Shown: piece by piece, positions 1 through 64,000 of the stretch
Numbering within the stretch: position 1 is the stretch's first letter
Layout of the letters: every line of letters starts with the position of its first letter
Sequence record: MW879341.1
Length of the DNA: 64,000 nt
Reading direction: 5' to 3' (one strand)
Made by a program: the position numbers and the translations under genes
Notes under the pieces: model-generated
Seen by the model: the letters and a program-made list of their open reading frames with translations, nothing else
What the model was told of the DNA's origin: nothing
Databases searched by the model: none

Positions 1-38
1 TTTGTCCGTCGTCTCGAAGCCAAATAAAGGAAAACGTA

Positions 39-365
39 ATGAAAATCTCTATCAAAGAAACTCTGAAATCTCTGCTGCTGAAAGAAGGTCAGGAATCTGG
101 CGTTGACTTCGCAGGTACCACTGTCGAAACCACCGTTACCGAAATCAAAGCAGGTGTGGCTTCCCTGTCTGGTATCGACGGCGTGACTGTGCCGGGTAAA
201 GTGAGCTACTCAGACGGCGAATCTCCACTGACCGTGGGCGACGTACTGAAGATCCAACTGGACACTGGTCTGGTTGCTGAGCGCACTGTGGTTAAAGCGC
301 CAACTGACCGCAAACGTAACGGCACCGGTAGCCCAGACTACAGCATGAAATCTCAGGGTATCTAA
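39..365 (+). CDS. hypothetical protein
   Basis: AAGGA SD, biased codons, followed by a terminator; no motif recognised. Confidence 0.75.
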   Translation: MKISIKETLKSLLLKEGQESGVDFAGTTVETTVTEIKAGVASLSGIDGVTVPGKVSYSDGESPLTVGDVLKIQLDTGLVAERTVVKAPTDRKRNGTGSPDYSMKSQGI

Positions 366-378
366 ACCCAAAACCTTC

Positions 379-404
379 AGGAGGACTTCGGTCCTCCTTT
401 TATG
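379..404 (+). terminator. intrinsic terminator (UUCG hairpin + TTTTATG)
   Basis: AGGAGGAC-TTCG-GTCCTCCT then TTTATG. Confidence 0.85.
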
Positions 405-425
405 ACGTCTTTAAGGAATTGAGCT

Positions 426-923
426 ATGACAACGATTGTGTATCGTGATGGTGTACTGGCAGCAGACTGTCAGATGTTGGTAGCTGGGGACAGCGCTAAC
501 CGTTACTACTTCAAGGGCACTAAGATCTACCGCCCCGCTTGTAAAACGCTCGTGTATGCTTCCACGGGTATGAACTATGATGCCACTACGCAGGCACTGT
601 TAACCAACGCGCTGAAGATGGGTATTGCCGAATTAGCCGCCGACGGAATCACCCCACGCGTACGTAAACTGATTTATGAACTGTTTACCAAAGAGACCAT
701 TGTCTGTACCAAGACAAAGGTTTACCACATTCGCAAAGGCGATATGGTTGAACTGTCCCCTGAGATTCCGTGGTTAACTGTAGGGTCCGGTACGTGCTTC
801 TCAGGACTGGCCTTACAGAAAGGTTTAAACGCTAAAGCCTCCGTTGAGTTCGCAAACAAAATGGACGTACTCTCTGGCTTCGGTGTAGAAACTGTACTTT
901 TAAATAAACTGCGTAAATCATAA
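426..923 (+). CDS. Ntn-hydrolase / proteasome-beta (HslV-like) peptidase
   Basis: N-terminal M-TTIVYRDGVLAAD, Lys about 32 residues in, GSG motif, C-terminal D..SG; matches the recalled Thr-nucleophile pattern. Confidence 0.6.
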   Translation: MTTIVYRDGVLAADCQMLVAGDSANRYYFKGTKIYRPACKTLVYASTGMNYDATTQALLTNALKMGIAELAADGITPRVRKLIYELFTKETIVCTKTKVYHIRKGDMVELSPEIPWLTVGSGTCFSGLALQKGLNAKASVEFANKMDVLSGFGVETVLLNKLRKS

Positions 924-935
924 GGACTAACAGCT

Positions 936-1439
936 ATGTCAAACTTCTATCTGTTTAAAGGTAACAAGATCGCCATCACAATGGGCGGTTGTCGTTCCAA
1001 TGGTCTGTTTGCTCCAACTAACATCGAAAATCTGATTACCGCGCACGGTTTATTAATCCCGGTGTCTTCTAGCTTTATGAACGTATTGGACATGTTGGAA
1101 GACACAACCCCCGCTCCTGCCCGTGCTGTAGACAGTTGGTGCTGTAGCATCCTCGACTATGAAGGCGTGCTGCGTGACTTTTACGTCGATTCAAGTGACG
1201 GGGAGTCCACCATTAAATACGAGCGTCAGATGACAGGTCCTGGTTGTACCGGTGCGCGTTCACGCTGGTTAGAGGTAGAGGAGCGTGCTATGGCCTCATT
1301 GGCTCTCTGTGAGACTGTGGAAGAAGCGCTGGACCTGATCGTGCAACATAACGGCTACAAGCGTGAGTGGTATAAGATCTTCGAAATTCCTGAACTGTTG
1401 AAAATGATGGGAGCTAGCAAAGGTGAAAGTCGAACATAA
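936..1439 (+). CDS. hypothetical protein (possible degenerate Ntn paralog)
   Basis: AAGGA SD, similar length to upstream gene; relationship is inference only. Confidence 0.6.
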   Translation: MSNFYLFKGNKIAITMGGCRSNGLFAPTNIENLITAHGLLIPVSSSFMNVLDMLEDTTPAPARAVDSWCCSILDYEGVLRDFYVDSSDGESTIKYERQMTGPGCTGARSRWLEVEERAMASLALCETVEEALDLIVQHNGYKREWYKIFEIPELLKMMGASKGESRT

Positions 1440-1893
1440 GGCACTACTCTACGTACCACACGATGACCCACGATCAGTTACCCCTGTGGTTGTGGTTGGG
1501 CAAGTGGGTGACCACTGGTTTAAAGTTGCTATGTGTGGTGAGTTTATTACCGTACATGAAACTGAACTACACAAAGACTACGTGCCTGAAGAAGTCGTTG
1601 AAGAATCAATGTTGTTGTTAGACATTCCAGAAATGGCTGGCTTGCAGATGAGTCGCGACGGATTTATCAAGATGACTATTGACGGTAGTCCGCGAGTGTT
1701 CAACATTCGTGATGTCTATGACCTGACGCTCGATCGCGACGACGAGTACCCAGACCAGTGGCGTGTTAAGATGTCATGTGCGGCGCACAGTAACTGGGTA
1801 CGTTCTAAGTCGCAACAGACTATGATTGCGGTATACGGCACTCTCATTCAAGCTCGTGATTATTTCACTGGCTTCTCTAAAACTCTCCTCTGA
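1423..1893 (+). CDS. hypothetical protein
   Basis: ORF packed in + strand operon. Confidence 0.65.
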   Translation: MKVEHKALLYVPHDDPRSVTPVVVVGQVGDHWFKVAMCGEFITVHETELHKDYVPEEVVEESMLLLDIPEMAGLQMSRDGFIKMTIDGSPRVFNIRDVYDLTLDRDDEYPDQWRVKMSCAAHSNWVRSKSQQTMIAVYGTLIQARDYFTGFSKTLL

Positions 1894-1907
1894 CAAGGGT
1901 TACTTAA

Positions 1908-2486
1908 ATGTTCCGCAAAGGCAATTTCCGTTTTGGTATCTACACCTTCAACGACGACCATGGTTATTCATGGTTGGTGATTGGCTTACTGGCTCTACAG
2001 ATTAAACTGCGCCCTAAGAAGGGTCGCTATGGATTACACCTCACCCGTGCGGGACTGTTTATTTGGTGGGGCATTCACAAACTGGTATTGGACAATAAGC
2101 TGGTACCGATTGTACTCAAGACTACTCAGTTGACGGCCAATGCAAAGCCAGCTCCTGAAAGTAACTACAGTGTTTCTGACCACCACGTCACCATCTACAA
2201 TGGACCGTACCACCTGCGTATGCGTGTGTATGGATTCCGTGAAGTAGAGTACGGGTTCAGTTGGCTACCTGGGTTGGTTTGGCGGAAGTGGATTGTTGAC
2301 TTAGCTCAAGACCCACAGACGTTTAACCCTGAGTACAAAATGCACATGGTTTACGTTTCATCGCAAAAGCGGACACTCGGTACGTTCACCCAAGCATTGA
2401 GACATAGTCCTGACGCGCTGGTAGCGATGGAGGATGCCGATGGTTTCGGTGGAGTTGGCTGTTTACGATACCGACCTAGAGGGTAA
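1908..2486 (+). CDS. hypothetical protein
   Basis: ORF with SD, operon packing. Confidence 0.65.
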   Translation: MFRKGNFRFGIYTFNDDHGYSWLVIGLLALQIKLRPKKGRYGLHLTRAGLFIWWGIHKLVLDNKLVPIVLKTTQLTANAKPAPESNYSVSDHHVTIYNGPYHLRMRVYGFREVEYGFSWLPGLVWRKWIVDLAQDPQTFNPEYKMHMVYVSSQKRTLGTFTQALRHSPDALVAMEDADGFGGVGCLRYRPRG

Positions 2487-2802
2487 GTGTATCGCGTGTT
2501 CACGCTTTGACCAGTATAACACGCAACCCCATGTCTTGTTAGAAGACAAAGAAGAGTTCATTCGTAACTACGCACGCTATAAAAGAAATGACATAGTGTG
2601 TGAGTTTAAAGAGGTTAGTGATTTTAAGTGGGAAATACACCTCAGCTGCGACGAAGAATCCCCTAAGCGTAAGTTTGCTAACAGTGCTTGCGATTATCAC
2701 TTTCGTCTCTTTTATAAGGTAGAACCAAATGGCTGGACAAGTAACCCAGGAACTGACGACAACACTGATTGCGTTGAGTCTGAAAGTAAAGGAACTGAAT
2801 GA
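2440..2802 (+). CDS. hypothetical protein
   Basis: GGAGG SD favours the second ATG at 2440. Confidence 0.6.
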   Translation: MVSVELAVYDTDLEGKCIACSRFDQYNTQPHVLLEDKEEFIRNYARYKRNDIVCEFKEVSDFKWEIHLSCDEESPKRKFANSACDYHFRLFYKVEPNGWTSNPGTDDNTDCVESESKGTE

Positions 2803-2830
2803 GAAACCCGGAGCACGCGTTAATATCGAA

Positions 2831-3049
2831 ATGCGTGCTTTTGTAAAGGCTCGGTTGAAGCTCGTAAAGCTTAAAACAACCAAAGCAATACTGATGGGTA
2901 TCACGGGTCACTACTTCCCATTTAAATATGCCGTTAGCGTTTTGGACCTTTATAAGGACCTCGTTGACGGTACGGTATTAGTTGACTTCAAAGATACCAA
3001 TGGTATGCCTCTTTATATACACGATCAACAGGAAAAGCAAGATGAGTAA
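2831..3049 (+). CDS. hypothetical protein (start uncertain)
   Basis: fills the gap to the next gene; no clear SD. Confidence 0.4.
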   Translation: MRAFVKARLKLVKLKTTKAILMGITGHYFPFKYAVSVLDLYKDLVDGTVLVDFKDTNGMPLYIHDQQEKQDE

Positions 3050-3218
3050 GGTAGACGATATTCTGGCAGCAGGTGCAGCGGGCAAAGCGGAAGACGATTT
3101 CGATCTGGGACATCTGGACCTGGAAGCGGCGTCTGAAAACGTAGAGCGCATGCGCGATGGCGGCGGTGAAGTTCTGGAAGCAACCAACAGCTGTGATGGC
3201 GGCGGTTGCATTATCTAA
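3042..3218 (+). CDS. small acidic protein with C-terminal CDGGGC
   Basis: ATG 3042 behind AGGA; 58 aa; biased codons. Confidence 0.7.
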   Translation: MSKVDDILAAGAAGKAEDDFDLGHLDLEAASENVERMRDGGGEVLEATNSCDGGGCII

Positions 3219-3229
3219 GAGGGTGAGCT

Positions 3230-3430
3230 ATGACAGCCTCTAGACGTAATACACGTTATGCTTTGGCTGACCTCAAAACTGGTGTGGCCAAGTACGACGC
3301 AACGACTAAGAAAACAACCTTAGCGTTAACATTCACAACAGGCGCAGTGGCGCTGGTAATGCCAAACGATGAAACTAAACTTCTCGGTGGCATTGCTACT
3401 CGTCTACAAGCCTTCAAACCACTGGGGTAG
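3230..3430 (+). CDS. hypothetical protein
   Basis: GAGG SD, operon packing. Confidence 0.65.
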   Translation: MTASRRNTRYALADLKTGVAKYDATTKKTTLALTFTTGAVALVMPNDETKLLGGIATRLQAFKPLG

Positions 3431-3433
3431 TTT

Positions 3434-3814
3434 ATGGCACGTATTCTGATGGGCTACCCGGGTTCTGGTTTATCGACCTGGGTGAAACAACAACCCGATG
3501 AGAGTAAACCTATCTGGCAAACGGAATTTGATGCCAGTGCAGTTGCAGGTGACGCCGTAGTCTGTATTCAATACAGCTACGATAACATGCAAGCTGTGGC
3601 AGCGGCAGGACTAGGCGTTACAATGCTCTATCCTGCACCAGAGTGTATTCCTGAGTATTACGACCGCATGATTGAAGAAGGTGTTGAAGAAGCAGACGCT
3701 CAACTGTTTGCTGCCACCATCGATTCAGACCTGCGTGACTTACGGGAATCAGAGAACCCCAACGAGCACCACGTAATCTTAGGCCGTGGCGAGTACTGCT
3801 ACGACCGTCTGTAA
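3434..3814 (+). CDS. hypothetical protein with degenerate P-loop
   Basis: ILMGYPGSGLST resembles Walker A but lacks the Lys. Confidence 0.6.
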   Translation: MARILMGYPGSGLSTWVKQQPDESKPIWQTEFDASAVAGDAVVCIQYSYDNMQAVAAAGLGVTMLYPAPECIPEYYDRMIEEGVEEADAQLFAATIDSDLRDLRESENPNEHHVILGRGEYCYDRL

Positions 3815-3816
3815 CA

Positions 3817-3843
3817 GGGGAGGACTTCGGTCCTCCTTTTATG
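3817..3843 (+). terminator. intrinsic terminator
   Basis: GGAGGAC-TTCG-GTCCTCC-TTTTATG. Confidence 0.85.
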
Positions 3844-3874
3844 CGTATATTTAAAAATTATCATAAGGCATTGT

Positions 3875-4471
3875 ATGAAAAACCTTGGTTTGTTACGTTC
3901 GACGCATTATCCTGAAATCTCAAACAAGCTACTGTACTTACCTTTGGTCGTAGCCCTCGGTATTCAATATACACCTACGTATAACCTGCTCGTACTCTGT
4001 AGTCTCTTTGGTTTGATGATAGCAATATCCTACTGGACGATTGTTAAAGACCACAGACAGTTGCGACAATTCGGATTACACCGACCCACTAAATGGTGTG
4101 CGTTGCTATTCCCACTCTACGTTATCTGGCGTAATAGAGAAACGGGTGGCGACAGGGCACCGACGATTGCGTTGATAGTCTATTTGATACTCAGCGTATG
4201 GATTACGGTATCTGGTACTAACAAAGCGATACACGATACCCTTGAAATTACCAGTTGCGTTAAGATCATAGAGCACCAACTGAGTGCTGGTCCACGGGAA
4301 CCCATCTGTCAACGCGTTACATTGACGCATGAGGACGAAGACAATAAGTGGACTGGTTATGCGCTACTGTCTGATGAAGCCACCATACCTGTTACGGTCT
4401 GGGGTAATCGCGGTGTGCGTAAAGTAGATGCAGAACTTTCTCCAGGTGTTATCACCACTATCTTTAATTAA
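3875..4471 (+). CDS. putative membrane protein
   Basis: several hydrophobic N-terminal segments, soluble C-terminal domain. Confidence 0.65.
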   Translation: MKNLGLLRSTHYPEISNKLLYLPLVVALGIQYTPTYNLLVLCSLFGLMIAISYWTIVKDHRQLRQFGLHRPTKWCALLFPLYVIWRNRETGGDRAPTIALIVYLILSVWITVSGTNKAIHDTLEITSCVKIIEHQLSAGPREPICQRVTLTHEDEDNKWTGYALLSDEATIPVTVWGNRGVRKVDAELSPGVITTIFN

Positions 4472-4489
4472 CGTTAGGAAACCATTACG

Positions 4490-4858
4490 ATGATCAGCGA
4501 ACCACATATCACTACCATTGAAAACATCACCATCATCAAAGACATCAGTCGCGACGAAGACGGTGAATGTTTCATGCGCTGCCGCGTTATCTTCAAAAAG
4601 CCGGACACTGATAAAGAAGTTGTCCTGTCTGACCTGAAGCTGGCGATCACCACTGAGTTGGATGACTTTACTCCGACCAAAGCACTGATCGCGACCTGGC
4701 TTGGCCTTGGTCTGTTCGTTCCACTGACTGCACGTACTGAAGTGTTGTCTGACTACGGTCTGTCTAAGACTGGTTTCCAGGTTACTCCTTATGCTATCGA
4801 AGTTGCACACGCTTACGCTGTGCTGACCGAAGGTAAGGACATTACCGAAGCCATCTAA
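4490..4858 (+). CDS. hypothetical protein
   Basis: AGGA SD, strongly biased codons, terminator after. Confidence 0.75.
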   Translation: MISEPHITTIENITIIKDISRDEDGECFMRCRVIFKKPDTDKEVVLSDLKLAITTELDDFTPTKALIATWLGLGLFVPLTARTEVLSDYGLSKTGFQVTPYAIEVAHAYAVLTEGKDITEAI

Positions 4859-4869
4859 ACAACCCCATC

Positions 4870-4899
4870 GGGGCAGGAAAGTCCTGCCCTCTTTTTTTT
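4870..4899 (+). terminator. intrinsic terminator
   Basis: GGGCAGGA-AAG-TCCTGCCC followed by T run. Confidence 0.85.
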
Positions 4900-4910
4900 G
4901 GAGACGCGCC

Positions 4911-5099
4911 ATGTATGTACTGTCAATTTACTTGCTGGTAGCCGCCTTATTCGATCTGTCCATTAAACGCAGTGCAAGGCGTTCTCGCTATCGCACACAA
5001 CCCCGTTGGTATGAAACCACAGGCCGTAGTATCGCAGCGTTAGCATGGCTTCCAGTAATGATCTACGTACTCTGGAAGAAACTTCGAGGTCGTCGGTAA
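4911..5099 (+). CDS. small basic membrane protein
   Basis: GGAG SD; two hydrophobic stretches, Arg-rich. Confidence 0.55.
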   Translation: MYVLSIYLLVAALFDLSIKRSARRSRYRTQPRWYETTGRSIAALAWLPVMIYVLWKKLRGRR

Positions 5100-5127
5100 T
5101 TTTATGTCACTTTAGGAGGACGTACCG

Positions 5128-5595
5128 ATGGCTGAAACTGTAGGGTATTCGGCACTCAAGCCAATACTCAATCCGAATAACAACATCCTCAAGTCAATAG
5201 ATACTCTTAAATACCCGAAAGGGGTGGAGCCTATTGCGTTGAAAAAGCTACACTGCACACTGATGTACGATGAGCGCAATAATATCAAAGGCGATTTCGA
5301 TATACCGCCAGAGATCTACCACGCTAACGTAATGGGTGTAGCCGTGTTGGGTAAGGCTGTAGTTCTGTTACTTTCGTCAGACGAGATTATGCGTCGGCAC
5401 TTTGAGTTACTGGACCTCGGCTTCAAATACAGCTTCGACAACTACGCACCACACCTTAGCATCGTCTATGCTGGCAATGATGCTGAAGACGGAGCGTTGG
5501 AGCAAGTGCGTGTGCAAGTACAGGCACTGTTAACGAAGAAGCTGATCCCAAGCCAGCTGTACTTTACGGACGAGTACTGGAAGCCCTGCGATTAA
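5128..5595 (+). CDS. acb1: 2H phosphoesterase, T4 gp57B/Acb1-like anti-CBASS nuclease
   Basis: two 2H motifs (KLHCTLMY, YAPHLSIVY) plus VLLLSSDEIMRRH..LG..YSFDNY and DEYWKP, matching the recalled T4 Acb1 pattern (KIHSTICY, LVLDSEYLRCRH..ALGATHDFDDYTPHITLSY, REYKEP). Confidence 0.7.
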   Translation: MAETVGYSALKPILNPNNNILKSIDTLKYPKGVEPIALKKLHCTLMYDERNNIKGDFDIPPEIYHANVMGVAVLGKAVVLLLSSDEIMRRHFELLDLGFKYSFDNYAPHLSIVYAGNDAEDGALEQVRVQVQALLTKKLIPSQLYFTDEYWKPCD

Positions 5596-5598
5596 CTC

Positions 5599-5633
5599 AA
5601 CTTTACCTAGGCTTCGGCTTGGGTAAAGTTTTA
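5599..5633 (+). terminator. intrinsic terminator
   Basis: AACTTTACCTAGGC-TTCG-GCTTGGGTAAAGTT. Confidence 0.75.
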
Positions 5634-5681
5634 CTATGTTTGTCTATTTTGTAACTACCACAACAAACCGGATTATAAGAA

Positions 5682-6263
5682 ATGTCACAGCTCTATTTTA
5701 AGTATGGTCAGATGAACTGCGGTAAGACCACGACCCTGATTCAGAACGCGTACAACTACCAGGAACGTGGTATGCGTGTTATTGTTCTGAAGCCTGCGGT
5801 AGATACCCGCGAAACTAACGCTGCGGAAGTTGTCTCGCGTATCGGGCTGGTACACGAAGCCCGTTTAGTGTCTAAAGAAACCAACCTCTATCAGTTGGCA
5901 GTGCACTCCAACGATGCTGGTCGCTTACACTGCATCATGGTAGACGAATCACAGTTCCTGACTCCTGACCAGGTTGACCAACTGTCAGACGTAGTTGACA
6001 TGTTAGACATCCCTGTACTCTGCTTCGGGCTGCGTAGCGACTTCCAGGGTAATGCCTTCCCGGGTAGTCTGCGCCTGTTAACCATTGCTGACAAACTCGA
6101 AGAGATCAAGACTGTTTGCCATTGTGGTAAGAAAGCCACAATGGTTCTGCGCTTAGACGCTAACGGTGATGTTGTGCGTAGCGGTGAGCAGGTGCAGATT
6201 GGTGGTAATGAATCGTACGTCTCTGTGTGTCGTAAGCACTTTATCTCTGGACAGGTGAAATAA
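5682..6263 (+). CDS. tdk: thymidine kinase
   Basis: GQMNCGKTT Walker A, VDESQF, FGLRSDFQG, CHCGKKA Zn site, YVSVCRKH. Confidence 0.95.
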   Translation: MSQLYFKYGQMNCGKTTTLIQNAYNYQERGMRVIVLKPAVDTRETNAAEVVSRIGLVHEARLVSKETNLYQLAVHSNDAGRLHCIMVDESQFLTPDQVDQLSDVVDMLDIPVLCFGLRSDFQGNAFPGSLRLLTIADKLEEIKTVCHCGKKATMVLRLDANGDVVRSGEQVQIGGNESYVSVCRKHFISGQVK

Positions 6264-6829
6264 TGGAAACTCGTCAGTTTTGGATGGAGAATACTTGCTG
6301 GGAGCTGACCGAGTCAGATGCTAGACGTTTACGCTTCCTTATACTGACGGGTACGTTTCTGGTAGAGCGTGGCCTACCCATTGGGTCAGTCTTTACTCCA
6401 ACGCATCCGGTGAAAATCACGTCCAAGGAATTTGAGTGCCCGGTTGAATACCGACAGATTCCTATCTGCTTTAAACAGAACAACGAACGCATCGTGGTTA
6501 CTTTACGGATGGAACCTCGCACTGTGGTACTTAGCGGTACTGTGGGTGCTGTGATTATCTGCAATAAGTTAGCTGACTTGTACGCTGGACCAGAACTGAA
6601 TATCAACCCAACGCCTTACCACAAGAACAAACGCGCCGATTGGATAGACGTAGTTCACGATGGTGAGAAAGTTGACGAACTTTGGTTAGACATCAATACC
6701 GTGTTGGTTAAATACCAAGACCAGATCTTTGATGACAAATACCCGGATGAGCGTTTGACCTATAAACGCCATGTACCGAAGAACTACCCTAACTGGGTAA
6801 AACATTCACTTTCATTTATTACTTGCTAA
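6263..6829 (+). CDS. hypothetical protein
   Basis: TAATG coupling to tdk. Confidence 0.7.
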   Translation: METRQFWMENTCWELTESDARRLRFLILTGTFLVERGLPIGSVFTPTHPVKITSKEFECPVEYRQIPICFKQNNERIVVTLRMEPRTVVLSGTVGAVIICNKLADLYAGPELNINPTPYHKNKRADWIDVVHDGEKVDELWLDINTVLVKYQDQIFDDKYPDERLTYKRHVPKNYPNWVKHSLSFITC

Positions 6830-6839
6830 AGGTAAAATA

Positions 6840-8522
6840 ATGACTTTTCCATATCGCGCACGACAGATCGCCCTAGACTGGGACGATACTCTGAATAACA
6901 CTTACATCGGTTTACGTAACGCATGTGCTGCTGCCGGTGCTGTGTTGCCTGAAGAAGGTGTGTTCCTTACTAATGAAAACACACAGGGTATCTTAGACGG
7001 TGTGCTAAAGGCCGGCGACTATATGTCAGAGCGTCACGTACGTGAACATGACGACCTCCTGACACAGCAAATACTGCGTGCACAGAGCCTGGGCATTAGC
7101 GTGGGTATCTGTAGTCACCGTGGTTACATTCCAAACGCACTGGAGAAATCCCAACCAGCGTTTGACCAGCTTAACTGGAAGCCTGACTTTATCATCCTAC
7201 TGGACCCATCTAAAACACCAAACAAGCTGGCTGTGTTAGATGAGACGTTCGGTGCTGGACAATATCTGTTGGCCGACGATCGTCCGCAGTGGGATGCTGA
7301 AGAACCGCTACCGTGTGAAGTGGTGTTGATGGATCAGGCATGGAATGTCGACATCGAAACGCATACCGGTCTCCATCGTGTAAGTGGATTGAAAGAACTG
7401 TCTGGGACTTTACACCACTTCATCAGTTGCCGCACTGTGCCAGAAACGATCCAGCGTGCTTACGGACATTGGACTCGTGAAGACGAAATCAACTACGCTA
7501 TCGCACAACGCGCTCTGGGTAAAAACGCTCACAGTGAACTGGATGCTTTGATCGCTAAACTCAAAGAGCATGGACACACGCCAGAGAGTTGGGGTGCCAA
7601 GGCATTCGAAACCAACGGCTCAGTGTTAGTAACGATGAATCCCAAAGATCGTATCAATGAGACGAAGTACCAACATCGTCTACTGCGTGCTGCCTGTGGG
7701 TTGCCTACGTTACCTATCGATAAGAACTTCACTTACGAGTGGAAGTCTGAGGCAGGTGGACACCGTGCTATTCGCTACCCACAGCTAACCTGGACTGAGG
7801 ACGATCGCCTTTTAGTTCCAATGGCAATCATGCAACCTAAACCTTACTACACAGGTTGGGTTTCTACCGGAACGCACGAGCACGAGACTGAGGCTAGTCC
7901 TACTGGTCTGATTGATATCCCTGCGAAACCGTACGTGGTCTATATCAACAAAAGTCGTATTCAGGTAGAAGATCCTGTTAAGTATGCTGCCGAAGCGCGT
8001 CGTTGTTTGATGGTGTCGATAGAGGCAGGTACGGACTCAGTGACTAATCTACCCGTACCCGCAGTTATCGCTGACTTCCTGCTGAAGAATACGATCTTAC
8101 CAAGTGACGTAGTATCGTTTCTTGAGTTCTATCAGTATGCGCTGGAGACGTGGGCTGACCGTGGGGCAATAGCGTGGTGGAAGGTTGTTAAAGAGTGGTT
8201 ATCTATTCCGTCTCTGAATGGTCGCACTCAACGCATAGTGTTGGTTCTTCAGCAGTACACTGGTAAAGTCCAACAGGAAGTCATTAAGTTGAAGGTCTGG
8301 GTCCAAACGAGTCCTAACAACTACCTGGTCAATAGCAGTGAAGGTCTGCCTGATGCCATTAAGGATTATGAGGCAACAACGAGATTGGAGGTTCGTCCAC
8401 ACACGATCCCTACAGCGTACCCTACGCTGTTGACTTTCCTACCTATGGATAAGGTCGCCTATTATACGTCACAGTCGTTAGCGGACGTTGTACAAGGCGT
8501 ACAGCTATCCCAATCGCGTTAA
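6840..8522 (+). CDS. HAD-family (5'-nucleotidase-like) domain fused to unknown C-terminal region
   Basis: IALDWDDTL motif I, CSHR motif II, LADDR motif IV, MDQAWN; about 360 further aa unassigned. Confidence 0.6.
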   Translation: MTFPYRARQIALDWDDTLNNTYIGLRNACAAAGAVLPEEGVFLTNENTQGILDGVLKAGDYMSERHVREHDDLLTQQILRAQSLGISVGICSHRGYIPNALEKSQPAFDQLNWKPDFIILLDPSKTPNKLAVLDETFGAGQYLLADDRPQWDAEEPLPCEVVLMDQAWNVDIETHTGLHRVSGLKELSGTLHHFISCRTVPETIQRAYGHWTREDEINYAIAQRALGKNAHSELDALIAKLKEHGHTPESWGAKAFETNGSVLVTMNPKDRINETKYQHRLLRAACGLPTLPIDKNFTYEWKSEAGGHRAIRYPQLTWTEDDRLLVPMAIMQPKPYYTGWVSTGTHEHETEASPTGLIDIPAKPYVVYINKSRIQVEDPVKYAAEARRCLMVSIEAGTDSVTNLPVPAVIADFLLKNTILPSDVVSFLEFYQYALETWADRGAIAWWKVVKEWLSIPSLNGRTQRIVLVLQQYTGKVQQEVIKLKVWVQTSPNNYLVNSSEGLPDAIKDYEATTRLEVRPHTIPTAYPTLLTFLPMDKVAYYTSQSLADVVQGVQLSQSR

Positions 8523-8524
8523 AC

Positions 8525-8573
8525 GGCATAAGTTGCTAAGGGGTCCTTCGGGACCCCTCATTTATGCCTTTTT
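8525..8573 (+). terminator. extended terminator hairpin
   Basis: GGCATAA...AGGGGTCC-TTCG-GGACCCCT...TTATGCC-TTTTT. Confidence 0.8.
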
Positions 8574-8597
8574 CTTTGTCTTATTGAATCAGTAAAA

Positions 8598-8624
8598 TTT
8601 CAAATATATATCATTTTAGTGTAA
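8598..8624 (+). promoter_or_regulatory. early (vRNAP-type) promoter motif, variant
   Basis: TTTCAAATATATATCATTTTAGTGTAA resembles the other seven copies. Confidence 0.55.
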
Positions 8625-8653
8625 TTAGCCCAACCACAAATAAGGAAAGCATT

Positions 8654-9352
8654 ATGTCAACCCTGCAATTTAATAAAGTAATGAGTTTCCTCCCAGCTGA
8701 ATGGGTTGAGCGTGTACTGGTGGAGTACGATCGTAATGACGTTGCTCACCAAAGGGACCACGCCATCAATGTAGTCAACGCTGCTGATGACATTATCAAT
8801 CTCTACCCTGAGTTGGAGTCACATCGTAAAGTCATTGTGACTGCGGCACTCTTACACGACATCAAGTGTTGGGAGAACCGAGACAAACACCACATGTTGG
8901 GTGCATTAGCTGCCAAACGCGTCATGGCGGAAATGGACGGTGTGTTGGCACACTTCGATGAAGAAGATATCATCAACATCGAAACCTGCATTCTGGAGCA
9001 TCGGGCTAGTTGGAAGCATACTCGCTCTAATCTGATCTCAGACTGCGTTGCGTCTGCTGATCGTGGTGACGTTGACGTCAATGCGTATATGCGTCGTGCT
9101 GTACGTTATCGTTATAGTCACCTGCCTGCCGGTACTGAAATCTCACACGCTGTTAAAATCAACATCGTGGAAGACAGCCTTCAACACATGCGTGAGAAGT
9201 TTGGTGTGAATGGCTATGCTTGGGCTACACTGCCCCACTTTACTAAACTTCGTTGTGAGCAACAGATCGAACACACGAAGACCGTCATTACCACTAACCC
9301 TGGTTCTCTGGTTGCACTGGGTTATGATAATTTCGATGCTTGGACCGCGTAA
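8654..9352 (+). CDS. HD-domain metal-dependent phosphohydrolase
   Basis: HQRDH...LLHDIK...HH...EH...ADR pattern. Confidence 0.8.
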   Translation: MSTLQFNKVMSFLPAEWVERVLVEYDRNDVAHQRDHAINVVNAADDIINLYPELESHRKVIVTAALLHDIKCWENRDKHHMLGALAAKRVMAEMDGVLAHFDEEDIINIETCILEHRASWKHTRSNLISDCVASADRGDVDVNAYMRRAVRYRYSHLPAGTEISHAVKINIVEDSLQHMREKFGVNGYAWATLPHFTKLRCEQQIEHTKTVITTNPGSLVALGYDNFDAWTA

Positions 9353-9423
9353 TACAAAATCCTAGGGTGAGGGGTAACCTCACCCACCTATGACGTCACT
9401 CTATAAATTAAGGAATACCCATA

Positions 9424-10413
9424 ATGCGTAAGATCCCTCAGTCTCTGTACTCTGCAAACCGTGAAATGAAATCTGTACTGACTCGTTGCACCTTCGGTAT
9501 CGCTTTAAACAAACTGAAAGATGACAATGACAGAATATCAATACTGAAAGATGCTGACCTGTTACAACTGCTCGACTATATAAGTGAAACAAAGACGGTT
9601 ACGTTCTTCATGAAAGAAGAAGAACTCTACGTTATCTCCAACGAATACGTTAGTCAGGGATACGTGCCGGATATCGTGTCTGTAGATCACAGAACTCTCG
9701 AACCGGTTAAAGCTATAATCCTTCCTGTAACGCAACGAGAAGAGAGTAAAGTTGCTCGTCCGGCAAGTTATCAGAATAATAGAGAAAAGCCGACTCTGAT
9801 CGATACAGGTCCATATTCGGACATTATCGGGCAATTTCCTAAAGAGTATTACACCGTAGCTATTGAAGTTATGGATGCTATCCGTCGTAGACGTGGTGGT
9901 TGCACTATCAGTGAGTTAGCGCGTCACTCTGATAACTTCAACCTGCTGTCTGAAACTGATCGCAATGTTCTGGTCGATATGGTTATTCGCTATAATGATG
10001 ATATCCGCTGGGTTGATGGTGAGACCGTTCCTGCTCGTGCAACGGGCACTATGGTGCTCCTGCATCAGTCTCAAGCTACAGTGGCTACCATGGGTCTGAC
10101 TGGCAGTAAAGAAATCGAAGTTGAGTCACCATTCAAAGCGCAACTCGGGAAACTGTTGGGTAAACTAACTCTTTCTAAGAAGTCAGAGCCTGTTAAACCA
10201 AACTTCACGTCACATGCGTCGGCCCCTGTAACTCGCATCGTGTTAGAAGAACCCAAGCGTCCTGAAAACCCACGTATCGCAGAACTGATGAATCTGATGG
10301 AATCATATAGTCAAACGATCCGTGAGGCTGAGTCCACCATTCGCACAGCAAATGCCAATATGGATTCGGCGTTACATGAAATGAAGGAACTACTGAGCAA
10401 TGAATCAAACTAA
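9424..10413 (+). CDS. hypothetical protein with C-terminal coiled coil
   Basis: AAGGA SD; heptad-like C-terminus. Confidence 0.7.
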   Translation: MRKIPQSLYSANREMKSVLTRCTFGIALNKLKDDNDRISILKDADLLQLLDYISETKTVTFFMKEEELYVISNEYVSQGYVPDIVSVDHRTLEPVKAIILPVTQREESKVARPASYQNNREKPTLIDTGPYSDIIGQFPKEYYTVAIEVMDAIRRRRGGCTISELARHSDNFNLLSETDRNVLVDMVIRYNDDIRWVDGETVPARATGTMVLLHQSQATVATMGLTGSKEIEVESPFKAQLGKLLGKLTLSKKSEPVKPNFTSHASAPVTRIVLEEPKRPENPRIAELMNLMESYSQTIREAESTIRTANANMDSALHEMKELLSNESN

Positions 10414-10969
10414 CGCGTACAAACTCGCATTAGGTAACACACTGCGGTCCGTATTGGACCGCATTAAACATCGCATCACACGCACACGCGTTATTGAAGC
10501 GGTTAATATCAGCAGACCGACTTTAGAGAAGGTTCTGTTGGGTAAGGCGTCTTTAGAGACAGCGCACCTAGTGGCTGAGTTCTTAGGAGTACGTTACACG
10601 TTTAATTCAGAGAAGGGATTCAAAGTAGAGTCCCTTGATACTTACCTCAATCGTTTCTACGGATACGAACCAGGGGCTAAGCCGAATACCACGCCAGAGC
10701 TAGCCATAGTCTGTGCGGCGGTAAGACACCGTGGTGTTATCTATACGGGCGCTAGGCACTACGATTGCATCATGCGTTCCCAGATGGATGCTGCTAAACT
10801 GACGGAGAAAGATTTCACAGTTCCAGCAGAAGAAGGATTCATCACAAACCGCCGTGAGTTTGTCGATAGACATGCGGCATTAAAGATCGCTATCGCTAGC
10901 GGTCAAATCAATAAGTACCGTGATGTTAATATCTCGGACTTTGGGTTACAGTCAGAAAACCTCTATTAA
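10400..10969 (+). CDS. XRE-like HTH fused to a small phage domain
   Basis: TRVIEAVNISRPTLEKV HTH; C-terminal IVCAAV..GARH..EGFIT..FVDRHAAL.IA..GQI..LQSENLY. Confidence 0.6.
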   Translation: MNQTNAYKLALGNTLRSVLDRIKHRITRTRVIEAVNISRPTLEKVLLGKASLETAHLVAEFLGVRYTFNSEKGFKVESLDTYLNRFYGYEPGAKPNTTPELAIVCAAVRHRGVIYTGARHYDCIMRSQMDAAKLTEKDFTVPAEEGFITNRREFVDRHAALKIAIASGQINKYRDVNISDFGLQSENLY

Positions 10970-10977
10970 GGAACACC

Positions 10978-11334
10978 ATGAATACACCAATCGACCGTCT
11001 GCTGTTTGTACTCACACTCCTTAGCTACAAGATCTTAGACTTTGTTCTAGGGTACCCGGAAGAACACACCGCGATGGGTCCTGCTGGAGAAGTTAAGTTA
11101 AGGCATAAAGGTGGTGTCTGGACTGCGGTGCGTGTATCTACGTATTGTAAGCGTCGGGGGAGTTGGGTTAAGCATAACTGGCGTCATGGTTGGCGGATGA
11201 TTGACGTGCCTGAAGGCTACGAACAATTCCTCAACCGTGACAACATGACCCCTGATCTCGGTGAGGCCATCTACAACATGTTAGAAGGTCAGCGGATGAT
11301 GGATGAATATAAAGCGGGGATTATGGAAGGATGA
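10978..11334 (+). CDS. hypothetical protein
   Basis: AAGGA SD. Confidence 0.65.
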   Translation: MNTPIDRLLFVLTLLSYKILDFVLGYPEEHTAMGPAGEVKLRHKGGVWTAVRVSTYCKRRGSWVKHNWRHGWRMIDVPEGYEQFLNRDNMTPDLGEAIYNMLEGQRMMDEYKAGIMEG

Positions 11335-11777
11335 AAGCTGAACTGGCGTTGTACTGTAAAGTAGGTGACACTGGTTACTGTCACAGCTTCGAGGTTGAAG
11401 GTGTTCGCTATAGTATCACCTGCGAATACGCTAACAACTACTACGAAGCAGCGAAGCACTTACTGGCTTGGAATGATTGGAAGTGTGATAAGCCAATCAG
11501 TAAAGAAGTTCAGGTGGCTATTCGTGAGTGTCTGATTGAAGCACTGGAAACTCAGTTAGGGTGGAATCGTGCTGACCGCATCAATCGTCGTGACTTCGTA
11601 CACGATAGCACTGAGGTATATCAACTCAGTTGTGACTTTGATCTCTCGACTAAACGTATTCGTATTAGACGTGATCGGGTGATTGATGCTGAGACCTCTG
11701 TGTCATCTACGTTCAAGATGTTTGTTCCTTTCGATGATACTCGCTCTATCGGCGAGTTGATTGATCTCGTACGTTAA
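11331..11777 (+). CDS. hypothetical protein
   Basis: ATGA overlap. Confidence 0.65.
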   Translation: MKAELALYCKVGDTGYCHSFEVEGVRYSITCEYANNYYEAAKHLLAWNDWKCDKPISKEVQVAIRECLIEALETQLGWNRADRINRRDFVHDSTEVYQLSCDFDLSTKRIRIRRDRVIDAETSVSSTFKMFVPFDDTRSIGELIDLVR

Positions 11778-11782
11778 TCTCA

Positions 11783-11815
11783 AGGGGGAGTGTCTTGTAC
11801 ACTCCTCTGTATTTT
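11783..11815 (+). terminator. intrinsic terminator
   Basis: GGGGAGTGT-CTTGT-ACACTCCTC then T-rich tract. Confidence 0.6.
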
Positions 11816-12093
11816 CTTACACTGGTTATACTTATTATATGTCTTGCTCTAGTAATGGGGGAGGATAAAGGAGGGGGCTGTATGCGAAGCATACTAATAT
11901 ATATAGGGTAGTAGTATAGAGAGTATATTACGTAGAGTAGATACCGTAAGAGTATCTACTCCATTCAATGTATTCCATTGAGTAAAATAGAAAACCGCGA
12001 AATTGAAACTCCGTCACTTTCCCTTTATTGGGAAGGTGGTGGGTTATATGCCGCAACACTAAAAACCATTTTAAATTAAAAAAGGAAAGTACT

Positions 12094-12363
12094 ATGAAAA
12101 ATACAATCTGGCAAGTAGGTAGTGACGTTCTGTTCTCTGAGCAGATCGACGTAATTCAGTATTGCAAAGTTAACGGTCTGGTATTCGATACTGAATACAA
12201 TGACTTCCCAGCACGCGGTGTGATCAGCAACGGTGTTGTTAAACTGTCTACGGGTAGTGCTATCCGCATGATGGTTGGACAGTTGCAGGATGGTGGTCGT
12301 GGTGTAGGTGTACCAGTCCGTCTGGGTGCTACTTCTACCAACCTGTGGAAGACCCTGGCTTAA
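12094..12363 (+). CDS. hypothetical protein
   Basis: AAAGGA SD before ATG 12094; biased codons. Confidence 0.7.
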   Translation: MKNTIWQVGSDVLFSEQIDVIQYCKVNGLVFDTEYNDFPARGVISNGVVKLSTGSAIRMMVGQLQDGGRGVGVPVRLGATSTNLWKTLA

Positions 12364-12494
12364 CAGTCGTAGAGATACGACTGACCGAGGGTTTCGTCTT
12401 CGAGTCACTCCGGTGAGTCGTATTTTTACCAGAGGGGAGCTAGGGCGTCGTGTCCTAGTAACCTCATTTTAATAGTCACATAAGGAACTAAAGA

Positions 12495-13946
12495 ATGCAT
12501 CCGTTTAATAACCACGTACTGCCAATCACTGTTACTGAAGTACCAGGCCACTTTTCACTGTCGGTAGGTATCGACCATACCAATCCAAAGCAATATGCAG
12601 TTGTGGCGGTTATGGGTTACGGTTCTCCGGTCATTAACGTGTGTCATTACCAGCAAGGCCATTGGGTTCCTTTCTATCCTCTGACTGAACGCGGTACAGT
12701 GGAACGCGTAGCCAACGTAAAGATCGGTACTGATGTGTCTGCTTTCTTGGCACACCTGAACGATGGGGCTGTAGCTAGCGTTCTGAATGCTAGCCTGGTA
12801 CAGAGTGGCGACCATACTCGTTTGGTTTCTACTCTGGGTGGCAGTCCTACTGTCGTAACCATTAACGCCGCGTTGGGTAGTGTCGTTGCTTACTATCATG
12901 GCTATGCTGTATGGTTGATGCATAACGGTCGAGTGAACCAAGCTATACAGATGGGTCCTCAGGAGATCACTGAACTGACAACCCTCATGAACTCAACGGG
13001 TGGTGGTGTGAATCAGGGTTATGGTCAGCCACTTCAGCAACAGAACTACGGCTACGGCGGTTTCATGCACAACCCACGTCCTCAGGGTGCTCAACCCTAC
13101 GGTGGAGCTATGTATGGCCAACCGCAATACGGACAGCCGCACAACTTCGGTCAACCTGCCGGTCCTATCGACGAAGGTAATTACCGCAGTGCTGGCCCAC
13201 GCAATAACGCCTACTCCAGTCCAGAGACACTGATTCGCAATGTTGACGTGATTCGTTTGAAGACGGGTGAGTTTGCAGCCCCAGATCAGAACGAAGGTGA
13301 CGCCATCAGCGGTCTGAAGTTGGAGATCCACTATACGAGCAACGATAACATGCGTCGTATCACCCTGCCTGTGGGTGAATCACAAACTATCGTTGGTTAT
13401 ATCTCACTGCGCGATGGTAAAGTTGATGGTGTGATGTCTGCCGGTACCTATGTGTTTACCAGCGAACTGTGTAGCGTATTCGCAGCAGGTGAAGCCGGTC
13501 AGGTGCATGCTAGCATCGACTACCAGCAAACCTCCATGGGTTATGACATCAACGTTGTTACAGGTAATGATGTTATATCTGTACGCGTAGAGCAGAAACC
13601 AGCACTGACGCTGACCGACGCACTCTACGCAGTAATTTGTAACTGGTACGGTGTATCTTCTGGTGATAAACCGGTAACTGAAGAACAGTACGCTATCCTG
13701 GCACCTGCCATCTTAGAGGAGTTGGCTAACCTCGGTTGTGATGACATGGTTCAGTCACGCACTGATACTATCGAAGGTATCAAGTACACGGTCCACATGT
13801 TCGATGGTATCAAACAGGTCAGCGTCGAAGTCACCGATCTGAGCCTCCCTGCGAATGCGAAGTTCAAGGCGGTGGTGAAACTGGTCTGCGTAGACCTCGA
13901 GCCTACCGCTTACGTCGATATGAAAGAAATCGTCGATTTACTGTAA
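12495..13946 (+). CDS. hypothetical protein with central G/Q/Y/P low-complexity segment
   Basis: 483 aa; QGYGQPLQQQNYGYGG...YGQPQYGQPHNFGQP. Confidence 0.75.
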   Translation: MHPFNNHVLPITVTEVPGHFSLSVGIDHTNPKQYAVVAVMGYGSPVINVCHYQQGHWVPFYPLTERGTVERVANVKIGTDVSAFLAHLNDGAVASVLNASLVQSGDHTRLVSTLGGSPTVVTINAALGSVVAYYHGYAVWLMHNGRVNQAIQMGPQEITELTTLMNSTGGGVNQGYGQPLQQQNYGYGGFMHNPRPQGAQPYGGAMYGQPQYGQPHNFGQPAGPIDEGNYRSAGPRNNAYSSPETLIRNVDVIRLKTGEFAAPDQNEGDAISGLKLEIHYTSNDNMRRITLPVGESQTIVGYISLRDGKVDGVMSAGTYVFTSELCSVFAAGEAGQVHASIDYQQTSMGYDINVVTGNDVISVRVEQKPALTLTDALYAVICNWYGVSSGDKPVTEEQYAILAPAILEELANLGCDDMVQSRTDTIEGIKYTVHMFDGIKQVSVEVTDLSLPANAKFKAVVKLVCVDLEPTAYVDMKEIVDLL

Positions 13947-13993
13947 TACCAACCGGGGCGGTAACGCCCCACTCACTGATAAGGAATACCATT

Positions 13994-14374
13994 ATGTCTA
14001 AACGTTTCGTACATACTAGCACCCATACCACTAAGTCTGCTCTGATCTTGCAACTCAGCTATATCTTGGTCATGTATAACTCAGCTAAGGTCACACTGAA
14101 AGAACTGTCGGAGAAAACAGGTGTAAGCGCTAGCACGTTGTCACGCATTAAGAACGGTTACGAGGGTGGTCATAGCTTGGACAGTGTGTTACGTCTGGCT
14201 GACGCTATTGATCTCGAATACCGGGTTGTTACTGAACGTGTGGATGGTGTCACCACTAACCACACCTACGTTGAACCTGCAACTGACTACTGTAAACGCA
14301 AAGGGTTGGCGGTTGTTCCTGTCAATCGGGTGCCTAAGGCTGTATTGAAGCAAGTCGTAGCACAACTCCATTAA
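13994..14374 (+). CDS. XRE-family HTH DNA-binding protein
   Basis: TLKELSEKTGVSASTLSRIKNG...SLDSVLRLADAI. Confidence 0.8.
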   Translation: MSKRFVHTSTHTTKSALILQLSYILVMYNSAKVTLKELSEKTGVSASTLSRIKNGYEGGHSLDSVLRLADAIDLEYRVVTERVDGVTTNHTYVEPATDYCKRKGLAVVPVNRVPKAVLKQVVAQLH

Positions 14375-14419
14375 TAATACCGCGAGGGAATCGAAAGGTT
14401 CCCTATTAAGGATTGCAAG

Positions 14420-14836
14420 ATGAACAAAACGTTGAAAGTCGCCACGGTGTTTGCTTCTGCATACGGTCGTAATCGACTGGTGCGCGGTGAGGCTGTGAAG
14501 GTCGGTGCCATTGATCCGAATAAAGTCAAACTGGGTGCAGTAACTGGTCGTGGTTACGCCAGACATACCCGGGTTCATTTAGAGCAAGCTAAGTTAAATG
14601 AGGTGGAATTAGAATACCCTCTGAGCTTCCCTGTACTCGACGCTGTGCGTTCCGTTTTCAAACGTGCGGTAGAAGGTCACTATTCCATGTTGGACGAAGA
14701 GAAGATCCAACAGGTGCGTTTAGCGTTGAACGAATACAACGTACCTTATAACGATATCTACGAAGTTCTGGAATTCTTACAGAAAGCCGAAGAACTCGTA
14801 AATCAACCATTAACTGTAGTGCTGTACTGGGAGTAA
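14420..14836 (+). CDS. hypothetical protein
   Basis: AAGGA SD. Confidence 0.65.
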   Translation: MNKTLKVATVFASAYGRNRLVRGEAVKVGAIDPNKVKLGAVTGRGYARHTRVHLEQAKLNEVELEYPLSFPVLDAVRSVFKRAVEGHYSMLDEEKIQQVRLALNEYNVPYNDIYEVLEFLQKAEELVNQPLTVVLYWE

Positions 14837-14840
14837 AGAC

Positions 14841-15476
14841 ATGATTGATATCGATGTAGGGTACGGTCCTATTATCCAGATGATGAGTAAGGCTTGTGAG
14901 AAAGCCGGTGGTAAAGTGTCACTCTTACACTTTATGGTTGACTTGCCGTGTGAAGGTGTACGCATAACGCCAGACCATCTGTGCGAACTCTTCCAGCGCG
15001 GTGTGTTCAACTACACTGATGGTTATTTCTGGCCACCGTCAATGGACAACTGCGAGTACAAAGACTCCAACCAGTTACTGTTGGATATGATGGCGAAGAT
15101 CAAGAAAGGTCTCTCCATCGAAATGCTCTTTCGTACTACTCCAGCCGGGATGATACCCGCTAACCTGAAGTTCCAGTTCGCTAAGTTCTATTACGGCTTG
15201 AACTCAGAAGAGACGCTCGATATCTACGCCGAATACCTCGACCACGCATCCCGCGATCAACTGGGTAACTACGATGATGAAAGTCGTCACTATTACCTCA
15301 CTGAACTGTTCGGTGAAACGGTAACGGACAAACTCATTGACCGTGTGCGTCTGTCTGTAAAGATGGAAGCTATTCGTAAACGTAAAGTACGCGAAGATCT
15401 GAATGCTCGTCGCGAACGCCTGATTCAAGATCTGGCAAATGTCAACTCCCAACTGGAAAACCTCCCCAATGCGTAA
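14841..15476 (+). CDS. hypothetical protein
   Basis: GGAG SD. Confidence 0.65.
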   Translation: MIDIDVGYGPIIQMMSKACEKAGGKVSLLHFMVDLPCEGVRITPDHLCELFQRGVFNYTDGYFWPPSMDNCEYKDSNQLLLDMMAKIKKGLSIEMLFRTTPAGMIPANLKFQFAKFYYGLNSEETLDIYAEYLDHASRDQLGNYDDESRHYYLTELFGETVTDKLIDRVRLSVKMEAIRKRKVREDLNARRERLIQDLANVNSQLENLPNA

Positions 15477-15762
15477 ATTACTCGTAGCGTTAGCTGTATT
15501 GCTTCCTCTGTCTGTTTCTGCCGCACCAAAGAAAGAAACAGTCACTACCGGGAAGTGTCAATTCAACGGCAGTTTCAATCTCGTGGTGAAGCGTGACGTT
15601 ACTGGTCAGATCGAGTCGGTTGATCTGAAGGATGGCGTTACTGTCTTCAAAGCGTGCCCTGGGATGTCTGAGTTGATTGACCAAATCGACCAGGAGCAAT
15701 TCGCAACCGAACTGCAAGACGTTCTCAACAACCTGATTCAACAGGCTGACGATAATAAATAA
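15469..15762 (+). CDS. putative exported protein
   Basis: signal peptide MRKLLVALAVLLPLSVSA-A from ATG 15469. Confidence 0.65.
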   Translation: MRKLLVALAVLLPLSVSAAPKKETVTTGKCQFNGSFNLVVKRDVTGQIESVDLKDGVTVFKACPGMSELIDQIDQEQFATELQDVLNNLIQQADDNK

Positions 15763-15767
15763 ACCTT

Positions 15768-15790
15768 AGGGACTTCGGTCCCTTTCTTTT
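15768..15790 (+). terminator. intrinsic terminator
   Basis: AGGGAC-TTCG-GTCCCT-TTCTTTT. Confidence 0.85.
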
Positions 15791-15803
15791 AAAGGAATAC
15801 GCT

Positions 15804-16589
15804 ATGTCAAATCTCGTCGAAGTAACAAAGAAATACATTAAGTGTCCACACTGCGAAAAAGGTACATTGGGTACGGTAGATCACTTGTTGGGTAAAAAGG
15901 GACTCTGGACTGCCTGGTATTGCGATGACTGCGGTCAACGTGCTGGTTTCACCGTCATGGATAACGACGTTGTCTATGATCCTGTGCAGAAACCAGAGTG
16001 GACCTTTGATGCGCACATTCTTGTTGAAGAGATCGTAGCTGGAGAACCTCTTCGTTTTATGGCCAGTGGTGTGTTACACGCTACTACTCGTGACCACAAG
16101 GTAACACTCGAAGATCTACAGAACAAGCAGTTCTGGGTTAACGAGAATACCTCTGTAACGAACTGGTTACGTGTCAATGAGGTATGGCGTGCTGATCGAC
16201 GTGACCCTGAAGGTTTCCGGTTCTTAGCTATGTGGGGGCCGAACGACATCCCTGAGTTAAAACAGGAAGAATGGGAACCTGTTGAAGATCGCAGTCACGA
16301 TATCTGCTACCTCGACTGGTTGGCCAAACGTGAACTCACTGAGCGCCTGCGTGACCTACTAATCGGTCGTAATGAATCTCCTAATGTGGAGAAAGTGGCG
16401 ATCGATATGTGGATGTCAAAGTGTGGTGAGGATATCAACCAGTGGTTCTTACTGGCAGCGCAGCACACCGAAACTGATGACGATCTGCTGGATCAAACGT
16501 TAGACACTATTACCTGGTCACGTATTGGTCACTTCTCCCTGCAATATAACCGCACAACCAAAACAGCACAATACCGTTACAGCTATTAA
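15804..16589 (+). CDS. hypothetical protein with N-terminal Zn ribbon
   Basis: CPHC...CDDC. Confidence 0.7.
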   Translation: MSNLVEVTKKYIKCPHCEKGTLGTVDHLLGKKGLWTAWYCDDCGQRAGFTVMDNDVVYDPVQKPEWTFDAHILVEEIVAGEPLRFMASGVLHATTRDHKVTLEDLQNKQFWVNENTSVTNWLRVNEVWRADRRDPEGFRFLAMWGPNDIPELKQEEWEPVEDRSHDICYLDWLAKRELTERLRDLLIGRNESPNVEKVAIDMWMSKCGEDINQWFLLAAQHTETDDDLLDQTLDTITWSRIGHFSLQYNRTTKTAQYRYSY

Positions 16590-16597
16590 GGAATACC

Positions 16598-17002
16598 ATG
16601 TTAATCAAATTCGTTGTTGTTAACCCGACCACAGAAGGTCGTCGTCAATTCGCACTCGGACATAGCGTAGCACCCGATGAGATGGGTGGTGATAATGAAG
16701 CACTGCTGAGCGTAGAGCGTGAGATCGGTATTGTAGAGAACGCTGAGTTTCTGCGTGACTTAATTGAAAACGCTGTGGATGACGTTGCCGACGGCGAGTA
16801 CTATGTAATCGACGAAGACATCCTGGATGACATTCGTTACGAAACGTTGGACTTGTTGGGTACGTTGTCCGATGAGGAAGAAGACACCGTTGCCGGTAAA
16901 CTGATGGAAGTTATCTCAGCAGTGCAGAACGTATTGGATGGTGACGATGAAGATGAAAGCATCGTACCTACCGTGGCCATTATTTGGGGAGAAATGGAAT
17001 GA
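16598..17002 (+). CDS. acidic hypothetical protein
   Basis: AAGGA SD; D/E-rich. Confidence 0.7.
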   Translation: MLIKFVVVNPTTEGRRQFALGHSVAPDEMGGDNEALLSVEREIGIVENAEFLRDLIENAVDDVADGEYYVIDEDILDDIRYETLDLLGTLSDEEEDTVAGKLMEVISAVQNVLDGDDEDESIVPTVAIIWGEME

Positions 17003-17763
17003 GTGTTAACAACGAAGCTACACCACCGAAAGATCAACCGGTTTACAATGACGTCGTTAGTGCGTTAGAAGGTATTGTCGATCCTATTGAGCGCGTTAAA
17101 ACTGCACTACATATGTTCAGCTTCCCGGTTTGCCTGCAACAGTTTAACGACTGGTATCGTGACGCTGGGTTATTGAGCAACTGGTTGGCGTCTAACGATG
17201 TTTACACTATCCTCTGCACCGAACCAGGAATCACCATTACCCTGGATCGTCAGGGTCGCGACGATGTCCAGTTAGTCCATTACCGTGGCTGTGACTATAT
17301 GGGCGGTCAACTCCGCATCGACCGACACCCGGTTATCAACCTGATCGGTTCGTGTAAAACACCCGATGAGGTTGTCAAGTCGTTCGCCTTCCAATGTTTA
17401 TCACCGATGTCTAAGCCTGTACTGTTGTTGGAGTATTTCGGTGACAACGTCGGTGACGTATTGGCTCAGTGGGTTGATAATATCAATATCAACTGCCCTA
17501 ACGACACCAACCCAGACGATATCATCTATAAGCTGTTAGGTGATGCTACCCACTACTACCGTGGTTTTGCTACCCACGGTGACTATCGCTACGCTAACAC
17601 TGCCGTAGGTTCCATAGCGTCAATGATGTTGGCCAACCGCATTCAGAAAGCACTGAGCGATCGTTATCTCCACTCTGGTGAATCACGCCAGGCGTTGCAA
17701 GCTCGGATGGAGAGTCTGCTGACTGAGACTCAGCGCATCGCCAAATTGATGGCAAATAAATAA
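16999..17763 (+). CDS. hypothetical protein
   Basis: ATGA overlap at 16999. Confidence 0.7.
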   Translation: MSVNNEATPPKDQPVYNDVVSALEGIVDPIERVKTALHMFSFPVCLQQFNDWYRDAGLLSNWLASNDVYTILCTEPGITITLDRQGRDDVQLVHYRGCDYMGGQLRIDRHPVINLIGSCKTPDEVVKSFAFQCLSPMSKPVLLLEYFGDNVGDVLAQWVDNININCPNDTNPDDIIYKLLGDATHYYRGFATHGDYRYANTAVGSIASMMLANRIQKALSDRYLHSGESRQALQARMESLLTETQRIAKLMANK

Positions 17764-17799
17764 CCCTTATTATCCAACAACTTACGAGACTTTTACACT

Positions 17800-18159
17800 A
17801 TGCGCAAATTAATTATCGCTTCAATCCTGGCACTGGGTGCTTTCTCTACTGCTGCTTCCGCCATCACCACTGACGAAGCTGGCTACCAGATCGAGATCAA
17901 CTCGGCCATGCATCCGATCTCTGGTGAGTTCCAGAATATCACCATCACCTCTGTTCGCGATGACCTGGTTGTCCAGAACATCGTGGTTAACCGTGGTCGC
18001 TGTAAGATAGCGCTCACTTACCCAGGCCACAAGTCAGAGTTCCCTAAACGTCTGGCCTACAGTGAAGACTTTACATTCCAAAGCTTTGCCTGCCCTAAGG
18101 CACTGGAAGTTGTTGTGTACACTAACCGTGGTGAAGTCACCTGGTCTCCACGTCGCTAA
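17800..18159 (+). CDS. putative exported protein
   Basis: signal peptide MRKLIIASILALGAFSTAASA; two Cys; VVNRGRC...LEVVVYTNRG. Confidence 0.7.
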   Translation: MRKLIIASILALGAFSTAASAITTDEAGYQIEINSAMHPISGEFQNITITSVRDDLVVQNIVVNRGRCKIALTYPGHKSEFPKRLAYSEDFTFQSFACPKALEVVVYTNRGEVTWSPRR

Positions 18160-18173
18160 TAAGGATTAATACG

Positions 18174-18521
18174 ATGTCAATTGGTTTCTTAATCGCAATC
18201 TTACCACGTAAAGCTGAAATTGAATCTCTTTACGATAATGGCTGTCCGGTACCACTGATCGACGTTCAACATGAAAAGTTAACGTCCTGCGCTCGTGGTA
18301 AAGTTACTGGTGAAGGTACTACCGCTCTGGAAGTGGCGTTGGGTGATCTGGGTATGGGTGACAGCGTACTGTTGGACTACGAGCAAACCCTCGAAGACTT
18401 CGACAAACTGTCATTCGCATCCTACAACCAAAGCATGGCTGCTAACCACATGTGGGGTAGCTTTGTGAACGGTAATACGTACGACCCTAAAGATGACGTG
18501 TTGATCTTAGCACGATTCTAA
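18174..18521 (+). CDS. hypothetical protein
   Basis: AAGGA SD. Confidence 0.7.
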   Translation: MSIGFLIAILPRKAEIESLYDNGCPVPLIDVQHEKLTSCARGKVTGEGTTALEVALGDLGMGDSVLLDYEQTLEDFDKLSFASYNQSMAANHMWGSFVNGNTYDPKDDVLILARF

Positions 18522-18524
18522 AGA

Positions 18525-18580
18525 CGGCATAGAGAGTCTCTTACCCCGCAAAGGGTAAGAGACTCTTATTTATGCTGTTT
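18525..18580 (+). terminator. extended terminator hairpin
   Basis: CGGCATA..GAGTCTCTTACCC-CGCAAA-GGGTAAGAGACTC..TATGCTG. Confidence 0.75.
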
Positions 18581-18693
18581 GATATTGCACTGGTAAGGGT
18601 ATTCAAGAAATTCTCTTATCACTGCAATGTCGCAGTAGAATAAAGGGGGTGTTGTAGCACCCCCTTTATAGATAACAAAGAAGGATAATTTCC

Positions 18694-19017
18694 ATGTTAA
18701 CTTTAGCTTCATATCACGGTACAACTCTCGGTCACGTAACTGGGGATATTTTCTCAGTTGGTCACCCTGACGGTACTAAGTCCGCCGTATCGATTAGTGG
18801 TACCGGCGTACGTGTGATCTCAGGAAAGGAATTAGGCAAAGACCTCGAAAGCTGGGTCCGCTTTACCATCCTTGACGTATCTACCCCTCTGCATCAACTC
18901 GATGGCAGGTCCATTCCAGAATACCACGATGATAGCGTTGATAACTTCAACGTCCATCCAACCATTAAGGTTGAACACTTAGCGAACAATTACTTGCATC
19001 GCTTCGGGCTGCACTAA
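18694..19017 (+). CDS. hypothetical protein
   Basis: AAGGA SD. Confidence 0.65.
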   Translation: MLTLASYHGTTLGHVTGDIFSVGHPDGTKSAVSISGTGVRVISGKELGKDLESWVRFTILDVSTPLHQLDGRSIPEYHDDSVDNFNVHPTIKVEHLANNYLHRFGLH

Positions 19018-19056
19018 TCGACATAGCATAGTGCAGCTAAGTATTTAATTACTTAA

Positions 19057-19080
19057 CGGTGTGGACTTCGGTCCACACCG
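19057..19080 (+). terminator. UUCG hairpin (terminator or processing site)
   Basis: CGGTGTGGAC-TTCG-GTCCACACCG. Confidence 0.7.
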
Positions 19081-19100
19081 CTTCTCAATATCCTTTCTTT

Positions 19101-19127
19101 TTTGAGATATATATTATCTTAGTGTAA
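19101..19127 (+). promoter_or_regulatory. early promoter motif
   Basis: TTTGAGATATATATTATCTTAGTGTAA. Confidence 0.7.
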
Positions 19128-19146
19128 TCAATAAGGAGTAAAAGTT

Positions 19147-19920
19147 ATGCCGAATGCAATCGTTGGTAATCTGTTCAATGAGTTCGTTGACATCTATCAA
19201 ATCGTGACACGTACACGCAGTCGTGAGAAAGCACTGTCCGTTATTAACAATGGGCTGTGTGGTATGGCAGCGATGGCCGTGGGGAATATCCTGATTCACC
19301 GCTACCACTTCGATCCAAAACGTATTGAGTGGCGTAGTCATTGTCTGCACATGTGGTTGCGTGTTGACGGTGTGGACTACGATAGTCTCTACCCACTCGG
19401 TTATGGCAAACCTGTGACTGAAGAATGGTTACTGGATAAAGTACAGTATAACAACTACGAGATGGGTGGTCCCATTAGTTCCAAAGAAGACAACGATGGC
19501 TACCAACAATTCCACCTCTGGTACTGTCACGTTATTAATGAAGTCTTCTACGCGCGTCATGGTGTTACTCCACCGGCGTTCCAAGCTAAGAACAAACGGG
19601 ATTGGCGTAAAGGCATCACCAACGGCGAGCGTAAGCAACAGCGTCGCTATAACCGTCGTGGCAAAATAGCAATGGCGGCAAAGCCACGGGACATCATTGC
19701 CGATGTCATGAATGAAGGTCAATGGGTTGACGGCATTTGGACTACCGGCGTTTACCCGCTCACTCATTATAGTCACGGTGAGTTCGAAACAGACTTCAGT
19801 AGACCACTGAAGCATTACGGTGTAGACCTGCGTGGTTGTCGTCTCGCTGAGTTCATTCGCCGCCATCGTCGTCTTATTAAAGACAGCCGTGAGAAAGGCA
19901 TCCCTGTTACCCGACTGTAA
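19147..19920 (+). CDS. putative transglutaminase/papain-fold protein
   Basis: INNGLC(38)G..A, LH(68)MWLRVDGVDYD(79)S: Cys-His-Asp arrangement. Confidence 0.5.
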   Translation: MPNAIVGNLFNEFVDIYQIVTRTRSREKALSVINNGLCGMAAMAVGNILIHRYHFDPKRIEWRSHCLHMWLRVDGVDYDSLYPLGYGKPVTEEWLLDKVQYNNYEMGGPISSKEDNDGYQQFHLWYCHVINEVFYARHGVTPPAFQAKNKRDWRKGITNGERKQQRRYNRRGKIAMAAKPRDIIADVMNEGQWVDGIWTTGVYPLTHYSHGEFETDFSRPLKHYGVDLRGCRLAEFIRRHRRLIKDSREKGIPVTRL

Positions 19921-19929
19921 GGTTTTGAG

Positions 19930-20238
19930 ATGAGAACTAAGAATGACGTGTTGGAACACGTAAGGGTTCGTGTGGCGCAGCGAGTAATGGAAATCCTGCC
20001 ACATCTTCGTCGTAGACTAACCCAGAAGACACTCGCAAGAGCTATCGACACTACACAAGCGGTGGTGTCTGGTGCGGCCTGCGGTTGCGGCACGTTGGGT
20101 ACGTATATTGCAATCTGTCGCGTGTTGGATATCAAGTTCTCTATTGAGATTGATAACGACTCTACGGGTTGCTCATTAGAAACTCTCGATGAGTATATTG
20201 CAAGACTCAATGCGGGTAAGGTAGAGATTACGCTGTAA
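19930..20238 (+). CDS. XRE-like HTH protein
   Basis: LTQKTLARAIDTTQAVVSG...TLGTYIAICRVLD. Confidence 0.7.
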   Translation: MRTKNDVLEHVRVRVAQRVMEILPHLRRRLTQKTLARAIDTTQAVVSGAACGCGTLGTYIAICRVLDIKFSIEIDNDSTGCSLETLDEYIARLNAGKVEITL

Positions 20239-20294
20239 CCATTGGCTCTGTATTTTGATACAGAGCTGAACTATTAAATGAGGAGTGCCGAAAT

Positions 20295-20945
20295 ATGTCG
20301 TTAGTATTACGTGAAGGGATTCTGTGCTACGGTACAGCTACTTTCGATAAAGCGTTCAACATCACTGCGTTGAATATGTCGGATGGTGCTTGTGAAGGTA
20401 CAATCTGCCACACCGGACACGGGGTAGAACTCCCAGGTCGTGTTGTCCTGATAAGTAGCGTGTATTATCGCGTTGGTGACAGGGCATACGCTATTGGTGT
20501 TTGGGGTCGTGACCATACCGGCAAGTGGTATAAGGTCTCTACGGACGTACCTAACGTCGTGGCTAAACAGATTACCGAGGAACTCCAGAAGCGTTGTGAC
20601 TACACGCTGTCTAAACCTCGTGTGAAACTCCCACGCAGCGATGAAGACCGTAACGTTGAACGGCTAGCTGCGATGTGTGGCTTTAGTAATGGTATCTGGT
20701 TGTACGACGACCAGTTCAAATACGAACGCTACTTTACTGACGGCGTCTTCTTCGACCCGTATAACAACGGTGTACATCAGTGGAAGTTAATTACTTCTGC
20801 TCGCTTGAACGTGCGTTACAATAACAAAACCCCAGTAGCTCAGAAAGAAGGCGTGGGTGAGTCAGTTGAGTTAACCTCATATACCTCACTGAACCTGAAC
20901 CGCCAACTCTGCAACTACATCGTTAAACATTGCCTGAAGGATTAA
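20295..20945 (+). CDS. hypothetical protein
   Basis: GAGGAG SD. Confidence 0.7.
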   Translation: MSLVLREGILCYGTATFDKAFNITALNMSDGACEGTICHTGHGVELPGRVVLISSVYYRVGDRAYAIGVWGRDHTGKWYKVSTDVPNVVAKQITEELQKRCDYTLSKPRVKLPRSDEDRNVERLAAMCGFSNGIWLYDDQFKYERYFTDGVFFDPYNNGVHQWKLITSARLNVRYNNKTPVAQKEGVGESVELTSYTSLNLNRQLCNYIVKHCLKD

Positions 20946-20953
20946 TAGCTATT

Positions 20954-21571
20954 ATGACTACTTACGCTGAATTAGTTTATAACCCAAACATCGATACCGA
21001 AAAAGCCACTGCCATCGAATGCAATTGCTACGTTGGTGTTATCATTGGACACATCCACGATAAGGGTGACGGTGTGGTTGAGTGGCGTTATAATGTCGAT
21101 GGGGATAACGTCGATGAATCTCAGTTCTCAACCTTCGTGGGCGACTTTGGCGAGTGGCTCGATAAACACCAGTACCGTACCGCCTGTTGGGATAACTCCA
21201 CCAACTATGAAAACGTGTTGGCTCGCGTAGAGCACAGCTACCTGAAGTGGTGGTTCGGTGAGCATAAAGACTTACCGCTGGTCAAGTTCGATGACTTCAA
21301 AGTTATGGTGGATGCTTATCTGGCAGTAGTGCCGGCAGACTACCGTATGCACACCGGTGACATTGACCTGAGTGACGTTATCAATGAAGTTGGTATGGAT
21401 AGCATCGACCGTTATTCGATTGGTAACATGCTCACTCATTTCCACGGCGAGAACTGGACCTGGAAAGCTGAGCGCATGACCATCATCGCCTACAAGTGGC
21501 AGATGGACATCCATCCGATGGCTATCGCCCTCACCCCAACCACCGCCGCACTGATGCGTGGTGCTAACTAA
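20954..21571 (+). CDS. hypothetical protein
   Basis: AAGGA SD favours ATG 20954. Confidence 0.7.
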   Translation: MTTYAELVYNPNIDTEKATAIECNCYVGVIIGHIHDKGDGVVEWRYNVDGDNVDESQFSTFVGDFGEWLDKHQYRTACWDNSTNYENVLARVEHSYLKWWFGEHKDLPLVKFDDFKVMVDAYLAVVPADYRMHTGDIDLSDVINEVGMDSIDRYSIGNMLTHFHGENWTWKAERMTIIAYKWQMDIHPMAIALTPTTAALMRGAN

Positions 21572-21963
21572 TGGGACTTGATATCACATTAGTAAAAGGT
21601 ACTGTTCACCCCAACTATCTGGCACGTATGGAGCAGGGTGAAACTATCGGTGCTGGTCTAAAGTTCGATGGTGGTGATATCATTACTGTAACCGAAGACG
21701 TTTACTACCAGCGTCGGATGTTTATGGTACGTGATGTTCTTAAAGCCGCACTGGGTAACGCCAGCGAGTCAGAGTACCATTTACTCACACCCGAACGGAT
21801 GACTAAGATCATTGATCTGGCTCGTGAGAAGAGTAACTACCTCGAAGCTCGGCCTAGTGACGTCTATCACGATGAAGTTCAACCGCTGTGCGATTTGATC
21901 TTAGCCATTGACACCGCACAACGTGACGAGTCTGACGAACTTTACTTTGCAATCTGGGGTTGA
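21571..21963 (+). CDS. hypothetical protein (MGLD-start phage family)
   Basis: TAATG coupling; MGLDI...YYQRR. Confidence 0.65.
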   Translation: MGLDITLVKGTVHPNYLARMEQGETIGAGLKFDGGDIITVTEDVYYQRRMFMVRDVLKAALGNASESEYHLLTPERMTKIIDLAREKSNYLEARPSDVYHDEVQPLCDLILAIDTAQRDESDELYFAIWG

Positions 21964-22305
21964 ATGAAATTCAAACCGTACGTAGGGCCTCTGGCCCTTT
22001 TACCCGAATTCGAACCAATGGCGTTTTCAAACCTCGCTGGCCTTCTGGCAATTATCGAACCTGCTAAGAATGTCACCGAGTTCTGGCGATTCTCCACTGA
22101 GCGAACTTACGTAATGGATACACACATCGACTATGTCTTTGTGGAAACCTTCGGTGGTCGTGAGTGGGAGGTCATCGGGTACATTGAAGACGCTACCTTA
22201 GAAGACTTGAAAGAGTTGGGTCTTCCTAACTACGTGAGAGGTGATGATAGTGCCAAACTGGTGTTCCAATCGTCTGTACTTCCAGGGTCCACCCGAGTCC
22301 ACTAA
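21964..22305 (+). CDS. hypothetical protein
   Basis: abuts upstream stop. Confidence 0.6.
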   Translation: MKFKPYVGPLALLPEFEPMAFSNLAGLLAIIEPAKNVTEFWRFSTERTYVMDTHIDYVFVETFGGREWEVIGYIEDATLEDLKELGLPNYVRGDDSAKLVFQSSVLPGSTRVH

Positions 22306-23281
22306 AGAACAGGTTATTCAGAAGATGAATAACTCGGGCTTTACTGAACTACTGGCACACGGCGTTCATACCGCCCGTGCTTTATTCCTACTGGTATTTC
22401 ACGGTTGCATTCGTGTAGACGGTCATGTCTATGGTCGTGAACCATTCAGTTGGATGACGGAGTTCGGTGGTGCGCGAGTTGACCTGAACAAACCCATCGA
22501 CTATGAGGCTACTGAGCTGGCTATGATTCTCAACGGAGTGTTTGACCGTGAGAAGCTTGAGCGTTTAGTGGCATTCGGTCAAGGACGTAAGTTCTTTGAC
22601 ACTGTGGATCAATTAGACGCGGTGGCTCTGGACTCTACGTGTTGGCAGCGTGCAGCCGAACTGTTAAATTCGATCTATTACGATTATCGTGTAGGTCCGT
22701 GGGGTAACGATAAAGACGTAACCACCAATAACGAGCGTTTCTTCCGCTGGTTGAACTACTACTCCAACGAACGTGAAGTGGAAAAACCGGTAGTTGATCA
22801 AACTGTAGAGCAATACTACCACACCATGTTCGAGATCATCCCTCCACAGGTACTCCCTGAGATTAATGGGTTCAATGGTCGCGTACAGGCACCCTCCAAA
22901 GACAATCCACATCGTCTGGGTAGTCGTGGAAGTTCTTATGGTAGTTATGTTCAAACCTACGGTACCAAGTGGCCAGGGTTTGAGTTCTTTGTCGGTGAAG
23001 AAGACGGTCGTGTCTTCATTGACTTCGATACGGCATGGTCACCACCTAACGAAGAGTACTACGATGCTCTGAGCGAACACGTCAAACAACTTGACCGTAT
23101 CTACTTTGCCGAGCAGGGGATGGGTTTCTGTGGGTCTGGTGTAGTTCTGGCTCCAGGAACCACCCTGTGGAAACAAAGTGAGATGACTACTATTTACGAT
23201 GAGTCTAAAGACGACGAGCTTGTAGTTGATAGTATTCAGCCTGAATGGATCGTAGGTAAGGTGGGTAGTTATGGTGGGTGA
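22250..23281 (+). CDS. DUF1281/YubB-like protein
   Basis: (M)PNWCSNRLYFQG N-terminus, TYGTKWP, FDTAWSPP, YFAEQGMGFCG; GTG start behind GAGG. Confidence 0.7.
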   Translation: MPNWCSNRLYFQGPPESTKEQVIQKMNNSGFTELLAHGVHTARALFLLVFHGCIRVDGHVYGREPFSWMTEFGGARVDLNKPIDYEATELAMILNGVFDREKLERLVAFGQGRKFFDTVDQLDAVALDSTCWQRAAELLNSIYYDYRVGPWGNDKDVTTNNERFFRWLNYYSNEREVEKPVVDQTVEQYYHTMFEIIPPQVLPEINGFNGRVQAPSKDNPHRLGSRGSSYGSYVQTYGTKWPGFEFFVGEEDGRVFIDFDTAWSPPNEEYYDALSEHVKQLDRIYFAEQGMGFCGSGVVLAPGTTLWKQSEMTTIYDESKDDELVVDSIQPEWIVGKVGSYGG

Positions 23282-23501
23282 GCAGATCGTGCAGTTTACA
23301 TTCGAAGAAGTTGAACGTGAGAAACAACTTCGCACCAATAAAACTCTGGTTAGTCTAGGGTTAGTGGGTGAGGCGCATTCCGTCAGTGATGTTTGCTATG
23401 GCAAAGATTGCGGCGTGGTTACCAATAGCCTCATTGATCAAATTTCAACGTTCGGTACACACACCGAACCAGCTGAGGTAGAAGATGGCAAAGCGCAATA
23501 A
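23271..23501 (+). CDS. hypothetical protein
   Basis: operon packing. Confidence 0.55.
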   Translation: MVGEQIVQFTFEEVEREKQLRTNKTLVSLGLVGEAHSVSDVCYGKDCGVVTNSLIDQISTFGTHTEPAEVEDGKAQ

Positions 23502-24249
23502 AACAAAGACCGCACCAGTGGAAGGTAAGCAGGCTAACGACCAGATGCTCGGCCGTTTGAACTCAGACCGTGAAACCGCTGCTGCGAAAGAACCTACCCT
23601 TAACTTCGGTAGCTTCCCAGGCGAATCTCGCAGTGCTGCCGGGAGCTTACTGCCTACCCCTAAGCCAGGGGAACCGGTACTCACTGAGACCATCAGTCCT
23701 CAGGAAGCTCGTGCTGAAATGGCGGCATTGTTCGGTGAGTCTGAAACCAACCAAGACTTATCCACCGACAATATCGAACTACTGGACGAACAGTTGAAGG
23801 CTAAAGGTACAACTCTGTCTGAGTTACTGGCAGAGCCAACCAAGGCTACAATCGGTGAGGTAGTCACAGCGTTGGGTGATGAGGAACAACCCGCTGATGT
23901 CTTCAATCCTGGTGAAGGTCGTCTGGTGTTGGTTCAGTACGACCCGGTACGCATTACGGCCGAAGCTGTGGAAGCGTTGATTAGACCCAAATACGAACCC
24001 ATTGGTGCTGGCATTGTGCGGATGACCATTATGGCTACTCGTAGTGATGTCCGCGATGCTCGCATTGAAGCCATCAAAGAGTGGGATGTCATTGTACTGA
24101 TTATTCCAGCGCTGTCCGTTACCCATGCCCATCAGTTCTATCCGCTGGCCGCTGAAGCCGATATCTTACTGGTTGTCAACGAGTTGGGCTATGAGACCCA
24201 TAAGTTCCGTGGCGTGCTCAATTTTAACAAAGCCCCACAGGCGTTCTAA
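23485..24249 (+). CDS. hypothetical protein with disordered N-terminus
   Basis: GAGG SD; P/E/A-rich N-half. Confidence 0.7.
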   Translation: MAKRNKTKTAPVEGKQANDQMLGRLNSDRETAAAKEPTLNFGSFPGESRSAAGSLLPTPKPGEPVLTETISPQEARAEMAALFGESETNQDLSTDNIELLDEQLKAKGTTLSELLAEPTKATIGEVVTALGDEEQPADVFNPGEGRLVLVQYDPVRITAEAVEALIRPKYEPIGAGIVRMTIMATRSDVRDARIEAIKEWDVIVLIIPALSVTHAHQFYPLAAEADILLVVNELGYETHKFRGVLNFNKAPQAF

Positions 24250-24301
24250 GTTATAGGGGGTAGGCAACTACCCCTCAACCCTCTTTAATAAGGTTTACGA
24301 C

Positions 24302-25156
24302 ATGGTTGAAGTAAATAGCGTACCTACTATCGGTATGCCAGAAATACACGCGATGATTCAACACGCACAGTTCTCAATGTTTGATACCGAAGACCCACAT
24401 GCCAGTGTACCATTTATGCAAGTGGATATTGCACCTAAGGCAATCTGGGACCTGATGTTGAGCATTATGCCACGCGGTGAAGACTACGATCATTATCGTA
24501 AGTGTAATACCTGCCGTGAAGCTGTACTCTCTATGGGTAACTGGGTAGTGGTGAATTACGACGGTAGTTTGGACAGTGTTCTTTTCCCAGCACTTGACGT
24601 GCCTGAAGAGTACGACAATGAGTGGACCCGTTGGTTGCGTGCTATGAACTATCACGTCACTATGGATTCCCGCACTGAAGACTGTCGTGTGGTGACCTGT
24701 GGTATTACTCGACCATTAGATGGTGCGCACTTACCTAAGTCGGCTCGTCTGGATACTGAACGTTTACACTTCGGTGTGTTCGCTACTCCACGTCAAGTCC
24801 TTTCTTCTCGCACTCTGGTAAAACGTACCGTCAAAGCGTTTAGTTTGGCCGACGACATTCTGAACTGTCGTGGATTCAATTCAGAGAACCTTGCTGGGTT
24901 GATTCATGCTCACGGCGAAGATGTTGAGTACAAGCAGAACGTATTCAGTGCGCTTAACTCAGCAGCTGCGGTACTGATGTCCATCGAACAGTATGCCGAC
25001 TCTCCAGTGAAGAAAGTCAACATCATTAACGTGGCCTGTGGCTATGAAGACGGTTTGGCTAATTTCCCCGCTGAGTTGTTGCCCGCACTCGCGCAGTTTG
25101 AGAGTGACGGTGATTACGATGCCCTGCTGTTGGCGTTAGAACCTGTCTGCGAATAA
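24302..25156 (+). CDS. hypothetical protein (CxxC)
   Basis: HYRKCNTCR motif; AAGG SD. Confidence 0.7.
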   Translation: MVEVNSVPTIGMPEIHAMIQHAQFSMFDTEDPHASVPFMQVDIAPKAIWDLMLSIMPRGEDYDHYRKCNTCREAVLSMGNWVVVNYDGSLDSVLFPALDVPEEYDNEWTRWLRAMNYHVTMDSRTEDCRVVTCGITRPLDGAHLPKSARLDTERLHFGVFATPRQVLSSRTLVKRTVKAFSLADDILNCRGFNSENLAGLIHAHGEDVEYKQNVFSALNSAAAVLMSIEQYADSPVKKVNIINVACGYEDGLANFPAELLPALAQFESDGDYDALLLALEPVCE

Positions 25157-25204
25157 CAACCAACTCCTAACCTACCCGCAATGAGTAGGTTAGGGTTAGT
25201 ATGC

Positions 25205-25228
25205 TTTCAGATATATATTACTGTAGTG
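25205..25228 (+). promoter_or_regulatory. early promoter motif
   Basis: TTTCAGATATATATTACTGTAGTG contains TATATTAC. Confidence 0.75.
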
Positions 25229-25470
25229 AGGGCATAAAACGAGACATCCATTCGGACGTCTCACATTTGTGTCTTTTATAGGCGCGGCGAACTACCCTAC
25301 AAGCGATCGCTGTTTATCTGGGTAGTTCGCCGCCACCGACCCTCAAGTGCTCATCGTCGATCGAGTGTGTATAAGGCAGCAGGTCTCCGCGTATCTGCAC
25401 GACCAAGGCTCGCCACACGTTCTCGTCACACTATTAACCTAACTGAGTATTTTATTACAAGTGAGTACAT
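25229..25470 (+). ncRNA. candidate structured early ncRNA or long 5' leader
   Basis: directly downstream of early promoter; perfect 14-bp inverted repeat 25284-25297/25320-25333 and other stems; no convincing start before 25472. Confidence 0.35.
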
Positions 25471-25471
25471 T

Positions 25472-25894
25472 ATGGAATTTTTAGATCCTGTAACCGGGAA
25501 GTGGATTAATTCAAACCGCATTCCCGAAGAGGTCCGTGAACGTATTGCCGATACCGTGGACTGGGACAGTGAAGAAGCTCGTCACAAAATCACCGGTGAC
25601 GTAGATATCTTTCACGATTGGGTAAACAACAACTTCGGGATGCGTGAGTTGAACGAAATGTTGGAACCCGCTGACGGTTCTGAACCGGTAATGCCGGAGG
25701 AACCCTTCAAGATCGACCCAGACAACCCTGGATACAAGTACCATCAGAAACTCGTGCGTCTCTATCCAGATGCTGAGATTCGTGCCCAGGTTGTTAACGA
25801 TGCGTTAGAACGCGCTATGGACGGCTCAAAGCATCTCCCGCCAGATGAGCTGTATGATCCAGACGACGAGGTGGACGACTATCATCAATGGTAA
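25472..25894 (+). CDS. acidic hypothetical protein
   Basis: ATG 25472; the listed upstream extension crosses the structured region. Confidence 0.65.
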   Translation: MEFLDPVTGKWINSNRIPEEVRERIADTVDWDSEEARHKITGDVDIFHDWVNNNFGMRELNEMLEPADGSEPVMPEEPFKIDPDNPGYKYHQKLVRLYPDAEIRAQVVNDALERAMDGSKHLPPDELYDPDDEVDDYHQW

Positions 25895-26256
25895 AGATCT
25901 ATACGGCCCAAATCGCGAAGTGGCGTAAGTGTAAGGAACTAGGTGTACCACTCATCGATACAACGGTGAAGTCGGGTATCAAGACCTTTGCGCCTTCGTG
26001 GGATATCGTTAGTCGTGTTAAGGCAGGTACTCTCAGTGAGGTAGGTTATACTGAGCAGTACCTTGCCATGATGCGTGTGAGTTTCTCAAATAACAAAGAG
26101 GAATGGTTAGCACTGCTTCGTGATAACGAAGCTATAGCAATAGCGTGTTACTGTACGGCAGGGAAGTTCTGCCACCGATATCTTTTGGTCGATTACCTAG
26201 TTAAAGTGTGTGAGCACTTCGGTATTGCTTACGAACTCTGCGGAGAGATCCAGTAA
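25888..26256 (+). CDS. DUF488-like protein
   Basis: IYTAQI..DTTVKS..FAPSWDIV..Y..QY..MM..IAIACYC..GKFCHRYLL. Confidence 0.6.
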   Translation: MVKIYTAQIAKWRKCKELGVPLIDTTVKSGIKTFAPSWDIVSRVKAGTLSEVGYTEQYLAMMRVSFSNNKEEWLALLRDNEAIAIACYCTAGKFCHRYLLVDYLVKVCEHFGIAYELCGEIQ

Positions 26257-26497
26257 ATAAATACTGAGCAGGATTATCTTGTAGTTGAAATATACTATCG
26301 CAATCACTCGAAAGGGTGATGCAAAAAGAATTCTGTAAATCAAAGGAAAGATTTATTAACTAATAAACTAGATACGTAGTATCTACCCTTTAAGTTGTAT
26401 TCACTAAGAATACAACGGTATGTTTGGACTTGGGTTTATTAGAGTAACTTTTCCAACTAGGGGACGTTTAGTCCCCCTTGTTTAAAGGATGTGAGTT

Positions 26498-26890
26498 ATG
26501 TCGAGAGAGTCAGTTATTGGTATGCGCATGCGTATCAACGTTATACAGAACATCTTCCGCTATATCGATACTACTGGTGATTATACAGTCGGTCGGTTAG
26601 AGGACGCACTCTATCTTTTAAAGGCTGCGATAGACGCCGGTGGTGAGTTTACCCTACCGCCCAAAATCCCACACATTAACGTATTGTTTCAGTACAACGA
26701 GTACCCGATGGATTTAGTCTACGGGAAAATACTGAAGCTGTTTGGCATGGATGGCGACACTAACGATCGCCGTATCGCGATGGCTGTCTTAATTGGCACC
26801 ACGGTTAGAATCGAAACACTGATTAAATTCACCGAAAAGGTGAAATTGGCTGAAGCTGCGGGTATGGGGTTTGTTGTATGGAAACCATAG
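26498..26890 (+). CDS. hypothetical protein
   Basis: ORF with SD. Confidence 0.65.
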   Translation: MSRESVIGMRMRINVIQNIFRYIDTTGDYTVGRLEDALYLLKAAIDAGGEFTLPPKIPHINVLFQYNEYPMDLVYGKILKLFGMDGDTNDRRIAMAVLIGTTVRIETLIKFTEKVKLAEAAGMGFVVWKP

Positions 26891-27213
26891 AGGTACTAGA
26901 GAAGTTAACGATTATCTGCCAGGAGGTAGACTTACGTGGTGGCTTCACATTGTCAGAACTGATGACAGTGCATGACATCGTTAAGTTTGTCCAACTGAAC
27001 TACCCAGGGTATCCGAATAGCTTAACGCCGGAGATTCTTCGCATGCGTGTGCAGTACGACGGATACACTATCGACATGTTATCCTTTGCCGCATTGGATG
27101 TAGCAAAGACTGTCGCCCCTAAACGGTTACACGCAGTGCTGGGAATTATTGGCGCACGCGCTGCACTCTGCTTACGTAACCACTTTTACATTGCAACAAA
27201 TTTAAGGAATTAA
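26878..27213 (+). CDS. hypothetical protein
   Basis: operon packing. Confidence 0.6.
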   Translation: METIEVLEKLTIICQEVDLRGGFTLSELMTVHDIVKFVQLNYPGYPNSLTPEILRMRVQYDGYTIDMLSFAALDVAKTVAPKRLHAVLGIIGARAALCLRNHFYIATNLRN

Positions 27214-27217
27214 GCTA

Positions 27218-27886
27218 ATGCGTTCACATATGATGCTTTCCCCAATGAGCCTGTCTGGTATGGGTATGTTCGATAGTTCACGTATCTCTATTCCGGCGGT
27301 GGGTCAGCGTTTACCGGTAGTTGAAGGCTACGTTGTTATTCAGGATGACGCACGTCCTGAGTTGGCTGTCGTTATGTTTGATGGTGGGGTCGTAGCTACT
27401 GCCACTTTGGGCGTACCGCAGCAAGCGCACGAGTATGGCTTTATGTCCGAGTACCACACAAAGTACGAAGTGGTGTTGAAAATCAACATCGCTGCTGACG
27501 AGTGGGATATCTCCATTAAGACAGAAGACCTCAGCTACGTACGCGGGTTGGTAGTGGCATGCAAGGAAAGTGAAATCGCACCACTGCTTCGTCTGTGTCT
27601 GGACGATGAAGTAAATGAAGAAGGGTTCACCATCGATACTGACTACGTGGATAATCTGATCACCCGTCTGGAGAATCACTTCCCAGAACACGGGCTGGAC
27701 TTCTACCCGAGCGATGCCTTCTTTAGCCACACCTCAGGCGACGAACCAGATAACCACCTGGTCGCTATCGTAGACCGCGTAACTAGCCGCCTGATCGGCT
27801 ATGTGCAGAAATCCACTGGTGGGGAACTGACTCACCAGCTGTTCCTTTCCACCGGTCGTAGTGACTTGATCTCAGCTTTACTCTAA
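27218..27886 (+). CDS. hypothetical protein
   Basis: AAGGA SD. Confidence 0.7.
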   Translation: MRSHMMLSPMSLSGMGMFDSSRISIPAVGQRLPVVEGYVVIQDDARPELAVVMFDGGVVATATLGVPQQAHEYGFMSEYHTKYEVVLKINIAADEWDISIKTEDLSYVRGLVVACKESEIAPLLRLCLDDEVNEEGFTIDTDYVDNLITRLENHFPEHGLDFYPSDAFFSHTSGDEPDNHLVAIVDRVTSRLIGYVQKSTGGELTHQLFLSTGRSDLISALL

Positions 27887-27896
27887 ATCAAAATAA

Positions 27897-27920
27897 TTTC
27901 AAATATATATTACCTCTGTG
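27897..27920 (+). promoter_or_regulatory. early promoter motif
   Basis: TTTCAAATATATATTACCTCTGTG. Confidence 0.75.
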
Positions 27921-27971
27921 CCAATAAGGGCACAGAGCTTTTAACTATTACCATTAATAAGGAATACCATT

Positions 27972-28403
27972 ATGTCAAACAAAGCAATGTACGCTGATCA
28001 ATTCGTAGCTCGCCTGGTTGTCCTGCTGCCTAACGTGTCAATCGAGCAAGCTCAAAAGTGGGTAAATGCCGCCCGCAATGAAAACTGTGTGGAAGGTTTA
28101 GTGCAGCCAGTGGCTCACGCCATGGGTACCAAAGCTGGAATGATCAAAGAGTGGCGAGTACGTCAGTTGCTTAAAGCATTCCTGGTGCCAGAGAACATGA
28201 ACACGTTGCCTGCCTTGAACTCACTGATTACTTGGTGTCAGGATAACTATAGCTGGTCTACTACCTGTACTAACACTGGTTCAGTGGGTGAACACTGGTT
28301 TGTTTGTAAGTCACTTGCAGAGTACGTTTCATACGGTACTCCAGCCAGAAAGATCGGCGAGCGTATGACAATGCGTCTGGCTGTATTATGTAAACCTCTG
28401 TAA
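27972..28403 (+). CDS. hypothetical early protein
   Basis: AAGGA SD behind early promoter. Confidence 0.7.
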   Translation: MSNKAMYADQFVARLVVLLPNVSIEQAQKWVNAARNENCVEGLVQPVAHAMGTKAGMIKEWRVRQLLKAFLVPENMNTLPALNSLITWCQDNYSWSTTCTNTGSVGEHWFVCKSLAEYVSYGTPARKIGERMTMRLAVLCKPL

Positions 28404-28554
28404 AAAATTACATAAGTGTCTAATAATGTAGAGAAAAGTACAGTCCCTCAGCTGAACTTTAGCCGTCCTCCACGCGGTCTCTGCTTCCACTACTTCGTCT
28501 AAAGGGATACCCTTAATTGGGTATCCCTTATGTTCGCCACTAAGGAAATGAGCT

Positions 28555-29163
28555 ATGTTAGAGAAACAACATTCCAGAATACTGGAGGTTGTCAACGGTC
28601 TGATTGCTGAGTCCAAATTGCTGGATGTTAAGTACGGTCCAGACGAACTCCCTGAATTAAACACTCGCGAGTATATCTCAGAGTTGTTAACCGGTGTTGG
28701 CTTTAAGTCCGATGAGTGTCGCTTCGAGTATATGGATAGCTACATCGGCAACATTGTCCGCTTTACTGTGGAAGATGCCATTATCGTTGACCTGCCGGCA
28801 AGCGTTGCTATCCGAGCGATGATCTATTCCAAACTGTTGGTGTTGGGTAGTCAGATACTGGAACAACCTGATGAACTCCTCGACGATAAAGAGATCGAAG
28901 AGTGGATGTTGCAGATCGCTCAGTATTTCAAACTGACGCGGGTCTATGACTCCAAAGAAGTTGTCACTGCACTGAGTGGCACTAAAGACGTGGCTGATGC
29001 CTACATGGCTGCCTTCTTCTTCTGGTCTGATGACAAGTCACTGTATGACGTGGTTCGTCAGATTGCTACACTTTACTTGCCGTCGAATGGTTTCCGTCGT
29101 GAGACTATCCTGAAGCGCGCAATCATTGCTTTTAACTTATTAAAGAAAGAGAACGCAAAATGA
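28555..29163 (+). CDS. hypothetical protein
   Basis: AAGGA SD. Confidence 0.7.
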   Translation: MLEKQHSRILEVVNGLIAESKLLDVKYGPDELPELNTREYISELLTGVGFKSDECRFEYMDSYIGNIVRFTVEDAIIVDLPASVAIRAMIYSKLLVLGSQILEQPDELLDDKEIEEWMLQIAQYFKLTRVYDSKEVVTALSGTKDVADAYMAAFFFWSDDKSLYDVVRQIATLYLPSNGFRRETILKRAIIAFNLLKKENAK

Positions 29164-29822
29164 TCGTAGATAACGTAACTATCGAAACCCTCACCCCGCT
29201 GTGTATCGTTGCCCAACTGGATGGCGGTAAAGGTAAAGTCGAAATTATCGAAGCGGCGCAGGGTGAAGCGTTCATGCGTTTCGGCGACAGTCCGGTAGAG
29301 CGTTATACCGCACTGATGGAACACGAAGACCTTTCCAATGAGAAAGTCGACGATAACGATAAGCTCTATCGTTTCATGTCAGACTTCTGGGAAGCCTTCT
29401 ACAAACCAGAAGGTCACCAACTGATCGTTGAGCGTGCAGATTCTCCGCTGGGTTACGGTCAGATTGGATTGTTCCTGTTCGGCGTTCTGTCTAAGGTAGC
29501 TGACTACCCTGGCAACCTGCGTGTATCTGGTGTAAGTGTAGAACACACCTACGCGTCTCGCGCAACACAGCCGTCTATGCGTAAAGACCTGAAGGTTGAA
29601 TGGCGTGCCAATGAGCAGCCTGCTAAAGCGGACTATTACTTCGCTGACCTGATGGCGTACCTGAACGGTCTGTCCGAACCGTACAACTGCCAGTTCTTAC
29701 TGAGCCAGTCTTACGGTAATTTCACCATCACACCGAAGTACAAAGGTTACAACGACAAACGTCACCTGCGTATGAACGAAGATCTGGATCGTGTGTTGGG
29801 TGTACGGCATGAGAAAGCGTAA
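29160..29822 (+). CDS. hypothetical protein
   Basis: ATGA overlap, biased codons. Confidence 0.75.
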   Translation: MIVDNVTIETLTPLCIVAQLDGGKGKVEIIEAAQGEAFMRFGDSPVERYTALMEHEDLSNEKVDDNDKLYRFMSDFWEAFYKPEGHQLIVERADSPLGYGQIGLFLFGVLSKVADYPGNLRVSGVSVEHTYASRATQPSMRKDLKVEWRANEQPAKADYYFADLMAYLNGLSEPYNCQFLLSQSYGNFTITPKYKGYNDKRHLRMNEDLDRVLGVRHEKA

Positions 29823-30081
29823 GCCACAGAAAACAAAACCTCGCCTGGGCTATGAAGAAACCGTAGCTCAAGTAAACGAGTTGGGTGATGCGCTGAATGT
29901 ATTCAGTCTAGCCCTGCACGGTGATATAACGGAAGATCGCCTCAAAGCGTTAATCCAAAAGAAACTAGGTAGTTCAATCTACCCTCAGTCTAGAAAGATC
30001 GGTTATCAGCTGGTAGCGTCAAATGACCCAGTTGCTTTAATAAACGCTTTAAGACAAAAACTGCATAACGCAATTAATTAA
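29809..30081 (+). CDS. small basic hypothetical protein
   Basis: ATG 29809 (MRKRK). Confidence 0.55.
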   Translation: MRKRKPQKTKPRLGYEETVAQVNELGDALNVFSLALHGDITEDRLKALIQKKLGSSIYPQSRKIGYQLVASNDPVALINALRQKLHNAIN

Positions 30082-30086
30082 GGATT

Positions 30087-30518
30087 ATGATGAAACGCAC
30101 TTTACTCGCACTGGCTTTACTGGTTCCTGCAATCGCTCACGCTAACTGGCATGGCAAAGACGCCAGCACCATTGGTGTTGATAGCGGGAAAGCTCAGTTG
30201 GACCTTACCGTCGTAACCAACGAAGATAACCCAACTGACGAAGGTATCGCTCTGTATTACTATCCGGCCGCACAGCCAAAGACCTGCGACTACACCACGG
30301 GGGTCTTTGAGATCTTCGATGTCAACGGTGAGAAAGTAGAGTTTAAGAAGTTCTGCATTAATGGTGGTAAATCTCCAGTAGCGTATACTCCTTCTACTTT
30401 CCAGGAAGCGGGTAAAGTGATCGATCTCCTTACCAAAGAGCCTAACGTGGTCATCCAAGGCGTAGCATTCACCACGCGTGGATTTGCTGAGCAGGTTGAA
30501 GTCTTAATGGGTCAGTAA
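30087..30518 (+). CDS. putative exported protein
   Basis: signal peptide MMKRTLLALALLVPAIAHA-N; two Cys. Confidence 0.7.
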   Translation: MMKRTLLALALLVPAIAHANWHGKDASTIGVDSGKAQLDLTVVTNEDNPTDEGIALYYYPAAQPKTCDYTTGVFEIFDVNGEKVEFKKFCINGGKSPVAYTPSTFQEAGKVIDLLTKEPNVVIQGVAFTTRGFAEQVEVLMGQ

Positions 30519-30607
30519 TAGAAACGGGACCTTAGGGTCCCTTTCATTACTCTTTTCTTTTTACCCCTATCATACGACACTATCTATTCAAACTCTGAGG
30601 GGGTTTT

Positions 30608-30832
30608 ATGTTATTCTGTTGTGACGAATGTAACTGTGTGGACGATAGCGATTTTGCACATCCTAACGCATTGGCACAAAAGCCGGGTGTATGGTTATGT
30701 TCAGCATGTCGTCCGATTTCTATTAACGGTCGCGTTGTAGACGGAGAGTGGCATAACGCCTTCCCTAAGGAAGAGTACGATCCTCAACAGGATGTCGTGT
30801 GTAACCGTCCCTCAGGACTAGGGTTGAGCTGA
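30608..30832 (+). CDS. small Cys-rich (Zn-binding) protein
   Basis: CCDECNCVD...WLCSAC. Confidence 0.65.
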   Translation: MLFCCDECNCVDDSDFAHPNALAQKPGVWLCSACRPISINGRVVDGEWHNAFPKEEYDPQQDVVCNRPSGLGLS

Positions 30833-31311
30833 TGTATGTAGTCGTTCGTGGCAATGCCATCGACATCGCTATTCAAAACGAAGTACATTTCGGTCATGGT
30901 TGTAATTGCTTTAACCGCATTAAGTCTGGCGTAGCTAAAGAAGTGCGTGACAGGCTCTATCCGATGGTTGAAGCTGATGATCGTACTGTGCGTGGAGATC
31001 GTTATAAGCTCGGGTCGTACAGCTACCACAAATTCCCATGGGGTATTGGGTTTAACTTCTACACCCAGTACACGTACTCCCGTGAGGGTATAGTGGCTGA
31101 CTACGATGCTATCCGCCGTTCGATTGGTGGTGCAATCCAGCGTATCCAGATACAGGACAACAGACCTTTGGTTATTCCGAAGATCGGTTCTGGTCTAGCA
31201 GGTGGTGATTGGGCAACTATTGAAGATATCCTTCAAAACATCACACCTCGCGATTTCAAGCTGGTTGTCGTAGAGTACGACAAAACGGTCTCTAAGCAAC
31301 CGATTGTCTAA
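30832..31311 (+). CDS. macrodomain (ADP-ribose processing) protein
   Basis: HGCNCF..SGVAKEV, LGSYS, NFYTQY, IPKIGSGLAGGDW. Confidence 0.85.
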   Translation: MYVVVRGNAIDIAIQNEVHFGHGCNCFNRIKSGVAKEVRDRLYPMVEADDRTVRGDRYKLGSYSYHKFPWGIGFNFYTQYTYSREGIVADYDAIRRSIGGAIQRIQIQDNRPLVIPKIGSGLAGGDWATIEDILQNITPRDFKLVVVEYDKTVSKQPIV

Positions 31312-31334
31312 ATCGTAGTTAGGTCAGTGAAACA

Positions 31335-31373
31335 CATAAAAATCGCTCTCAGTGTTTCTGAGGGCGTTTTATG
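31335..31373 (+). terminator. extended terminator hairpin
   Basis: CATAAAA..CGCTCTCAG-TGTTT-CTGAGGGCG-TTTTATG. Confidence 0.7.
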
Positions 31374-31441
31374 CTGTATTTAAATACATTCCTCCCCAAA
31401 TTTATGACGAAGTAGCTTTTTTACAACTGGGAGCGGTTTAG

Positions 31442-31918
31442 ATGAGTCAGGCAAATAAACAACTGAAGGTATTGATTCTTTCAGTTCAAACAATGCAACG
31501 TGAAGTTATCTCACGAGCAACACAATGGGCTATTGCAAACCGTGTGGAGAATTTAACGGAAGAACAGTGGTGTCATTGGTGTTCGTTGATTATTGACGAC
31601 ACGCTCAATGGGTTGATGAAGTGGGTGGAAGGGAAACATGAGGATGCCTTCAACTTTCTGTTAGAAAACCTACCGTGGTTTACGTTAGACGACGATAGCG
31701 GTTTACGTACATCGTTTGAAGACTACGTGTCATTAGACGTGACCCGCAAGTACGTTACCAACCCACTGTGTGAATACGTAGGCGTTACGTGGAAGGTGTG
31801 GACTACTCGTCCTTTCGATGACGATCTTGCCGTCGAAGAGGGTATGGACTACCGTGTGCTAGAATGGTATCGCATCACTGGGAAGGAGCTACCTGCCGGA
31901 CATGAAGCTGGAGTATAA
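31442..31918 (+). CDS. hypothetical protein (first gene of pre-DNAP operon)
   Basis: GGAG SD; synteny upstream of DNA polymerase. Confidence 0.7.
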   Translation: MSQANKQLKVLILSVQTMQREVISRATQWAIANRVENLTEEQWCHWCSLIIDDTLNGLMKWVEGKHEDAFNFLLENLPWFTLDDDSGLRTSFEDYVSLDVTRKYVTNPLCEYVGVTWKVWTTRPFDDDLAVEEGMDYRVLEWYRITGKELPAGHEAGV

Positions 31919-32261
31919 GCAAGCATTTGTTTACGACACCGAGCGAGTAGTTAATGAATTCTACAAATTGTTAGACAGCGTGAATTGTCCCGCCGCAATG
32001 ACCATACCGGATACCGTGTTAGTGCAAGCGGTTATGAACCAGGTTATGGGGTATTCCCCACATCGTGGTACAGCATCGCGGAGAGTATTGCATGATCTCC
32101 AACTGTTCGGTATACCGCCATTGGTCGCCGAGGACTTATTCAATCAACTGTGTACAATAATAAGCCAGAGACTACAGTCATTGTTAGGTAGAGCTCCTTT
32201 CAGAACTGAGCATCAATGGCGACATGTAGACGACACAAGCATTTTAATAATGGAGCAATAG
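31902..32261 (+). CDS. hypothetical protein
   Basis: overlapping operon gene. Confidence 0.65.
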   Translation: MKLEYKQAFVYDTERVVNEFYKLLDSVNCPAAMTIPDTVLVQAVMNQVMGYSPHRGTASRRVLHDLQLFGIPPLVAEDLFNQLCTIISQRLQSLLGRAPFRTEHQWRHVDDTSILIMEQ

Positions 32262-32852
32262 ATGCACGACTCAGTCATTATCGTAATTGACGATACTGTA
32301 CTGTGCGACTATCTGAGCATCCAACCCGCCACTTCTGCTTTCGAGCAGGAGTGGTTGATTATGCTCGCAATCGCACTATGGGATAATTCCCAAAGTAATG
32401 GGGACGCTGGGGAAGACTTAGGTCAGTGGTTAATGCGTTATTTACCAGCACACCATAACGAGACACTGTGCTTTATGTCAAGTTATACGAATGCGAACTA
32501 CAGTGTGACGCTGTTGAATGTGGTTCGAATTATCATCGATGTCGTTAATGATCTTGTAGAGTTGATTAACCGCCACTTTGATCGTGCGTTGTCAGGTTAC
32601 GTGTATGCTGGAGGTTGGACTATCACCAGTATCCACTTTGCAGACGGAGTGTACATTCGTTATGACAGGACCTATATCAATGAACTCCAAAGCGCCGCTG
32701 ACAGCTTACTGCCTAGACTTGACCTCATACAGCGAAACGTTCAAGGCACATCTCGGGGTACTTTGGGATTCCGCACACAAAGAGTGTCTGGAGGCGATCG
32801 CCATCCTCTCACATCGCAGGTGGATAACCAATACCCATCTCGATTCCGTTAG
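32262..32852 (+). CDS. hypothetical protein
   Basis: GGAG SD; long 3' overlap with next gene. Confidence 0.6.
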   Translation: MHDSVIIVIDDTVLCDYLSIQPATSAFEQEWLIMLAIALWDNSQSNGDAGEDLGQWLMRYLPAHHNETLCFMSSYTNANYSVTLLNVVRIIIDVVNDLVELINRHFDRALSGYVYAGGWTITSIHFADGVYIRYDRTYINELQSAADSLLPRLDLIQRNVQGTSRGTLGFRTQRVSGGDRHPLTSQVDNQYPSRFR

Positions 32853-33069
32853 TTTAATCGCAGTGTCCTCCACCCTGACCAAACATTGGGGGTATTTAGA
32901 GCCCCCGGAATCTGGAAAGGTATACGACATCTTAGGGAACATGTTGATCTGTTGTTCTAATGAATGTTGGTTGTTGTTCCAAGACGTGTTTGACGATCGT
33001 ACTCGCCACTCACGACTTACGGATGTAAAGGTTGACGATTTATACACGATAGTTATGATTTTTGAGTGA
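32662..33069 (+). CDS. hypothetical protein (start 32662 or 32680)
   Basis: GGAG upstream; fills the operon. Confidence 0.55.
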   Translation: MTGPISMNSKAPLTAYCLDLTSYSETFKAHLGVLWDSAHKECLEAIAILSHRRWITNTHLDSVSLIAVSSTLTKHWGYLEPPESGKVYDILGNMLICCSNECWLLFQDVFDDRTRHSRLTDVKVDDLYTIVMIFE

Positions 33070-33076
33070 GGTATGT

Positions 33077-33490
33077 ATGGCTTCCCCGGTTTTCTGTATG
33101 GCGTACGATTTGCGGTTTCTGGGGAGCGGCCCACACTTTGATGAATTAGCACGCTATTTCAGTTTCGAGCAAATCGTCCACTACGCTGTCGATGGGTACT
33201 ACAGTTCTTTTGATTCCGAGGCAACTGAAGAGTGGAAAGATATCATCGATTGTAACCTGACTGAGTTGCTGGATTCAGATTACTCGCTCCCACTCACAAT
33301 CGACAAACGTGCCATAGTTGAGTACTACATAAGTCAAATGAGTATGTACGTTGGGTGGTTAGGTAAGTATATCGCCTTTCCTAAAGAAGGATACCACACA
33401 GTAGTACATAACGTCATCGTTAACCATTACGATGTCTATGTTGTGTGTGATAATTTGGAGGGACCGGTGTATGCATGGCAATTACAATAA
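33077..33490 (+). CDS. hypothetical protein
   Basis: GAGG SD before ATG 33077. Confidence 0.65.
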   Translation: MASPVFCMAYDLRFLGSGPHFDELARYFSFEQIVHYAVDGYYSSFDSEATEEWKDIIDCNLTELLDSDYSLPLTIDKRAIVEYYISQMSMYVGWLGKYIAFPKEGYHTVVHNVIVNHYDVYVVCDNLEGPVYAWQLQ

Positions 33491-33890
33491 CCCACGGTAC
33501 AATAGCAGCACTGCTTTATGGTGCGCTTATAACCTACCTGACCAGGACAATAGTTTCAGGTTAGTAGCGAGCAGCATGAATATAGAGGTGACCAGCTTTA
33601 GTTGGTTGTGTCTTCATATCGCCGTATTGAGACTCAGGGGTGTTGGTACGTCTGAGCAAGATCGCGAGGTTGCTGTTTGGTTAGAACAGAGCTTGGGGAC
33701 GACAGTGGAGGAGGACATTAATTTCTACAATATCTTAATACAGAATGTAGACATATTAGCAGACCTCCTCTGTGCAATCGTTGCCAAAACTATCAACGTA
33801 TCAGCGTACGAGTGGATCTCAGCGAATCAGGTAATCCTTTCACCTGACTCAATGTTAATCGGCTTAAACGTCGTCGAGAGCTTAGTATGA
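33471..33890 (+). CDS. hypothetical protein
   Basis: GGAGG SD before ATG 33471. Confidence 0.6.
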   Translation: MHGNYNNPRYNSSTALWCAYNLPDQDNSFRLVASSMNIEVTSFSWLCLHIAVLRLRGVGTSEQDREVAVWLEQSLGTTVEEDINFYNILIQNVDILADLLCAIVAKTINVSAYEWISANQVILSPDSMLIGLNVVESLV

Positions 33891-34249
33891 ATAATAATGA
33901 ATATGATAATCTCATCGTAGAAACCGATAAGATTTTCGAATACGTGTTGCAGCGTAATGTAGGGTTCGTACAAATCCTATACACTGCCGAAGAATTATTG
34001 TCTATGGGTATCACGACCTTCAATTGTCATCGCATGGGACAACTGGACCCATCTGCTAATAACAACCGCTACCTGCGTGAAGCCTATCCTGGTGCTAACG
34101 AAGACCTGGAGTTGTTATTCGACCTGTTGGACCAAATCCGAATCCGCGTGGAGCAAAACGTCTCTGCTGCCGTTGCACGGTATGGTCAAGGTCGTCCTGT
34201 AGCAAACGTCCTGTTCCACGACTTTACCTTGTTGGTTGTTCTAGGGTAA
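33887..34249 (+). CDS. hypothetical protein
   Basis: ATGA overlap. Confidence 0.65.
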   Translation: MNNNEYDNLIVETDKIFEYVLQRNVGFVQILYTAEELLSMGITTFNCHRMGQLDPSANNNRYLREAYPGANEDLELLFDLLDQIRIRVEQNVSAAVARYGQGRPVANVLFHDFTLLVVLG

Positions 34250-34254
34250 CAGCT

Positions 34255-34650
34255 ATGTATTTAGTCTTCGGTAATCCTGAGTTGGACGAGTTATTACTAA
34301 CCGTCCAGTCTCATCAATTTATAGACGTGCCACCTAACCCTTGGATGGCCGCCAATTACGTAACAAGGGCCGTTAGGTTTTTGCTGGGTGAGGATCTTAC
34401 CGAGGACCAACATTTCGAAGAGTTCGTATTAGACTCATTGGAGCATTTGATCAATGAGTTCCTACGGAAACTTAATATGCCCTTTGCGAATGTGGACCTT
34501 CATGCCGAATCATGTGACCCATTCAACTTTTTCTTTATACTGGAGTTAAACGATGGATGTACTCGGCAAGGCCAATCTCCGCGACACCGTGAACTTTTCA
34601 CTTTACAGTCGTACGCAAGCCATAATCAACATCAATTTCAACGGATCTAA
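34255..34650 (+). CDS. hypothetical protein
   Basis: operon packing; 98-nt overlap with next gene. Confidence 0.55.
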   Translation: MYLVFGNPELDELLLTVQSHQFIDVPPNPWMAANYVTRAVRFLLGEDLTEDQHFEEFVLDSLEHLINEFLRKLNMPFANVDLHAESCDPFNFFFILELNDGCTRQGQSPRHRELFTLQSYASHNQHQFQRI

Positions 34651-34966
34651 AATCCTTGCGAAGTTAGATGCTGAGTCAGTACCGGCTGGTAGCGTAGATC
34701 CATATGCGTTACACGCTAACGTGTTTGGAACACTGCCTGAAGGAACGCCTTCTTCAGCAGACGACTACAACTGGTTGAAGATTCGACTGGCTAACGGTAC
34801 TACCACGTACATTGGCGAACCGTACATTCTGGCATCAACGTTAACTGTTGTGGATGGGGCTACTGTAGCCTTCTATGTCGACAATGCTAACCAAGATGTC
34901 ATCAATGCGGTGACAGCAGCAATTGCAACCACAGGGAACAAAGTTGCAAAAGTTGTGTTTGTATAG
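34553..34966 (+). CDS. conserved phiKZ-like protein (possibly virion-associated)
   Basis: GGAG SD; D.YALHANVFGTLPEGTP...Y.WLKI...NG...IGEPYI pattern recalled from relatives. Confidence 0.6.
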   Translation: MDVLGKANLRDTVNFSLYSRTQAIININFNGSKILAKLDAESVPAGSVDPYALHANVFGTLPEGTPSSADDYNWLKIRLANGTTTYIGEPYILASTLTVVDGATVAFYVDNANQDVINAVTAAIATTGNKVAKVVFV

Positions 34967-35052
34967 CTATTATATGAATTACACTCCGTGTCAGGCTTTC
35001 TACGGATGGAGAGTCGGAGTCAGTGGTTCGATTCCTTAAATAGCGCACATTG

Positions 35053-35080
35053 AGGCACTCCTTCGGGAGTGCCTTTTATG
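35053..35080 (+). terminator. intrinsic terminator
   Basis: AGGCACTCC-TTCG-GGAGTGCCT-TTTATG. Confidence 0.85.
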
Positions 35081-35146
35081 CTGTCTTTCTTTTTTTACAG
35101 ACCTTGGTGATTGTATGACGAAGTACAAACTGAGGAATGTAGAAGA

Positions 35147-37267
35147 ATGTTTACACTTGCACGCGAAGAATACACCCGTGACCTGGATATGGTAAAACAC
35201 TACCTCCACGACGCGGCCACGTATATGGCTACCGTGAAGGGGTTGCCTTACGACGTCTGTTATGAGCGCATCAAAGAGTCAATTGCTCCAGGCGGTCAGT
35301 TTGAAATGAAAGACCCTCGTGTTCTTTACCTGGCAAAAGAAACCGAAGGGAACCGTGAAGTCTATACCGGTACAATGTCAGACTACCTGAAGACGGTGGC
35401 TGAGAAACAATGTATTATGTCGGCTACGATGGCGGTGTATCTGAACCCAGCTGAGAAACAATCCATGCTGGCACAATACATCATGGGGAACTTACAGAAA
35501 CGTAAGGACGTTAAGAAGAAAATGTTTGAGTGCGATATGAAAGGCGATAAAGCCGGTAAAGCATTCAACAACATCTTGCAGACTACTTATAAGGTAAAGA
35601 ACAACAGTCTGTCAGGTGCACACGCATCAGCTTCCACCCCACTGTTTATTAAGTCAGGTCACTCGACTTTGACCAGTCTGTGTCGTGGTGCCTCTGGTAC
35701 AGCAAACGCAGCTAACGAACGTTTCATTACAGGTAACCGTCACTACTACAACTTGGATATCACGCTTTGGAATATTACGAGCATTATCGCACACAGCGAT
35801 TATGACAATATCAAAGTGGCTATGGACGAACACGGTCTAGCCTATCCAACGGTTGAGCAGACTCTGGGTATCATCAAACGTTCTACTGACCTCTACTGGC
35901 AGACAGAAGAGAAGATGGAAAGCATTATCCGTCTGGTTACGGGTATGACTCCTATCCAGCGTGCTGCCTTCTGCTACACTGGCGACTTCTGGCACATGAA
36001 AGAGTTCAATGATGCCTTTATGCGTCAGATGATCACTACTCTGATTACTAAGCGCGTCTATGATGTCGAAGATGCCAAGTCTGTAATCAAAGCTCTGGAT
36101 GATGACCAGTTCGCATTGGTTGGTTTGTTCTGTGGTCCTATCTTGAATGGCTCAACCATTTGGGACGTTGTAGGTGAAGGTGGTGATCGTCTGCGTTATG
36201 TGAGTTCAATCGCACACGGCCTGATGGATAACATCGCGAAGTATGCTTCTATTTATAAAGCATTCTTTGTTACCGCTAACGTACCTGGTTCTCTGGCAGC
36301 ATTCCCAACGTCTGTTCGCCGTACTGCTATCGTGTCTGATACAGACTCAACGATCTTTACTGTACAGGACTGGACTACCTGGTTCTCTGGACAGTTAGAC
36401 TTCTCAGAACAGTCTACTGACGTTGCATCAATCGTGGTGTACTTTACCTCACAGCTGGTTAAACACTATCTGGCCGTGATGTCTGGTAACATGGGTATTA
36501 TCCCAGAGAAAATCCACACTGTATCAATGAAGAACGAATATATGTTCCCGGTCTTCGCATTAACTCCGCGTGCTAAGCACTACTACGCATGTATGTCAGC
36601 GCGTGAAGGTAACGTATACGTCGAGCACGAAACTGAGATTAAGGGTGTATCCCTGAAGTCTTCTAAAGTACCTGACGAAGTTATGCGTGGGGCTAACGAA
36701 CTTATCGAACACATCATGGCAACGATTAAGAACTGTGAAGAGATTGATCTCCAACAGATTCTGAAAGATGTAGCTGATCGTGAGCGTGAGATCGAACGTA
36801 GTATCCGTGCCGGTGAAACTCGTTACCTGACTACAGCACAGGTTAAAGCTCCTGAGTTCTACGCTAAGCCTGAGAGTTCTCCATATGGTCACTACGTCAT
36901 GTGGCAGGACGTATTTGCTGACAAGTACGGTAATACCGAAGCACCTCCGTTCTTCGCAATCAAAGCATCTGTAGCAGCTAACAACAAAACGAAGTTCGCT
37001 GATTGGATTGCCAGCATTGAAGATCGTGACCTGGCACTGCGTTTAGAAACCTGGTCTCAGAAGTACGGGAAAGAAACCATGACCACGATTATGCTTCCAG
37101 CAAGCATCGTCCAGTCCGGTGGTGTACCGAAAGAGATCACCGATATCATCGATGTTCGCAAGATTATCTATAACACGATGGAAGCCTACTATCTGATCTT
37201 AGAATCGTTGGGTTACTATATCAACGTAGATGACAGTATTTCAAACCTCATCTCAGATCGCCACTAA
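35147..37267 (+). CDS. family B DNA polymerase, polymerase-domain subunit (phiKZ gp50-like)
   Basis: YKVKNNSLSG (motif B), IVSDTDSTIF (motif C), EIKGVSLK; GAGGA SD favours ATG 35147; synteny with chimallin. Confidence 0.9.
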   Translation: MFTLAREEYTRDLDMVKHYLHDAATYMATVKGLPYDVCYERIKESIAPGGQFEMKDPRVLYLAKETEGNREVYTGTMSDYLKTVAEKQCIMSATMAVYLNPAEKQSMLAQYIMGNLQKRKDVKKKMFECDMKGDKAGKAFNNILQTTYKVKNNSLSGAHASASTPLFIKSGHSTLTSLCRGASGTANAANERFITGNRHYYNLDITLWNITSIIAHSDYDNIKVAMDEHGLAYPTVEQTLGIIKRSTDLYWQTEEKMESIIRLVTGMTPIQRAAFCYTGDFWHMKEFNDAFMRQMITTLITKRVYDVEDAKSVIKALDDDQFALVGLFCGPILNGSTIWDVVGEGGDRLRYVSSIAHGLMDNIAKYASIYKAFFVTANVPGSLAAFPTSVRRTAIVSDTDSTIFTVQDWTTWFSGQLDFSEQSTDVASIVVYFTSQLVKHYLAVMSGNMGIIPEKIHTVSMKNEYMFPVFALTPRAKHYYACMSAREGNVYVEHETEIKGVSLKSSKVPDEVMRGANELIEHIMATIKNCEEIDLQQILKDVADREREIERSIRAGETRYLTTAQVKAPEFYAKPESSPYGHYVMWQDVFADKYGNTEAPPFFAIKASVAANNKTKFADWIASIEDRDLALRLETWSQKYGKETMTTIMLPASIVQSGGVPKEITDIIDVRKIIYNTMEAYYLILESLGYYINVDDSISNLISDRH

Positions 37268-37331
37268 CGGCATACAACACTCTCTACCCCGCAAAGGGTA
37301 GAGAGTGAGTTTTACTTTTGTACGTATGCTG
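37268..37331. terminator. bidirectional hairpin between convergent genes
   Basis: CGGCATAC..CACTCTCTACCC-CGCAAA-GGGTAGAGAGTG..GTATGCTG. Confidence 0.75.
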
Positions 37332-38406
37332 CGACTTGAGTCTCAAAGTCCAACAGTAACGACTTACGAACCGGTTGAGGTGCCGCATCAAAAAGACGGT
37401 CATTCTTGATACGCTGGATAAGTCTCCAGACGTGGTTACGTTCTTGTTGGTTCTGCACGTTGTCAAACTTAGCTGACGCAGAGAGTGCCAGTGAAGCGTA
37501 AGGAACGTAAGCAACCTCTAACACCCATTGGTTCTGGCGATGTACGACAGTATAAGGAAGTTGGACAAAAGCTAACATACTGCTTTTGGTTGCAGTAGGG
37601 ATTAGGTCCATTAACTCTTTGTACTCAAACCGGTTAAGCTTGATACTGTCGACAATCTGCCCTACCACGCGGTCTACGCTTGTGTAGTTGGTGGCAATAG
37701 CAATAGGTGTCTGTTTACCCTCACGGGCTACAGGCGTACCGTTCCAAGTATTCAGGATACGGTTAAACCAAGCCAGGGTTGTTTGACTAACCAGTAGGTT
37801 GGGTAAGACATACTGCGCAATGAACTGTTGGTTACGTTCACGGTTGCCGGTTTCAATATTCAGCTGAGACTTAACCCACCCGTAGTACTGGACCGCTAAT
37901 AAAGGAATGTCGATGGCGATAACCACATACCCATCTGGAACATTGGACTGTTTACCGTCTGGTAACGCCATGTCTAAATCTGTCAGGGTATGTCGAATCA
38001 CTTTTAGTGCTTCTATATTACGCCAGTCCTTTAACGCTTTCTCAGGGTCGATATCAAAGTCGACACTAACTAACCACTCTTGTCCGTCAAGGCCGTAGAA
38101 CCAACCACGTTCACCCTGTGTGGGTTTCTGGTTAGTGGGTGCAATGATACCTGCACCCAGACAAAGGTTTGGAACGAAGTCGGTGATAGCGTTAAAGTAT
38201 TTTCTTACATCGTCGTACAAAGGTATGGAGAAACTGCCGACCAAACGCGAGAGTATGTGCGCAGAGTCCACCGCTTCACCACTGGCAAACCAATGTCCTT
38301 TGAGTCTAGAGATGTTTTCATCCCAGCGACGACGGACAGCTTCGAAGGCTTGATAGTGATATCGTGGTGTGCCATTGGTACGGGGCGTTTCAAACAAGCT
38401 ATACAT
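37312..38406 (-). CDS. conserved phiKZ-like protein between DNAP and chimallin
   Basis: 364-aa minus-strand ORF, GGAGG SD, expected syntenic position. Confidence 0.75.
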   Translation of the reverse strand: MYSLFETPRTNGTPRYHYQAFEAVRRRWDENISRLKGHWFASGEAVDSAHILSRLVGSFSIPLYDDVRKYFNAITDFVPNLCLGAGIIAPTNQKPTQGERGWFYGLDGQEWLVSVDFDIDPEKALKDWRNIEALKVIRHTLTDLDMALPDGKQSNVPDGYVVIAIDIPLLAVQYYGWVKSQLNIETGNRERNQQFIAQYVLPNLLVSQTTLAWFNRILNTWNGTPVAREGKQTPIAIATNYTSVDRVVGQIVDSIKLNRFEYKELMDLIPTATKSSMLAFVQLPYTVVHRQNQWVLEVAYVPYASLALSASAKFDNVQNQQERNHVWRLIQRIKNDRLFDAAPQPVRKSLLLDFETQVAAYVQK

Positions 38407-38601
38407 GAAACCTCCGAGTTAAGTATTTTTTTACTTTGAATGCTCTATATTATAGAACGAATGACTGCCGCAAGGTGGTCGTCGGGAAAAGGGTTATATA
38501 ACGTAGTCTAAAAACTTTACCTGCAAATGACACATTGTATGTAGAGTAATCTACGGTGCCCTTAACCGGGCATAATACCCTATGGGGTAGTTTCAAGATT
38601 A

Positions 38602-38625
38602 TTTCAGATATACATTACCTTTGTG
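38602..38625 (+). promoter_or_regulatory. early promoter motif for chimallin
   Basis: TTTCAGATATACATTACCTTTGTG. Confidence 0.7.
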
Positions 38626-38675
38626 ATTAGTAATGGAACTAATCCAAACATTGCAATGTTTAAGGAATCGCAAAG

Positions 38676-40784
38676 ATGGCACTGAAACGTAACGAGTCAG
38701 ATAAGGCCGACGGGTCTTCTGGCATGGGGTCATTAGGGGACGCGCTTTTAGAAGCCGCCGCCAAGAAACCAGACAGCGCCGTAGCTGGCGAATTGTTAGC
38801 TGGAGGTGAACGTTCACTGGAGTCGGGTAATGCACAGGTAATTAACCCAGAGCCTGTAGCACAACCAATCCCAGCGGCTACACCAGTACAACCAGCGCCT
38901 ACCGCTCGTCCTGTACAACCAGCAGCACCAACCCATAACCACAATTCACAAACTTTCGAAAGCAAGGAACAAAAGATGGAACAAGTTAACGCATACTACG
39001 GTCTGGACGATTCTTACTCTGGCCTGAACCGTACTCTGGGTCTGACCTCTGGCGCTGTAGACGTCAACGAGTTCAAGAAGATCGCAGAGAGCATCCTGGA
39101 AAACGATCCGGCTGCATCTAAAAGCTCTTACGGCAAGCCTTCCTTTATTACTCTGGAAGCTGCTGCCCTGGGTCTGCCGTGCAACGCACTGGCGATCGTA
39201 ATGAACGCACGTAACGGCGCACAGAACGTGCCGCTGGTTTACACCCTGCTGATGGAACCATCAGAGCCGCTGGCACCACGCGAATACAATGTAGGCAACT
39301 ACACTGTTGAGCTGAAAGCTGTAACTGGCGATATCTACGGTGACGACTTCGCTCGTGCTGTGATGAACCACGTTAAGAAAGTGACCAACTCCGATGCCGA
39401 TCCAATCGACACCGGCGCTAACGTTGTACCGAACGGCCTGAGCCTGAAGGACGACGAAAACGCAACTCACGTTCGCAGCATCCTGTTCTTCGCATTCGGC
39501 GCACTGAACACCGTTTCCGACGTAATGTTCGGTACTCAGAAATTCCTGAGCCTGAAAGTGTCTGGCCAACAGCAGCTGCTGGCTAACATCAACTGGTCTG
39601 GCAAACAGCTGGAAACTGCTGCGGGTAACCCTATCCGTGCAGACATCGTGCTGACCACCACCAAGCGTGCTCGCTTCGACCGTAACCAGACTGCTGCACA
39701 CGCTGCCGCAACTCGTCCGGTAACTGCGCTGGCTGCGTACATGGACCTGTTCTACGCACCACCGCGTATCGAAGAGAACCCGAACCAGCAGCAGTACGGC
39801 TACAGCAGCTACGGTATCCCTGCGGATGCTAAAGTAATGTGGTACCCACGTATGGTTATCACTCGCTGCCTGCCACTGGGCAAAGTGATCAACGTTGGTG
39901 AACTGCTGCTGACTCTGGCGACTGCTACCGTTATCGGTACCAAGCACACCTGGATCAACGGCTTCCGTCCGGTGCGTGGTCAGGTTGGTATCCACGACAT
40001 CGGTGGTCTGGGTTGGGAACATGAGTTCGTGAAAGGCCAGCTGGCTCCTATCGATTCTCAGGACCCTAAATTCAGCCTGCCTGGTCTGCTGAGCCAGACT
40101 GTTGTAGACAACCTGTTCTACAGCATGGACATCGACGAAGTTGGTGACCTGACCTGGCTGGAAAGCTCACTGCTGGCAATTGCCCGTGGTGGTGAAGAAG
40201 CTGCTGCTGCGAACGATTACATCATCGCCGCTGCAAACGCACTGACCGATAACAAGTTCTCTGAGTGCTACGACGTGACTCAGCCGATTCTGGTTAACGA
40301 AGTCGTGCGCGTACACACTGGCTACTACATGGAAGGTGACCAGAAAGTTGACCTGCGTAACATCGACCACCTGGCAGTCCTGAACATGACCGGTAAGAAC
40401 GGTTTTGGTCTGGCACAGAAATGGTCTAACGCGCTGGTAGACTACCCGAACAACAACGCACTGTCTCAGCAGGAACGTCAGAACATCCTGGGTGAGCTGG
40501 CACCGAACGCTGTGATCAACGGCTACGCATCTCGCGTGACCTTCAACTCCGCGTTCCTGTTCGGTCTGGCGTCTGCGATCTCTAAAGCTGGCACCACTCT
40601 GGTTGTCAACGACGATGGCCGTCAGGCTACTCAGGAAGCTCGCGTGACTGCATCTTACGCGTCCTTCGGTCAGGGTAACGTGTACACCACCTCCCTGGTA
40701 TCTCAAGGTTACGGCAATGGTCAGAACCGTTCTCCGCGTGCTGTACAGACTCCTGTGTCTGGCAACATCTGGGGCAACATCTAA
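38676..40784 (+). CDS. chmA: chimallin (phage nuclear shell protein)
   Basis: 702 aa, strongest high-expression codon bias in the window, P/A/Q-rich N-tail, RADIVL..YMDLFY..PRMVIT core, position between DNAP and nvRNAP beta-prime as phiKZ gp54. Confidence 0.85.
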   Translation: MALKRNESDKADGSSGMGSLGDALLEAAAKKPDSAVAGELLAGGERSLESGNAQVINPEPVAQPIPAATPVQPAPTARPVQPAAPTHNHNSQTFESKEQKMEQVNAYYGLDDSYSGLNRTLGLTSGAVDVNEFKKIAESILENDPAASKSSYGKPSFITLEAAALGLPCNALAIVMNARNGAQNVPLVYTLLMEPSEPLAPREYNVGNYTVELKAVTGDIYGDDFARAVMNHVKKVTNSDADPIDTGANVVPNGLSLKDDENATHVRSILFFAFGALNTVSDVMFGTQKFLSLKVSGQQQLLANINWSGKQLETAAGNPIRADIVLTTTKRARFDRNQTAAHAAATRPVTALAAYMDLFYAPPRIEENPNQQQYGYSSYGIPADAKVMWYPRMVITRCLPLGKVINVGELLLTLATATVIGTKHTWINGFRPVRGQVGIHDIGGLGWEHEFVKGQLAPIDSQDPKFSLPGLLSQTVVDNLFYSMDIDEVGDLTWLESSLLAIARGGEEAAAANDYIIAAANALTDNKFSECYDVTQPILVNEVVRVHTGYYMEGDQKVDLRNIDHLAVLNMTGKNGFGLAQKWSNALVDYPNNNALSQQERQNILGELAPNAVINGYASRVTFNSAFLFGLASAISKAGTTLVVNDDGRQATQEARVTASYASFGQGNVYTTSLVSQGYGNGQNRSPRAVQTPVSGNIWGNI

Positions 40785-40809
40785 CTGTTGTTGAGCAGTA
40801 AGTGATTTG

Positions 40810-40833
40810 AGGGGAGCTTCGGCTCCCCTTATG
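40810..40833 (+). terminator. intrinsic terminator
   Basis: AGGGGAGC-TTCG-GCTCCCCT-TATG. Confidence 0.8.
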
Positions 40834-40868
40834 TCCCTGTTTCTATTTTTGTAGTGGAGTGTAGACAG

Positions 40869-42188
40869 ATGCGAGTAACGGGCATAACGGCCATGATCGA
40901 TCTGAACGATCTACCTATCGAATACGGTATCTGCCAAGAGCTGACTGACTTCGATCGTGAGATTGCAGTATTGACATGTTCACCAACCATTGTAAATGAC
41001 ATAGACTCTTCAACTTTAGAGGGAAAGGAGAAGCTCAATAGTCTACTGATCACGAATTACAAAGGTGATGCTCTACCTATCTTACCAACATGTGACTGCG
41101 GTAAATACCAAGGTGAACAGTACGTTGGTACGGTATGTGAAGAGTGTAACTTTATGGTTACTTCACCCACTGAGAAACCCATTGAATCGAATGTTTGGAT
41201 TGCAGCACCAGAAGGCGTACTGGGGTTAATTAACCCGGCGTTCTGGGCGATGTTCTCTAAACTACTGACAGTGAACAACACCAACATCTTAGAGTGGTGT
41301 GTAAACTCCAGTTATCGTGCTCCAGTGGAAAACCTGCAAGTCTTCGATATCCTGTCCAACTACATCATGCGCGATGGGCAACGATTCAAGCGTGGTCTGA
41401 ATAATTTCATCGATAACTTCGATGGGATCATTGAATTGTTAACTGATGGTAAGACCCTCCGAAACATCGCACCTGCTATGCGCGTTAAGATGCGTGAGTT
41501 CTGTGTGATGAACCGTGGGCGTATTTTCTGTCAGTATCTACCAATCCCCAACAAGCTGGCAATCGTCATGGAGCATACCCCAACAGGTACATACTCCAAC
41601 GAAACTGCCGGTGGTACCGCACTGGATGCTGTGCGTAGTATCGCCAGTATTTATGCAACGGCATTACCCGTAACTGCTACTAAGAAAGAAAACCGCTGCG
41701 TATTAGCAACAAAGCAACTAGCGGGCTATTTCTCAGTACAGTTCACTACCTCGTTAGGTACGAAGAAAGGATGGAACCGTAAACACGGCGTAGGTACACG
41801 ACAGGACTTTAGTTTCCGTTGTGTTATCGCCAGTATCACCGAGCCACACTACTATGAAGAATGTCATCTTCCATGGGGTGTAGCAGTTGGTATCTTTACG
41901 GTACACTTGTCTAACTTCTTCCTGAAGCAGGGATTGGCACCGAATGAGATCGAACGTCGTCTACATTTTGCGGTAACGCATTATGACGAAGAGATCGACG
42001 GAATGTTCAAGAAGATCATTGCTGACTCAGATGGACTGGGTCCAGCTATCATCCTGAACCGTAACCCAACCCTGTCCAGTAAGTCGATTCAGTTGCTGCA
42101 AATCACCAAAGTCAAGACGGATGTCAAAGACGTTACTCTTGGTATCTCTGTATTGATTCTTAATAGTTTCAATGCCGACTTTGACGGT
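40869..42188 (+). CDS. nvRNAP beta-prime N-terminal subunit, exon 1 (phiKZ gp55-like)
   Basis: CDCG..CEEC Zn site, RQDFSFRCVI, NRNPTL, ends at NADFDG; 440 codons. Confidence 0.9.
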
Positions 42189-43564
42189 AGAGCGTTGCCG
42201 TCGTTAAACGCTTCTAATTGCTGGGAACTCTTGAAGGTAGCCTAACCACAACGCAATCCGTAAAGGATAATCGTGACGGTTTGAAAATAGGCTATTATGA
42301 GACAATCAGCAGCGAAGTCCTTCTTGTATTACCAGCTGGGTAGGATACTCGGTGAGAGGGATGTGCTCAACGGCCATCGAAAGCACGCAGACGCAATGTC
42401 TGTGGAAGCAAGTAGAGTAGGGGAAACCCGAAACGAAGTGACATGGATGTAAGATATGGTCTAAAGTACGGTGACGTGCGTTGGTGATGTCTGGAAGCAT
42501 CACCGAAGTCGAAAGACTAAGCTACCAACATGTTCTATGGAGACACTATGGAGTTAAGAACCATACCCGGTACAGCTGGGTATTCAGCTTCGCGAGACGG
42601 TCGGATATTCAACCCTGACGGTATTCAGCGAACTGAATACACTAACGGGGATGGGTACCTTACCGCATCCGTGAAGTTAACAGATGGTCGATGGCAAACC
42701 TTCGGCATACATCGGTTAGTAGCACTAGCATGGATAGAATGTCCGGGTAATCCAGACGACTATACCGTCAATCACATCGATACCGATATCACTAATAATG
42801 ACGTCGATAATCTGGAGTGGGTAACGGCTCAGGTTAATAACCTACATGCGAGTTTAATGCGGTTAGTTGTGGATAGACCAACAATCTACATGCTCGACGT
42901 CGACGGAAGTTATAGCTTCATCGATAACTTGCATATGGCAGCACAAGTGTTGTCAGTGGATGTTGGATTGGCTTGGGATATGGTACGTGATGGAATTGAA
43001 GTGAATGGGGCTAAGTTATTCCCAATCACTAATCACACCGTTCTACCCGACCAACTGAGAAAACCATCAATAGGTAGTGGTGTAGACGCCATACTGGTGG
43101 AAGTTCCGGTTAAAGTCAAATCTATCAGCACAGGGTGCGTTCTGAACTTTAAATCAATGGGAGCGGCAGCAACGCACTTTGGTGTATCTGCTAGCCACAT
43201 CTATCAGGCAATCTGCAAAGATAGGGTTCGTGTGTTCAAACGCGACTACGTCGTTGTTAAGTCTGAGGATGAATTCCCAGAAGTGGATGATGCGACAAAA
43301 GAGAAAAGTCTGGCAGCTGTGGGTAAGGCTACTTGGGGATGGAACAGTGTCAGTAAAGTACTGTATGTAACCGATAGCGCTAGCCAACTTATAAAGCTAA
43401 CTGGCCTCAGTAAGAAAGCGGTAACAACGCGACTCAAACGCGACGGTTATGGCGAATTGGGTGATTGGATATTTTCATATGAAGATCAGTCCAGTCGAAT
43501 CTTAGAAAGAATAAAGGGTTCCAGCCCTTCTTGATAATGAACAATGTTGGTAGTACATATTCAG
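42189..43564 (+). mobile_element. group I self-splicing intron (IA-like) with homing endonuclease
   Basis: 5' exon ends GACGGU pairing with IGS GCCGUC (42197-42202); P AATTGCTGGGAA (42216), Q AATCAGCAGC (42304), R/P7 GGCCA (about 42372), S AAGATATGGTC (42451); terminal G 43564; AGAGCGTT pairs with exon 2 GACGCTCT (P10). Confidence 0.9.
42548..43534 (+). CDS. intron-encoded HNH homing endonuclease (NUMOD4-HNH plus HTH-type repeats)
   Basis: GYSASRDGRI, HRLVALAW, VNHIDTDITNNDVDNLEWVT; GGAG SD before ATG 42548 (upstream ATG 42530 lies in a stem). Confidence 0.9.
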   Translation: MELRTIPGTAGYSASRDGRIFNPDGIQRTEYTNGDGYLTASVKLTDGRWQTFGIHRLVALAWIECPGNPDDYTVNHIDTDITNNDVDNLEWVTAQVNNLHASLMRLVVDRPTIYMLDVDGSYSFIDNLHMAAQVLSVDVGLAWDMVRDGIEVNGAKLFPITNHTVLPDQLRKPSIGSGVDAILVEVPVKVKSISTGCVLNFKSMGAAATHFGVSASHIYQAICKDRVRVFKRDYVVVKSEDEFPEVDDATKEKSLAAVGKATWGWNSVSKVLYVTDSASQLIKLTGLSKKAVTTRLKRDGYGELGDWIFSYEDQSSRILERIKGSSPS

Positions 43565-43738
43565 GACGCTCTCAATGCGAAACTGATTACTGACCGGTAC
43601 ATGCGTCGTATGTTGGAACCACTCCGTCCACACGTAGGTGTATTGGATGTAGGTGGTCCGCGTAAGATCTCAGGCAACATCGCATTGCCAGCACCAGTAT
43701 TAGCAACAGCTGCTAACTGGTTGTACGGCGACGACTAA
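43565..43738 (+). CDS. nvRNAP beta-prime N-terminal subunit, exon 2 (phiKZ gp56.1-like)
   Basis: begins DALN, restoring NADFDG-D in frame; PH..L....P..ISGNI.LP...ATAANWL. Confidence 0.85.
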   Translation, partial: DALNAKLITDRYMRRMLEPLRPHVGVLDVGGPRKISGNIALPAPVLATAANWLYGDD

Positions 43739-43743
43739 AACTC

Positions 43744-43771
43744 AGGCAGGAGGAAACTCCTGCCTTTTATG
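43744..43771 (+). terminator. intrinsic terminator
   Basis: AGGCAGGAG-GAAA-CTCCTGCCT-TTTATG. Confidence 0.85.
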
Positions 43772-43788
43772 CGCTAAGGAATGAAAGA

Positions 43789-44142
43789 ATGGGAAATGTG
43801 GACGGGTTACCTATCGTGACGTATAACTTAGGGTTACTTCACAAGGTGCGTGATTGGATGGTGGGGACCAACGCCGTGCGCCTGAATACTATCGATGTAC
43901 AAAGTAGTGACAGCGTACCCGCTGGTGAAAGTAATATCTTCGAGACTGGTCTGCGTGCCTTTGACAGCGAGTCGTTTCTTGATATTGAGAACATTATCAA
44001 AGCCTTCAATCACCCACACGTAGATGATCACGTTTGCCATGTGCATGTGGATCGCATTTACATGGTCCAAGATGTTCTGGGTATTCGCATCCATGTGCGT
44101 AGTATCGTACATTACGTCCCAAAAACAAAAACTAAGGAATAA
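43789..44142 (+). CDS. hypothetical protein
   Basis: AAGGA SD. Confidence 0.65.
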   Translation: MGNVDGLPIVTYNLGLLHKVRDWMVGTNAVRLNTIDVQSSDSVPAGESNIFETGLRAFDSESFLDIENIIKAFNHPHVDDHVCHVHVDRIYMVQDVLGIRIHVRSIVHYVPKTKTKE

Positions 44143-44147
44143 AAGAA

Positions 44148-44426
44148 ATGGCATTAGTAAACATCCCCTACCTCCGTGACAACCTGAGTGCGTTAGTGCG
44201 TGCTCCGGTAGTAGCTATCACCGCTAACTCTCGCGATGCTCGTGGTCTGCGTCCAATTGCTGCAATCACCAAAGTCGTAGACGTTTTCAAAGAAGACCAA
44301 GTTGAAGACCTGGTAGAAGAAGTATTAGAAGAAGCAGCACACTTCGAGACTGATGTGTGGGTAGGTGAGATCAATTACCGCATGGTAGCTGGTCGGGTTC
44401 TCATTCTGGTTATCCTCTTCGAATAA
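44148..44426 (+). CDS. hypothetical protein
   Basis: AAGGA SD. Confidence 0.7.
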   Translation: MALVNIPYLRDNLSALVRAPVVAITANSRDARGLRPIAAITKVVDVFKEDQVEDLVEEVLEEAAHFETDVWVGEINYRMVAGRVLILVILFE

Positions 44427-44435
44427 GGTAAAGTT

Positions 44436-45050
44436 ATGCTGAACGATTTAGTATTACGCAATTTCCGCAGTCAGGTACGTATTGCCATCAAAGAAGGTTG
44501 GCCACTACCTGCCAGGGAAAACGAATTCTTATCGCCGTGCTCAACGCTCAAGACGTACACCCAGTTTGGTAAAGAGTTGTCCCCAGAGTTTATCGACGAC
44601 ATTATCGCCAACGTCGAAGCTCTACCAGCTAAACTCCCACGCTTTGCAAATAGCGAAGTGACGAACGTCTTGGCACACACCAAACGCGATGGTGTGGAAG
44701 TTGTGGTCATTCTTCGTGTGGACGCCATGGTTGAGCCTGAGCATCATACGGAATTCTCACGCTGGCGTGATTTCTATGCGGAACGCTGGATTCTGGGGCA
44801 AGACATTACATTCAAACAGCGTACCATGCGTTTCGGCGAATGTGTCATCTCTCCTCGTGAATTAGTGTATCGGGAAGCTGATACCATCGAGGAAGCCTTC
44901 GACCTACTTCGCACCACAGTCACTGTGATGTCTGACGACGCAGGTGAATCTGAAGAGTGGGTGCCGATTGAGTTCGGTGTGTTGAAAACTGCAACCGGTT
45001 TCCGTGCTACGTGTCTGGTATTCTTAGACGATACCGCAGAGGGTGAATAA
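44436..45050 (+). CDS. hypothetical protein
   Basis: AAGG SD. Confidence 0.7.
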   Translation: MLNDLVLRNFRSQVRIAIKEGWPLPARENEFLSPCSTLKTYTQFGKELSPEFIDDIIANVEALPAKLPRFANSEVTNVLAHTKRDGVEVVVILRVDAMVEPEHHTEFSRWRDFYAERWILGQDITFKQRTMRFGECVISPRELVYREADTIEEAFDLLRTTVTVMSDDAGESEEWVPIEFGVLKTATGFRATCLVFLDDTAEGE

Positions 45051-45052
45051 CG

Positions 45053-45370
45053 ATGGCTTACAACTTTAAACTGCTTGAAGTTTTAGAAGACCTGGCGTTT
45101 GAATCAGGTCGCATTAAAACCCGGGTCAGTCTGGACATCACAGCCTCCTCAGAAGAGGACATGCCGTCGGATGCTCCGAAGGCGTTTTCCTATAAGTGTG
45201 CCCTGCCGGTATTCGGTCTAGATCAGATTAACTTCCTGAAGCGCAGTGTGCGTAGTTTGGGTGACGAGTATCCTGACCAGTCCGTACATTTCGGCGTATC
45301 GCGCGTTGCAGTGAAATACAACGCAGAAGACATTGACGTAGTAGTAGAGGTAGTGAAATGGAAAGCGTAA
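45053..45370 (+). CDS. hypothetical protein
   Basis: GAGG SD. Confidence 0.7.
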   Translation: MAYNFKLLEVLEDLAFESGRIKTRVSLDITASSEEDMPSDAPKAFSYKCALPVFGLDQINFLKRSVRSLGDEYPDQSVHFGVSRVAVKYNAEDIDVVVEVVKWKA

Positions 45371-45687
45371 ACGAACAACCTATTGTACCACCAATCATCG
45401 ACCTGGATGTGCTGCATAGCGCAGCTGTTGGTTTTATGCATGCCTGGGATAGCGGTAAACCAGTTACTTACGGTACTGGCAATAACATCGATGATAAATT
45501 CGCCACCTTTGTGGGTAGCCGTACGGTCACCACTAAAGAGTTCAATCGTGATTCGTTTGTCTTCTTAGGTGAGGATTTGAAAGAACACCTCACTGAACCT
45601 GGTGCCTACTACTTCATCAGTTACGTCGGTGTGGACGTCTCTCGTGACGGCTTCATTATTAAAGCGTCGATCTACAAAAAGCGGTAG
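45358..45687 (+). CDS. hypothetical protein
   Basis: GAGG SD. Confidence 0.7.
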   Translation: MESVNEQPIVPPIIDLDVLHSAAVGFMHAWDSGKPVTYGTGNNIDDKFATFVGSRTVTTKEFNRDSFVFLGEDLKEHLTEPGAYYFISYVGVDVSRDGFIIKASIYKKR

Positions 45688-45738
45688 AGTATTAAAGTAC
45701 AACGCGCTCCAATACTGTAGCTGAATGAACAACTCCTT

Positions 45739-45760
45739 AGGTATATATTACTTACCTGAG
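45739..45760 (+). promoter_or_regulatory. early promoter motif
   Basis: AGGTATATATTACTTACC. Confidence 0.6.
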
Positions 45761-45780
45761 GAGTAAAAGGAGTGTAGAAA

Positions 45781-46119
45781 ATGTTAGCAGTAATGAATAT
45801 GGCGTCAATCAATGAGAAGTTTCAATCCATCGATAGCGCAAAGTTGACGTTACCAGCAGGGAGTGAAGTTGGGTACCTGGTGGAACATCAAGAGTCAGAC
45901 CTACCCGCTATTGCCAACCCAGCTGACGGTAGTATTACTATCGAAGAGGTTCCGGGTCGTGGCATTATCGCAGGGACCAGTTTTACAGAGCTGGCCGGTG
46001 GGTTGCTGAATACAATGCAGTATTTCGCAGGTCTGTACACAGCCATGATTCTCGTAGAGGTCGTGCTGAAAGGTCAGATCGGTGGTGTATACGCAACTTA
46101 CAAATTTAAGGCGGTATAA
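45781..46119 (+). CDS. hypothetical protein
   Basis: AGGAG SD. Confidence 0.65.
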   Translation: MLAVMNMASINEKFQSIDSAKLTLPAGSEVGYLVEHQESDLPAIANPADGSITIEEVPGRGIIAGTSFTELAGGLLNTMQYFAGLYTAMILVEVVLKGQIGGVYATYKFKAV

Positions 46120-46742
46120 TGGCAAATTTCGTAGAAGGAGGCGGCGCAGCCTTTGACTATATGGTGTATGGTGAACGTGACCGTGGTGTGATGGGGTATT
46201 TGCAAAACCTCAATAGCCAGGTGATGACTCACTTAGGCACTGAAGCAAGAGCGATTGCCGAGAATCTACAGAACAGTGTAGAGAAGATGTACAACAGTGA
46301 GTCGATGCGTCTGGCTCGTGCTGCGGTTCGTATGGTGGCCAATGCGTATGGCATGAATGTGATCTATCCGATGACTAACATCGGAGAACTCCAACATGCA
46401 CCAGATGTCATGATTCCGTTGATTATGGCTCAGCCCGGTATTCGTGAGAGTTTCCATAAACAGCAGTGTGAAGGTTATGGTGATCGTTACTATGACTTCC
46501 AGCCTGGTGTTGTGGGTGAAGACCATCACGATTATCAGCGCGTCACTGATGGTATCTTCCTTGAGTCTGAGGATGATCCAGAAGCATGTGTGGCTACGTC
46601 GTATCTGCATCTGGATGAAGAGGACCAGCTGGACCACGATCAGCAAGACGGTATCATCTATATCACCTGGGAGCAAGTTAAGATTGCCCAGGCTAAAGGT
46701 GTCGAAGATCCGACTTCTCAGTTCAACGGTACACTTGGTTAA
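46119..46742 (+). CDS. conserved phiKZ-like core hypothetical protein
   Basis: GG.AFDYMVYG, LQHAPDVM..LIMAQP, CEGYG..Y, DY.RVTDG, DPTSQFN; synteny upstream of SbcD. Confidence 0.7.
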   Translation: MANFVEGGGAAFDYMVYGERDRGVMGYLQNLNSQVMTHLGTEARAIAENLQNSVEKMYNSESMRLARAAVRMVANAYGMNVIYPMTNIGELQHAPDVMIPLIMAQPGIRESFHKQQCEGYGDRYYDFQPGVVGEDHHDYQRVTDGIFLESEDDPEACVATSYLHLDEEDQLDHDQQDGIIYITWEQVKIAQAKGVEDPTSQFNGTLG

Positions 46743-46857
46743 ACAACTCCCACTCACCCTAATCGGTGAGTGGGGTTACTTTAGACTTTTCTTTTTTACA
46801 TGCTCGGTCAATATTCTGTCGTAATTGTATGGAACCCACCCTTTTGGAGTCGTCGTA

Positions 46858-47259
46858 ATGGAAAGACCCTACCCTAGTCTCAGCACGAAAGGCTGGCTAG
46901 AAGATGTACCGGGTGTGTTGGATGCAGTTATGACTAACTTCTTCCTGACACATCCCTCACTTAGCGTTGAGTTCAAAAACGCTATCTATTCGTTACCCGA
47001 CCTTATCCAGAAGTACGGTAACAATGAGACTGATATCAAGCGTGAAGTCCGTGATGCTATGGAAACACTCTTCAGTCGTTGGTTTGATAAGGTGACAGCA
47101 GAATGTAGCGTCACGTACCCAGACCCCGACGATGATATCAGGATGAATGTGTCTGTGTATCTCACCATAGACCATAAAGGCGAAACGTATAACGTGGCCC
47201 GTGAGTTATCAATGTCCGGGTCTAAGCTAATGAAGGTCATGGAGATTAATAATGGCTAA
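46858..47259 (+). CDS. conserved phiKZ-like protein (possible baseplate gp25-like)
   Basis: PSLSTKGW, SL..LIQKYGN; GGAG SD before ATG 46858; fold assignment is inference. Confidence 0.6.
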   Translation: MERPYPSLSTKGWLEDVPGVLDAVMTNFFLTHPSLSVEFKNAIYSLPDLIQKYGNNETDIKREVRDAMETLFSRWFDKVTAECSVTYPDPDDDIRMNVSVYLTIDHKGETYNVARELSMSGSKLMKVMEINNG

Positions 47260-47845
47260 GAAACCAGCCGACATGGTGGTCGATAAACAAACGATGGATG
47301 CATTGAAGTTCATCGTGGAAGAGACCAAAAAGGATATTCCTCAGATTGGGTATGATCTGTTTGTTCGTGATTACCTCCCACTGTTGGCAGCCCCACCTGA
47401 AAGAAACTCAGCGGGTGATATCGTACCGCGCAATCTGTCATTGTGGATGGAAATCTGTAAGCACGCCTCTAACTCAGTTCAAGTATTGAACCGGGATGGT
47501 ACAGTGCGCTTCACAGTACCGCCATTGGTAGGTACGATTCCAACGTACTACCCGATGCCCCGCACTGGCTTAGCGGCAATTGCCACCGAAGCTCAGTTTA
47601 AGAACAGCCAACATCCTGTATTAGGTGAGCGGTTCCTAAACAACGCCTTGTCCACGTCATTAACGGACCAAGCTCTTGCTAACAAAGCACAGACACTGGA
47701 ATGGAATAACGTTCTGGTTGAACACGGCTATGAACCACTTCCTGGTTACGGCACCTCCATAGTAAAAGCGGGGGAGTCTGTAGCTGCACCAGCGCCGCAA
47801 GAACCTCAGCGCGTTATTACGGACGACGATTACGATGACCTGTAG
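47252..47845 (+). CDS. conserved phiKZ-like hypothetical protein
   Basis: F..DYLPLL, W..I.....V.V....G.V.F.VPPL; synteny. Confidence 0.7.
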   Translation: MAKKPADMVVDKQTMDALKFIVEETKKDIPQIGYDLFVRDYLPLLAAPPERNSAGDIVPRNLSLWMEICKHASNSVQVLNRDGTVRFTVPPLVGTIPTYYPMPRTGLAAIATEAQFKNSQHPVLGERFLNNALSTSLTDQALANKAQTLEWNNVLVEHGYEPLPGYGTSIVKAGESVAAPAPQEPQRVITDDDYDDL

Positions 47846-48998
47846 ATTCACAAACACCAAAAACCCAAACTACCTGAACATTGCAGAGTTTGCTGATGTT
47901 CACTTAGGTCACAATAGAACCACGGCTGAGCACGTCATTACGTCGATGCATCATGCCCTACCCGATAACCCAGAGACCGCTGCTTTAGACATGATCGTCT
48001 ACGCGGGTGACGTATTCGACAGACTGATTACGTTGCCCACGAAAGACGTAGTGACTGAGATCGAAATCTGGGGTATTGATTATCTCAAGCTGTGTAAGAA
48101 ACATGACATTGTGACTGTTATTGTAGAGGGCACTCCTCGACATGACCGTAAACAGTGTTACCTGTTCGAGCACCTGAATGATCTTTACAACATCGGTGCT
48201 GAGATACTCTATGTTCAGAGGCTATCGGTTGTTAAGCTGGATAAATTCAACCTGAGCATTCTGTTTGTACCAGACGAATGGCATCCTGATCATCAGGAGA
48301 CTTATCGTCAAGCAGTACAGGCTATCGCTCAGGCGGGTATAGACAAGCCGGACATTGCAGTCATGCACGGTGCGTTCGATTTCCAGTTCCCAGCTAACCT
48401 CGATATCCCAACCCACGACTCAGACCTGTACTTACAGTTAGTGCGTGAATGGATCTTCATTGGTCACGTACACGTACATTCTCGTAAGGAACGTATTCTG
48501 GTCTCTGGGTCACTGGACAGACTGACGTTTGGGGAAGAAGCACCTAAAGGGCACATGCGCGTTAAATGTCGCGGTAATGGTCCAGACGGTGACGAAGTGG
48601 TGTTTGTGGAAAACCCGTTGGCGTTGCGTTACGACACGATTGACGTTGAAGGGTTAACGATTGAACAGGCCGTAGAAGATATCCGTGCTAAAGAGATGCC
48701 AAAGGGTTCTAACTTACGTTTACTCTGTGCTAAGACAGATCCGTCGTTTTTCGCAGAGAAGCAACTCCAGGCATCTTTCCCTAACTTCCGTATCGTAGTT
48801 TCTGCTAAGAAGGTAAAAGCTGCTGTAAGTACGCAAGTCGACCCACTGACACCGCGTCGTCGTGTTACACCAGTGGATATCTCACCAAGCAACGTCAAAC
48901 GTTTGATGGCTGCCCGTTTAGCTGAACGCGATCTGTTACCCGACTCACACGCCACTGAGCGTGTGCTGACGCTAATGGACGGTGTAATCAATGGATAA
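47835..48998 (+). CDS. sbcD: SbcD/Mre11-family metallophosphoesterase nuclease
   Basis: DVHLGH, AGDVFD, GTPRHD, MHGAF, GHVH, SGSLDRLTFGEE. Confidence 0.9.
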   Translation: MTCRFTNTKNPNYLNIAEFADVHLGHNRTTAEHVITSMHHALPDNPETAALDMIVYAGDVFDRLITLPTKDVVTEIEIWGIDYLKLCKKHDIVTVIVEGTPRHDRKQCYLFEHLNDLYNIGAEILYVQRLSVVKLDKFNLSILFVPDEWHPDHQETYRQAVQAIAQAGIDKPDIAVMHGAFDFQFPANLDIPTHDSDLYLQLVREWIFIGHVHVHSRKERILVSGSLDRLTFGEEAPKGHMRVKCRGNGPDGDEVVFVENPLALRYDTIDVEGLTIEQAVEDIRAKEMPKGSNLRLLCAKTDPSFFAEKQLQASFPNFRIVVSAKKVKAAVSTQVDPLTPRRRVTPVDISPSNVKRLMAARLAERDLLPDSHATERVLTLMDGVING

Positions 48999-49806
48999 CA
49001 TCCAATATGCTTTGGAGCGTGAGACGGGCGAACTGCCCGTCTCTATCGGAACGGCGTTGGCCTTTGAACCTGTGTTTATCGCTAAGACATTGGCCCACTA
49101 CGACATCGTACTGATTAACATCCGAACGATTATCCGAAACTACTACGCGAGTGTTGCTTCTGCTCGCGTGGATAGTGTGAATCACTCTGCCGCTGCTTAC
49201 GTGATAGCGGAAGAACTACGCACACTGAGTGAACACTTCACCAATGTTACGCCAATCATCTATTATTCCGAGTACGAAGACTTGGGTAAGTATTTACCGG
49301 GTTGTCTCGTGAAGACCGACTTTACGGAGAAAGCACTGGTTGCTAGAGACCGGGAAGCGCACACGTTGAACTGTTTAGTTACAGAACAGCAAGTCGCTAT
49401 CCGTGGTTTCAAAGAATGCGCTTTAACCTTTAAAGAGAAAGGGCGAGCCTTGCTATTTTCCCACATCGCCGTGGACCTGTTACTACGTTATAACTTTACG
49501 AAATTTGAACTTCTCGAATCGTATACAGCTGCTATCAAACAACGCGAACAATGGAACTCTAAACTTACCAACGGTAAGGCTCTGACACGTATGCCGTTTA
49601 ATCGGTTCACATTGACACTCTACGGAGATAATGGATTGTTGTTGAGACCACAACTAATCCAACTTCGTCGTGCGTTGATGTTGTTGTCTGAGGAACAGGG
49701 ATGGACCACGGTTACCACGATGGATAAGATAAAGGCTGACATTCAGAAGATCCCTAACGTAGAATACCGCACGTTGCTGGCAGGGTTGGCTCGACCGTAT
49801 CTGTAA
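48991..49806 (+). CDS. conserved phiKZ-like protein (possible flap/PIN-like nuclease)
   Basis: RETG.LPVSIGT.LAFE, INIRTIIRN, SHIAVDLL, LLESYT; synteny after SbcD; function is inference. Confidence 0.55.
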   Translation: MDNIQYALERETGELPVSIGTALAFEPVFIAKTLAHYDIVLINIRTIIRNYYASVASARVDSVNHSAAAYVIAEELRTLSEHFTNVTPIIYYSEYEDLGKYLPGCLVKTDFTEKALVARDREAHTLNCLVTEQQVAIRGFKECALTFKEKGRALLFSHIAVDLLLRYNFTKFELLESYTAAIKQREQWNSKLTNGKALTRMPFNRFTLTLYGDNGLLLRPQLIQLRRALMLLSEEQGWTTVTTMDKIKADIQKIPNVEYRTLLAGLARPYL

Positions 49807-49865
49807 AAAATCACATGACGGGTCTATGATATAGACAAAGTATGGGCCCAAAACCGGAGTGGAAA

Positions 49866-51278
49866 ATGTCCGATAACAATCAACAAAACGGCGAGCGCGC
49901 GCCCGCTAAACGTACCATCCTCAGTGAGTTTAAAACTCGTCTGATTGGCCGACCTGTAGATGGTGCTAAGAAATCTCCAACCTTCGCTTTCAGTATTAAT
50001 GAAAAGAACGAAGTGAGCATCACCGTTTACTCGAACATCGAAGGTGATCGTGGTAATGGTCTGATTAAAGGTAAGGGTGATATTGGTGTCCTGTTCATGG
50101 TCACTACTCTCATTCGTGCCGCAATTGCAACCAACGGACCTTTCCGTCGTGTAATCAAACATGAAGATCATGTCTTCATGCGTGGTCAGCGCAGTGAACG
50201 TCCGATGTGGATTTTCGATCTGATTATCCAACGTGACTCAGGCGATTCAGATGTCCGTATGATTCTGAAGTCGTACAATCGTCCTGACCTGGAGTTCTAC
50301 TTCCGTCCTACTGACTATCATCGTCTGTACGATGGTGAAGGTCGTGAACTCAACAGTAAAGAGATTGCTGACTCGTACGCAATCGGTTATTGTGAGATGC
50401 TGGAAGACCTGGCCTCTGACCTGCTGAACGATTACCAAATCCGTCTGTACGCTGAGACTACTCAGAAGACTGTGGAAGGGCGTCAACCATCTATGGTCTG
50501 GGGTAGTATCGCCAACAACCCACGCGGCACTGTCTTCACTAACGTTGAAGCAGACCAGCACATTAACAAAGGGATGATTGCTGCTAAGATCGATCCACCG
50601 ACGTTCTACATGTTCTGTGAACTGATGGGTCAAGCAGTAACTGCACCTCCGGGTTGGCGTCGGGGTATCAAGAACTACGGTCACCAGAAATCTCAAGGTG
50701 GCGGTCGTGGTGAGAAAGTCCATGAGACCACTCTGTGCGTAGGTAAGAACGAGGAAGGTGTGATTTATATCGCAGTCCTCGACCAGGACAAATCGCGTCC
50801 TAACCTACAGTTCATTCTGGACTCACACCGTCGCTTCGCTGTACTGGATGAGAACGAACAACCGTTGGCTCGTTCTCGTGTGACTTCTCTGATGGCTGCT
50901 AGCTATAAGAAAGTCTTCGGTCGTGCTGTAGCGAAACACCTGAACGCACACTACACTCCGCCAGACCCGTCAACCTGGCAGAACAACAACCAGCAAGGCG
51001 GTAATCGTCAAGGTGGTTGGAACAACAATCGCCAGCAAGGTGGTGGCGGTGGTCAGCGTCAGGGTAATTGGAATAACAATAACCAGGGCGGTGGTCAGCA
51101 GCGTTCGCAGGGAAACTGGAACAACAACAACCGTCAACAGGGCGGCGGAAATACGCAGTACCAGGGTGGTTCTCAGCAGGGTTCAGGCGGCGGTAGTCAG
51201 TATAATGAACCTCAGCAGCCGTCTGTACCACCGCGTAACGATGCGCCTCCTGCATTCGACACCGATATTCCTTTCTGA
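49866..51278 (+). CDS. ChmC-like nucleic-acid-binding protein, tandem domains plus SSB-like tail
   Basis: syntenic position before gp68-like gene; two related domains of about 170 aa; G/Q/N-rich linker; ends PAFDTDIPF. Confidence 0.6.
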   Translation: MSDNNQQNGERAPAKRTILSEFKTRLIGRPVDGAKKSPTFAFSINEKNEVSITVYSNIEGDRGNGLIKGKGDIGVLFMVTTLIRAAIATNGPFRRVIKHEDHVFMRGQRSERPMWIFDLIIQRDSGDSDVRMILKSYNRPDLEFYFRPTDYHRLYDGEGRELNSKEIADSYAIGYCEMLEDLASDLLNDYQIRLYAETTQKTVEGRQPSMVWGSIANNPRGTVFTNVEADQHINKGMIAAKIDPPTFYMFCELMGQAVTAPPGWRRGIKNYGHQKSQGGGRGEKVHETTLCVGKNEEGVIYIAVLDQDKSRPNLQFILDSHRRFAVLDENEQPLARSRVTSLMAASYKKVFGRAVAKHLNAHYTPPDPSTWQNNNQQGGNRQGGWNNNRQQGGGGGQRQGNWNNNNQGGGQQRSQGNWNNNNRQQGGGNTQYQGGSQQGSGGGSQYNEPQQPSVPPRNDAPPAFDTDIPF

Positions 51279-51289
51279 TGTAACTAACC

Positions 51290-51307
51290 GTGTGGCTTCG
51301 GCCACAC
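51290..51307 (+). terminator. UUCG hairpin
   Basis: GTGTGGC-TTCG-GCCACAC, no T run. Confidence 0.55.
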
Positions 51308-51378
51308 ACCTTCCCAACTAAGCGCAAGCACACCCCAAAACAGAGAGGGTGGTTGAGCACGCTACGAGGAAATTGAAA

Positions 51379-51843
51379 ATGAGTGACGCAGTTGTATTAA
51401 AAGCAGTTAAGATGGGTGACGGCAGTTTAATCTTTAAGTTGCAAGACGACACTGCTGACGGAATGACTTTACATCAATCCGTTAAGACAGCCATCGGTCA
51501 CCTTATCGCGGGTACCGGCATGCAATTAGGCGGTATGACACTTACCACTAAGCTGTACGGTAAGACTGTAGATCCAACCCGCCCTGACGAACCGGTAGAA
51601 TACATTACACCGGTTGGTCGTACGTGTGATGCCAGCGCTACTTTCTATACGTTGGCGGGTAGTTTACGTGGTCGCGTTAAACACGGTGCTGAGATTCATT
51701 TCATGGTAGATGATCTTACACGCAGTGGTCCCCGTATCTTAGATATGGAAGACGTATTCGCGTTCATGAAGAGTCCAGACAATAACAATCTGGTTCTTCG
51801 GTCGTTCCTGCATCATCCCGAAGGCTTAAAGTCTCTGTCTTAA
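51379..51843 (+). CDS. hypothetical protein
   Basis: GAGGA SD before ATG 51379. Confidence 0.7.
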   Translation: MSDAVVLKAVKMGDGSLIFKLQDDTADGMTLHQSVKTAIGHLIAGTGMQLGGMTLTTKLYGKTVDPTRPDEPVEYITPVGRTCDASATFYTLAGSLRGRVKHGAEIHFMVDDLTRSGPRILDMEDVFAFMKSPDNNNLVLRSFLHHPEGLKSLS

Positions 51844-51848
51844 TTGTT

Positions 51849-51874
51849 AGGAGGACTTCGGTCCTCCTTTTATG
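51849..51874 (+). terminator. intrinsic terminator
   Basis: AGGAGGAC-TTCG-GTCCTCCT-TTTATG, identical to the 379 copy. Confidence 0.85.
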
Positions 51875-51888
51875 TTGGAGTAACTGTA

Positions 51889-52269
51889 ATGAATGAGTAC
51901 GATCCCACTACTGCGGTACTGTCCTTTAAGATACCGTACCATCCTTTGACAGGCACACTGCTACTGAATAAGGTTCAGCCATACACTGAGAAAATCATAC
52001 GTTCTTATCTGGGTAGACTTTCCAGTCGCGTTGTACAAGATGCCATGGTTGCTAACCACACTGGTTTCGCTAGGGCTGTACCTACGTCAGCCGGAACTGA
52101 ACTACACTACCCGTACGTATTCACGATGGTCTCTCGTGAGTCGGGTGAACCAATGACACTCAGCGATATCGTTAGATCAGTTCGTGAGTCTTGGACTGTG
52201 AACTCAGATAAGTGGCAATTGGTTGCAACACTGGCAGACGGGGTGCTACGTGCAGATACTACTGAGTGA
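51889..52269 (+). CDS. hypothetical protein
   Basis: GGAG SD before ATG 51889. Confidence 0.65.
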   Translation: MNEYDPTTAVLSFKIPYHPLTGTLLLNKVQPYTEKIIRSYLGRLSSRVVQDAMVANHTGFARAVPTSAGTELHYPYVFTMVSRESGEPMTLSDIVRSVRESWTVNSDKWQLVATLADGVLRADTTE

Positions 52270-52573
52270 AAGGGCTGATACGGGACAGGTACGTAACTCA
52301 GCGGCAATCATCGACATTGCCTGTAACTCTCTCGTGTACAAGATCCCAAACCAAAGTCACCGCTGGTTGTCCTTTGAACAGGTTCAGGCTTTGCATGAGA
52401 TCGATAAGAAGATAGACGATCGTTTAAAGAAGCGTCTTTGTATAGAGGTTCCCACAATCGGTGAACCAGATAACCGTAAGGATATCGCCAGATTCATTAC
52501 TGCTGTGTGTAAGCAAGAAGTAAATAAATACACAGTAGACGGATATTATAGAAGGCAACAGCAGGGAAAATGA
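52250..52573 (+). CDS. hypothetical protein (start uncertain)
   Basis: open frame filling the gap; GTG 52250 is a candidate start. Confidence 0.4.
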   Translation: MQILLSERADTGQVRNSAAIIDIACNSLVYKIPNQSHRWLSFEQVQALHEIDKKIDDRLKKRLCIEVPTIGEPDNRKDIARFITAVCKQEVNKYTVDGYYRRQQQGK

Positions 52574-52663
52574 GTTATCTGAAGTCATGGATAACCGCAC
52601 AAACGATACTCCATCCTCCTAACCGGGGATGGAGTATTCATTATTTTCATAGAGGGTTCACGA

Positions 52664-53008
52664 ATGTCTGAAGTCATCGGTGTATTGAAAGTTTCTACAG
52701 TCGAATGGGTTGGCAGTCCAGAAGGAACGGTGCCTGAATGTAGCCCACTGTCACGCGTATGGTCTCGTGAGAATACAGAGGAATCTCGTGCTCAGCTGTT
52801 CGATGCAATTGAGAAAGCTAAGATTGAGATTGATTACTCGTCTAGCAGTAACGATTGGGTGGATGTTATCCGCACTATTGATGACCGTGTTTCGTACATT
52901 CATGGTGGCGATTATCTGGTTATTACAGCTGATATGAGGGTCTCCATTCTCTCTGGCGTAAGAGCACTGACCGTGAGCGAAGACGGCGTAGTGAGCGTAG
53001 AGTTCTAA
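52664..53008 (+). CDS. hypothetical protein
   Basis: GAGG SD. Confidence 0.65.
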   Translation: MSEVIGVLKVSTVEWVGSPEGTVPECSPLSRVWSRENTEESRAQLFDAIEKAKIEIDYSSSSNDWVDVIRTIDDRVSYIHGGDYLVITADMRVSILSGVRALTVSEDGVVSVEF

Positions 53009-53013
53009 GATTA

Positions 53014-53040
53014 TTTCAGATATATATTATCTTAGTGTAG
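53014..53040 (+). promoter_or_regulatory. early promoter motif
   Basis: TTTCAGATATATATTATCTTAGTGTAG. Confidence 0.75.
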
Positions 53041-53067
53041 TAATAGTGGAATGACATTGGAGCCGGT

Positions 53068-54639
53068 ATGAGAATTTATCCTCTCGATAATTCGAACAAA
53101 CTTTCAGGCATCGTGTTGGAGCATAATGGTGAGCGTATAGTCTCTGAGGGGAGCATTTACGACCGCACACCATTTCCTTCTACAGGTGAGCTGTTCATGG
53201 ACATTAACGCATTCTGGGCAACCTTGAGTGCGGAACGTCAGCAGGGTATCTGGAACACGTATAAGGAGATTGAAGAAGCCTTCCTTAATACGTACAACGA
53301 TTCTCGATTGCACGAGAACGTCACGGCATTAGTGGCTAAGCTCTATTCGCACTGGTCATATGAAGAACTGTGTAGTTGGGTGAGACTGTATGGTCGAACT
53401 GTCATTCCGGTAGAGGTTCAGGATGACATTGGTGGTTACTCGTCACAAGCGAGAACATACCTGCGTGCAGATTATCAGGGATTAATTTGTCTGGTAGTAG
53501 CACTGCGTCCAATGATTCCAATCTGGAACCAGTACGTTCGTGAGTCTAAGAAAACAGTAGGTACTCACTTCAAAGAGTATATGGCAATGGGTCTGTTGAA
53601 TCAGACTACTATGCTGGACACTCCAGAGTTTGACCAACTGCGTACTTACGTCAGACTGAACGTAGATACAAACAAGATTACGATGTCTGCTATTGTAGCG
53701 GGTATCGGTAGTGCGGATTTAGAAGACTGGGTATTCTCAGTGGTCTTAATTCGTAAGGTGTGCGTGGGTGTGATTATGCACGCAACGCCAGATGGTGAGT
53801 TACTGTCGAACTACAGCACGAGTGCAAACATCGTGTCTAACGTGTACCGACAGATTGAAACTGCGATTGCAAGTCTTGACCGTAAGTTCGATGGTCAGAT
53901 TCGTAAGAAGCCGGACGGTATGGAGTTCCGTGATGATGATAAAGAATCACAAGCGGAGAAGATCATTGTCAAGCAAAAGATCAATGATTATAAATTCATT
54001 CTGGCACACGAGTATGCTAAGTTCATTATGCGTGCGCGTGACCTGATTGATCCCTCCATTCCAAAAGGGTTGATTGACCAATGCATTCGTACTCTGAATG
54101 CAAACAAGTCATTCCAACCTACCCAGGCACAAACTACACTGGCACAATGGGTTATCCACCCAGCACTGTCAGCACGGTTTGTACCGGCGTTAGAGCAACC
54201 AGAGCGTATTAACGTAATGGGCTTTGCGCAAGCAGCTTATTGGCATTGGGGTTATTACGATCTCGCACTGCTGATGACTGCGGATGCATTAGAGTTAGAC
54301 CAGGACCAAGTCTTTGGTAATGAGTCACGCTCTCGTGTAACCAATGAGCAGTTCCGTATTCTGAAAGAGCAGTATCCGCATTACCATCGTCGTGCTGGGA
54401 ATAAAGGTGAACCCCAGCAGCGCAATGAGAACTTGGCAACCAATGCGATTGAGTTGATGTATGGAATGTTCGACGGGAAACCGTGGCAGTTCAATGCACC
54501 GCAAGATCTGGTAGCACAAACTACAATGCGTCCATACGGTAGTGGTGGTTGGATTATCCCATCCGACATCAAACTCCAACTGGCCGACTTCATTATCACC
54601 CTGAACAATAGAAAGAAAGGATTAAAAGATGCTAATTAA
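53068..54639 (+). CDS. nvRNAP promoter-specificity subunit (phiKZ gp68-like)
   Basis: 523 aa; DINAFW, Y..L..L.VALRPMIPIW; position immediately before gp69/gp70/beta block. Confidence 0.7.
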   Translation: MRIYPLDNSNKLSGIVLEHNGERIVSEGSIYDRTPFPSTGELFMDINAFWATLSAERQQGIWNTYKEIEEAFLNTYNDSRLHENVTALVAKLYSHWSYEELCSWVRLYGRTVIPVEVQDDIGGYSSQARTYLRADYQGLICLVVALRPMIPIWNQYVRESKKTVGTHFKEYMAMGLLNQTTMLDTPEFDQLRTYVRLNVDTNKITMSAIVAGIGSADLEDWVFSVVLIRKVCVGVIMHATPDGELLSNYSTSANIVSNVYRQIETAIASLDRKFDGQIRKKPDGMEFRDDDKESQAEKIIVKQKINDYKFILAHEYAKFIMRARDLIDPSIPKGLIDQCIRTLNANKSFQPTQAQTTLAQWVIHPALSARFVPALEQPERINVMGFAQAAYWHWGYYDLALLMTADALELDQDQVFGNESRSRVTNEQFRILKEQYPHYHRRAGNKGEPQQRNENLATNAIELMYGMFDGKPWQFNAPQDLVAQTTMRPYGSGGWIIPSDIKLQLADFIITLNNRKKGLKDAN

Positions 54640-56080
54640 ACGCGTTATACTCACCGAGACCGGCACCTACAACGACGTATACAACCGTCCGCATACGACG
54701 ACTGTTAAAGGTGACACACTCAGCCGCATGCAGCGACTCACTGACTCTGGTACTAACTACAGCACTGATGCGCTGTCTGGTGTAGCGGGTGAACTGATGC
54801 GTCCGTCGGCTCACGTTGAATCAGCAGTGTTGATTCCAAACGGTTATGGTGAGGCCCGCTTCCGCTTCATGATGGAAGTTGAATGGCCTATGGTAGGTGG
54901 TAATACTCAGGTAGATGTTATCTGTGGTTATACTAACTATTGTGGTGTATCGCAGAACAGCAACAACATGGACCCTAACATGCTGTTGAATCTGAATAGC
55001 GTCACGAGCATCACCTCATACACTCGCCTGGATAGCATGAATCGTCCGTATCGTGATATTCACGTACGTGAGTCGAATCAGATCCTGACCAGTTATTTCA
55101 ATCCACAGCAACAGTACAACCAGTTCTATCTGGCACCACAAGACGTGTTCGATGGTATCACGCTGAACAACACGCTGGGTGGTCTGCAAGATGGTCGTAA
55201 CATCCGTACAGTAGATACTCGCGGTGCATCTATGGAAGCGCCACGACTGTCACGCCGTAGTAACAACCACGGTGGCTCGTACATGTCACGTACACTGAGT
55301 GCGTATCACACGGCATTGCAGAAAGCGTCTGTCTCTGATGACAACTACGCTAACGTAATGCGCAGTGCGAAAGCGGCAGTAGTCGATACCAATGCGTACG
55401 ACAACCTCAGTCTGTCTAATCTGTTGCACCACACCGACATGCAGTACACCCAGACTATCCGTTGGGCTGAACTGCTGCAAATCTGTCCAGACCTGGAGCA
55501 GCGTACTACCGTAGCATTCAACCGTGGTGCTCTGGTTCGTTCTCGTGGTCCAGGCGATGCATTGCCAACTCGTGGTGAAACTGAGCAGTGGGATACAGCA
55601 ACCAATGAAACGGTTGTTGCAACCATGATCGTTAACACCATTCCGACTCTGATGTCTGAAGCCAAGCTGACGCAGATTGCATTCAGTGCAACTAACCAGA
55701 CCATGGGGACTAACAACGGTACACCGTATGCAGTCACTGTGAACGATGCACGTAGTGTGTCTCAGATGTTGGAGATCCAATCGCCATACATGCAGGATAA
55801 CATCCATGCTATGGTGATGCGCATCGCTACTGAGTTGATGCCTGCTATCACATTCAACAACCAGATGGCTGCAACCATCACCTGTCGTTGTGATATCATG
55901 GGTAATACCCATATCGAAGTTTCACTTAACGGCGGTCCGTTGATTCCATACGACAACCCACAGTGGAGCGATTCAGCAAGCGCACCAGTTGTTACCATCA
56001 ATCAGGATAACCGTAAGACGCTGGCTCGTGATATCAGCAGCATCATGGAAAACCTGAACACCGAAAACTGGGCACAATAA
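54629..56080 (+). CDS. picA: PicA/Imp1-like nuclear import factor (phiKZ gp69-like)
   Basis: 483 aa; ETGTYNDVY.RP..T, IPNG..E.RFRFMMEV, GYT.Y.G; synteny after gp68-like gene. Confidence 0.65.
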   Translation: MLIKRVILTETGTYNDVYNRPHTTTVKGDTLSRMQRLTDSGTNYSTDALSGVAGELMRPSAHVESAVLIPNGYGEARFRFMMEVEWPMVGGNTQVDVICGYTNYCGVSQNSNNMDPNMLLNLNSVTSITSYTRLDSMNRPYRDIHVRESNQILTSYFNPQQQYNQFYLAPQDVFDGITLNNTLGGLQDGRNIRTVDTRGASMEAPRLSRRSNNHGGSYMSRTLSAYHTALQKASVSDDNYANVMRSAKAAVVDTNAYDNLSLSNLLHHTDMQYTQTIRWAELLQICPDLEQRTTVAFNRGALVRSRGPGDALPTRGETEQWDTATNETVVATMIVNTIPTLMSEAKLTQIAFSATNQTMGTNNGTPYAVTVNDARSVSQMLEIQSPYMQDNIHAMVMRIATELMPAITFNNQMAATITCRCDIMGNTHIEVSLNGGPLIPYDNPQWSDSASAPVVTINQDNRKTLARDISSIMENLNTENWAQ

Positions 56081-56089
56081 GGAAAGAGA

Positions 56090-57640
56090 ATGAACATTAA
56101 TGATAAGTTGTATCGGCCGTTCATCGCGTCCGCAGGTATGGTCGTGGACGACGAAGGCGTAATCCGCTACAAGGTGGGTGACGTGGCTGTGAACATCGCT
56201 TTCGATGGTAAGCCGATGGTACTGCCAACTGCTGAGCGACTGCGTGGTGGTGCACTGACTGGCTCAGTAGCATTCCATCCCTTGTCTGAGAACATCATTC
56301 GTGGTGAATCTCCAGTACTGCGTAAGCTGCGTACCGTTCTGGTAACTCGCCTGTCTAACGTTGCGTCGATGTTGATGCTGCGTATGGTAGAGATCGCGGT
56401 GGACGTTGACTATCAGTCTAAACTGAAAGCATCGGAAGCTGACTTCCTGACCACCCTGCCAAAAGCAGACGTCAAGCTGTTCAACACGATGGTGAAAATC
56501 GTCAACGCAATTACCCCGGATAAAGATTATCGCTTCCTGCGTATCTTCTTTAAACGCGGTGGGATGTATCAGGGTGACAAATACGCTCGCGTAGCAATCA
56601 CCACCTTCCCAATCGTAGATGCGCTGTTCGATGACAGTTCTGAACTGTTCGGCTGCAAGTTGCGTAAAACGGATAAGACTCAGCTGCAAGACCTGCTGAC
56701 CTTCCTGGTTCCAGATTCTAAAGAACCAACCGAAGCATACAACTGCGGTTCTAACTCTAAGACTGCACCGTACTTCGATGCACTGGTGGGTACGTTCGTT
56801 AAAGTGGCAACTGCACTGAACAAACACACCAAAGCGCTGAAGAAGCATCTCGAAGATTACGACGAACTGTATATCGATACCAGTTGGGTAGAGCAGTTGA
56901 AGAACCTGGACTCACTGAGTCTGGAGATTCCAGCCCTGCCAGGTAACGAAGGTGACGTCGGTATCGAAGAGAAACATCAGGTTGAACTGGAAGCTGCGAA
57001 CACTGCTGCTACCGCCGCGCCATCTGCACCAGTTACTGAAGCACGCGCCGCCATGCCTACTCGTCTGGGTGCTGGCTTTGCGAACGCGTTGGAAACTGGC
57101 CATGTAGGTAGTGTGGCTGATGCCGTAGTACCACGCGGAGCACCACCGGCAGCAGTGGCACCACAACCACAACCTACCACTGCACCACGTATGGCTGGTA
57201 TGCCTAACGGTCACGTAGCACCAGCCACTCACGTACCGCACTATGCACAGACAGCACAGGCACAAGCTCCAGCCGCAGCTGCTACTGAGACTGGTGGTAA
57301 ACTGTCATGGGATTCCGTAGTCGCTGCTAACCCGCCGCGTCAACCGGTTCAACCACAACCTCAGTACGGTGCTCCACAGCAACAGCCGCAGTATGGTTAT
57401 CCGCAGCAAGCTCCACAGCAGCCGCAATACGGGTATCCGCAACAGCAGCCGCAGCAACCTCAGTATGGCTATGGCCAACCGCAACAGCCACAGTACGGGT
57501 ATGGTCAACCTCAGCAACCTCAACAGGGTTACGGGTACGGCCAGCCACAAGGTCAAGGCTATGGTCGCCCACAAGGCAACGGTTACGGTTCTCCACAACT
57601 GTACCCAGACCAAGGTCGTAAAATGCCCAACTACGGGTAA
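56090..57640 (+). CDS. phiKZ gp70-like protein with Q/P/Y/G repeat tail
   Basis: FHPLSENI.RGESPV, KRGG...G.KY.R, IPAL.GN.G; low-complexity C-terminus. Confidence 0.7.
   Translation: MNINDKLYRPFIASAGMVVDDEGVIRYKVGDVAVNIAFDGKPMVLPTAERLRGGALTGSVAFHPLSENIIRGESPVLRKLRTVLVTRLSNVASMLMLRMVEIAVDVDYQSKLKASEADFLTTLPKADVKLFNTMVKIVNAITPDKDYRFLRIFFKRGGMYQGDKYARVAITTFPIVDALFDDSSELFGCKLRKTDKTQLQDLLTFLVPDSKEPTEAYNCGSNSKTAPYFDALVGTFVKVATALNKHTKALKKHLEDYDELYIDTSWVEQLKNLDSLSLEIPALPGNEGDVGIEEKHQVELEAANTAATAAPSAPVTEARAAMPTRLGAGFANALETGHVGSVADAVVPRGAPPAAVAPQPQPTTAPRMAGMPNGHVAPATHVPHYAQTAQAQAPAAAATETGGKLSWDSVVAANPPRQPVQPQPQYGAPQQQPQYGYPQQAPQQPQYGYPQQQPQQPQYGYGQPQQPQYGYGQPQQPQQGYGYGQPQGQGYGRPQGNGYGSPQLYPDQGRKMPNYG
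57350..57600 (+). repeat. imperfect tandem repeats encoding (QQ)PQYGY(G)
   Basis: repeated PQYG/QQPQYGY units in the translation; DNA copies diverged at third positions. Confidence 0.75.
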
Positions 57641-57650
57641 GTAGAGTAAC

Positions 57651-57690
57651 GGCATAATAGGCAGGGGTAATTCCCTGCCTTTATGTTCTT
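57651..57690. terminator. bidirectional hairpin between convergent genes
   Basis: GGCATAA-T-AGGCAGGG-GTAATT-CCCTGCCT-TTATGTT. Confidence 0.8.
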
Positions 57691-57699
57691 TCTTTTTTC

Positions 57700-58044
57700 T
57701 TATCCAGTCCGATACTGGTTTGAGAATATCGCGGAGAGACTCTGGATGGCAGTATACGATGGAATCATGATCGTCGTTTTAAGACCATCGTACTCTTCGG
57801 TGGACATCAGATCATTACAACGTAGATAGATCCAACGAAGGTGCTCGGGGATATCGAGGTAACGTAACATACCGTAGAAGTCAAAACGCCACCGCCATGC
57901 TTCGGCTGGAGTAAGGTCTCGCCAGTCAGTGCCGTCGGCATTCTGTAAATAAATACGGTGTTCCTCTATCATACGACGAAAGTCTTCATCGTAGAAAATA
58001 CTATCACCCTGATCTTCTCTCAACGAGGTAATTGATAATGCCAT
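57700..58044 (-). CDS. conserved phiKZ-like small protein
   Basis: GGAGG SD on minus strand; A.RWRFDFYGML..L.IP...WI.LR.N; syntenic before beta gene. Confidence 0.7.
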   Translation of the reverse strand: MALSITSLREDQGDSIFYDEDFRRMIEEHRIYLQNADGTDWRDLTPAEAWRWRFDFYGMLRYLDIPEHLRWIYLRCNDLMSTEEYDGLKTTIMIPSYTAIQSLSAIFSNQYRTG

Positions 58045-58066
58045 AAACCCTCCTAACCTCTTTAGT

Positions 58067-58090
58067 TTTTGAGATACATATTATTAAAAG
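58067..58090 (+). promoter_or_regulatory. early promoter motif (variant)
   Basis: TTTTGAGATACATATTATTAAAAG. Confidence 0.6.
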
Positions 58091-58120
58091 AGAGTGGCTG
58101 TAAGTAGTGTGGAATAAGGA

Positions 58121-60265
58121 GTGAAAGTGGAATTACACAGTGATCTTTTCGGTATCGAGAATATCTACGGAAAGACTAACCAGTTGCACGTCATGAACTT
58201 GGGCATGGGTGCTAACTTGAACAGTTGGGCAGGTAATGACTCAGCGTCTCGCGCGCAGATGTTTACTAGCCATCTGGCTCAGGTTCCGGTTATTGCTAAT
58301 CCGAGTATTCGTCGTACCTTGACTGGTACTGAACGTGAGTATGGACATTACACGTTTAAGCAGCGTATTACAGAAGAAGGTTTGTTCTATCGTATTCTGG
58401 ATAAATACCCACTGCATCAGTTCCGCACCAACCCGCAGAAATTAGCGGTCTATCGTGCAACCGGTCATGGTCATAACACAGCCTATTATGGTGTGGTTGA
58501 CATCTCGACCTATAACATCCGACATCAGTACTTTGGGTTCATGTTTAAACCTAAAGGAAACAACCTGAACCACGTTCGTGAAAACGAACCAGCGGTAGAA
58601 GGTATGGTAATCTCCCAATCGCCATCTATTGACGAGCAGGGTAACCACCGTATGGGTGTCTCCAGTAACATGCTCTATATGTCATTGCATACAACGATTG
58701 AGGACGGGGTATTTGCAAGACGTAAATGGTTGGAGCGTTTCAAGTCCACAGGCATTGAAGGTCGTACAGCAATTACAGGCGATCGTTGCTACCTGATTAA
58801 CCTTTATGGTGACGACGTACATTATCGTGGTCATCCTGAGTTGGGTGGTAAGATTGCACAACACGGTATCGCGATGGCAGTTCGTGATTTCGATCCGTTG
58901 TTAGCTGTAGTTGAGATGACGCCAGAAGCACTGCGTGAACCAGACTTCGTTTTCGATAAACTGATCTATGGTAAGCCAGGCGCTGAACTCATCGACATTA
59001 CCGTGTATCATGACCACAATCTTGATCGCGTTAATAATGAAGAGAAAACCCCCGTTGGGATTGACCAGCAGTCTAAGCGCTATTATGAGGCACTGCACTC
59101 CCAGCAGATGAAGTTGATTTCACTCTATGAAGAACTCAAGCGTAAGCATGGGGACTCTCTGGTGTTGGAGCCTAACTTCCACCGTATGATTACGTGGGCG
59201 TATGCATTCACGAATCACAGTACGGTACAGCAACCACAAGGCAGTCGTGTAAACTTAACTTATCGTAGAGCGCCCGTTGGGGACTTCCGCACCGATCTGG
59301 TGTTCAAGTATGACATTATGCCGTCGGTAGGTTCTAAAGTCACCACAATGCATGGAGGCAAAGGCGTCGTAGTACGTATTGGTGAAGACCACGAAATGCC
59401 ACAGTGGGAAGACGGTACCATTGCAGACTTGGTGATGGATAATGACTCCAACATCAAACGTATGAACTTAGGTGGTGTATTTGAGCAAGCAACGAATGCT
59501 TTCTCTCGACAGGTAACTAAGTTAGTGCGTAATGTGATGTCCGATGCCACACTGATTCAAGCTCAGCGTTACGAACAGGCTTATGCTATCCTCGAAGAGT
59601 ATTACAGCATCGGCAGTCCGTTAATGCATGAGTTCATGAATCGCACCATGACAGAACCCCAACGCCGTGTGGGTCACGTCGACGCCGTAGTGAAGGATGG
59701 TATCTATCTCTGGTTACCACCGAACACGGAAGATATTGGTGCTGTATTGATTGACCGGTTAGAACGTCGTTATGGTCTGGAGATGCACCCAGTGCGTTAT
59801 CTGGATTCTCGCGGTGAGTACGTTTGGACCAAGCAGAAGATGTTGATTGCGGAAACGTATATCATCATGCTTGAGAAGAATGGCTTTGACTGGAGTAGTG
59901 TAGCGTCACCAAAACGCCAGCACTATGGTATCCTTGCCCGTATGACTAATATGGACAAGCACTCCACTCCGGGTCGTGAGAACGCGGTACGTAGTACGGG
60001 TGAAGCAGAGATTCGTCTGTTGTTGGCACTGCTGCCAGATTATATTGTGGCAGATATCCTCGACCGTCCGAATAACCCTGCGGCACACAAAGCAGAAGTC
60101 CGTGCTATTATCGGCGCAGCTAACCCAGCACAGATCGACATGGCGGTTGACCGTCGTAAGATCCCACTGGGTGGTAACCGTGCAATCCAATTCATTCGCC
60201 ACGTCATGTGGTGTTGTGGTATCGCACTGTCTCGTATGAAATCTAAAGTTGGGGGTAAACGGTAA
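58121..60265 (+). CDS. nvRNAP beta subunit, C-terminal part (phiKZ gp71-73-like), uninterrupted
   Basis: SASRAQM..SH, GSKVT.MHGGKGVV, KRMNLG, YIIMLEK, RSTGEAE.RL; GTG start. Confidence 0.9.
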   Translation: MKVELHSDLFGIENIYGKTNQLHVMNLGMGANLNSWAGNDSASRAQMFTSHLAQVPVIANPSIRRTLTGTEREYGHYTFKQRITEEGLFYRILDKYPLHQFRTNPQKLAVYRATGHGHNTAYYGVVDISTYNIRHQYFGFMFKPKGNNLNHVRENEPAVEGMVISQSPSIDEQGNHRMGVSSNMLYMSLHTTIEDGVFARRKWLERFKSTGIEGRTAITGDRCYLINLYGDDVHYRGHPELGGKIAQHGIAMAVRDFDPLLAVVEMTPEALREPDFVFDKLIYGKPGAELIDITVYHDHNLDRVNNEEKTPVGIDQQSKRYYEALHSQQMKLISLYEELKRKHGDSLVLEPNFHRMITWAYAFTNHSTVQQPQGSRVNLTYRRAPVGDFRTDLVFKYDIMPSVGSKVTTMHGGKGVVVRIGEDHEMPQWEDGTIADLVMDNDSNIKRMNLGGVFEQATNAFSRQVTKLVRNVMSDATLIQAQRYEQAYAILEEYYSIGSPLMHEFMNRTMTEPQRRVGHVDAVVKDGIYLWLPPNTEDIGAVLIDRLERRYGLEMHPVRYLDSRGEYVWTKQKMLIAETYIIMLEKNGFDWSSVASPKRQHYGILARMTNMDKHSTPGRENAVRSTGEAEIRLLLALLPDYIVADILDRPNNPAAHKAEVRAIIGAANPAQIDMAVDRRKIPLGGNRAIQFIRHVMWCCGIALSRMKSKVGGKR

Positions 60266-62232
60266 TGGTGGCAGTTGCAGTCAATGCGATTAATGCGAGA
60301 GAGATCCTCTCGCAGCCCATCGATCATCTGTGGGAAGTCTACAATCGACCTAAGTGTAAAATCGCCGTAGCGTTTGATAACGGCGTGGTTGAGACAACCG
60401 CAAGGGAACTACTGTTCTCTCAATACTTCTGGGAGTTCCACCGCCAGTATCCAGAAACACCTTTATTGGTGGAGCACATGATGGACCCTAAGCGTCGTCT
60501 GAATAAGAAGACGTCTCTGGAACTCATCGGTGCAGCTTTCTGGTCGGTCTGGGATCGTTACGGTGGACAGGTATCGTTAGACACGCTCCAACGCATGAGT
60601 TATGAAATCACCAACCGGGTATACAATGACATTGTTCTGCGTATGTCTGAGTATGTGACCAGTATCTCTGCGAAAGACTTCATTGATGTATTGCGACATC
60701 CTGAACTGATTGAAGCATTGGCTAAAGCCGTGCCTACTCAGAACAGTATCGCAAACGTGGGTCGTACGGTTCAAGAGATCTTGACACGCGAAGGTGAGTT
60801 GGTAGGTAACCGACCTGCCGAGTCTGCTAAGTCTGGATTGGTATCAGCGGGACAACAGAACCAGATCTTTGGTCTTCGTGGTTTCGTAACAGATATCGAT
60901 TCTAACGTATTCCCAACACCAATGATGACTAACTACGCATTGGGCATGCATCGTCTGTACGACTATGCTATCGAATCGCGTTCAGCGTCTAAAGCTCTGT
61001 TCTTTGCAAAAGATCCACTTGCAGACGTTGAGTACCTGAACCGTCAGCTTCAGCTGCTGGCACAGACTCTGAAACATCTGTTCAAAGGCGATTGTGGTTC
61101 AACCATGATGCTCCCTCTGACAATCAATACGTCGAGTGAGTTGAAGACCTACGCTGGTAAGTACTATTACGGCGAAGGTAATGAACTGTATCGCATTACC
61201 CCAGAAGATAAACATCTGGTTGGTAAGTCGGTGTTGGTACGTTCACCGATGGGTTGTCGATGCTTACCTCACCAGGGTGTGTGTCAAGCCTGTCTGGGTG
61301 AGATCTCCTTGCAGATTCCTGATGGTGGTAACTTAGGTCACCTGTCTGTCATTGAGCTCTGTTCTGGTGTATCTCAGAACGTACTGTCTACCAAACACCT
61401 TGATGGTAGTTCTACCATTGAGAAATTCCACATCGCCGATGGTGATCGTGCATTCTTATCAGCCGGCAAAGCTGATCATTTGATTGCACTGACGGAATCT
61501 CTGAAAGCTAAACATGCTGTGTTGACTGTACCGCAGTCTGCTGCATTTAACCTGACAGAGCTGCACCACGTACGTGACTTGACTGTACTGCCAATCACTC
61601 GTGTATCTGACATCGAATTCGTAACAGTAACCTGTGACGACATTAACGGTGAACGTGTCACGATGCCATTGTCTGTAGCTATTGGTTCTCGTCACTCTAG
61701 TTTCACCACGCCATTCCTTGCCTATATTAAACGTGTAGGTTGGGTAGCCACAGAAGACCGTGGTTATGAGATTGATCTCAGTGGTTGGGACTTCAGTAAA
61801 CCTGTCTTTGAGTTGCCGCTGAAGAACATCAACACGATGGAGTTCATGTCAGAAGTTGCAGACATCATCAAGTTCAAACGCCTGCGTCGTCGTCGTACGA
61901 AGCGTGCTAAAGAAATGGCAATGTCTGAAATTGAATTGGCTGCACTGGTGGTGGAACTGCACGATACCGTTAACAAACGTTTCGAGTATAACATCGCTCA
62001 CTGTGAACTGATTCTGGCACTGTGTCTGATTCGTGATGCTAAGTCTGGTGATTTCCGATTCCCGGCACCAGATGAACCTCGTGAGTTCGCACCCTTCAAA
62101 GAGTTGATGTCTAACCGCAGTATGGGTCAGGCTTATGCCTTTGAGAAACACGGACAAGTTATCCTGAATATCGATAGCTTCTTCAACCCACAAAGGCCAT
62201 CCCACCCTATGGACCGTATTTACGTACCGTAA
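60265..62232 (+). CDS. nvRNAP beta-prime C-terminal subunit (phiKZ gp74-like)
   Basis: GDCGS, RSPMGC..GVCQACLG Zn site, SQNVLSTKH; TAATG coupling. Confidence 0.9.
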   Translation: MVAVAVNAINAREILSQPIDHLWEVYNRPKCKIAVAFDNGVVETTARELLFSQYFWEFHRQYPETPLLVEHMMDPKRRLNKKTSLELIGAAFWSVWDRYGGQVSLDTLQRMSYEITNRVYNDIVLRMSEYVTSISAKDFIDVLRHPELIEALAKAVPTQNSIANVGRTVQEILTREGELVGNRPAESAKSGLVSAGQQNQIFGLRGFVTDIDSNVFPTPMMTNYALGMHRLYDYAIESRSASKALFFAKDPLADVEYLNRQLQLLAQTLKHLFKGDCGSTMMLPLTINTSSELKTYAGKYYYGEGNELYRITPEDKHLVGKSVLVRSPMGCRCLPHQGVCQACLGEISLQIPDGGNLGHLSVIELCSGVSQNVLSTKHLDGSSTIEKFHIADGDRAFLSAGKADHLIALTESLKAKHAVLTVPQSAAFNLTELHHVRDLTVLPITRVSDIEFVTVTCDDINGERVTMPLSVAIGSRHSSFTTPFLAYIKRVGWVATEDRGYEIDLSGWDFSKPVFELPLKNINTMEFMSEVADIIKFKRLRRRRTKRAKEMAMSEIELAALVVELHDTVNKRFEYNIAHCELILALCLIRDAKSGDFRFPAPDEPREFAPFKELMSNRSMGQAYAFEKHGQVILNIDSFFNPQRPSHPMDRIYVP

Positions 62233-62251
62233 GGGTAAATAGTATGTTGAT

Positions 62252-62270
62252 GGGGACTTCGGTCCCCTTA
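62252..62270 (+). terminator. UUCG hairpin
   Basis: GGGGAC-TTCG-GTCCCC-TTA. Confidence 0.65.
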
Positions 62271-62289
62271 GTACTGCTATGGAGGCTGT

Positions 62290-63831
62290 ATGGCCATAAT
62301 GACCTTAGAGATCTACGGACAGAGTATTAAAGTGCTCTCCAAAGATAACTACGGTATTGCGTGCGCGCTTGAGTTTTGTCGTAGCATGATAAAGTACAAG
62401 ATGGAAAACGTGGTAGACACCAGTCGACCCGGATATCATGCCCAGATGGTGCGTGTGCCTGACTGTACCTATGCAGCTTCGCCGCTCAACCGAGCATTCT
62501 TTTGTATTCACATTGGACAGAGACAGGAGTTTCTTGCTTACCTGCAACGCTGTGGTATTCCGCAGGACCAGATAAAGATTGTAGAAGTCCCTAAGTATAA
62601 GGCTACACCGGCCAAGTTGAAGATGAAAGATTTCTGGGTGGATAAACCACACCAGACGCCAATCATCGAATACGTAATTGATGGTGAGTCTTTGAAGATC
62701 CTACCCGTTCAGACAGGTGGGGGAAAGACGTATATGGCATTGAAAGCCGCCAGTATCTTTGGTGAGCGATTCATGCTTGTTACGCGCGGTGGTTATATTG
62801 ATAAGTGGATTGAAGACGTTAAGAAAACGTACGATATCGACGACTCAAGAATCATCGTTATCAAAGGCGAGAAAGCCTTGATGCGGGCAATCGAACTTGC
62901 TAAGGCTGGCGATTTCGATTACGACGTACTGTTAGTATCGACCGGTGGGTTAGCCGACTATATCAAACACTACGAGCAGTATCTAGGAACAGAACTGGGC
63001 GACCTGTATCTGGACCCTCGTGCGCTCGGTATGTTGTTTGGTGTTGGCCTGCGTATCGTGGATGAAGCTCACCAGATGCTTCACATGTACTATCGCATCG
63101 ACTTGTACAGCCACTTCAACAAAGTGTTGTTCTTGTCAGCGACCATCATCGGTAACGATGCTATGGAGAAACGTATCCACGAGATTATCTACCCTACAGC
63201 GAAACGCTATACTGGGGCAGAGTGGAAGTGTTACATTGTGGCAACTGCATTACGCTACAATCTGAACGAACCACACAAAGCACGCTTCAAAGACCACCGG
63301 AAGAACTATTCGCATGTAGTGTATGAACAGTACCTCATGCGTAATAAGGAGAAGCTCAAGAACTACCTGAATATGGTGGGGAACTTAGCCTACGACTTCT
63401 TTAAGAATCGTAAGCCGGGTCAAAAGTATCTGATCTTTGCTTCAACCGTTGACATGTGTAATGTGATGGTTGCAGATTTAAAGAAACGATTCCCTCATCT
63501 TAAAGTGGGTCGCTACGTTGCCGAGGATAACCTTGAGGATATCTACGAATACGATTTAACAGTGACTACTCCGGGTTCAGGTGGTACGGGCATCGACATC
63601 CCAGATCTGGCAGCAGCCCTCGCTACGTCGAGTGTCAGTTCAGGGAAGTTGAACATCCAGATGCTTGGTCGTCTGCGTGAACTCAAGAACTACCCGGGTG
63701 AGTTCCCAGAGTATCAGTATCTGGTCTGCTCCGACATTCCTAAGCAGGTTGAGTACCATAAACAAAAGTACGAACTGTTCCAAGGAAAAGTAAAAACGCA
63801 TCGGGAACAAATGACCGGCGCGTCAGTGTAA
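62290..63831 (+). CDS. SF2 (UvsW/RAD25-like) helicase (phiKZ gp75-like)
   Basis: QTGGGKT, DEAH, LSAT, GTGIDIPDL, QMLGRLR. Confidence 0.9.
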   Translation: MAIMTLEIYGQSIKVLSKDNYGIACALEFCRSMIKYKMENVVDTSRPGYHAQMVRVPDCTYAASPLNRAFFCIHIGQRQEFLAYLQRCGIPQDQIKIVEVPKYKATPAKLKMKDFWVDKPHQTPIIEYVIDGESLKILPVQTGGGKTYMALKAASIFGERFMLVTRGGYIDKWIEDVKKTYDIDDSRIIVIKGEKALMRAIELAKAGDFDYDVLLVSTGGLADYIKHYEQYLGTELGDLYLDPRALGMLFGVGLRIVDEAHQMLHMYYRIDLYSHFNKVLFLSATIIGNDAMEKRIHEIIYPTAKRYTGAEWKCYIVATALRYNLNEPHKARFKDHRKNYSHVVYEQYLMRNKEKLKNYLNMVGNLAYDFFKNRKPGQKYLIFASTVDMCNVMVADLKKRFPHLKVGRYVAEDNLEDIYEYDLTVTTPGSGGTGIDIPDLAAALATSSVSSGKLNIQMLGRLRELKNYPGEFPEYQYLVCSDIPKQVEYHKQKYELFQGKVKTHREQMTGASV

Positions 63832-63835
63832 TAGA

Positions 63836-63872
63836 GCCCACTCCGTCCTGTCCGGCGGAGTGGGTATTTATG
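63836..63872 (+). terminator. intrinsic terminator
   Basis: GCCCACTCCGTC...GGCGGAGTGGGT-ATTTATG. Confidence 0.75.
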
Positions 63873-63894
63873 TCTTTAATAAGGAAATACAGTT

Positions 63895-64000
63895 ATGTCA
63901 GATTTAATGAAAAGCATTACACGTCTTTGCAACAAACAGAACTTAGACAAGCGCCTGAAGAAGATCGATCCGTACGATTCCACACTAAGCTCTGAAGATA
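63895..64000 (+). CDS. partial CDS running off the window
   Basis: AAGGA SD, MSDLMKSITRL... Confidence 0.55.
   Translation, partial: MSDLMKSITRLCNKQNLDKRLKKIDPYDSTLSSED

Follow-up and report, generated by a model that had tools for sequence, protein, structure and literature searches.

The window analyzed here is a stretch of 64,000 nt, to which all coordinates below refer. Its sequence is identical to that of MW879341.1, the 272,635-bp genome of Erwinia phage pEa_SNUABM_54, whose host is Erwinia amylovora, and window position 1 corresponds to position 186,001 of this record. An open reading frame at 5128..5595 on the plus strand starts with ATG and encodes 155 amino acids followed by a stop codon, with no internal stop. 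The bounds given in GenBank are the same (QXO11044.1, locus tag pEaSNUABM54_00218), and the product is named "hypothetical protein", the label on every other CDS of MW879341.1 that we looked at. The original prediction, in which the product was taken as an Acb1-like anti-CBASS phosphodiesterase of a nucleus-forming phage, placed two 2H motifs in this protein. Both were read from the sequence: the first catalytic motif, H42-C43-T44, is encoded at 5251..5259 (plus strand), and the second, H109-L110-S111, at 5452..5460 (plus strand), with HxS in place of the HxT of T4.

The gene directly downstream, at 5682..6263 on the plus strand, encodes a thymidine kinase (PF00265, E 1.2e-52). Upstream, at 4911..5099 on the same strand, is an ORF for a hydrophobic product of 62 amino acids, and homologous DNA was present in relatives. 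The order of the Acb1-like and thymidine kinase genes was kept on metagenomic contigs of relatives, 138-271 kb in length. The neighbors of the Acb1-like gene are thus the thymidine kinase gene and unknowns, none of them a known anti-defence gene, and we counted this against a role in counter-defence. No tRNA genes were found in the 64,000-nt window.

The original prediction also gave the gene its own TATG leader and terminator, which proved to be a fair description. The sequence TTTTATG, a T-run joined to TATG, is located at 5100..5106 (plus strand), directly after the stop codon of the 62-aa ORF; it may be a promoter of the kind used by the phage non-virion RNA polymerase, in which case G5106 is the possible start. 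A Shine-Dalgarno sequence, AGGAGG (5116..5121, plus strand), lies 6 nt before the ATG. After the stop codon of the Acb1-like gene there is a terminator-like hairpin with a 14-bp stem and a UUCG loop (5599..5630, plus strand), which was missed by the terminator scan and recovered by folding (dG -20 kcal/mol, z -5.8; 0 of 200 shuffles were equally stable). Behind the hairpin comes TTTTACTATG, possibly the promoter of the following gene, that of thymidine kinase. These signals were conserved in relatives: the upstream motif as TAATT[T/C]TATG, the hairpin stem with compensatory changes, and the downstream motif, in relatives L004 and L006, as TTTTAYTATG.

Junctions in which a hairpin is followed by a T-run and TATG recur throughout the window. 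TTTATG was enriched between genes, where 8 of its 20 copies fell in 9.3% of the sequence (binomial P 2.6e-4), and its intergenic count was matched by one of 2000 composition-matched shuffles. Plain TATG showed no intergenic enrichment (6.3 vs 5.0 per kb), and a sigma-70 promoter scan around the gene returned sites at chance level (3 vs 2.5 expected). In phiKZ, the late promoters, which are those of the non-virion RNA polymerase, consist of TATG, and transcription starts at its G (PMC4666361). By analogy, the TATG upstream of the Acb1-like gene would be a promoter, and its timing would be read from the same comparison; that the assignment is made from a short motif and from phiKZ was counted against it. 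Another terminator-like hairpin (4870-4890) is located upstream of the 62-aa ORF. Because no hairpin or terminator was found between this ORF and the Acb1-like gene, the two may be co-transcribed.

When the protein was compared with Pfam, it matched PF23474 (Acb1), whose gathering score is 27, with an E-value of 4.6e-14 and 52.8 bits. This score is modest compared with the 202.7 bits that T4 Acb1 reaches on the same profile, and we counted it against the assignment. PF13563 (2_5_RNA_ligase2) remained below its threshold (13.4 bits vs a cut-off of 27), and the Pfam scan gave no match to PF02834. In NCBIfam, neither the pEa_SNUABM_54 protein nor T4 Acb1 had a match. With the single sequence as a query against PDB chains, the sole match was FBB1 Acb1, from an Erwinia phage (7T26/7T27; E 7.8e-5), and the two histidine motifs were aligned. 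Neither T4 nor FBB1 was recovered by tblastn from 50,697 phage records, even at E<=1.

When 1.84 billion representative proteins were searched exhaustively, 178 relatives were detected at E<=0.001, and a search of 90% clusters detected ten close relatives with 55-99% identity. From these hits we built a family alignment of 81 proteins, on which the profile and the conservation counts below are based; PF23474 was matched by all 81. When the profile of these relatives was compared with the PDB, 7T26 was matched at E 2.7e-20 and the phosphodiesterase of Burkholderia phage BCSR5 (9Q2G/9Q2Y) at E 1.8e-17. Outside the Acb1 family, a plant CPDase was matched at E 4e-3 and LigT of Escherichia coli at E 1.9.

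The 2H fold and a pair of HxT/S motifs are common to the whole superfamily, and the protein could instead be a generic 2H phosphodiesterase acting on RNA ends (LigT/ThpR-like, or a "2'-5' RNA ligase"), with a role in RNA repair or nucleotide salvage and none in counter-defence. The next gene, for a thymidine kinase, belongs to nucleotide metabolism and would suit such a role. Further, the protein matched PHROG 755 (E 6e-20), which, as do many database records, labels relatives "RNA ligase", and the RefSeq label of T4 57B is still "RNA ligase". However, this is a legacy name, borne also by T4 57B, which is an Acb1 by experiment (PMC9117128). LigT and ThpR share the superfamily fold and the two-histidine chemistry, but they are larger, and RNA ends are their substrates; at 155 aa, the pEa_SNUABM_54 protein is ~30 residues shorter than LigT-type enzymes (165-190 aa). 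The PF13563 score and the profile E-value for LigT given above argue against an RNA-end enzyme as well, as does the predicted fold.

An AlphaFold2 model calculated with the 81-sequence alignment had a mean pLDDT of 93.7 and a pTM of 0.85. When this model was compared with the PDB using Foldseek, the best five matches were all Acb1-family structures (9Q2Y, 9Q2G, 7T26 and 7T27), with E-values of 4.3e-6 to 4.5e-5 and TM-scores up to 0.75. A bacterial CPDase came next (E 4.5e-4), and E. coli LigT (5LDJ) was matched at E 1.6e-2. Because the best fold matches were Acb1-family structures, LigT/ThpR, which the original prediction had named as the best structural match that would speak against it, did not take that place (1.6e-2 for LigT vs 4e-6 for Acb1). 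Among the predicted viral structures of BFVD, the best named matches were "Anti-CBASS protein Acb1", with TM-scores up to 0.83, and the Acb1-named proteins matched included those of the jumbo phages pEt-SU, fHe-Yen9-04, RisingSun, JA29, Miami and PaBG. The Acb1-like identity first proposed by eye was therefore upheld by the PF23474 score, by the profile match to 7T26 and by the Foldseek ranking. We consider it very likely that the gene product is an Acb1-family 2H phosphodiesterase, and improbable that it is an RNA-end enzyme.

For a direct comparison with T4 57B we used NP_049750.1, the accession given in PMC9117128, which is encoded in the T4 genome NC_000866. BLASTP aligned the two proteins with 31% identity over 85 residues (E 2e-9), in a register that places H42/T44 on H44/T46 of T4 and H109/S111 on H113/T115. 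With hhalign, the family profile and T4 57B were aligned over 141 columns with a probability of 99.2% and an E-value of 3.6e-19. The two proteins thus align as had been claimed, flanking blocks included, though the similarity is modest. Reading the residue numbers of Hobbs et al. as chain numbers of 7T26 was tried and rejected: the histidines are spaced by 70 in the chain and by 69 in the publication. The published numbers are therefore those of T4, and the T4 alignment was used for the comparison of residues.

The catalytic residues were well conserved among the 81 relatives. H42 and T44 were invariant (81/81) and H109 was present in 79; position 111 was occupied by S in 58 and by T in 23. 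Further, position 7, which corresponds to Y12 of T4, was Y in 74 of 81, and position 103, which corresponds to F107, was F or Y in the same number. In comparison with a metagenomic relative of 72% identity, pN was 0.196 and pS was 0.771, at which synonymous sites are saturated. Thus, the gene is under purifying selection.

These results bear on whether catalysis might have been lost, leaving an inactive remnant or a protein that uses the fold for structure or binding. Acb1-like domains do occur within larger proteins: one is fused in the portal protein of Pam3 (8HDS, residues 482-593; profile E 2.3e-9), and others were found by BFVD in phage proteins of 883-1134 aa. However, in the pEa_SNUABM_54 protein all four catalytic residues are intact and are conserved across the clade, the purifying selection is strong, and the AlphaFold2 model is compact and confident. 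We therefore regard loss of catalysis as extremely unlikely, and the chemistry of the protein is very likely that of Acb1.

Besides the catalytic tetrad, the ligand contacts of T4 and FBB1 Acb1 comprise the stacking residues Y12, W74, F107 and W147, the residue E141 and a lid formed by residues 145-152 (PMC9117128). E141 reads adenine N6, so that adenosine is required, and rings of more than three bases are excluded by clashes in the closed pocket (PMC9117128). Two of the nucleobase-stacking aromatics are present in the pEa_SNUABM_54 protein, in which Y7 corresponds to Y12 and F103 to F107. The other contacts differ. W74 of T4 is in a loop of ~7 residues that is absent from the pEa_SNUABM_54 clade, in which L74/G75 align there, and E141, which contacts adenine N6, aligns with K152. 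The C-terminal lid of T4, with W147, has no counterpart, since the chain stops 6 residues past E149 (E138 of T4), with D155 aligned to K144 of T4. Conversely, a helix at ~121-137 of the pEa_SNUABM_54 protein faces a gap in T4.

With the lid, the W74 loop and E141 missing, the specificity may therefore differ from that of T4 and FBB1 Acb1. The protein could be of the Acb1 family but with its substrate range shifted, still serving counter-defence and accepting other bases, larger rings (cA4/cA6) or other 3'-5'-linked messengers. The closed pocket and E141 are what limit T4 and FBB1 Acb1 (PMC9117128), and the short tail is the rule in the subfamily, with 70 of 81 members having 6-9 residues after the E149 column; it is common to the homologues in Chimalliviridae. 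In addition, type III is the one CRISPR type whose signaling nucleus-forming phages are known to face (PMC13282480). On the other hand, position 152 was E in 37 of the 81 relatives and K in 10, and because E is kept in so many members, K152 is a feature of the clade only. W was found at position 151 in 37 of 81 relatives; speculatively, W151 might take a stacking role, and an equivalent lid might be made by W151 or by the extra helix.

The structures of the BCSR5 phosphodiesterase, whose chains are named Anti-CBASS protein Acb1, bear on the same question. This enzyme was the best fold match of all (E 4.3e-6, TM 0.75/0.73) at 15-16% identity, and it has the extra helix too, the profile alignment continuing through the helix to profile position 138. 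Its C-terminus in 9Q2G is seemingly as short, with the alignment stopping at chain residue 152 of 165. Since this apparently short-tailed enzyme was deposited in both an open-lid (9Q2Y) and a closed-lid (9Q2G) state, the lid may come from another element of the fold. We found no paper on 9Q2G/9Q2Y in the literature; one match concerned a different phage, BCSR52.

Weighing these points, we consider a shifted range unlikely, though it is the likeliest of the alternatives. A particular form of it, in which the pocket of a lid-less chimallivirus Acb1 has been opened or remodeled and accepts, for example, the cA4/cA6 of type III CRISPR, is a long shot; if true, the protein would be a ring nuclease of a new kind, adapted to phages that are protected by a shell. 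One of the substrates proposed in the original prediction was cA4, which canonical Acb1 does not cleave (PMC9117128). Judged from the sequence and its alignments, the protein probably resembles Acb1 in acting on cyclic di- or trinucleotide immune signals. Chimallivirus-type Acb1 is structurally divergent from the T4 and FBB1 enzymes, and its exact substrates may differ from theirs.

The setting of the gene in a nucleus-forming phage, which was the premise of the original prediction, was supported at the level of the genome. A homologue of chimallin, the nuclear shell protein, is encoded at 38676..40784 on the plus strand. It matched nearly the whole profile of phrog_4795 (E 9.5e-85) and PF25677 (133 bits), and it matched the PDB chimallins of 201phi2-1, Goslar and PhiPA3, including 7SQQ/8IGG, with E-values of 2e-26 to 2e-18. 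Its identity to the chimallins of isolates was at most ~28%. Split genes for a phage multisubunit RNA polymerase are located at 58121..60265 and 60265..62232 (phrog_3295 and phrog_3015), and a possible further piece is located at 40869..42245, where a match to Rpb1 domain 2 was just below threshold (24.9 bits vs 25.3). pEa_SNUABM_54 is classified by NCBI as unclassified Caudoviricetes, and a review of 2024 places it under "Unknown" (PMC11512310). Because of the chimallin and RNA polymerase genes, the low chimallin identity and the unclassified status, we conclude from gene content that pEa_SNUABM_54 is a divergent chimallivirus-like lineage. The compartment is predicted here from the genes; we found no imaging of pEa_SNUABM_54 infection in the literature.

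We propose that the protein is a small, single-domain, metal-independent 2H phosphodiesterase which, in the manner of Acb1, removes cyclic di- and trinucleotide CBASS signals; by analogy with the enzymes of this family, for which mechanism and substrates were described (PMC9117128), we hold this to be the probable mode of action. The phage's own RNA polymerase would transcribe the gene, possibly from the TATG at 5103-5106, and the message would be translated in the cytoplasm. As in the T4 and FBB1 enzymes, H42 and H109 would form the acid-base pair, and T44 and S111 would hold the scissile phosphate. In a cyclic di- or trinucleotide, a 3'-5' bond would be attacked by the 2'-OH, and the reaction would proceed by way of a 2',3'-cyclic phosphate; the ring would be opened to a linear product, and the effector would no longer be activated. 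A protein shell around the DNA would not block diffusible signals, and an enzyme located in the cytoplasm could benefit the phage by removing those of CBASS and possibly the cA3 of type III CRISPR.

That such an enzyme covers a gap in shell-based protection, as originally argued, is reasonable; the argument is not new, having been published already (PMC13282480, PMC12625630). In a survey of 2026 that covered 227 Erwinia phages, no anti-defence gene was commoner than acb1, which occurred in 61 genomes, and CBASS type I was reported in E. amylovora genomes (PMC13480210). In a survey of 2025, anti-CBASS was among the three most numerous anti-defence types in 406 phages encoding chimallin or PhuZ (PMC12625630). 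With acb1 so frequent among Erwinia phages, and anti-CBASS genes frequent among those that encode chimallin, a gene of this kind is known and ordinary. Further, a review of 2026 suggested that jumbo phages possibly use phosphodiesterases against signaling defences, with Tad1 as the sole anti-defence protein so far described in them (PMC13282480). We found no biochemistry of any jumbo-phage Acb1 in the literature.

Neither the idea nor the kind of gene is new, therefore; the novelty is confined to annotating the gene and pEa_SNUABM_54 itself. One of the ~320 "hypothetical" genes of a fire-blight phage now has a name at the level of function, and the unclassified pEa_SNUABM_54 is shown by its genes to belong with the nucleus-forming jumbo phages. 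The gene is one further case for the published view that phages, even when protected by a shell, require means to counter diffusible immune signals. Beyond annotation, only the structural divergence of chimallivirus-type Acb1 from the two characterized enzymes could matter.

The closest homologues in isolates were Klebsiella phage N1M2 gp040, Pseudomonas phage OBP_061, Erwinia phage AH04 gp67 and those of Aeromonas phages PS1 and D3; identity to the pEa_SNUABM_54 protein was 32-37% for the homologues from recognized Chimalliviridae. The proteins of N1M2, OBP, AH04 and PS1, the four that were scanned, pass PF23474, and the genera of these phages (Nimduovirus, Petsuvirus, Meadowvirus and Ferozepurvirus, respectively) are all in Chimalliviridae. 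Risingsunvirus and Miamivirus likewise belong to this family, and the protein of Erwinia phage RisingSun (A0A223LHU1), a fold match in BFVD, is named Acb1 by UniProt. In IMG/VR, searched with a 7-sequence alignment, 9 of 17 related loci were on contigs over 200 kb. The homologues of N1M2, OBP, AH04 and PS1 resemble the pEa_SNUABM_54 protein in their short C-terminus, their tail of the W..C.D type and the extra helix, and the substrate range of these Chimalliviridae homologues may therefore differ as well. They differ from the pEa_SNUABM_54 clade in having E, D or N where the clade has K152, and from the pEa_SNUABM_54 protein in a longer loop past the conserved G75. The genes also differ in position: in OBP, AH04 and N1M2 the gene is located 2-3 genes past a phage RNA polymerase subunit gene, whereas in pEa_SNUABM_54 it is upstream of the thymidine kinase gene.

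Among the characterized enzymes, T4 Acb1 is, like the pEa_SNUABM_54 protein, a single-domain 2H phosphoesterase of ~150 aa that belongs to PF23474. T4 acb1 adjoins ipI and 57A, whereas the pEa_SNUABM_54 gene adjoins that of thymidine kinase. FBB1, whose host genus is also Erwinia, encodes an Acb1 from which the pEa_SNUABM_54 protein shows the same differences as from that of T4. Its apo structure (7T26) was matched by Foldseek at E 8.9e-6 (TM 0.65/0.73), and the ligand-closed structure with the 3'3'-cGAMP product (7T27) was a poorer match (TM 0.56/0.61). In phiKZ, also a nucleus-forming phage, Tad1 has the same presumed purpose, the removal of diffusible immune messengers (PMC13282480). Tad1, however, has an unrelated fold and sequesters the signals, whereas the pEa_SNUABM_54 protein would hydrolyze them.

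The genome of Erwinia phage pEa_SNUABM_54 encodes a chimallin homologue at window positions 38676-40784, which is divergent (its identity to the chimallins of the isolates does not exceed approximately 28%), and split multisubunit RNA polymerase genes at 40869-42245 and 58121-62232. Because these two features occur together, pEa_SNUABM_54 looks, as judged from its sequence, like an unrecognised chimallivirus-like lineage. The phage is listed in NCBI as an unclassified member of Caudoviricetes, and a 2024 review placed it under "Unknown" (PMC11512310). Throughout the record, the annotation reads "hypothetical protein".

An HNH endonuclease gene at 42530-43534 (PF13392, E = 9e-8) was found approximately 300 nt 3' of the gene at 40869..42245, whose product resembles the RNA polymerase beta' subunit, with a small annotated ORF (42297-42452) between them. 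The product of the HNH gene is possibly a homing endonuclease.

The Acb1-like gene (5128..5595) is directly preceded by an ORF encoding a hydrophobic protein of 62 aa (4911-5099). The metagenomic relatives carry DNA homologous to this ORF, but gene calling predicted no gene at that site. Downstream lies a thymidine kinase gene (5682-6263; PF00265, E = 1.2e-52), which the record lists as "hypothetical". The gene order Acb1-thymidine kinase, followed by PhoH, was kept in the relatives.

Two kinds of putative regulatory sequence recurred in the window. The first consists of GC-rich hairpins, many with a UUCG loop, followed immediately on the 3' side by a T-run and TATG (366-425, 3815-3874, 8523-8653, 9353-9423, 18522-18693, and others). 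These sites look like terminator-promoter junctions, which would cut the plus-strand gene array into short units. The second, the motif TTTCA[AG]ATATATAT[TC]A with ..TAGTG after it, is long and AT-rich and was detected in five copies on the plus strand (8604, 19107, 25211, 27903, and 53020), each ahead of a gene. Four copies fall inside the annotated part of the window and all four are located in intergenic gaps. We consider this motif a candidate second class of promoter, and it may resemble the early promoters of phiKZ. None of the five copies in the window was located directly upstream of the Acb1-like gene.

In three genera of Chimalliviridae, represented by Pseudomonas phage OBP, Erwinia phage AH04, and Klebsiella phage N1M2, the position of the Acb1-like gene is conserved: it lies two to three genes downstream of one that encodes a subunit of a phage RNA polymerase. 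In OBP and N1M2, the next gene after the Acb1-like gene is annotated as a putative virion structural protein. The Acb1-like protein of AH04 possesses an N-terminal extension of approximately 88 residues (241 aa in total).

Further, the 2H Acb1-like domain was also found as a fusion partner in large phage proteins, including BFVD entries of 883-1134 aa and two long relatives, P0091 (1009 aa) and P0019 (510 aa). In Gordonia phages, the domain occurs in long "RNA ligase" or structural proteins, and in cyanophage Pam3 it forms the C-terminus of the portal protein (8HDS chain A, residues 482-593, E = 2.3e-9). These fusions to large phage proteins hint that some phages may carry an Acb1-like domain in the virion.

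Follow-up and report, generated by a model that had tools for sequence, protein, structure and literature searches.

Is the nuclear shell protein gene of this phage followed by four independent genes, or by a single RNA polymerase subunit gene that is divided by an intron with a gene of its own? The sequence in question is 100% identical to record MW879341.1 (272.6 kb), Erwinia phage pEa_SNUABM_54; with chimallin encoded at 38676-40784, it is a nucleus-forming jumbo phage. All positions refer to the 64,000-nucleotide stretch of this record that was analysed, here termed the window. GenBank lists four separate hypothetical proteins at the locus (40869-42245, 42297-42452, 42530-43534 and 43544-43738). 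A sequence-only reading of the window had instead placed a group I intron between the codons for the second and third aspartate of a polymerase catalytic motif, and we have examined this proposal using profile, structural and comparative data as well as public sequence runs.

The divided gene and its product

The reading frame concerned lies directly after the chimallin gene, in the same order as gp54/gp55 of phiKZ. When compared with PHROG 2987 (RNA polymerase beta subunit), exon 1 covers profile positions 1-421 and exon 2 continues at position 422 through to 477; in the same manner, the match of exon 1 to the solved chain of phiKZ gp55 (PDB chain 7ogp_A, deposited as PHIKZ055 fused to PHIKZ056.1) ends at residue 440 and that of exon 2 starts at residue 441. 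The last codons of exon 1 are AAT GCC GAC TTT GAC GGT (ending at 42188) and the first codons of exon 2 are GAC GCT CTC AAT (from 43565): the DFDGD motif is complete only once 42189-43564 is removed, with the junction then reading NADFDGD and the joined product from ATG 40869 comprising 440 + 57 = 497 amino acids. The earlier proposal that splicing restores this motif within a 497-residue protein was thus correct in its coordinates, with the exons contiguous against both references. Full-length similarity, the catalytic DFDGD motif (after intron removal) and adjacency to chimallin are all present, and these comparisons identify the host gene as the phiKZ gp55 homologue, which encodes the beta'-N subunit of the non-virion RNA polymerase (nvRNAP). 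The catalytic DFDGD motif is carried by phiKZ gp55 itself (PMC8287921), and the phiKZ non-virion enzyme transcribes middle and late genes (PMC10914365). In Xanthomonas phage Xoo-sp14 and Serratia phage Haymo the gene is unbroken at the exact insertion point.

Beyond exon 1 the frame remains open for 19 codons of the insert, until a stop codon at 42243-42245, so that neither protein splicing nor read-through can explain the structure: both an intein and translational bypass were rejected on account of this stop codon and the ribozyme features of the insert. A further explanation would be that the intron has decayed and lost its ability to splice, the subunit then being made as two non-covalent polypeptides (459 aa, to 42245, and 64 aa, 43544-43738) with the aspartate triad distributed across both chains. 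These are exactly the separate ORFs that GenBank annotates, and jumbo-phage polymerases are already split into several polypeptides; the known split of beta', however, follows the double-psi beta-barrel domain and does not fall inside the motif (PMC7598289 for both), whilst in the relatives and in the solved phiKZ subunit the motif lies on one chain. Two separate products would in addition bear unrelated residues, with 19 gained by the exon 1 frame before its stop codon and seven (MLVVHIQ) ahead of the aspartate in the second ORF.

Secondary structure of the inserted sequence

The insert starts with A42189 and ends with G43564, and the elements identified within and around it are collected in Table 1. 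The U-G pair in P1, the P10, the P7 with a G-U pair, the extra stems and the terminal guanosine had all been named in the sequence-only reading, and each was confirmed.

Table 1. Coordinates of the intron, its helices and the flanking and internal genes in the window (IMG/VR loci are given as L numbers)
Feature	Position	Strand	Basis
Chimallin (phage nuclear shell protein) gene	38676-40784	+	Pfam PF25677, E 1.3e-38; PDB chimallins 7sqq and 8igg, E 2e-26
Exon 1, nvRNAP beta'-N subunit gene, 440 aa, 3' end ...NADFDG	40869-42188	+	PHROG 2987, E 1.8e-125; 7ogp_A, E 4e-67
P1: exon GACGGU (42183-42188) with internal guide GCCGUC (42197-42202), U42188-G42197 at the 5' splice site	42183-42202	+	Sequence; minimum-energy fold; 15 same-site introns
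Group I intron, 1376 nt	42189-43564	+	Rfam RF00028, 45.8 bits, E 4.7e-10 (47 bits in whole-record scan); run X2 contig joining 42188 to 43565
P10 5' strand AGAGCGUU, 8 bp with the first 8 nt of exon 2 (43565-43572)	42189-42196	+	Read from sequence
P3 5' strand CGCUUC, partner GAAGUG (42435-42440)	42209-42214	+	Pairing table, 15 introns
P4-P5-P5a-P5b-P6-P6a-P6b domain	42218-42366	+	RNAalifold (9 introns); helices also in minimum-energy fold
P7 5' strand GGCCA, partner UGGUC (42457-42461), guanosine-binding helix	42372-42376	+	Comparison with 14 relatives
Extra helices between P7 and P3' (P7.1/P7.2-like), hairpins 42387-42403 and 42420-42429	42377-42434	+	Fold; element GUAGAGUAGGGGAAACCCGAAAC common to Serratia phage 2050HW
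P8, 3 bp only (ACA-UGGA-UGU)	42441-42450	+	Comparison with relatives
P9 (GUACG-GUGA-CGUGC), P9.1 (42481-42506), P9.2 (AGUC-GAAA-GACU)	42466-42518	+	Minimum-energy fold
Long-range stem, 5' arm (pairs with 43544-43553)	42522-42531	+	Exact complementarity; 13/5000 shuffles
HNH homing endonuclease gene (predicted), 328 aa from ATG 42548	42548-43534	+	Pfam HNH_3, 32 bits; I-HmuI (1u3e), E 3e-6
Long-range stem, 3' arm (pairs with 42522-42531)	43544-43553	+	Exact complementarity; minimum-energy fold
Terminal intron guanosine (omega-G)	43564	+	Sequence; G in 9/9 other same-site introns with 3' end read
Exon 2, 57 aa and stop, first residue the third catalytic Asp	43565-43738	+	PHROG 2987, positions 422-477; 7ogp_A residues 441-494, E 2e-7

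Pairing of the exon with the internal guide in P1 is kept in the 15 introns found at the same site (see below), with C-to-U changes that preserve it. In the case of P3, the minimum-energy pairing (GCUUCU/GGAAGC) was rejected in favour of CGCUUC/GAAGUG, since in every relative the 3' strand of P3 stands directly after GAAAC and before P8; these positions pair with varied sequences among the 15 introns, CCUCUC/GAGAGG and GCUAUC/GGUAGC being two examples. A location of the extra helices between P7 and P3' is typical of phage subgroup IA introns. The GNRA-capped helices of the P9 region are also present in Serratia phage Totoro, Aeromonas phage D3 and the IMG/VR contigs L024 and L026.

Two helices set the window apart from its relatives. 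All 14 relatives exhibit GACUA/UAGUC in P7, whereas the window is the only one of the 15 same-site introns with a non-consensus form, GGCCA/UGGUC: one change is compensatory (U-A to C-G), and the other (A-U to G-U) produces a G-U pair that adjoins the guanosine-binding pair. This pattern indicates that the helix has remained under selection. With its 3 bp, P8 is shorter than in any other intron of the same-site set, L026 having 4 bp and the remainder roughly 5-10 bp, and the P8 positions of the model are deleted in the Rfam alignment. Both the 3-bp P8 and the G-U pair in P7 are unusual, and the ribozyme might be weakened by them.

Profile scores and covariation

At the gathering threshold, Rfam returned no match in the whole window: the curated gathering score of RF00028 is 50 bits, and the intron falls below this value. 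Using an E-value threshold, Intron_gpI was matched at 42148-42481 (45.8 bits, E 4.7e-10), whilst a scan of the whole record gave 47 bits and identified this as the sole group I match in the genome; overall, scores were 45.8-47 bits with E-values of 5e-10 to 8e-12. Against the group I model, a check that the sequence-only reading had suggested, the intron stays slightly short of the curated score. The same-site and other related introns reach 58-90 bits and all pass the Rfam threshold, leaving the window as the lowest of the set, which is explained by the near deletion of P8 together with large insertions. Matches to snoR10 and RAGATH-32 were at chance level and were discarded.

Comparative folding provides evidence of a different kind: RNAalifold, applied to an alignment of nine cores, returned a consensus with P4, P5, P5a/b, P6 and P7 in which 24 of the 38 pairs show compensatory changes, and P1, P3 and P7 pair in 13-15 of the 15 same-site introns, that is, wherever each strand could be located. 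Overall, a P1 with U-G, a P3-P9 core with P3/P7 pseudoknot and covariation, a terminal G and a P10 are all found, whereas the gathering score is missed. The sub-threshold score and a P8 reduced to 3 bp are what a decayed, non-splicing intron could display; against this, all core helices are kept, P7 has undergone a compensatory change, and the placement of P1, the 8-bp P10 and the terminal G is exact. We consider decay with a subunit made of two chains to be very improbable.

The same features could also be read as those of an intron whose splicing is only assisted or conditional, with a phage or host RNA chaperone or a maturase-like factor needed and production of the polymerase gated by splicing efficiency. 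A 3-bp P8, a G-U pair in P7, a form of P7 that is unique among the 15 same-site introns and the lowest Rfam score of the set would all fit with such a dependency. Furthermore, transcription in nucleus-forming phages takes place apart from translation (PMC12908238), so that ribosomes could not help the RNA to fold. On the other side, no candidate cofactor was identified, and L026, the nearest relative by its endonuclease, also has a short P8 (4 bp), which indicates that a short P8 is tolerated in this lineage; the long P10 and the GNRA-capped peripheral helices moreover resemble a self-sufficient fold. We thus regard assisted or conditional splicing as unlikely, albeit less so than decay.

The endonuclease gene and the stem that encloses it

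The intact ORF within the intron exceeds the Pfam cut-off for HNH_3 (32 bits against 24.8), and its alignment with I-HmuI (1u3e) begins at the first residue (MELRTIPG) and keeps the H...N...N positions. The C-terminal, DNA-binding half shows only faint matches to NUMOD1 and to I-TevI-like sequences, both below threshold. Since I-HmuI and the homologous endonucleases begin with M-x-L/I-K/R-x-IPGT, which corresponds to ATG 42548, this codon is probably the start of the endonuclease; a GGAG stands upstream of it (42539-42542), and its distance from the stem is 17 nt. ATG 42530, situated inside the stem and in the same open frame, was rejected as start on grounds of homology.

The sequence-only reading had described a perfect stem that loops out the ORF and buries its first ATG. 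Perfect pairing and the recurrence of such stems in other introns uphold the looping, but the buried ATG 42530 is, as set out above, probably not the start codon. By our estimate about one perfect 10-bp repeat is expected by chance anywhere in 1.4 kb, and a 10-bp repeat between the two zones flanking the ORF occurred in 13 of 5000 shuffles. Of five other same-site introns with an ORF that were examined, four have an equivalent perfect stem (Totoro, 13 bp; L035, 14 bp; L038, 10 bp; L042, 13 bp), with L026 exhibiting only 6 bp; as their sequences are unrelated to each other, this recurrence argues that the helix looping out the ORF is real. Between the 3' arm of the stem and the terminal G43564, 11 nt are counted.

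Introns at the same site in related phages

With low-stringency blastn, sequence matching the 5' portion of the intron was detected in Aeromonas phage D3 and in Moabitevirus phages of Serratia; each time it lies in the orthologous gene and follows identical GAC GGT codons. The intron core was also encountered in smaller phages of Aeromonas and Vibrio, where it resides in other genes. When IMG/VR was scanned with a pattern, 35 loci were obtained, of which at least eight are gp55-type genes with an interruption at DFDG^D or DYDG^D (the caret marks the insertion point; L017, L024, L026, L033, L035, L038, L041 and L042), besides the 2050HW genome; in L016 and L018 the same cut point was encountered in more distant polymerase genes. 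Introns at this site were identified in Serratia phages 2050HW, Yaphecito and Totoro, Aeromonas phage D3, Klebsiella phage Miami, Pseudomonas phage HHBS47_1, Vibrio phage 5 TSL-2019 and several IMG/VR contigs. The comparison of insertion sites across chimalliviruses for which the sequence-only reading had called reveals introns at DFDG^D in jumbo phages of Serratia, Aeromonas, Klebsiella, Pseudomonas and Vibrio.

These introns resemble that of the window in their insertion point (GAC GGT^GAY), in having the same P1 guide and in a homologous core; where an ORF is present, it is a homologous full-length HNH gene in a 3' loop closed by a long-range stem, as in the window. They are nevertheless diverged from it, with 30-48% identity in the HNH protein and 24-37% in the host gene, and several of them, at about 300 nt, differ in being devoid of an ORF. 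None of the same-site introns is annotated in the related phage records examined. Full-length homologues of the endonuclease occupy the same intron position in Totoro (30% identity), Miami, HHBS47_1 and 5 TSL-2019, and those from the IMG/VR contigs reach 36-48% identity. Because the endonuclease of L026 is more similar to that of the window (48% identity) than is its host gene (33%), the comparison hints at lateral movement. Amongst close Serratia phages the intron is present in some and absent in others. In a sampled tblastn survey, an unbroken alignment spanning the site was obtained for 127 of 255 records, which suggests that most chimallivirus genes are uninterrupted here.

Comparison with phiKZ and other phage introns

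An equivalent intron in phiKZ gp55/gp56.1 had been named in the sequence-only reading. For this comparison the gene structure of phiKZ was derived from the phiKZ-like phage fMGyn-Pae01 together with the sequence of the PDB chain. The type of intron and the gene are indeed shared: the phiKZ-type gene (PHIKZ055/PHIKZ056/PHIKZ056.1) also lies beside chimallin and has introns with a similar core (77-87 bits in Rfam), whose HNH ORFs belong to the same broad family as that of the window, the N-terminal nuclease domains being about 30-37% identical. The site, however, differs. The phiKZ-type gene is in three pieces with two introns, the first of which lies about 60 codons upstream and the second at N^ADFDGD, 15 nt upstream of the DFDG^D point in the window; the latter site is fixed by the PDB sequence ...LKAPNADFDG. 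Furthermore, the HNH ORF is placed 5' of the core in both phiKZ-type introns, compared to a 3' peripheral loop in the window. Pseudomonas phage U5 has its intron at N^ADFDGD as in phiKZ, and in Vibrio phage C-ZP2022 there is an apparent split near NAD^FDGD, a position that is approximate as the sequence is partly N-masked.

RNA-seq evidence for the gp55 intron of phiKZ was reportedly obtained by Ceyssens et al. in 2014. Predictions of HNH-bearing group I introns in the polymerase genes of phiKZ go back to 2002 and are cited for gp55 and gp180 (PMC11512511, PMC10914365). Under the conditions of one long-read transcriptome study, no spliced reads were seen for the predicted phiKZ introns (PMC10914365), an observation that speaks against a splicing intron in the window and would suit assisted or conditional splicing, which we have judged unlikely above.

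Two further systems are informative for the endonuclease. I-HmuI, from the SPO1 DNA polymerase intron, aligns through its N-terminal HNH domain with the protein of the window (E 3e-6), but comprises 174 aa compared to 328 aa and resides in a different host gene. Going by the titles of papers from Landthaler et al., I-HmuI is said to be an intron-encoded nicking enzyme of a virulent phage. In PhiPA3, the HNH endonuclease gp210 is associated with a group I intron that, as here, lies beside the catalytic aspartates of a chimallivirus polymerase, although that intron is located in the beta subunit of the virion RNA polymerase and at another site (Birkholz et al. 2024, PMC11620839). Experiments have demonstrated that gp210 nicks the phiKZ gene and confers a competitive advantage (PMC11620839).

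Natural alleles in public sequence runs

Close relatives of the phage are present in two public runs of unknown library type and in several metagenomes, and contigs from four runs (X1, X2, X3 and X7; library type unknown or DNA) were placed on 41900-43800. Run X2 contains a contig in which 42188 is joined to 43565, skipping exactly 1376 nt (depth 5.5), alongside an intron-containing contig (depth 8.3). Since two exon haplotypes of similar depth are found in this run, we read it as a DNA mixture of intron-bearing and intron-less phage, the joined contig being an intron-less allele and not spliced RNA, although this is not certain. The intron in run X1 shares 98.8-99.7% identity with that of the window, as against about 90.5% for the exon 1 segment. 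Runs X3 and X7 contain different inserts that both end exactly at 43565 (about 650 nt in case of X3), flanked by exon segments about 90-99.6% identical to the window.

It is tempting to read these alleles jointly with the comparison of insertion points: the sequence encoding the Mg motif of the nvRNAP would be an intron hot spot, with at least three insertion points a few nt apart (N^ADFDGD, about NAD^FDGD and NADFDG^D) and active turnover in the relatives, and the endonuclease would be a current weapon between co-infecting nucleus-forming phages. We advance this combined interpretation tentatively and consider it somewhat more likely to be wrong than right. If true, an endonuclease weapon as established for PhiPA3 gp210 would here be directed against the polymerase of the middle and late genes.

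Proposed scheme of splicing and homing

Taken together, profile, structural, comparative and natural-allele evidence agree on a group I intron in the polymerase gene with the boundaries first proposed from the sequence. At a probability of roughly 0.9, we hold 42189-43564 to be a mobile phage-type group I intron that has extra P7-P3' helices, resides in the gene of the gp55 homologue and acts according to the following scheme. In the folded pre-mRNA, the exon sequence GACGGU would pair with the guide GCCGUC to form P1, with the U-G pair at the splice site, and an external guanosine bound in P7 would attack after U42188. The 8-bp P10 and the stem 42522-42531/43544-43553 would bring the 3' splice site and G43564 to the core, and ligation of the exons (GACGGU^GACGCU) would then generate the NADFDGD Mg-binding motif within the 497-aa protein. 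The endonuclease, an I-HmuI-like HNH protein encoded in the loop closed by the stem, would probably be translated from AUG 42548. It should nick the intron-less alleles of co-infecting relatives, with repair copying the intron into them (homing); the intron-less junction in run X2, the higher conservation of the intron compared to exon 1 in run X1 and the variable occupancy amongst close Serratia phages lend indirect support to this step. Catalysis as well as the activity and the target of the endonuclease are features that we infer. Going by the biology of phiKZ, middle and late transcription would depend on this splicing step, as the sequence-only reading had also supposed.

Implications

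The intron of the window is an unannotated example of the mobile introns in jumbo-phage polymerase genes, a class that is widespread and has been recognised before. What is specific to this phage are the details: an insertion point common to many phages but not to phiKZ, a variant P7, a minimal P8 and the evidence for present-day polymorphism. For annotation, the four hypothetical proteins in GenBank would be replaced by a single essential gene for a polymerase subunit, together with a ribozyme and an endonuclease gene. The same mis-annotation is encountered in every related phage record examined, and correct gene models are of importance when jumbo-phage polymerases are compared and the subunit is to be expressed. 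The polymorphism in public runs offers a convenient system for studying intron homing and intron-mediated competition, the principle of which is already established, in nucleus-forming phages of a plant pathogen. For the family, in which transcription takes place physically apart from translation, the arrangement would mean that the catalytic subunit of the polymerase expected to serve middle and late genes can be obtained only via RNA splicing.

Possible exchange of inserts, and differing flanking alleles, at the homing site

Contigs from two public sequencing runs (X3 and X7; food and gut metagenomes) were compared with positions 41900-43800 of the window, and the exon segments of these relatives proved to be ~90-99.6% identical to those of pEa_SNUABM_54. 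The relatives carry inserts that differ from the window intron and yet end exactly at 43565 (the X3 insert is ~650 nt), which suggests that introns have been replaced at one and the same site amongst near relatives. The exon sequence next to this site also varies: the intron-less Serratia phage Haymo reads GAT GGC GAT ATG CTC GGT, whereas intron-bearing Moabitevirus phages read GAC GGT | GAC ATG TTG GGC, with the vertical line marking the insertion point. Several synonymous differences thus lie directly at the homing site, a pattern compatible with either co-conversion of the flanks or a cleavage-resistant allele.

A two-intron polymerase gene, a probable second one and a possible further insertion point

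The gp55 gene of the phiKZ-like Pseudomonas phage fMGyn-Pae01 comprises three exons and two group I introns (Rfam scores of 87 and 77 bits), with each intron containing an HNH ORF 5' of its core and the middle exon encoding only ~40 residues. The endonuclease closest to that of the window (48% identity) is found on IMGVR_UViG_3300012942_000069 (L026), where exon 1 of the polymerase gene is interrupted once more, by a gap of ~360 nt around residue 399: this gene therefore probably also contains two introns. In case of Vibrio phage C-ZP2022, the orthologue shows an apparent interruption of ~1.3 kb near NAD|FDGD, the site being approximate as the sequence is partly N-masked; this would be a third insertion point within the same motif.

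Annotation and a probable transcript end in the window

The 51-aa CDS annotated in GenBank under locus tag pEaSNUABM54_00272 lies entirely within the ribozyme core, where it spans P5 to P8, and almost certainly does not represent a real gene. The transcription unit probably ends at a GC-rich hairpin of 9 bp, located 6 nt past the exon 2 stop codon; the terminator scan scored this hairpin on the minus strand only.

Features and loci compared
Feature	Locus	Coordinates
Annotated 51-aa CDS	window	42297-42452
GC-rich hairpin	window	43744-43765
Haymo, intron-less site	L011	601-642
Moabitevirus, intron-bearing site	L004	3472-3483 and 3780-3795
fMGyn-Pae01 gp55	L005	4117-6849
Locus with the closest endonuclease	L026	3466-5088 (minus strand)
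C-ZP2022 orthologue	L013	2167-3507
Related core	L009	2447-2791
Related cores	L008	2440-2779 and 4408-4620
Related core	L007	2183-2758

Related introns in other genes and distant polymerases

Related intron cores were also identified in smaller Vibrio and Aeromonas phages, in genes other than that of the polymerase site (L007, L008 and L009), with two matches each at two of these loci and the core in Vibrio phage 150E35-1 situated in its type IIA topoisomerase region; none of these cores is annotated as an intron. Two IMG/VR contigs (L016, 118 kb, and L018, 225 kb) contain introns with the P1 guide of the window after ...ADFDG, in polymerase genes only 22-24% identical to window exon 1. This intron lineage may sit at the same point of the motif in another paralogue of the polymerase or in a distantly related lineage.

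Follow-up and report, generated by a model that had tools for sequence, protein, structure and literature searches.

What is the C-terminal tail for on a protein of the Erwinia jumbo phage pEa_SNUABM_54 that ends almost like SSB, the single-strand binder of its bacterial host? The window analyzed here is a stretch of 64,000 nucleotides from record MW879341.1. The earlier note, made from the letters of the window, had described positions 50960-51278 as a G/Q/N-rich tail with spaced tryptophans and an SSB-like ending on a nucleus-associated, non-SSB protein, and had proposed that the phage grafted the whole SSB interaction module onto its own nucleic-acid binder. These positions correspond to residues 373-478 and the stop codon of the ORF studied below.

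Identity of the gene and its neighborhood

The plus-strand ORF 49842..51278 was confirmed as real. The likely start of the gene is the ATG at 49866, which is the GenBank start and the position at which relatives also begin, and which has a GGAG 9 nt upstream. A tblastn search of the protein against phages matched PhiPA3 gp061 and PHIKZ067 (E 1e-9 to 2e-15), and phiKZ gp67 searched against the window matched both halves of the product (E 2e-15 and 7e-11). The product also matches phrog_3284 at E 2e-51; scans of the protein gave no Pfam family at E<=1 and no NCBIfam family. The product of 49866-51278 is the phage's ChmC/Imp6, the orthologue of PhiPA3 gp61, phiKZ gp67 and Goslar gp176. The phage encodes chimallin and is therefore a chimallivirus, which bears out the description of the protein as nucleus-associated.

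Table 1. Features of the chmC locus and of genes for candidate partners. Residue numbers, here and in the text, are counted from the ATG at 49842 (longer ORF, 478 aa), not from the likely start at 49866.
Feature	Coordinates	Strand	Remarks
Rhc (RNase H-clamp, Goslar gp190) orthologue	37312..38406	-	tblastn E 6e-17; candidate tip partner
Chimallin (ChmA)	38676..40784	+	phrog_4795 'nuclear shell protein', E 9.5e-85
gp66-like gene	48991..49806	+	directly upstream of chmC; tblastn E 2e-24, phrog_3229; conserved synteny
chmC / imp6 orthologue	49866..51278	+	470 aa, QXO11112.1; GenBank label 'hypothetical protein'
Whirly-like module 1	49923..50423	+	residues 28-194; net charge about -1; single-module orthologues align to this module
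Whirly-like module 2	50436..50951	+	residues 199-370; net charge about +5; AF2 model pLDDT 94.7
Predicted disordered G/Q/N-rich linker	50958..51251	+	residues 373-470; evenly spaced W/Y, interspersed Arg
C-terminal tip AFDTDIPF	51252..51275	+	residues 471-478; stop codon 51276-51278
gp68-like non-virion RNA polymerase subunit	53068..54639	+	downstream of chmC; tblastn E 3e-52, phrog_3209; conserved synteny
Imp1/PicA (phiKZ gp69) orthologue	54629..56080	+	tblastn E 1e-41, phrog_3141; candidate tip partner

The position of chmC between the gp66-like gene and the block of nvRNAP gp68 and Imp1 is the same in 11 named phages, and four small ORFs intervene before the gp68-like gene in pEa_SNUABM_54 (Table 1). 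Two small downstream ORFs and four other acidic-ended phage ORFs returned no SSB-type or other informative family, and the terminator scan called none downstream of chmC.

ChmC is essential in chimalliviruses, is reported to be early-expressed and abundant, and has proposed roles in mRNA export, protein import, R-loop control and shell association. The PhiPA3 orthologue is a tetramer that binds both ssRNA and ssDNA, with RNA preferred over ssDNA (PMC11077065).

A duplicated Whirly-like module

The folded part of ChmC in the clade of pEa_SNUABM_54 is a tandem duplication of a Whirly-like module. The two copies are 24% identical (E 5e-8), and the AlphaFold2 secondary structure is a repeated strand-strand-strand-helix pattern. 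With the module duplicated in one chain, two chains would supply the four modules of a ChmC tetramer. Module 2 retains the two basic positions that are best conserved in the RNA-binding surface of the PhiPA3 protein.

Foldseek searches with the module 2 model gave PBF-2, WHY1-3, StWhy2, PURA and MRP1/2 as best matches (probability up to 0.96), although the scores are weak (E at least 3.9e-3, TM 0.28-0.44). The first 18 entries of the PDB list are all Whirly or PUR, with MRP1/2 further down. The full-length 478-aa model ranked lectins and beta-propellers at the top, and it was the single-module model that gave Whirly and PUR instead. Sequence searches of the PDB with the ChmC protein and with the family profile returned no Whirly or PUR chain. 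As modeled, the likeness to the plant Whirly and PUR families is thus one of predicted fold only, not of sequence profile. Proteins of the Whirly, PUR and MRP1-MRP2 kinds bind RNA or ssDNA, commonly as tetramers. The term non-SSB in the earlier note was therefore too strong, as the protein has a predicted Whirly-like single-strand-binding fold and an orthologue with that activity.

The tail and its likeness to host SSB

The tail comprises 106 residues (373-478), among them 23 G, 21 Q and 20 N. Over the 84 residues 379-462, G, Q and N together make up 75%, compared to 17% in the folded part. The whole tail is disordered in the AlphaFold2 model, with pLDDT <50 at residues 373-376 and 378-478, and the tip is left unplaced (pLDDT about 33) and does not dock onto the modules of ChmC itself. 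Tryptophans at 379, 393, 410 and 426 are followed by tyrosines at 440 and 454, so that an aromatic residue recurs every 14-17 positions; spacing this even occurred in only 44-95 of 100,000 tail shuffles. TRF found no arrays in the tail DNA, so the protein repeats are not a DNA tandem repeat. The tail ends in ...PPRNDAPPAFDTDIPF-stop, and its last 12 residues have a net charge of -3. This ending goes beyond what chance would produce: among 1,344 phage ORFs (whole genome, stop-to-stop, at least 60 codons), only ChmC has an acidic run followed by a hydrophobic-Pro-hydrophobic end. Composition, spacing and ending are thus as had been described.

The SSB of Erwinia amylovora (L022:4451-4987, PF00436 E 6e-41) carries a linker rich in G, Q, P and N, and its last residues are MDFDDDIPF. 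The tip of ChmC is near-identical to this end, with six of the last seven residues shared, and none of the other phage ORF ends (n=1,421) has more than 3/7 matches. The resemblance of the tail to that of host SSB, stated in the earlier note for enterobacteria in general, is therefore found in the actual host. The ChmC protein and the family profile each have a single PDB match, which lies in the C-terminal tail of an SSB (chain 7f2n_A); T4 gp32 and T7 gp2.5 were absent from these matches.

The likeness does not extend to an alignable module. In an uncorrected tblastn search of host SSB against the whole phage, the ChmC tail is the best match at E 6e-10, but BLASTP of ChmC against host SSB with composition correction gives E 6.8, and the tail alone has no match among PDB sequences at E<=10. 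The similarity is non-significant after composition correction; the likeness lies in composition and a short terminal motif and not in alignable homology. A tblastn search of plasmids with the last 55 residues found none.

The uncorrected tblastn value might seem to speak for a literal graft, in which pEa_SNUABM_54 recently captured the 3' end of host ssb. However, host ssb and phage DNA share no match >13 nt, the tip codons differ, and the same architecture is found across a family with 20-30% identity. We consider such a capture extremely improbable, and a recent transfer of ssb was ruled out on the DNA matches of <=13 nt and the corrected protein E-value. As linker and acidic tip are family-wide in ChmC, a graft made by this phage does not hold. 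With present data, convergence looks the same as an ancient capture at the family root.

Conservation of the tip across the ChmC family

Because a query that includes the tail favors similar tails, the first family survey was discounted and redone with the folded part only. The resulting 150 representatives each come from a separate 50%-identity cluster; the family has roughly 476 members. A terminal [ILVMF]-P-[FLMIWY] is found in 101 of the 150, and 87 of the 101 have D/E before it. At position -1 the residues are F in 88, M in 24, L in 14 and W in 8 of the representatives; position -2 is P in 106, and position -3 is I in 56, L in 41 and F in 23. Further upstream the commonest residues are D (106, 100 and 71 at -4, -5 and -6) and F (35 at -7). 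At all seven terminal positions the commonest family residue is that of host SSB, and 47 of the 150 match the host SSB end in at least 5/7 positions. The terminal IPF, whose survey among orthologues the earlier note had suggested, is shared as a hydrophobic-Pro-hydrophobic end by about two thirds of the family; about a third of the representatives lack the Pro motif and have just an acidic and hydrophobic end.

Among eight close relatives, invariant columns make up 50% of the fold, 16% of the linker and 75% of the tip, and the linker alignment has indels in 35 of 90 columns. Elsewhere in the tails, hydrophobic-Pro-hydrophobic tripeptides occur at only 5 of 6,935 positions (survey with the tail in the query). 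As judged from these conservation patterns, the tip is under family-wide selection.

The linker and acidic tip are present in ChmC of phages that infect Pseudomonas, Ralstonia, Xanthomonas, Burkholderia, Erwinia and also Bacillus. The homologue of Vibrio phage Yong MS32 has no acidic tip. The Pseudomonas phages PhiPA3, phiKZ, 201phi2-1, DT01 and Noxifer have very different tips despite their common host genus, and the Pro motif is absent in ChmC of E. coli phage Goslar and Klebsiella phage Eowyn. In each of the two E. amylovora chimallivirus lineages examined, the protein ends in Pro-Phe. The ChmCs of PhiPA3, phiKZ and Goslar, the three that have been studied, carry degenerate tips, and published partner data thus come from proteins without the canonical ending. 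This may also be why the likeness to SSB has so far gone unremarked. ChmC itself is already known, but we found no published mention of an SSB-type tip on it: a literature search for 'ChmC' and 'SSB' gave nothing relevant, and SSB is unmentioned in the ChmC paper, two reviews, the core-genome paper, the Rhc preprint and the PicA paper.

A proposed docking tip and its possible partners

We propose that ChmC is built like SSB, as an oligomeric single-strand binder with a condensing linker and a terminal docking peptide, and that the tip docks partners, probably phage nuclear proteins. The balance of evidence leans slightly toward this reading. The linker, with its evenly spaced aromatics and its arginines, would drive self-association into condensates, as was demonstrated with PhiPA3 ChmC. 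The final eight or so residues, made up of acidic residues followed by Ile-Pro-Phe and the free carboxylate, would constitute a short linear motif for docking, comparable in kind to the tip of bacterial SSB. Such a tip could hold partner proteins on RNA or ssDNA coated by ChmC, either at the phage nucleus or inside it, and may fold back onto the basic binding surface when no nucleic acid is bound.

The likeliest partners would be Imp1/PicA, the Rhc-DNA polymerase complex and the non-virion RNA polymerase, with host SSB clients as possible partners too. As phiKZ gp67 binds Imp1 directly (bioRxiv 10.1101/2024.03.27.586873), the Imp1/PicA orthologue is a candidate, and a pull-down with GFP-Rhc of Goslar recovered ChmC together with DNA and RNA polymerase subunits (PMC13648698). 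Further phage proteins that might receive the tip are ChmB and an SbcD-like nuclease (47835-48998). Documented ChmC partners are phage proteins only. The C-terminal region of ChmC is required for condensates, for shell localization in PhiPA3 and for rescue of phage titer in Goslar (PMC11077065), and a docking tip would suggest why its deletion abolishes the latter two. Additionally, an SSB-type tip that is selected more strongly than the fold predicts that at least one partner has a defined pocket for it, and would connect ChmC to the replication and RNase H machinery.

Several observations weigh against docking. AlphaFold2 places the tip nowhere on the ChmC modules, and the partners that are published were obtained with degenerate tips. 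The missing Pro motif in about a third of the family, the Yong MS32 homologue and the non-significant corrected similarity to SSB count in the same direction, as does the preference of PhiPA3 ChmC for RNA. FLAG-tagged phiKZ gp67 still bound Imp1, although the position of the tag is unclear (bioRxiv 10.1101/2024.03.27.586873).

The tip could instead be directed at the host, as a copy of the host SSB end by which an abundant, early protein recruits SSB clients to the shell or the import complex, or titrates them off the host chromosome. The clients in question would be exonuclease I, RecQ, RecJ, PriA, the Pol III chi subunit, RNase HI and topoisomerase III. Such mimicry would agree with the 6/7 identity to the SSB of the actual host, with the SSB residue being the commonest at every terminal position of the family, and with the Pro-Phe ends of both E. 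amylovora lineages. GFP-ChmC of PhiPA3 is partly cytoplasmic (PMC11077065), and ChmC/Imp6 binds the import factor Imp1 of a nucleus into which host topoisomerase TopA is imported in phiKZ (bioRxiv 10.1101/2024.03.27.586873). However, most host proteins are kept out by the shell, and the published ChmC partners include no reported host protein. The very different tips within the Pseudomonas phages and the ends of Goslar and Eowyn also argue against it. The tip of bacterial SSB is nearly invariant, whereas the last residue varies across the ChmC family. The variety of tips within one host genus agrees with co-evolution of the tip and a phage partner no less than with host mimicry, and we regard mimicry as rather unlikely.

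Less probable still is that the tail acts by its physico-chemical properties only, as a generic acidic end that provides solubility, tunes condensates and shields the basic surface, with no specific partner and an incidental Pro-aromatic ending. This matches the view of the authors who described the S/D/E-rich end of PhiPA3 ChmC as an 'electronegative cluster' (PMC11077065), which also speaks against docking. The opposite charges of module 2 and the last 12 residues, and the third of the family with a merely acidic and hydrophobic end, are consistent with it. Charge alone, however, does not require a position-specific pattern, and the conserved Pro at -2 with hydrophobic residues at -1 and -3, amid otherwise unalignable sequence, therefore counts against it. 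The invariance of the tip compared to the linker and the rarity of the tripeptide elsewhere in the tails do so as well.

ChmC compared with known single-strand binders

A profile built from 100 SSB OB domains, run with hmmsearch --max against all ORFs of the phage, which has 320 proteins, gave a best E of 2.2, and this search thus revealed no OB-fold SSB of the bacterial type. According to Iyer et al., an OB-fold SSB is typical of group 2 jumbo phages and is unlisted for the PhiKZ-like group. A broader but doubtful proposal is that nucleus-forming jumbo phages have in ChmC their equivalent of SSB, a Whirly-fold protein with the complete SSB plan of four binding modules, condensing linker and SSB-type C-terminal docking tip. 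It would coat nascent RNA and exposed ssDNA in the phage nucleus, and its tip would organize the import site at Imp1, the RNA polymerase and the unusual replisome (split DNA polymerase and Rhc RNase H-clamp). Clients of host SSB might be captured as well, to be imported or sequestered. ChmC would then be a candidate single-strand binder for the PhiKZ-like phages, for which we found none described.

The ChmCs of PhiPA3, phiKZ and Goslar resemble that of pEa_SNUABM_54 in sequence, gene neighborhood and predicted Whirly-like fold, and share with it a chimallin-encoding phage and a C-terminal region that is predicted to be disordered, is rich in N and G and leads into an acidic end. In contrast to these studied proteins, the pEa_SNUABM_54 protein has two modules per chain (470 aa compared to about 250) and a canonical acidic-Ile-Pro-Phe tip. 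Its tail is also about twice as long as in the family (106 aa against a median of about 51) and is Q-rich in addition.

Bacterial SSB, as in E. amylovora and 7f2n_A, follows the same plan of oligomeric single-strand binder, G/Q-rich disordered linker and acidic Ile-Pro-Phe tip, and its linker is tied to condensate formation. The G/Q-rich linker is shared by composition only, not being alignable (E 6.8 or worse). ChmC differs from SSB (PF00436) in having a predicted Whirly-like fold instead of an OB fold, for which Pfam and the profile search were negative, in a linker that is N-rich and not P-rich, in the RNA preference of its orthologue, and in the lack of any DNA relation to host ssb. Condensate formation is tied to the linker in ChmC (PMC11077065).

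Among phage proteins, T4 gp32 and T7 gp2.5 likewise have an acidic C-terminus, which interacts with replication proteins of the phage itself and competes against nucleic acid, and in T7 gp2.5 the terminal aromatic residue matters; both contain an OB fold and lack a long G/N/Q linker. The SSBs of Deinococcus-Thermus are dimers with two OB folds per chain, giving four domains and only two tails, and thus have a tandem duplication of the binding domain as in the phage ChmC, in a different fold. With half as many tails for each binding module and a linker of twice the length, the tandem-duplicated ChmC of the Erwinia clade is a useful comparison.

A tandem-duplicated ChmC

The stretch matches, at 100% identity, the record MW879341.1 (272,635 bp) of Erwinia phage pEa_SNUABM_54, which infects Erwinia amylovora; window position 1 corresponds to record position 186,001. 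The ORF with the SSB-like tail encodes ChmC (Imp6), the RNA/single-strand binder of the phage nucleus. Pfam and NCBIfam searches gave no family for this protein, phrog_3284 (function unknown) matches it in two stretches (PHROGs, E 2e-51), and its tblastn matches are PhiPA3 gene 061 and PHIKZ067, i.e., ChmC/Imp6. ChmC is early, abundant, essential and nucleus-associated, is a tetramer of Whirly-like folds, binds ssRNA (58 nM) and ssDNA (184 nM), and forms condensates via a disordered C-terminal region that is N/G-rich and then S/D/E-rich (PMC11077065). The longest ORF begins at 49842, 24 nt before the annotated start; the ATG at 49866 is probably the actual start (470 aa), since it is the GenBank start, relatives begin there and GGAG lies 9 nt upstream. 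Residues are numbered here from 49842.

The family is known, and this tandem-duplicated form of it is new. It is twice the usual length, its halves share 24% identity (E 5e-8), and the single module of ordinary ChmCs aligns to each half. AlphaFold2 (AF2) places the modules at residues 28-194 and 199-370. For module 2, a model built with 56 single-module relatives reached a pLDDT of 94.7, and its first 18 Foldseek PDB matches were all Whirly/PUR proteins (PBF-2, WHY1-3, StWhy2, PURA, fly Pur-alpha), with MRP1/2 further down, at weak scores (probability at most 0.96, best E only 3.9e-3, TM 0.28-0.44). Foldseek with the full-length model gave no informative match. The duplication is common to relatives at 39-68% identity, one of which has the same gene order downstream of its chimallin gene, and the tail of about 105 residues is a trait of the closest clade, compared with a median of about 51 low-complexity residues in ordinary ChmCs. 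The modules differ in charge (about -1 and +5), and where PhiPA3 has R44 and 35 of 45 aligned sequences have a basic residue, module 1 has Ser (about 25% identity, alignment uncertain). Module 1 may therefore bind nucleic acid more weakly.

Features of the chmC region and of genes compared with it (window positions unless a sequence label is given)
Feature	Position	Strand	Remarks
Rhc orthologue	37312-38406		Inside window
Chimallin	38676-40784		E 9.5e-85
nvRNAP beta-like gene	40869-42245
HNH endonuclease gene	42530-43534	+	phrog_59, E 4e-32
ORF, function unknown	47252-47845	+	197 aa, phrog_34423
SbcD-like nuclease	47835-48998	+	phrog_100, E 3e-48
ChmC ORF	49842..51278	+	Tail at its 3' end
ChmC module 1	49923-50423		Charge about -1
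ChmC module 2	50436-50951		Charge about +5
Stem-loop	51290-51307		Perfect 7-bp stem, TTCG loop
Four small ORFs	51379-53008	+
Imp1/PicA orthologue	54629-56080		Inside window
gp70-like protein	56090-57640	+	Low-complexity tail, especially 57359-57628
Erwinia amylovora SSB gene	L022:4451-4987	-	178 aa, PF00436, E 6e-41
AgentSmith ChmC homologue	L143:892-1554		Gene 127
Yong MS32 ChmC homologue	L144:817-1500

Likeness of the tail to host SSB

The earlier note described the tail as G/Q/N-rich and W-spaced, and this holds for residues 373-478. G, Q and N account for 64 of the tail's 106 residues; in residues 379-462 their share is 75%, compared with 17% in the remainder of ChmC. The aromatics (W 379, 393, 410 and 426, then Y 440 and 454) lie 14-17 residues apart, a spacing as even in only 44-95 of 100,000 shuffles of the tail. 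Arg is interspersed, the tail has no tandem repeat at DNA level, and AlphaFold2 gives pLDDT below 50 for residues 373-376 and 378-478. The protein ends ...PPRNDAPPAFDTDIPF-stop.

When bacterial genomes were scanned for the ending of the PDB SSB chain 7f2n_A, Erwinia amylovora itself was returned. Its SSB has a linker rich in G/Q/P/N and ends ...NNEPPMDFDDDIPF, identical to the phage tip (the acidic run and Ile-Pro-Phe) at six of the last seven residues. The sole PDB match of the whole protein (E 0.74) and of the family profile (E 1.5) was likewise the SSB tail of 7f2n_A, and the tail by itself matched nothing in the PDB. The likeness is one of composition and terminal motif, not alignable homology, as composition-adjusted BLASTP against host SSB gave E 6.8 and no DNA match to host ssb exceeded 13 nt; a recent graft from host ssb is therefore excluded. 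The SSB-like tail seen in the earlier note is confirmed, and its interpretation is partly supported: grafting by this phage does not stand, given the short DNA matches and the family-wide occurrence of the motif.

The phage has no bacterial-type OB-fold SSB that we could detect, as a profile of 100 gammaproteobacterial SSB OB domains, searched at full sensitivity against all 1,422 phage ORF segments, gave a best E of 2.2. With host SSB as tblastn query, matches were confined to low-complexity stretches, the ChmC tail among them, and four other acidic-ended phage ORFs have no SSB-type family. A classic OB-fold SSB is typical of group 2 jumbo phages, while the list for the PhiKZ-like group comprises RNase H1 and divergent forms of the polymerase and DnaB, with SSB not listed (Iyer et al., PMC7824862). 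The core-genome paper, two reviews and the Rhc replisome preprint do not mention an SSB, and our literature search did not find ChmC coupled with SSB.

Conservation of the tip in the ChmC family

Because the tail was part of the query and biased our first survey, the survey was repeated with residues 1-372 only. This search of 1.84 billion representatives returned 476 proteins at E<=1e-3, and positions were counted in the top 150, no two of which share a 50%-identity cluster. Among these, 101 end in [ILVMF]-P-[FLMIWY], with D/E preceding it in 87. From the C-terminus, the counts were F 88, M 24, L 14 and W 8 (-1), P 106 (-2), I 56, L 41 and F 23 (-3), D 106 (-4), D 100 (-5), D 71 (-6) and F 35 (-7), so that the commonest residue is that of host SSB at all seven positions. 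At least five of seven residues are identical to the host SSB ending in 47 of the 150; elsewhere in the phage, the best of 1,421 ORF ends reaches three, and no other ORF in the whole phage genome ends in an acidic run plus hydrophobic-Pro-hydrophobic. In eight close relatives, invariant columns make up 75% of the tip versus 16% of the linker, 12% of the part just before the tip and 50% of the fold. These patterns mark the tip as a motif under selection across the family, and it appears to be an unremarked feature of ChmC.

The ChmCs of named phages were all found without the tail in the query. The tip is canonical in RP12, LucasX, DT01, FLC9 and Erwinia phage RAY, has one or two residues inserted after its Pro in PhiPA3, phiKZ and Xoo-sp14, and is reduced to an acidic run and an aromatic end in Goslar, 201phi2-1, Eowyn/KpGz_1 and Noxifer. 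The three ChmCs for which there is experimental work all have degenerate tips, with one residue inserted after Pro in PhiPA3 gp61 and phiKZ gp67 and the Pro motif absent from Goslar gp176. The homologue in Bacillus phage vB_BspM_AgentSmith (200 kb) is almost without a G/N linker and has a tip identical to ours at five of seven residues; that of Vibrio phage vB_VmeM-Yong MS32 has neither G/N-rich linker nor acidic tip and ends ...STGW.

Possible roles of linker and tip

The SSB-type terminal motif has clear mechanistic implications for ChmC. The linker would provide multivalent self-association, and the terminal peptide probably acts as a docking motif of the SSB-tip type, which would tether candidate partners of the Imp1 or Rhc/polymerase type to ChmC-coated RNA or ssDNA. 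Clients of the SSB tip include bacterial RNase HI, which by analogy makes Rhc (RNase H-clamp) an attractive candidate partner. The tip may also fold back onto module 2 at its basic surface (net charge +5 for module 2, -3 for the last 12 residues). The C-terminal region is required for condensates and shell localisation of PhiPA3 ChmC, and in Goslar for rescue of phage titre but not for nucleus growth (PMC11077065). phiKZ gp67 directly binds the import factor Imp1 (bioRxiv 10.1101/2024.03.27.586873), and ChmC was recovered with DNA and RNA polymerase subunits in a Goslar Rhc pull-down (PMC13648698). Proximity to nuclear UvsX is how ChmC was originally identified, and ChmB and RNA polymerase subunits were recovered in a pull-down of ChmC itself (PMC11077065).

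A tip that imitates the host SSB tip, the reading of the earlier note, is a less likely alternative to docking of phage partners. In its favour, it matches the SSB of the actual host, ChmC is early and partly cytoplasmic (PMC11077065), and a host topoisomerase enters via the Imp1 system (bioRxiv 10.1101/2024.03.27.586873). However, phages sharing one host genus have widely different tips, the motif is absent from two enterobacterial phages, and the family is not uniform in its last residue. This variability would fit a phage partner that co-evolves with the tip no less well than host mimicry. Electrostatics alone does not account for a position-specific Pro with flanking hydrophobics, and such hydrophobic-Pro-hydrophobic tripeptides occur only five times in 6,935 other tail positions (survey with the tail in the query). 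A chance origin of the tip is excluded.

Gene neighbourhood

The phage encodes chimallin and is a chimallivirus. Its gene order (gp66-like, chmC, gp68-like non-virion RNA polymerase (nvRNAP) subunit, Imp1/PicA, gp70-like) matches that of phiKZ and 11 other phages. Four small ORFs separate chmC from the gp68-like gene, and Pfam and PHROG searches with two of them gave no family; the two are adjacent in phiKZ, PhiPA3, Goslar and eight other phages. The stem-loop 12 nt past the chmC stop codon lacks a T-run and was not called by a terminator scan. The gp70-like protein, encoded two genes further downstream than the gp68-like one, has about 100 C-terminal residues of Q/P/Y/G-rich repeats without an acidic tip, the second low-complexity tail of this gene block. 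The HNH endonuclease gene directly follows the nvRNAP beta-like gene. The SbcD-like nuclease gene lies two genes upstream of chmC, and the ORF preceding it encodes a protein that ends in an acidic run and Leu.
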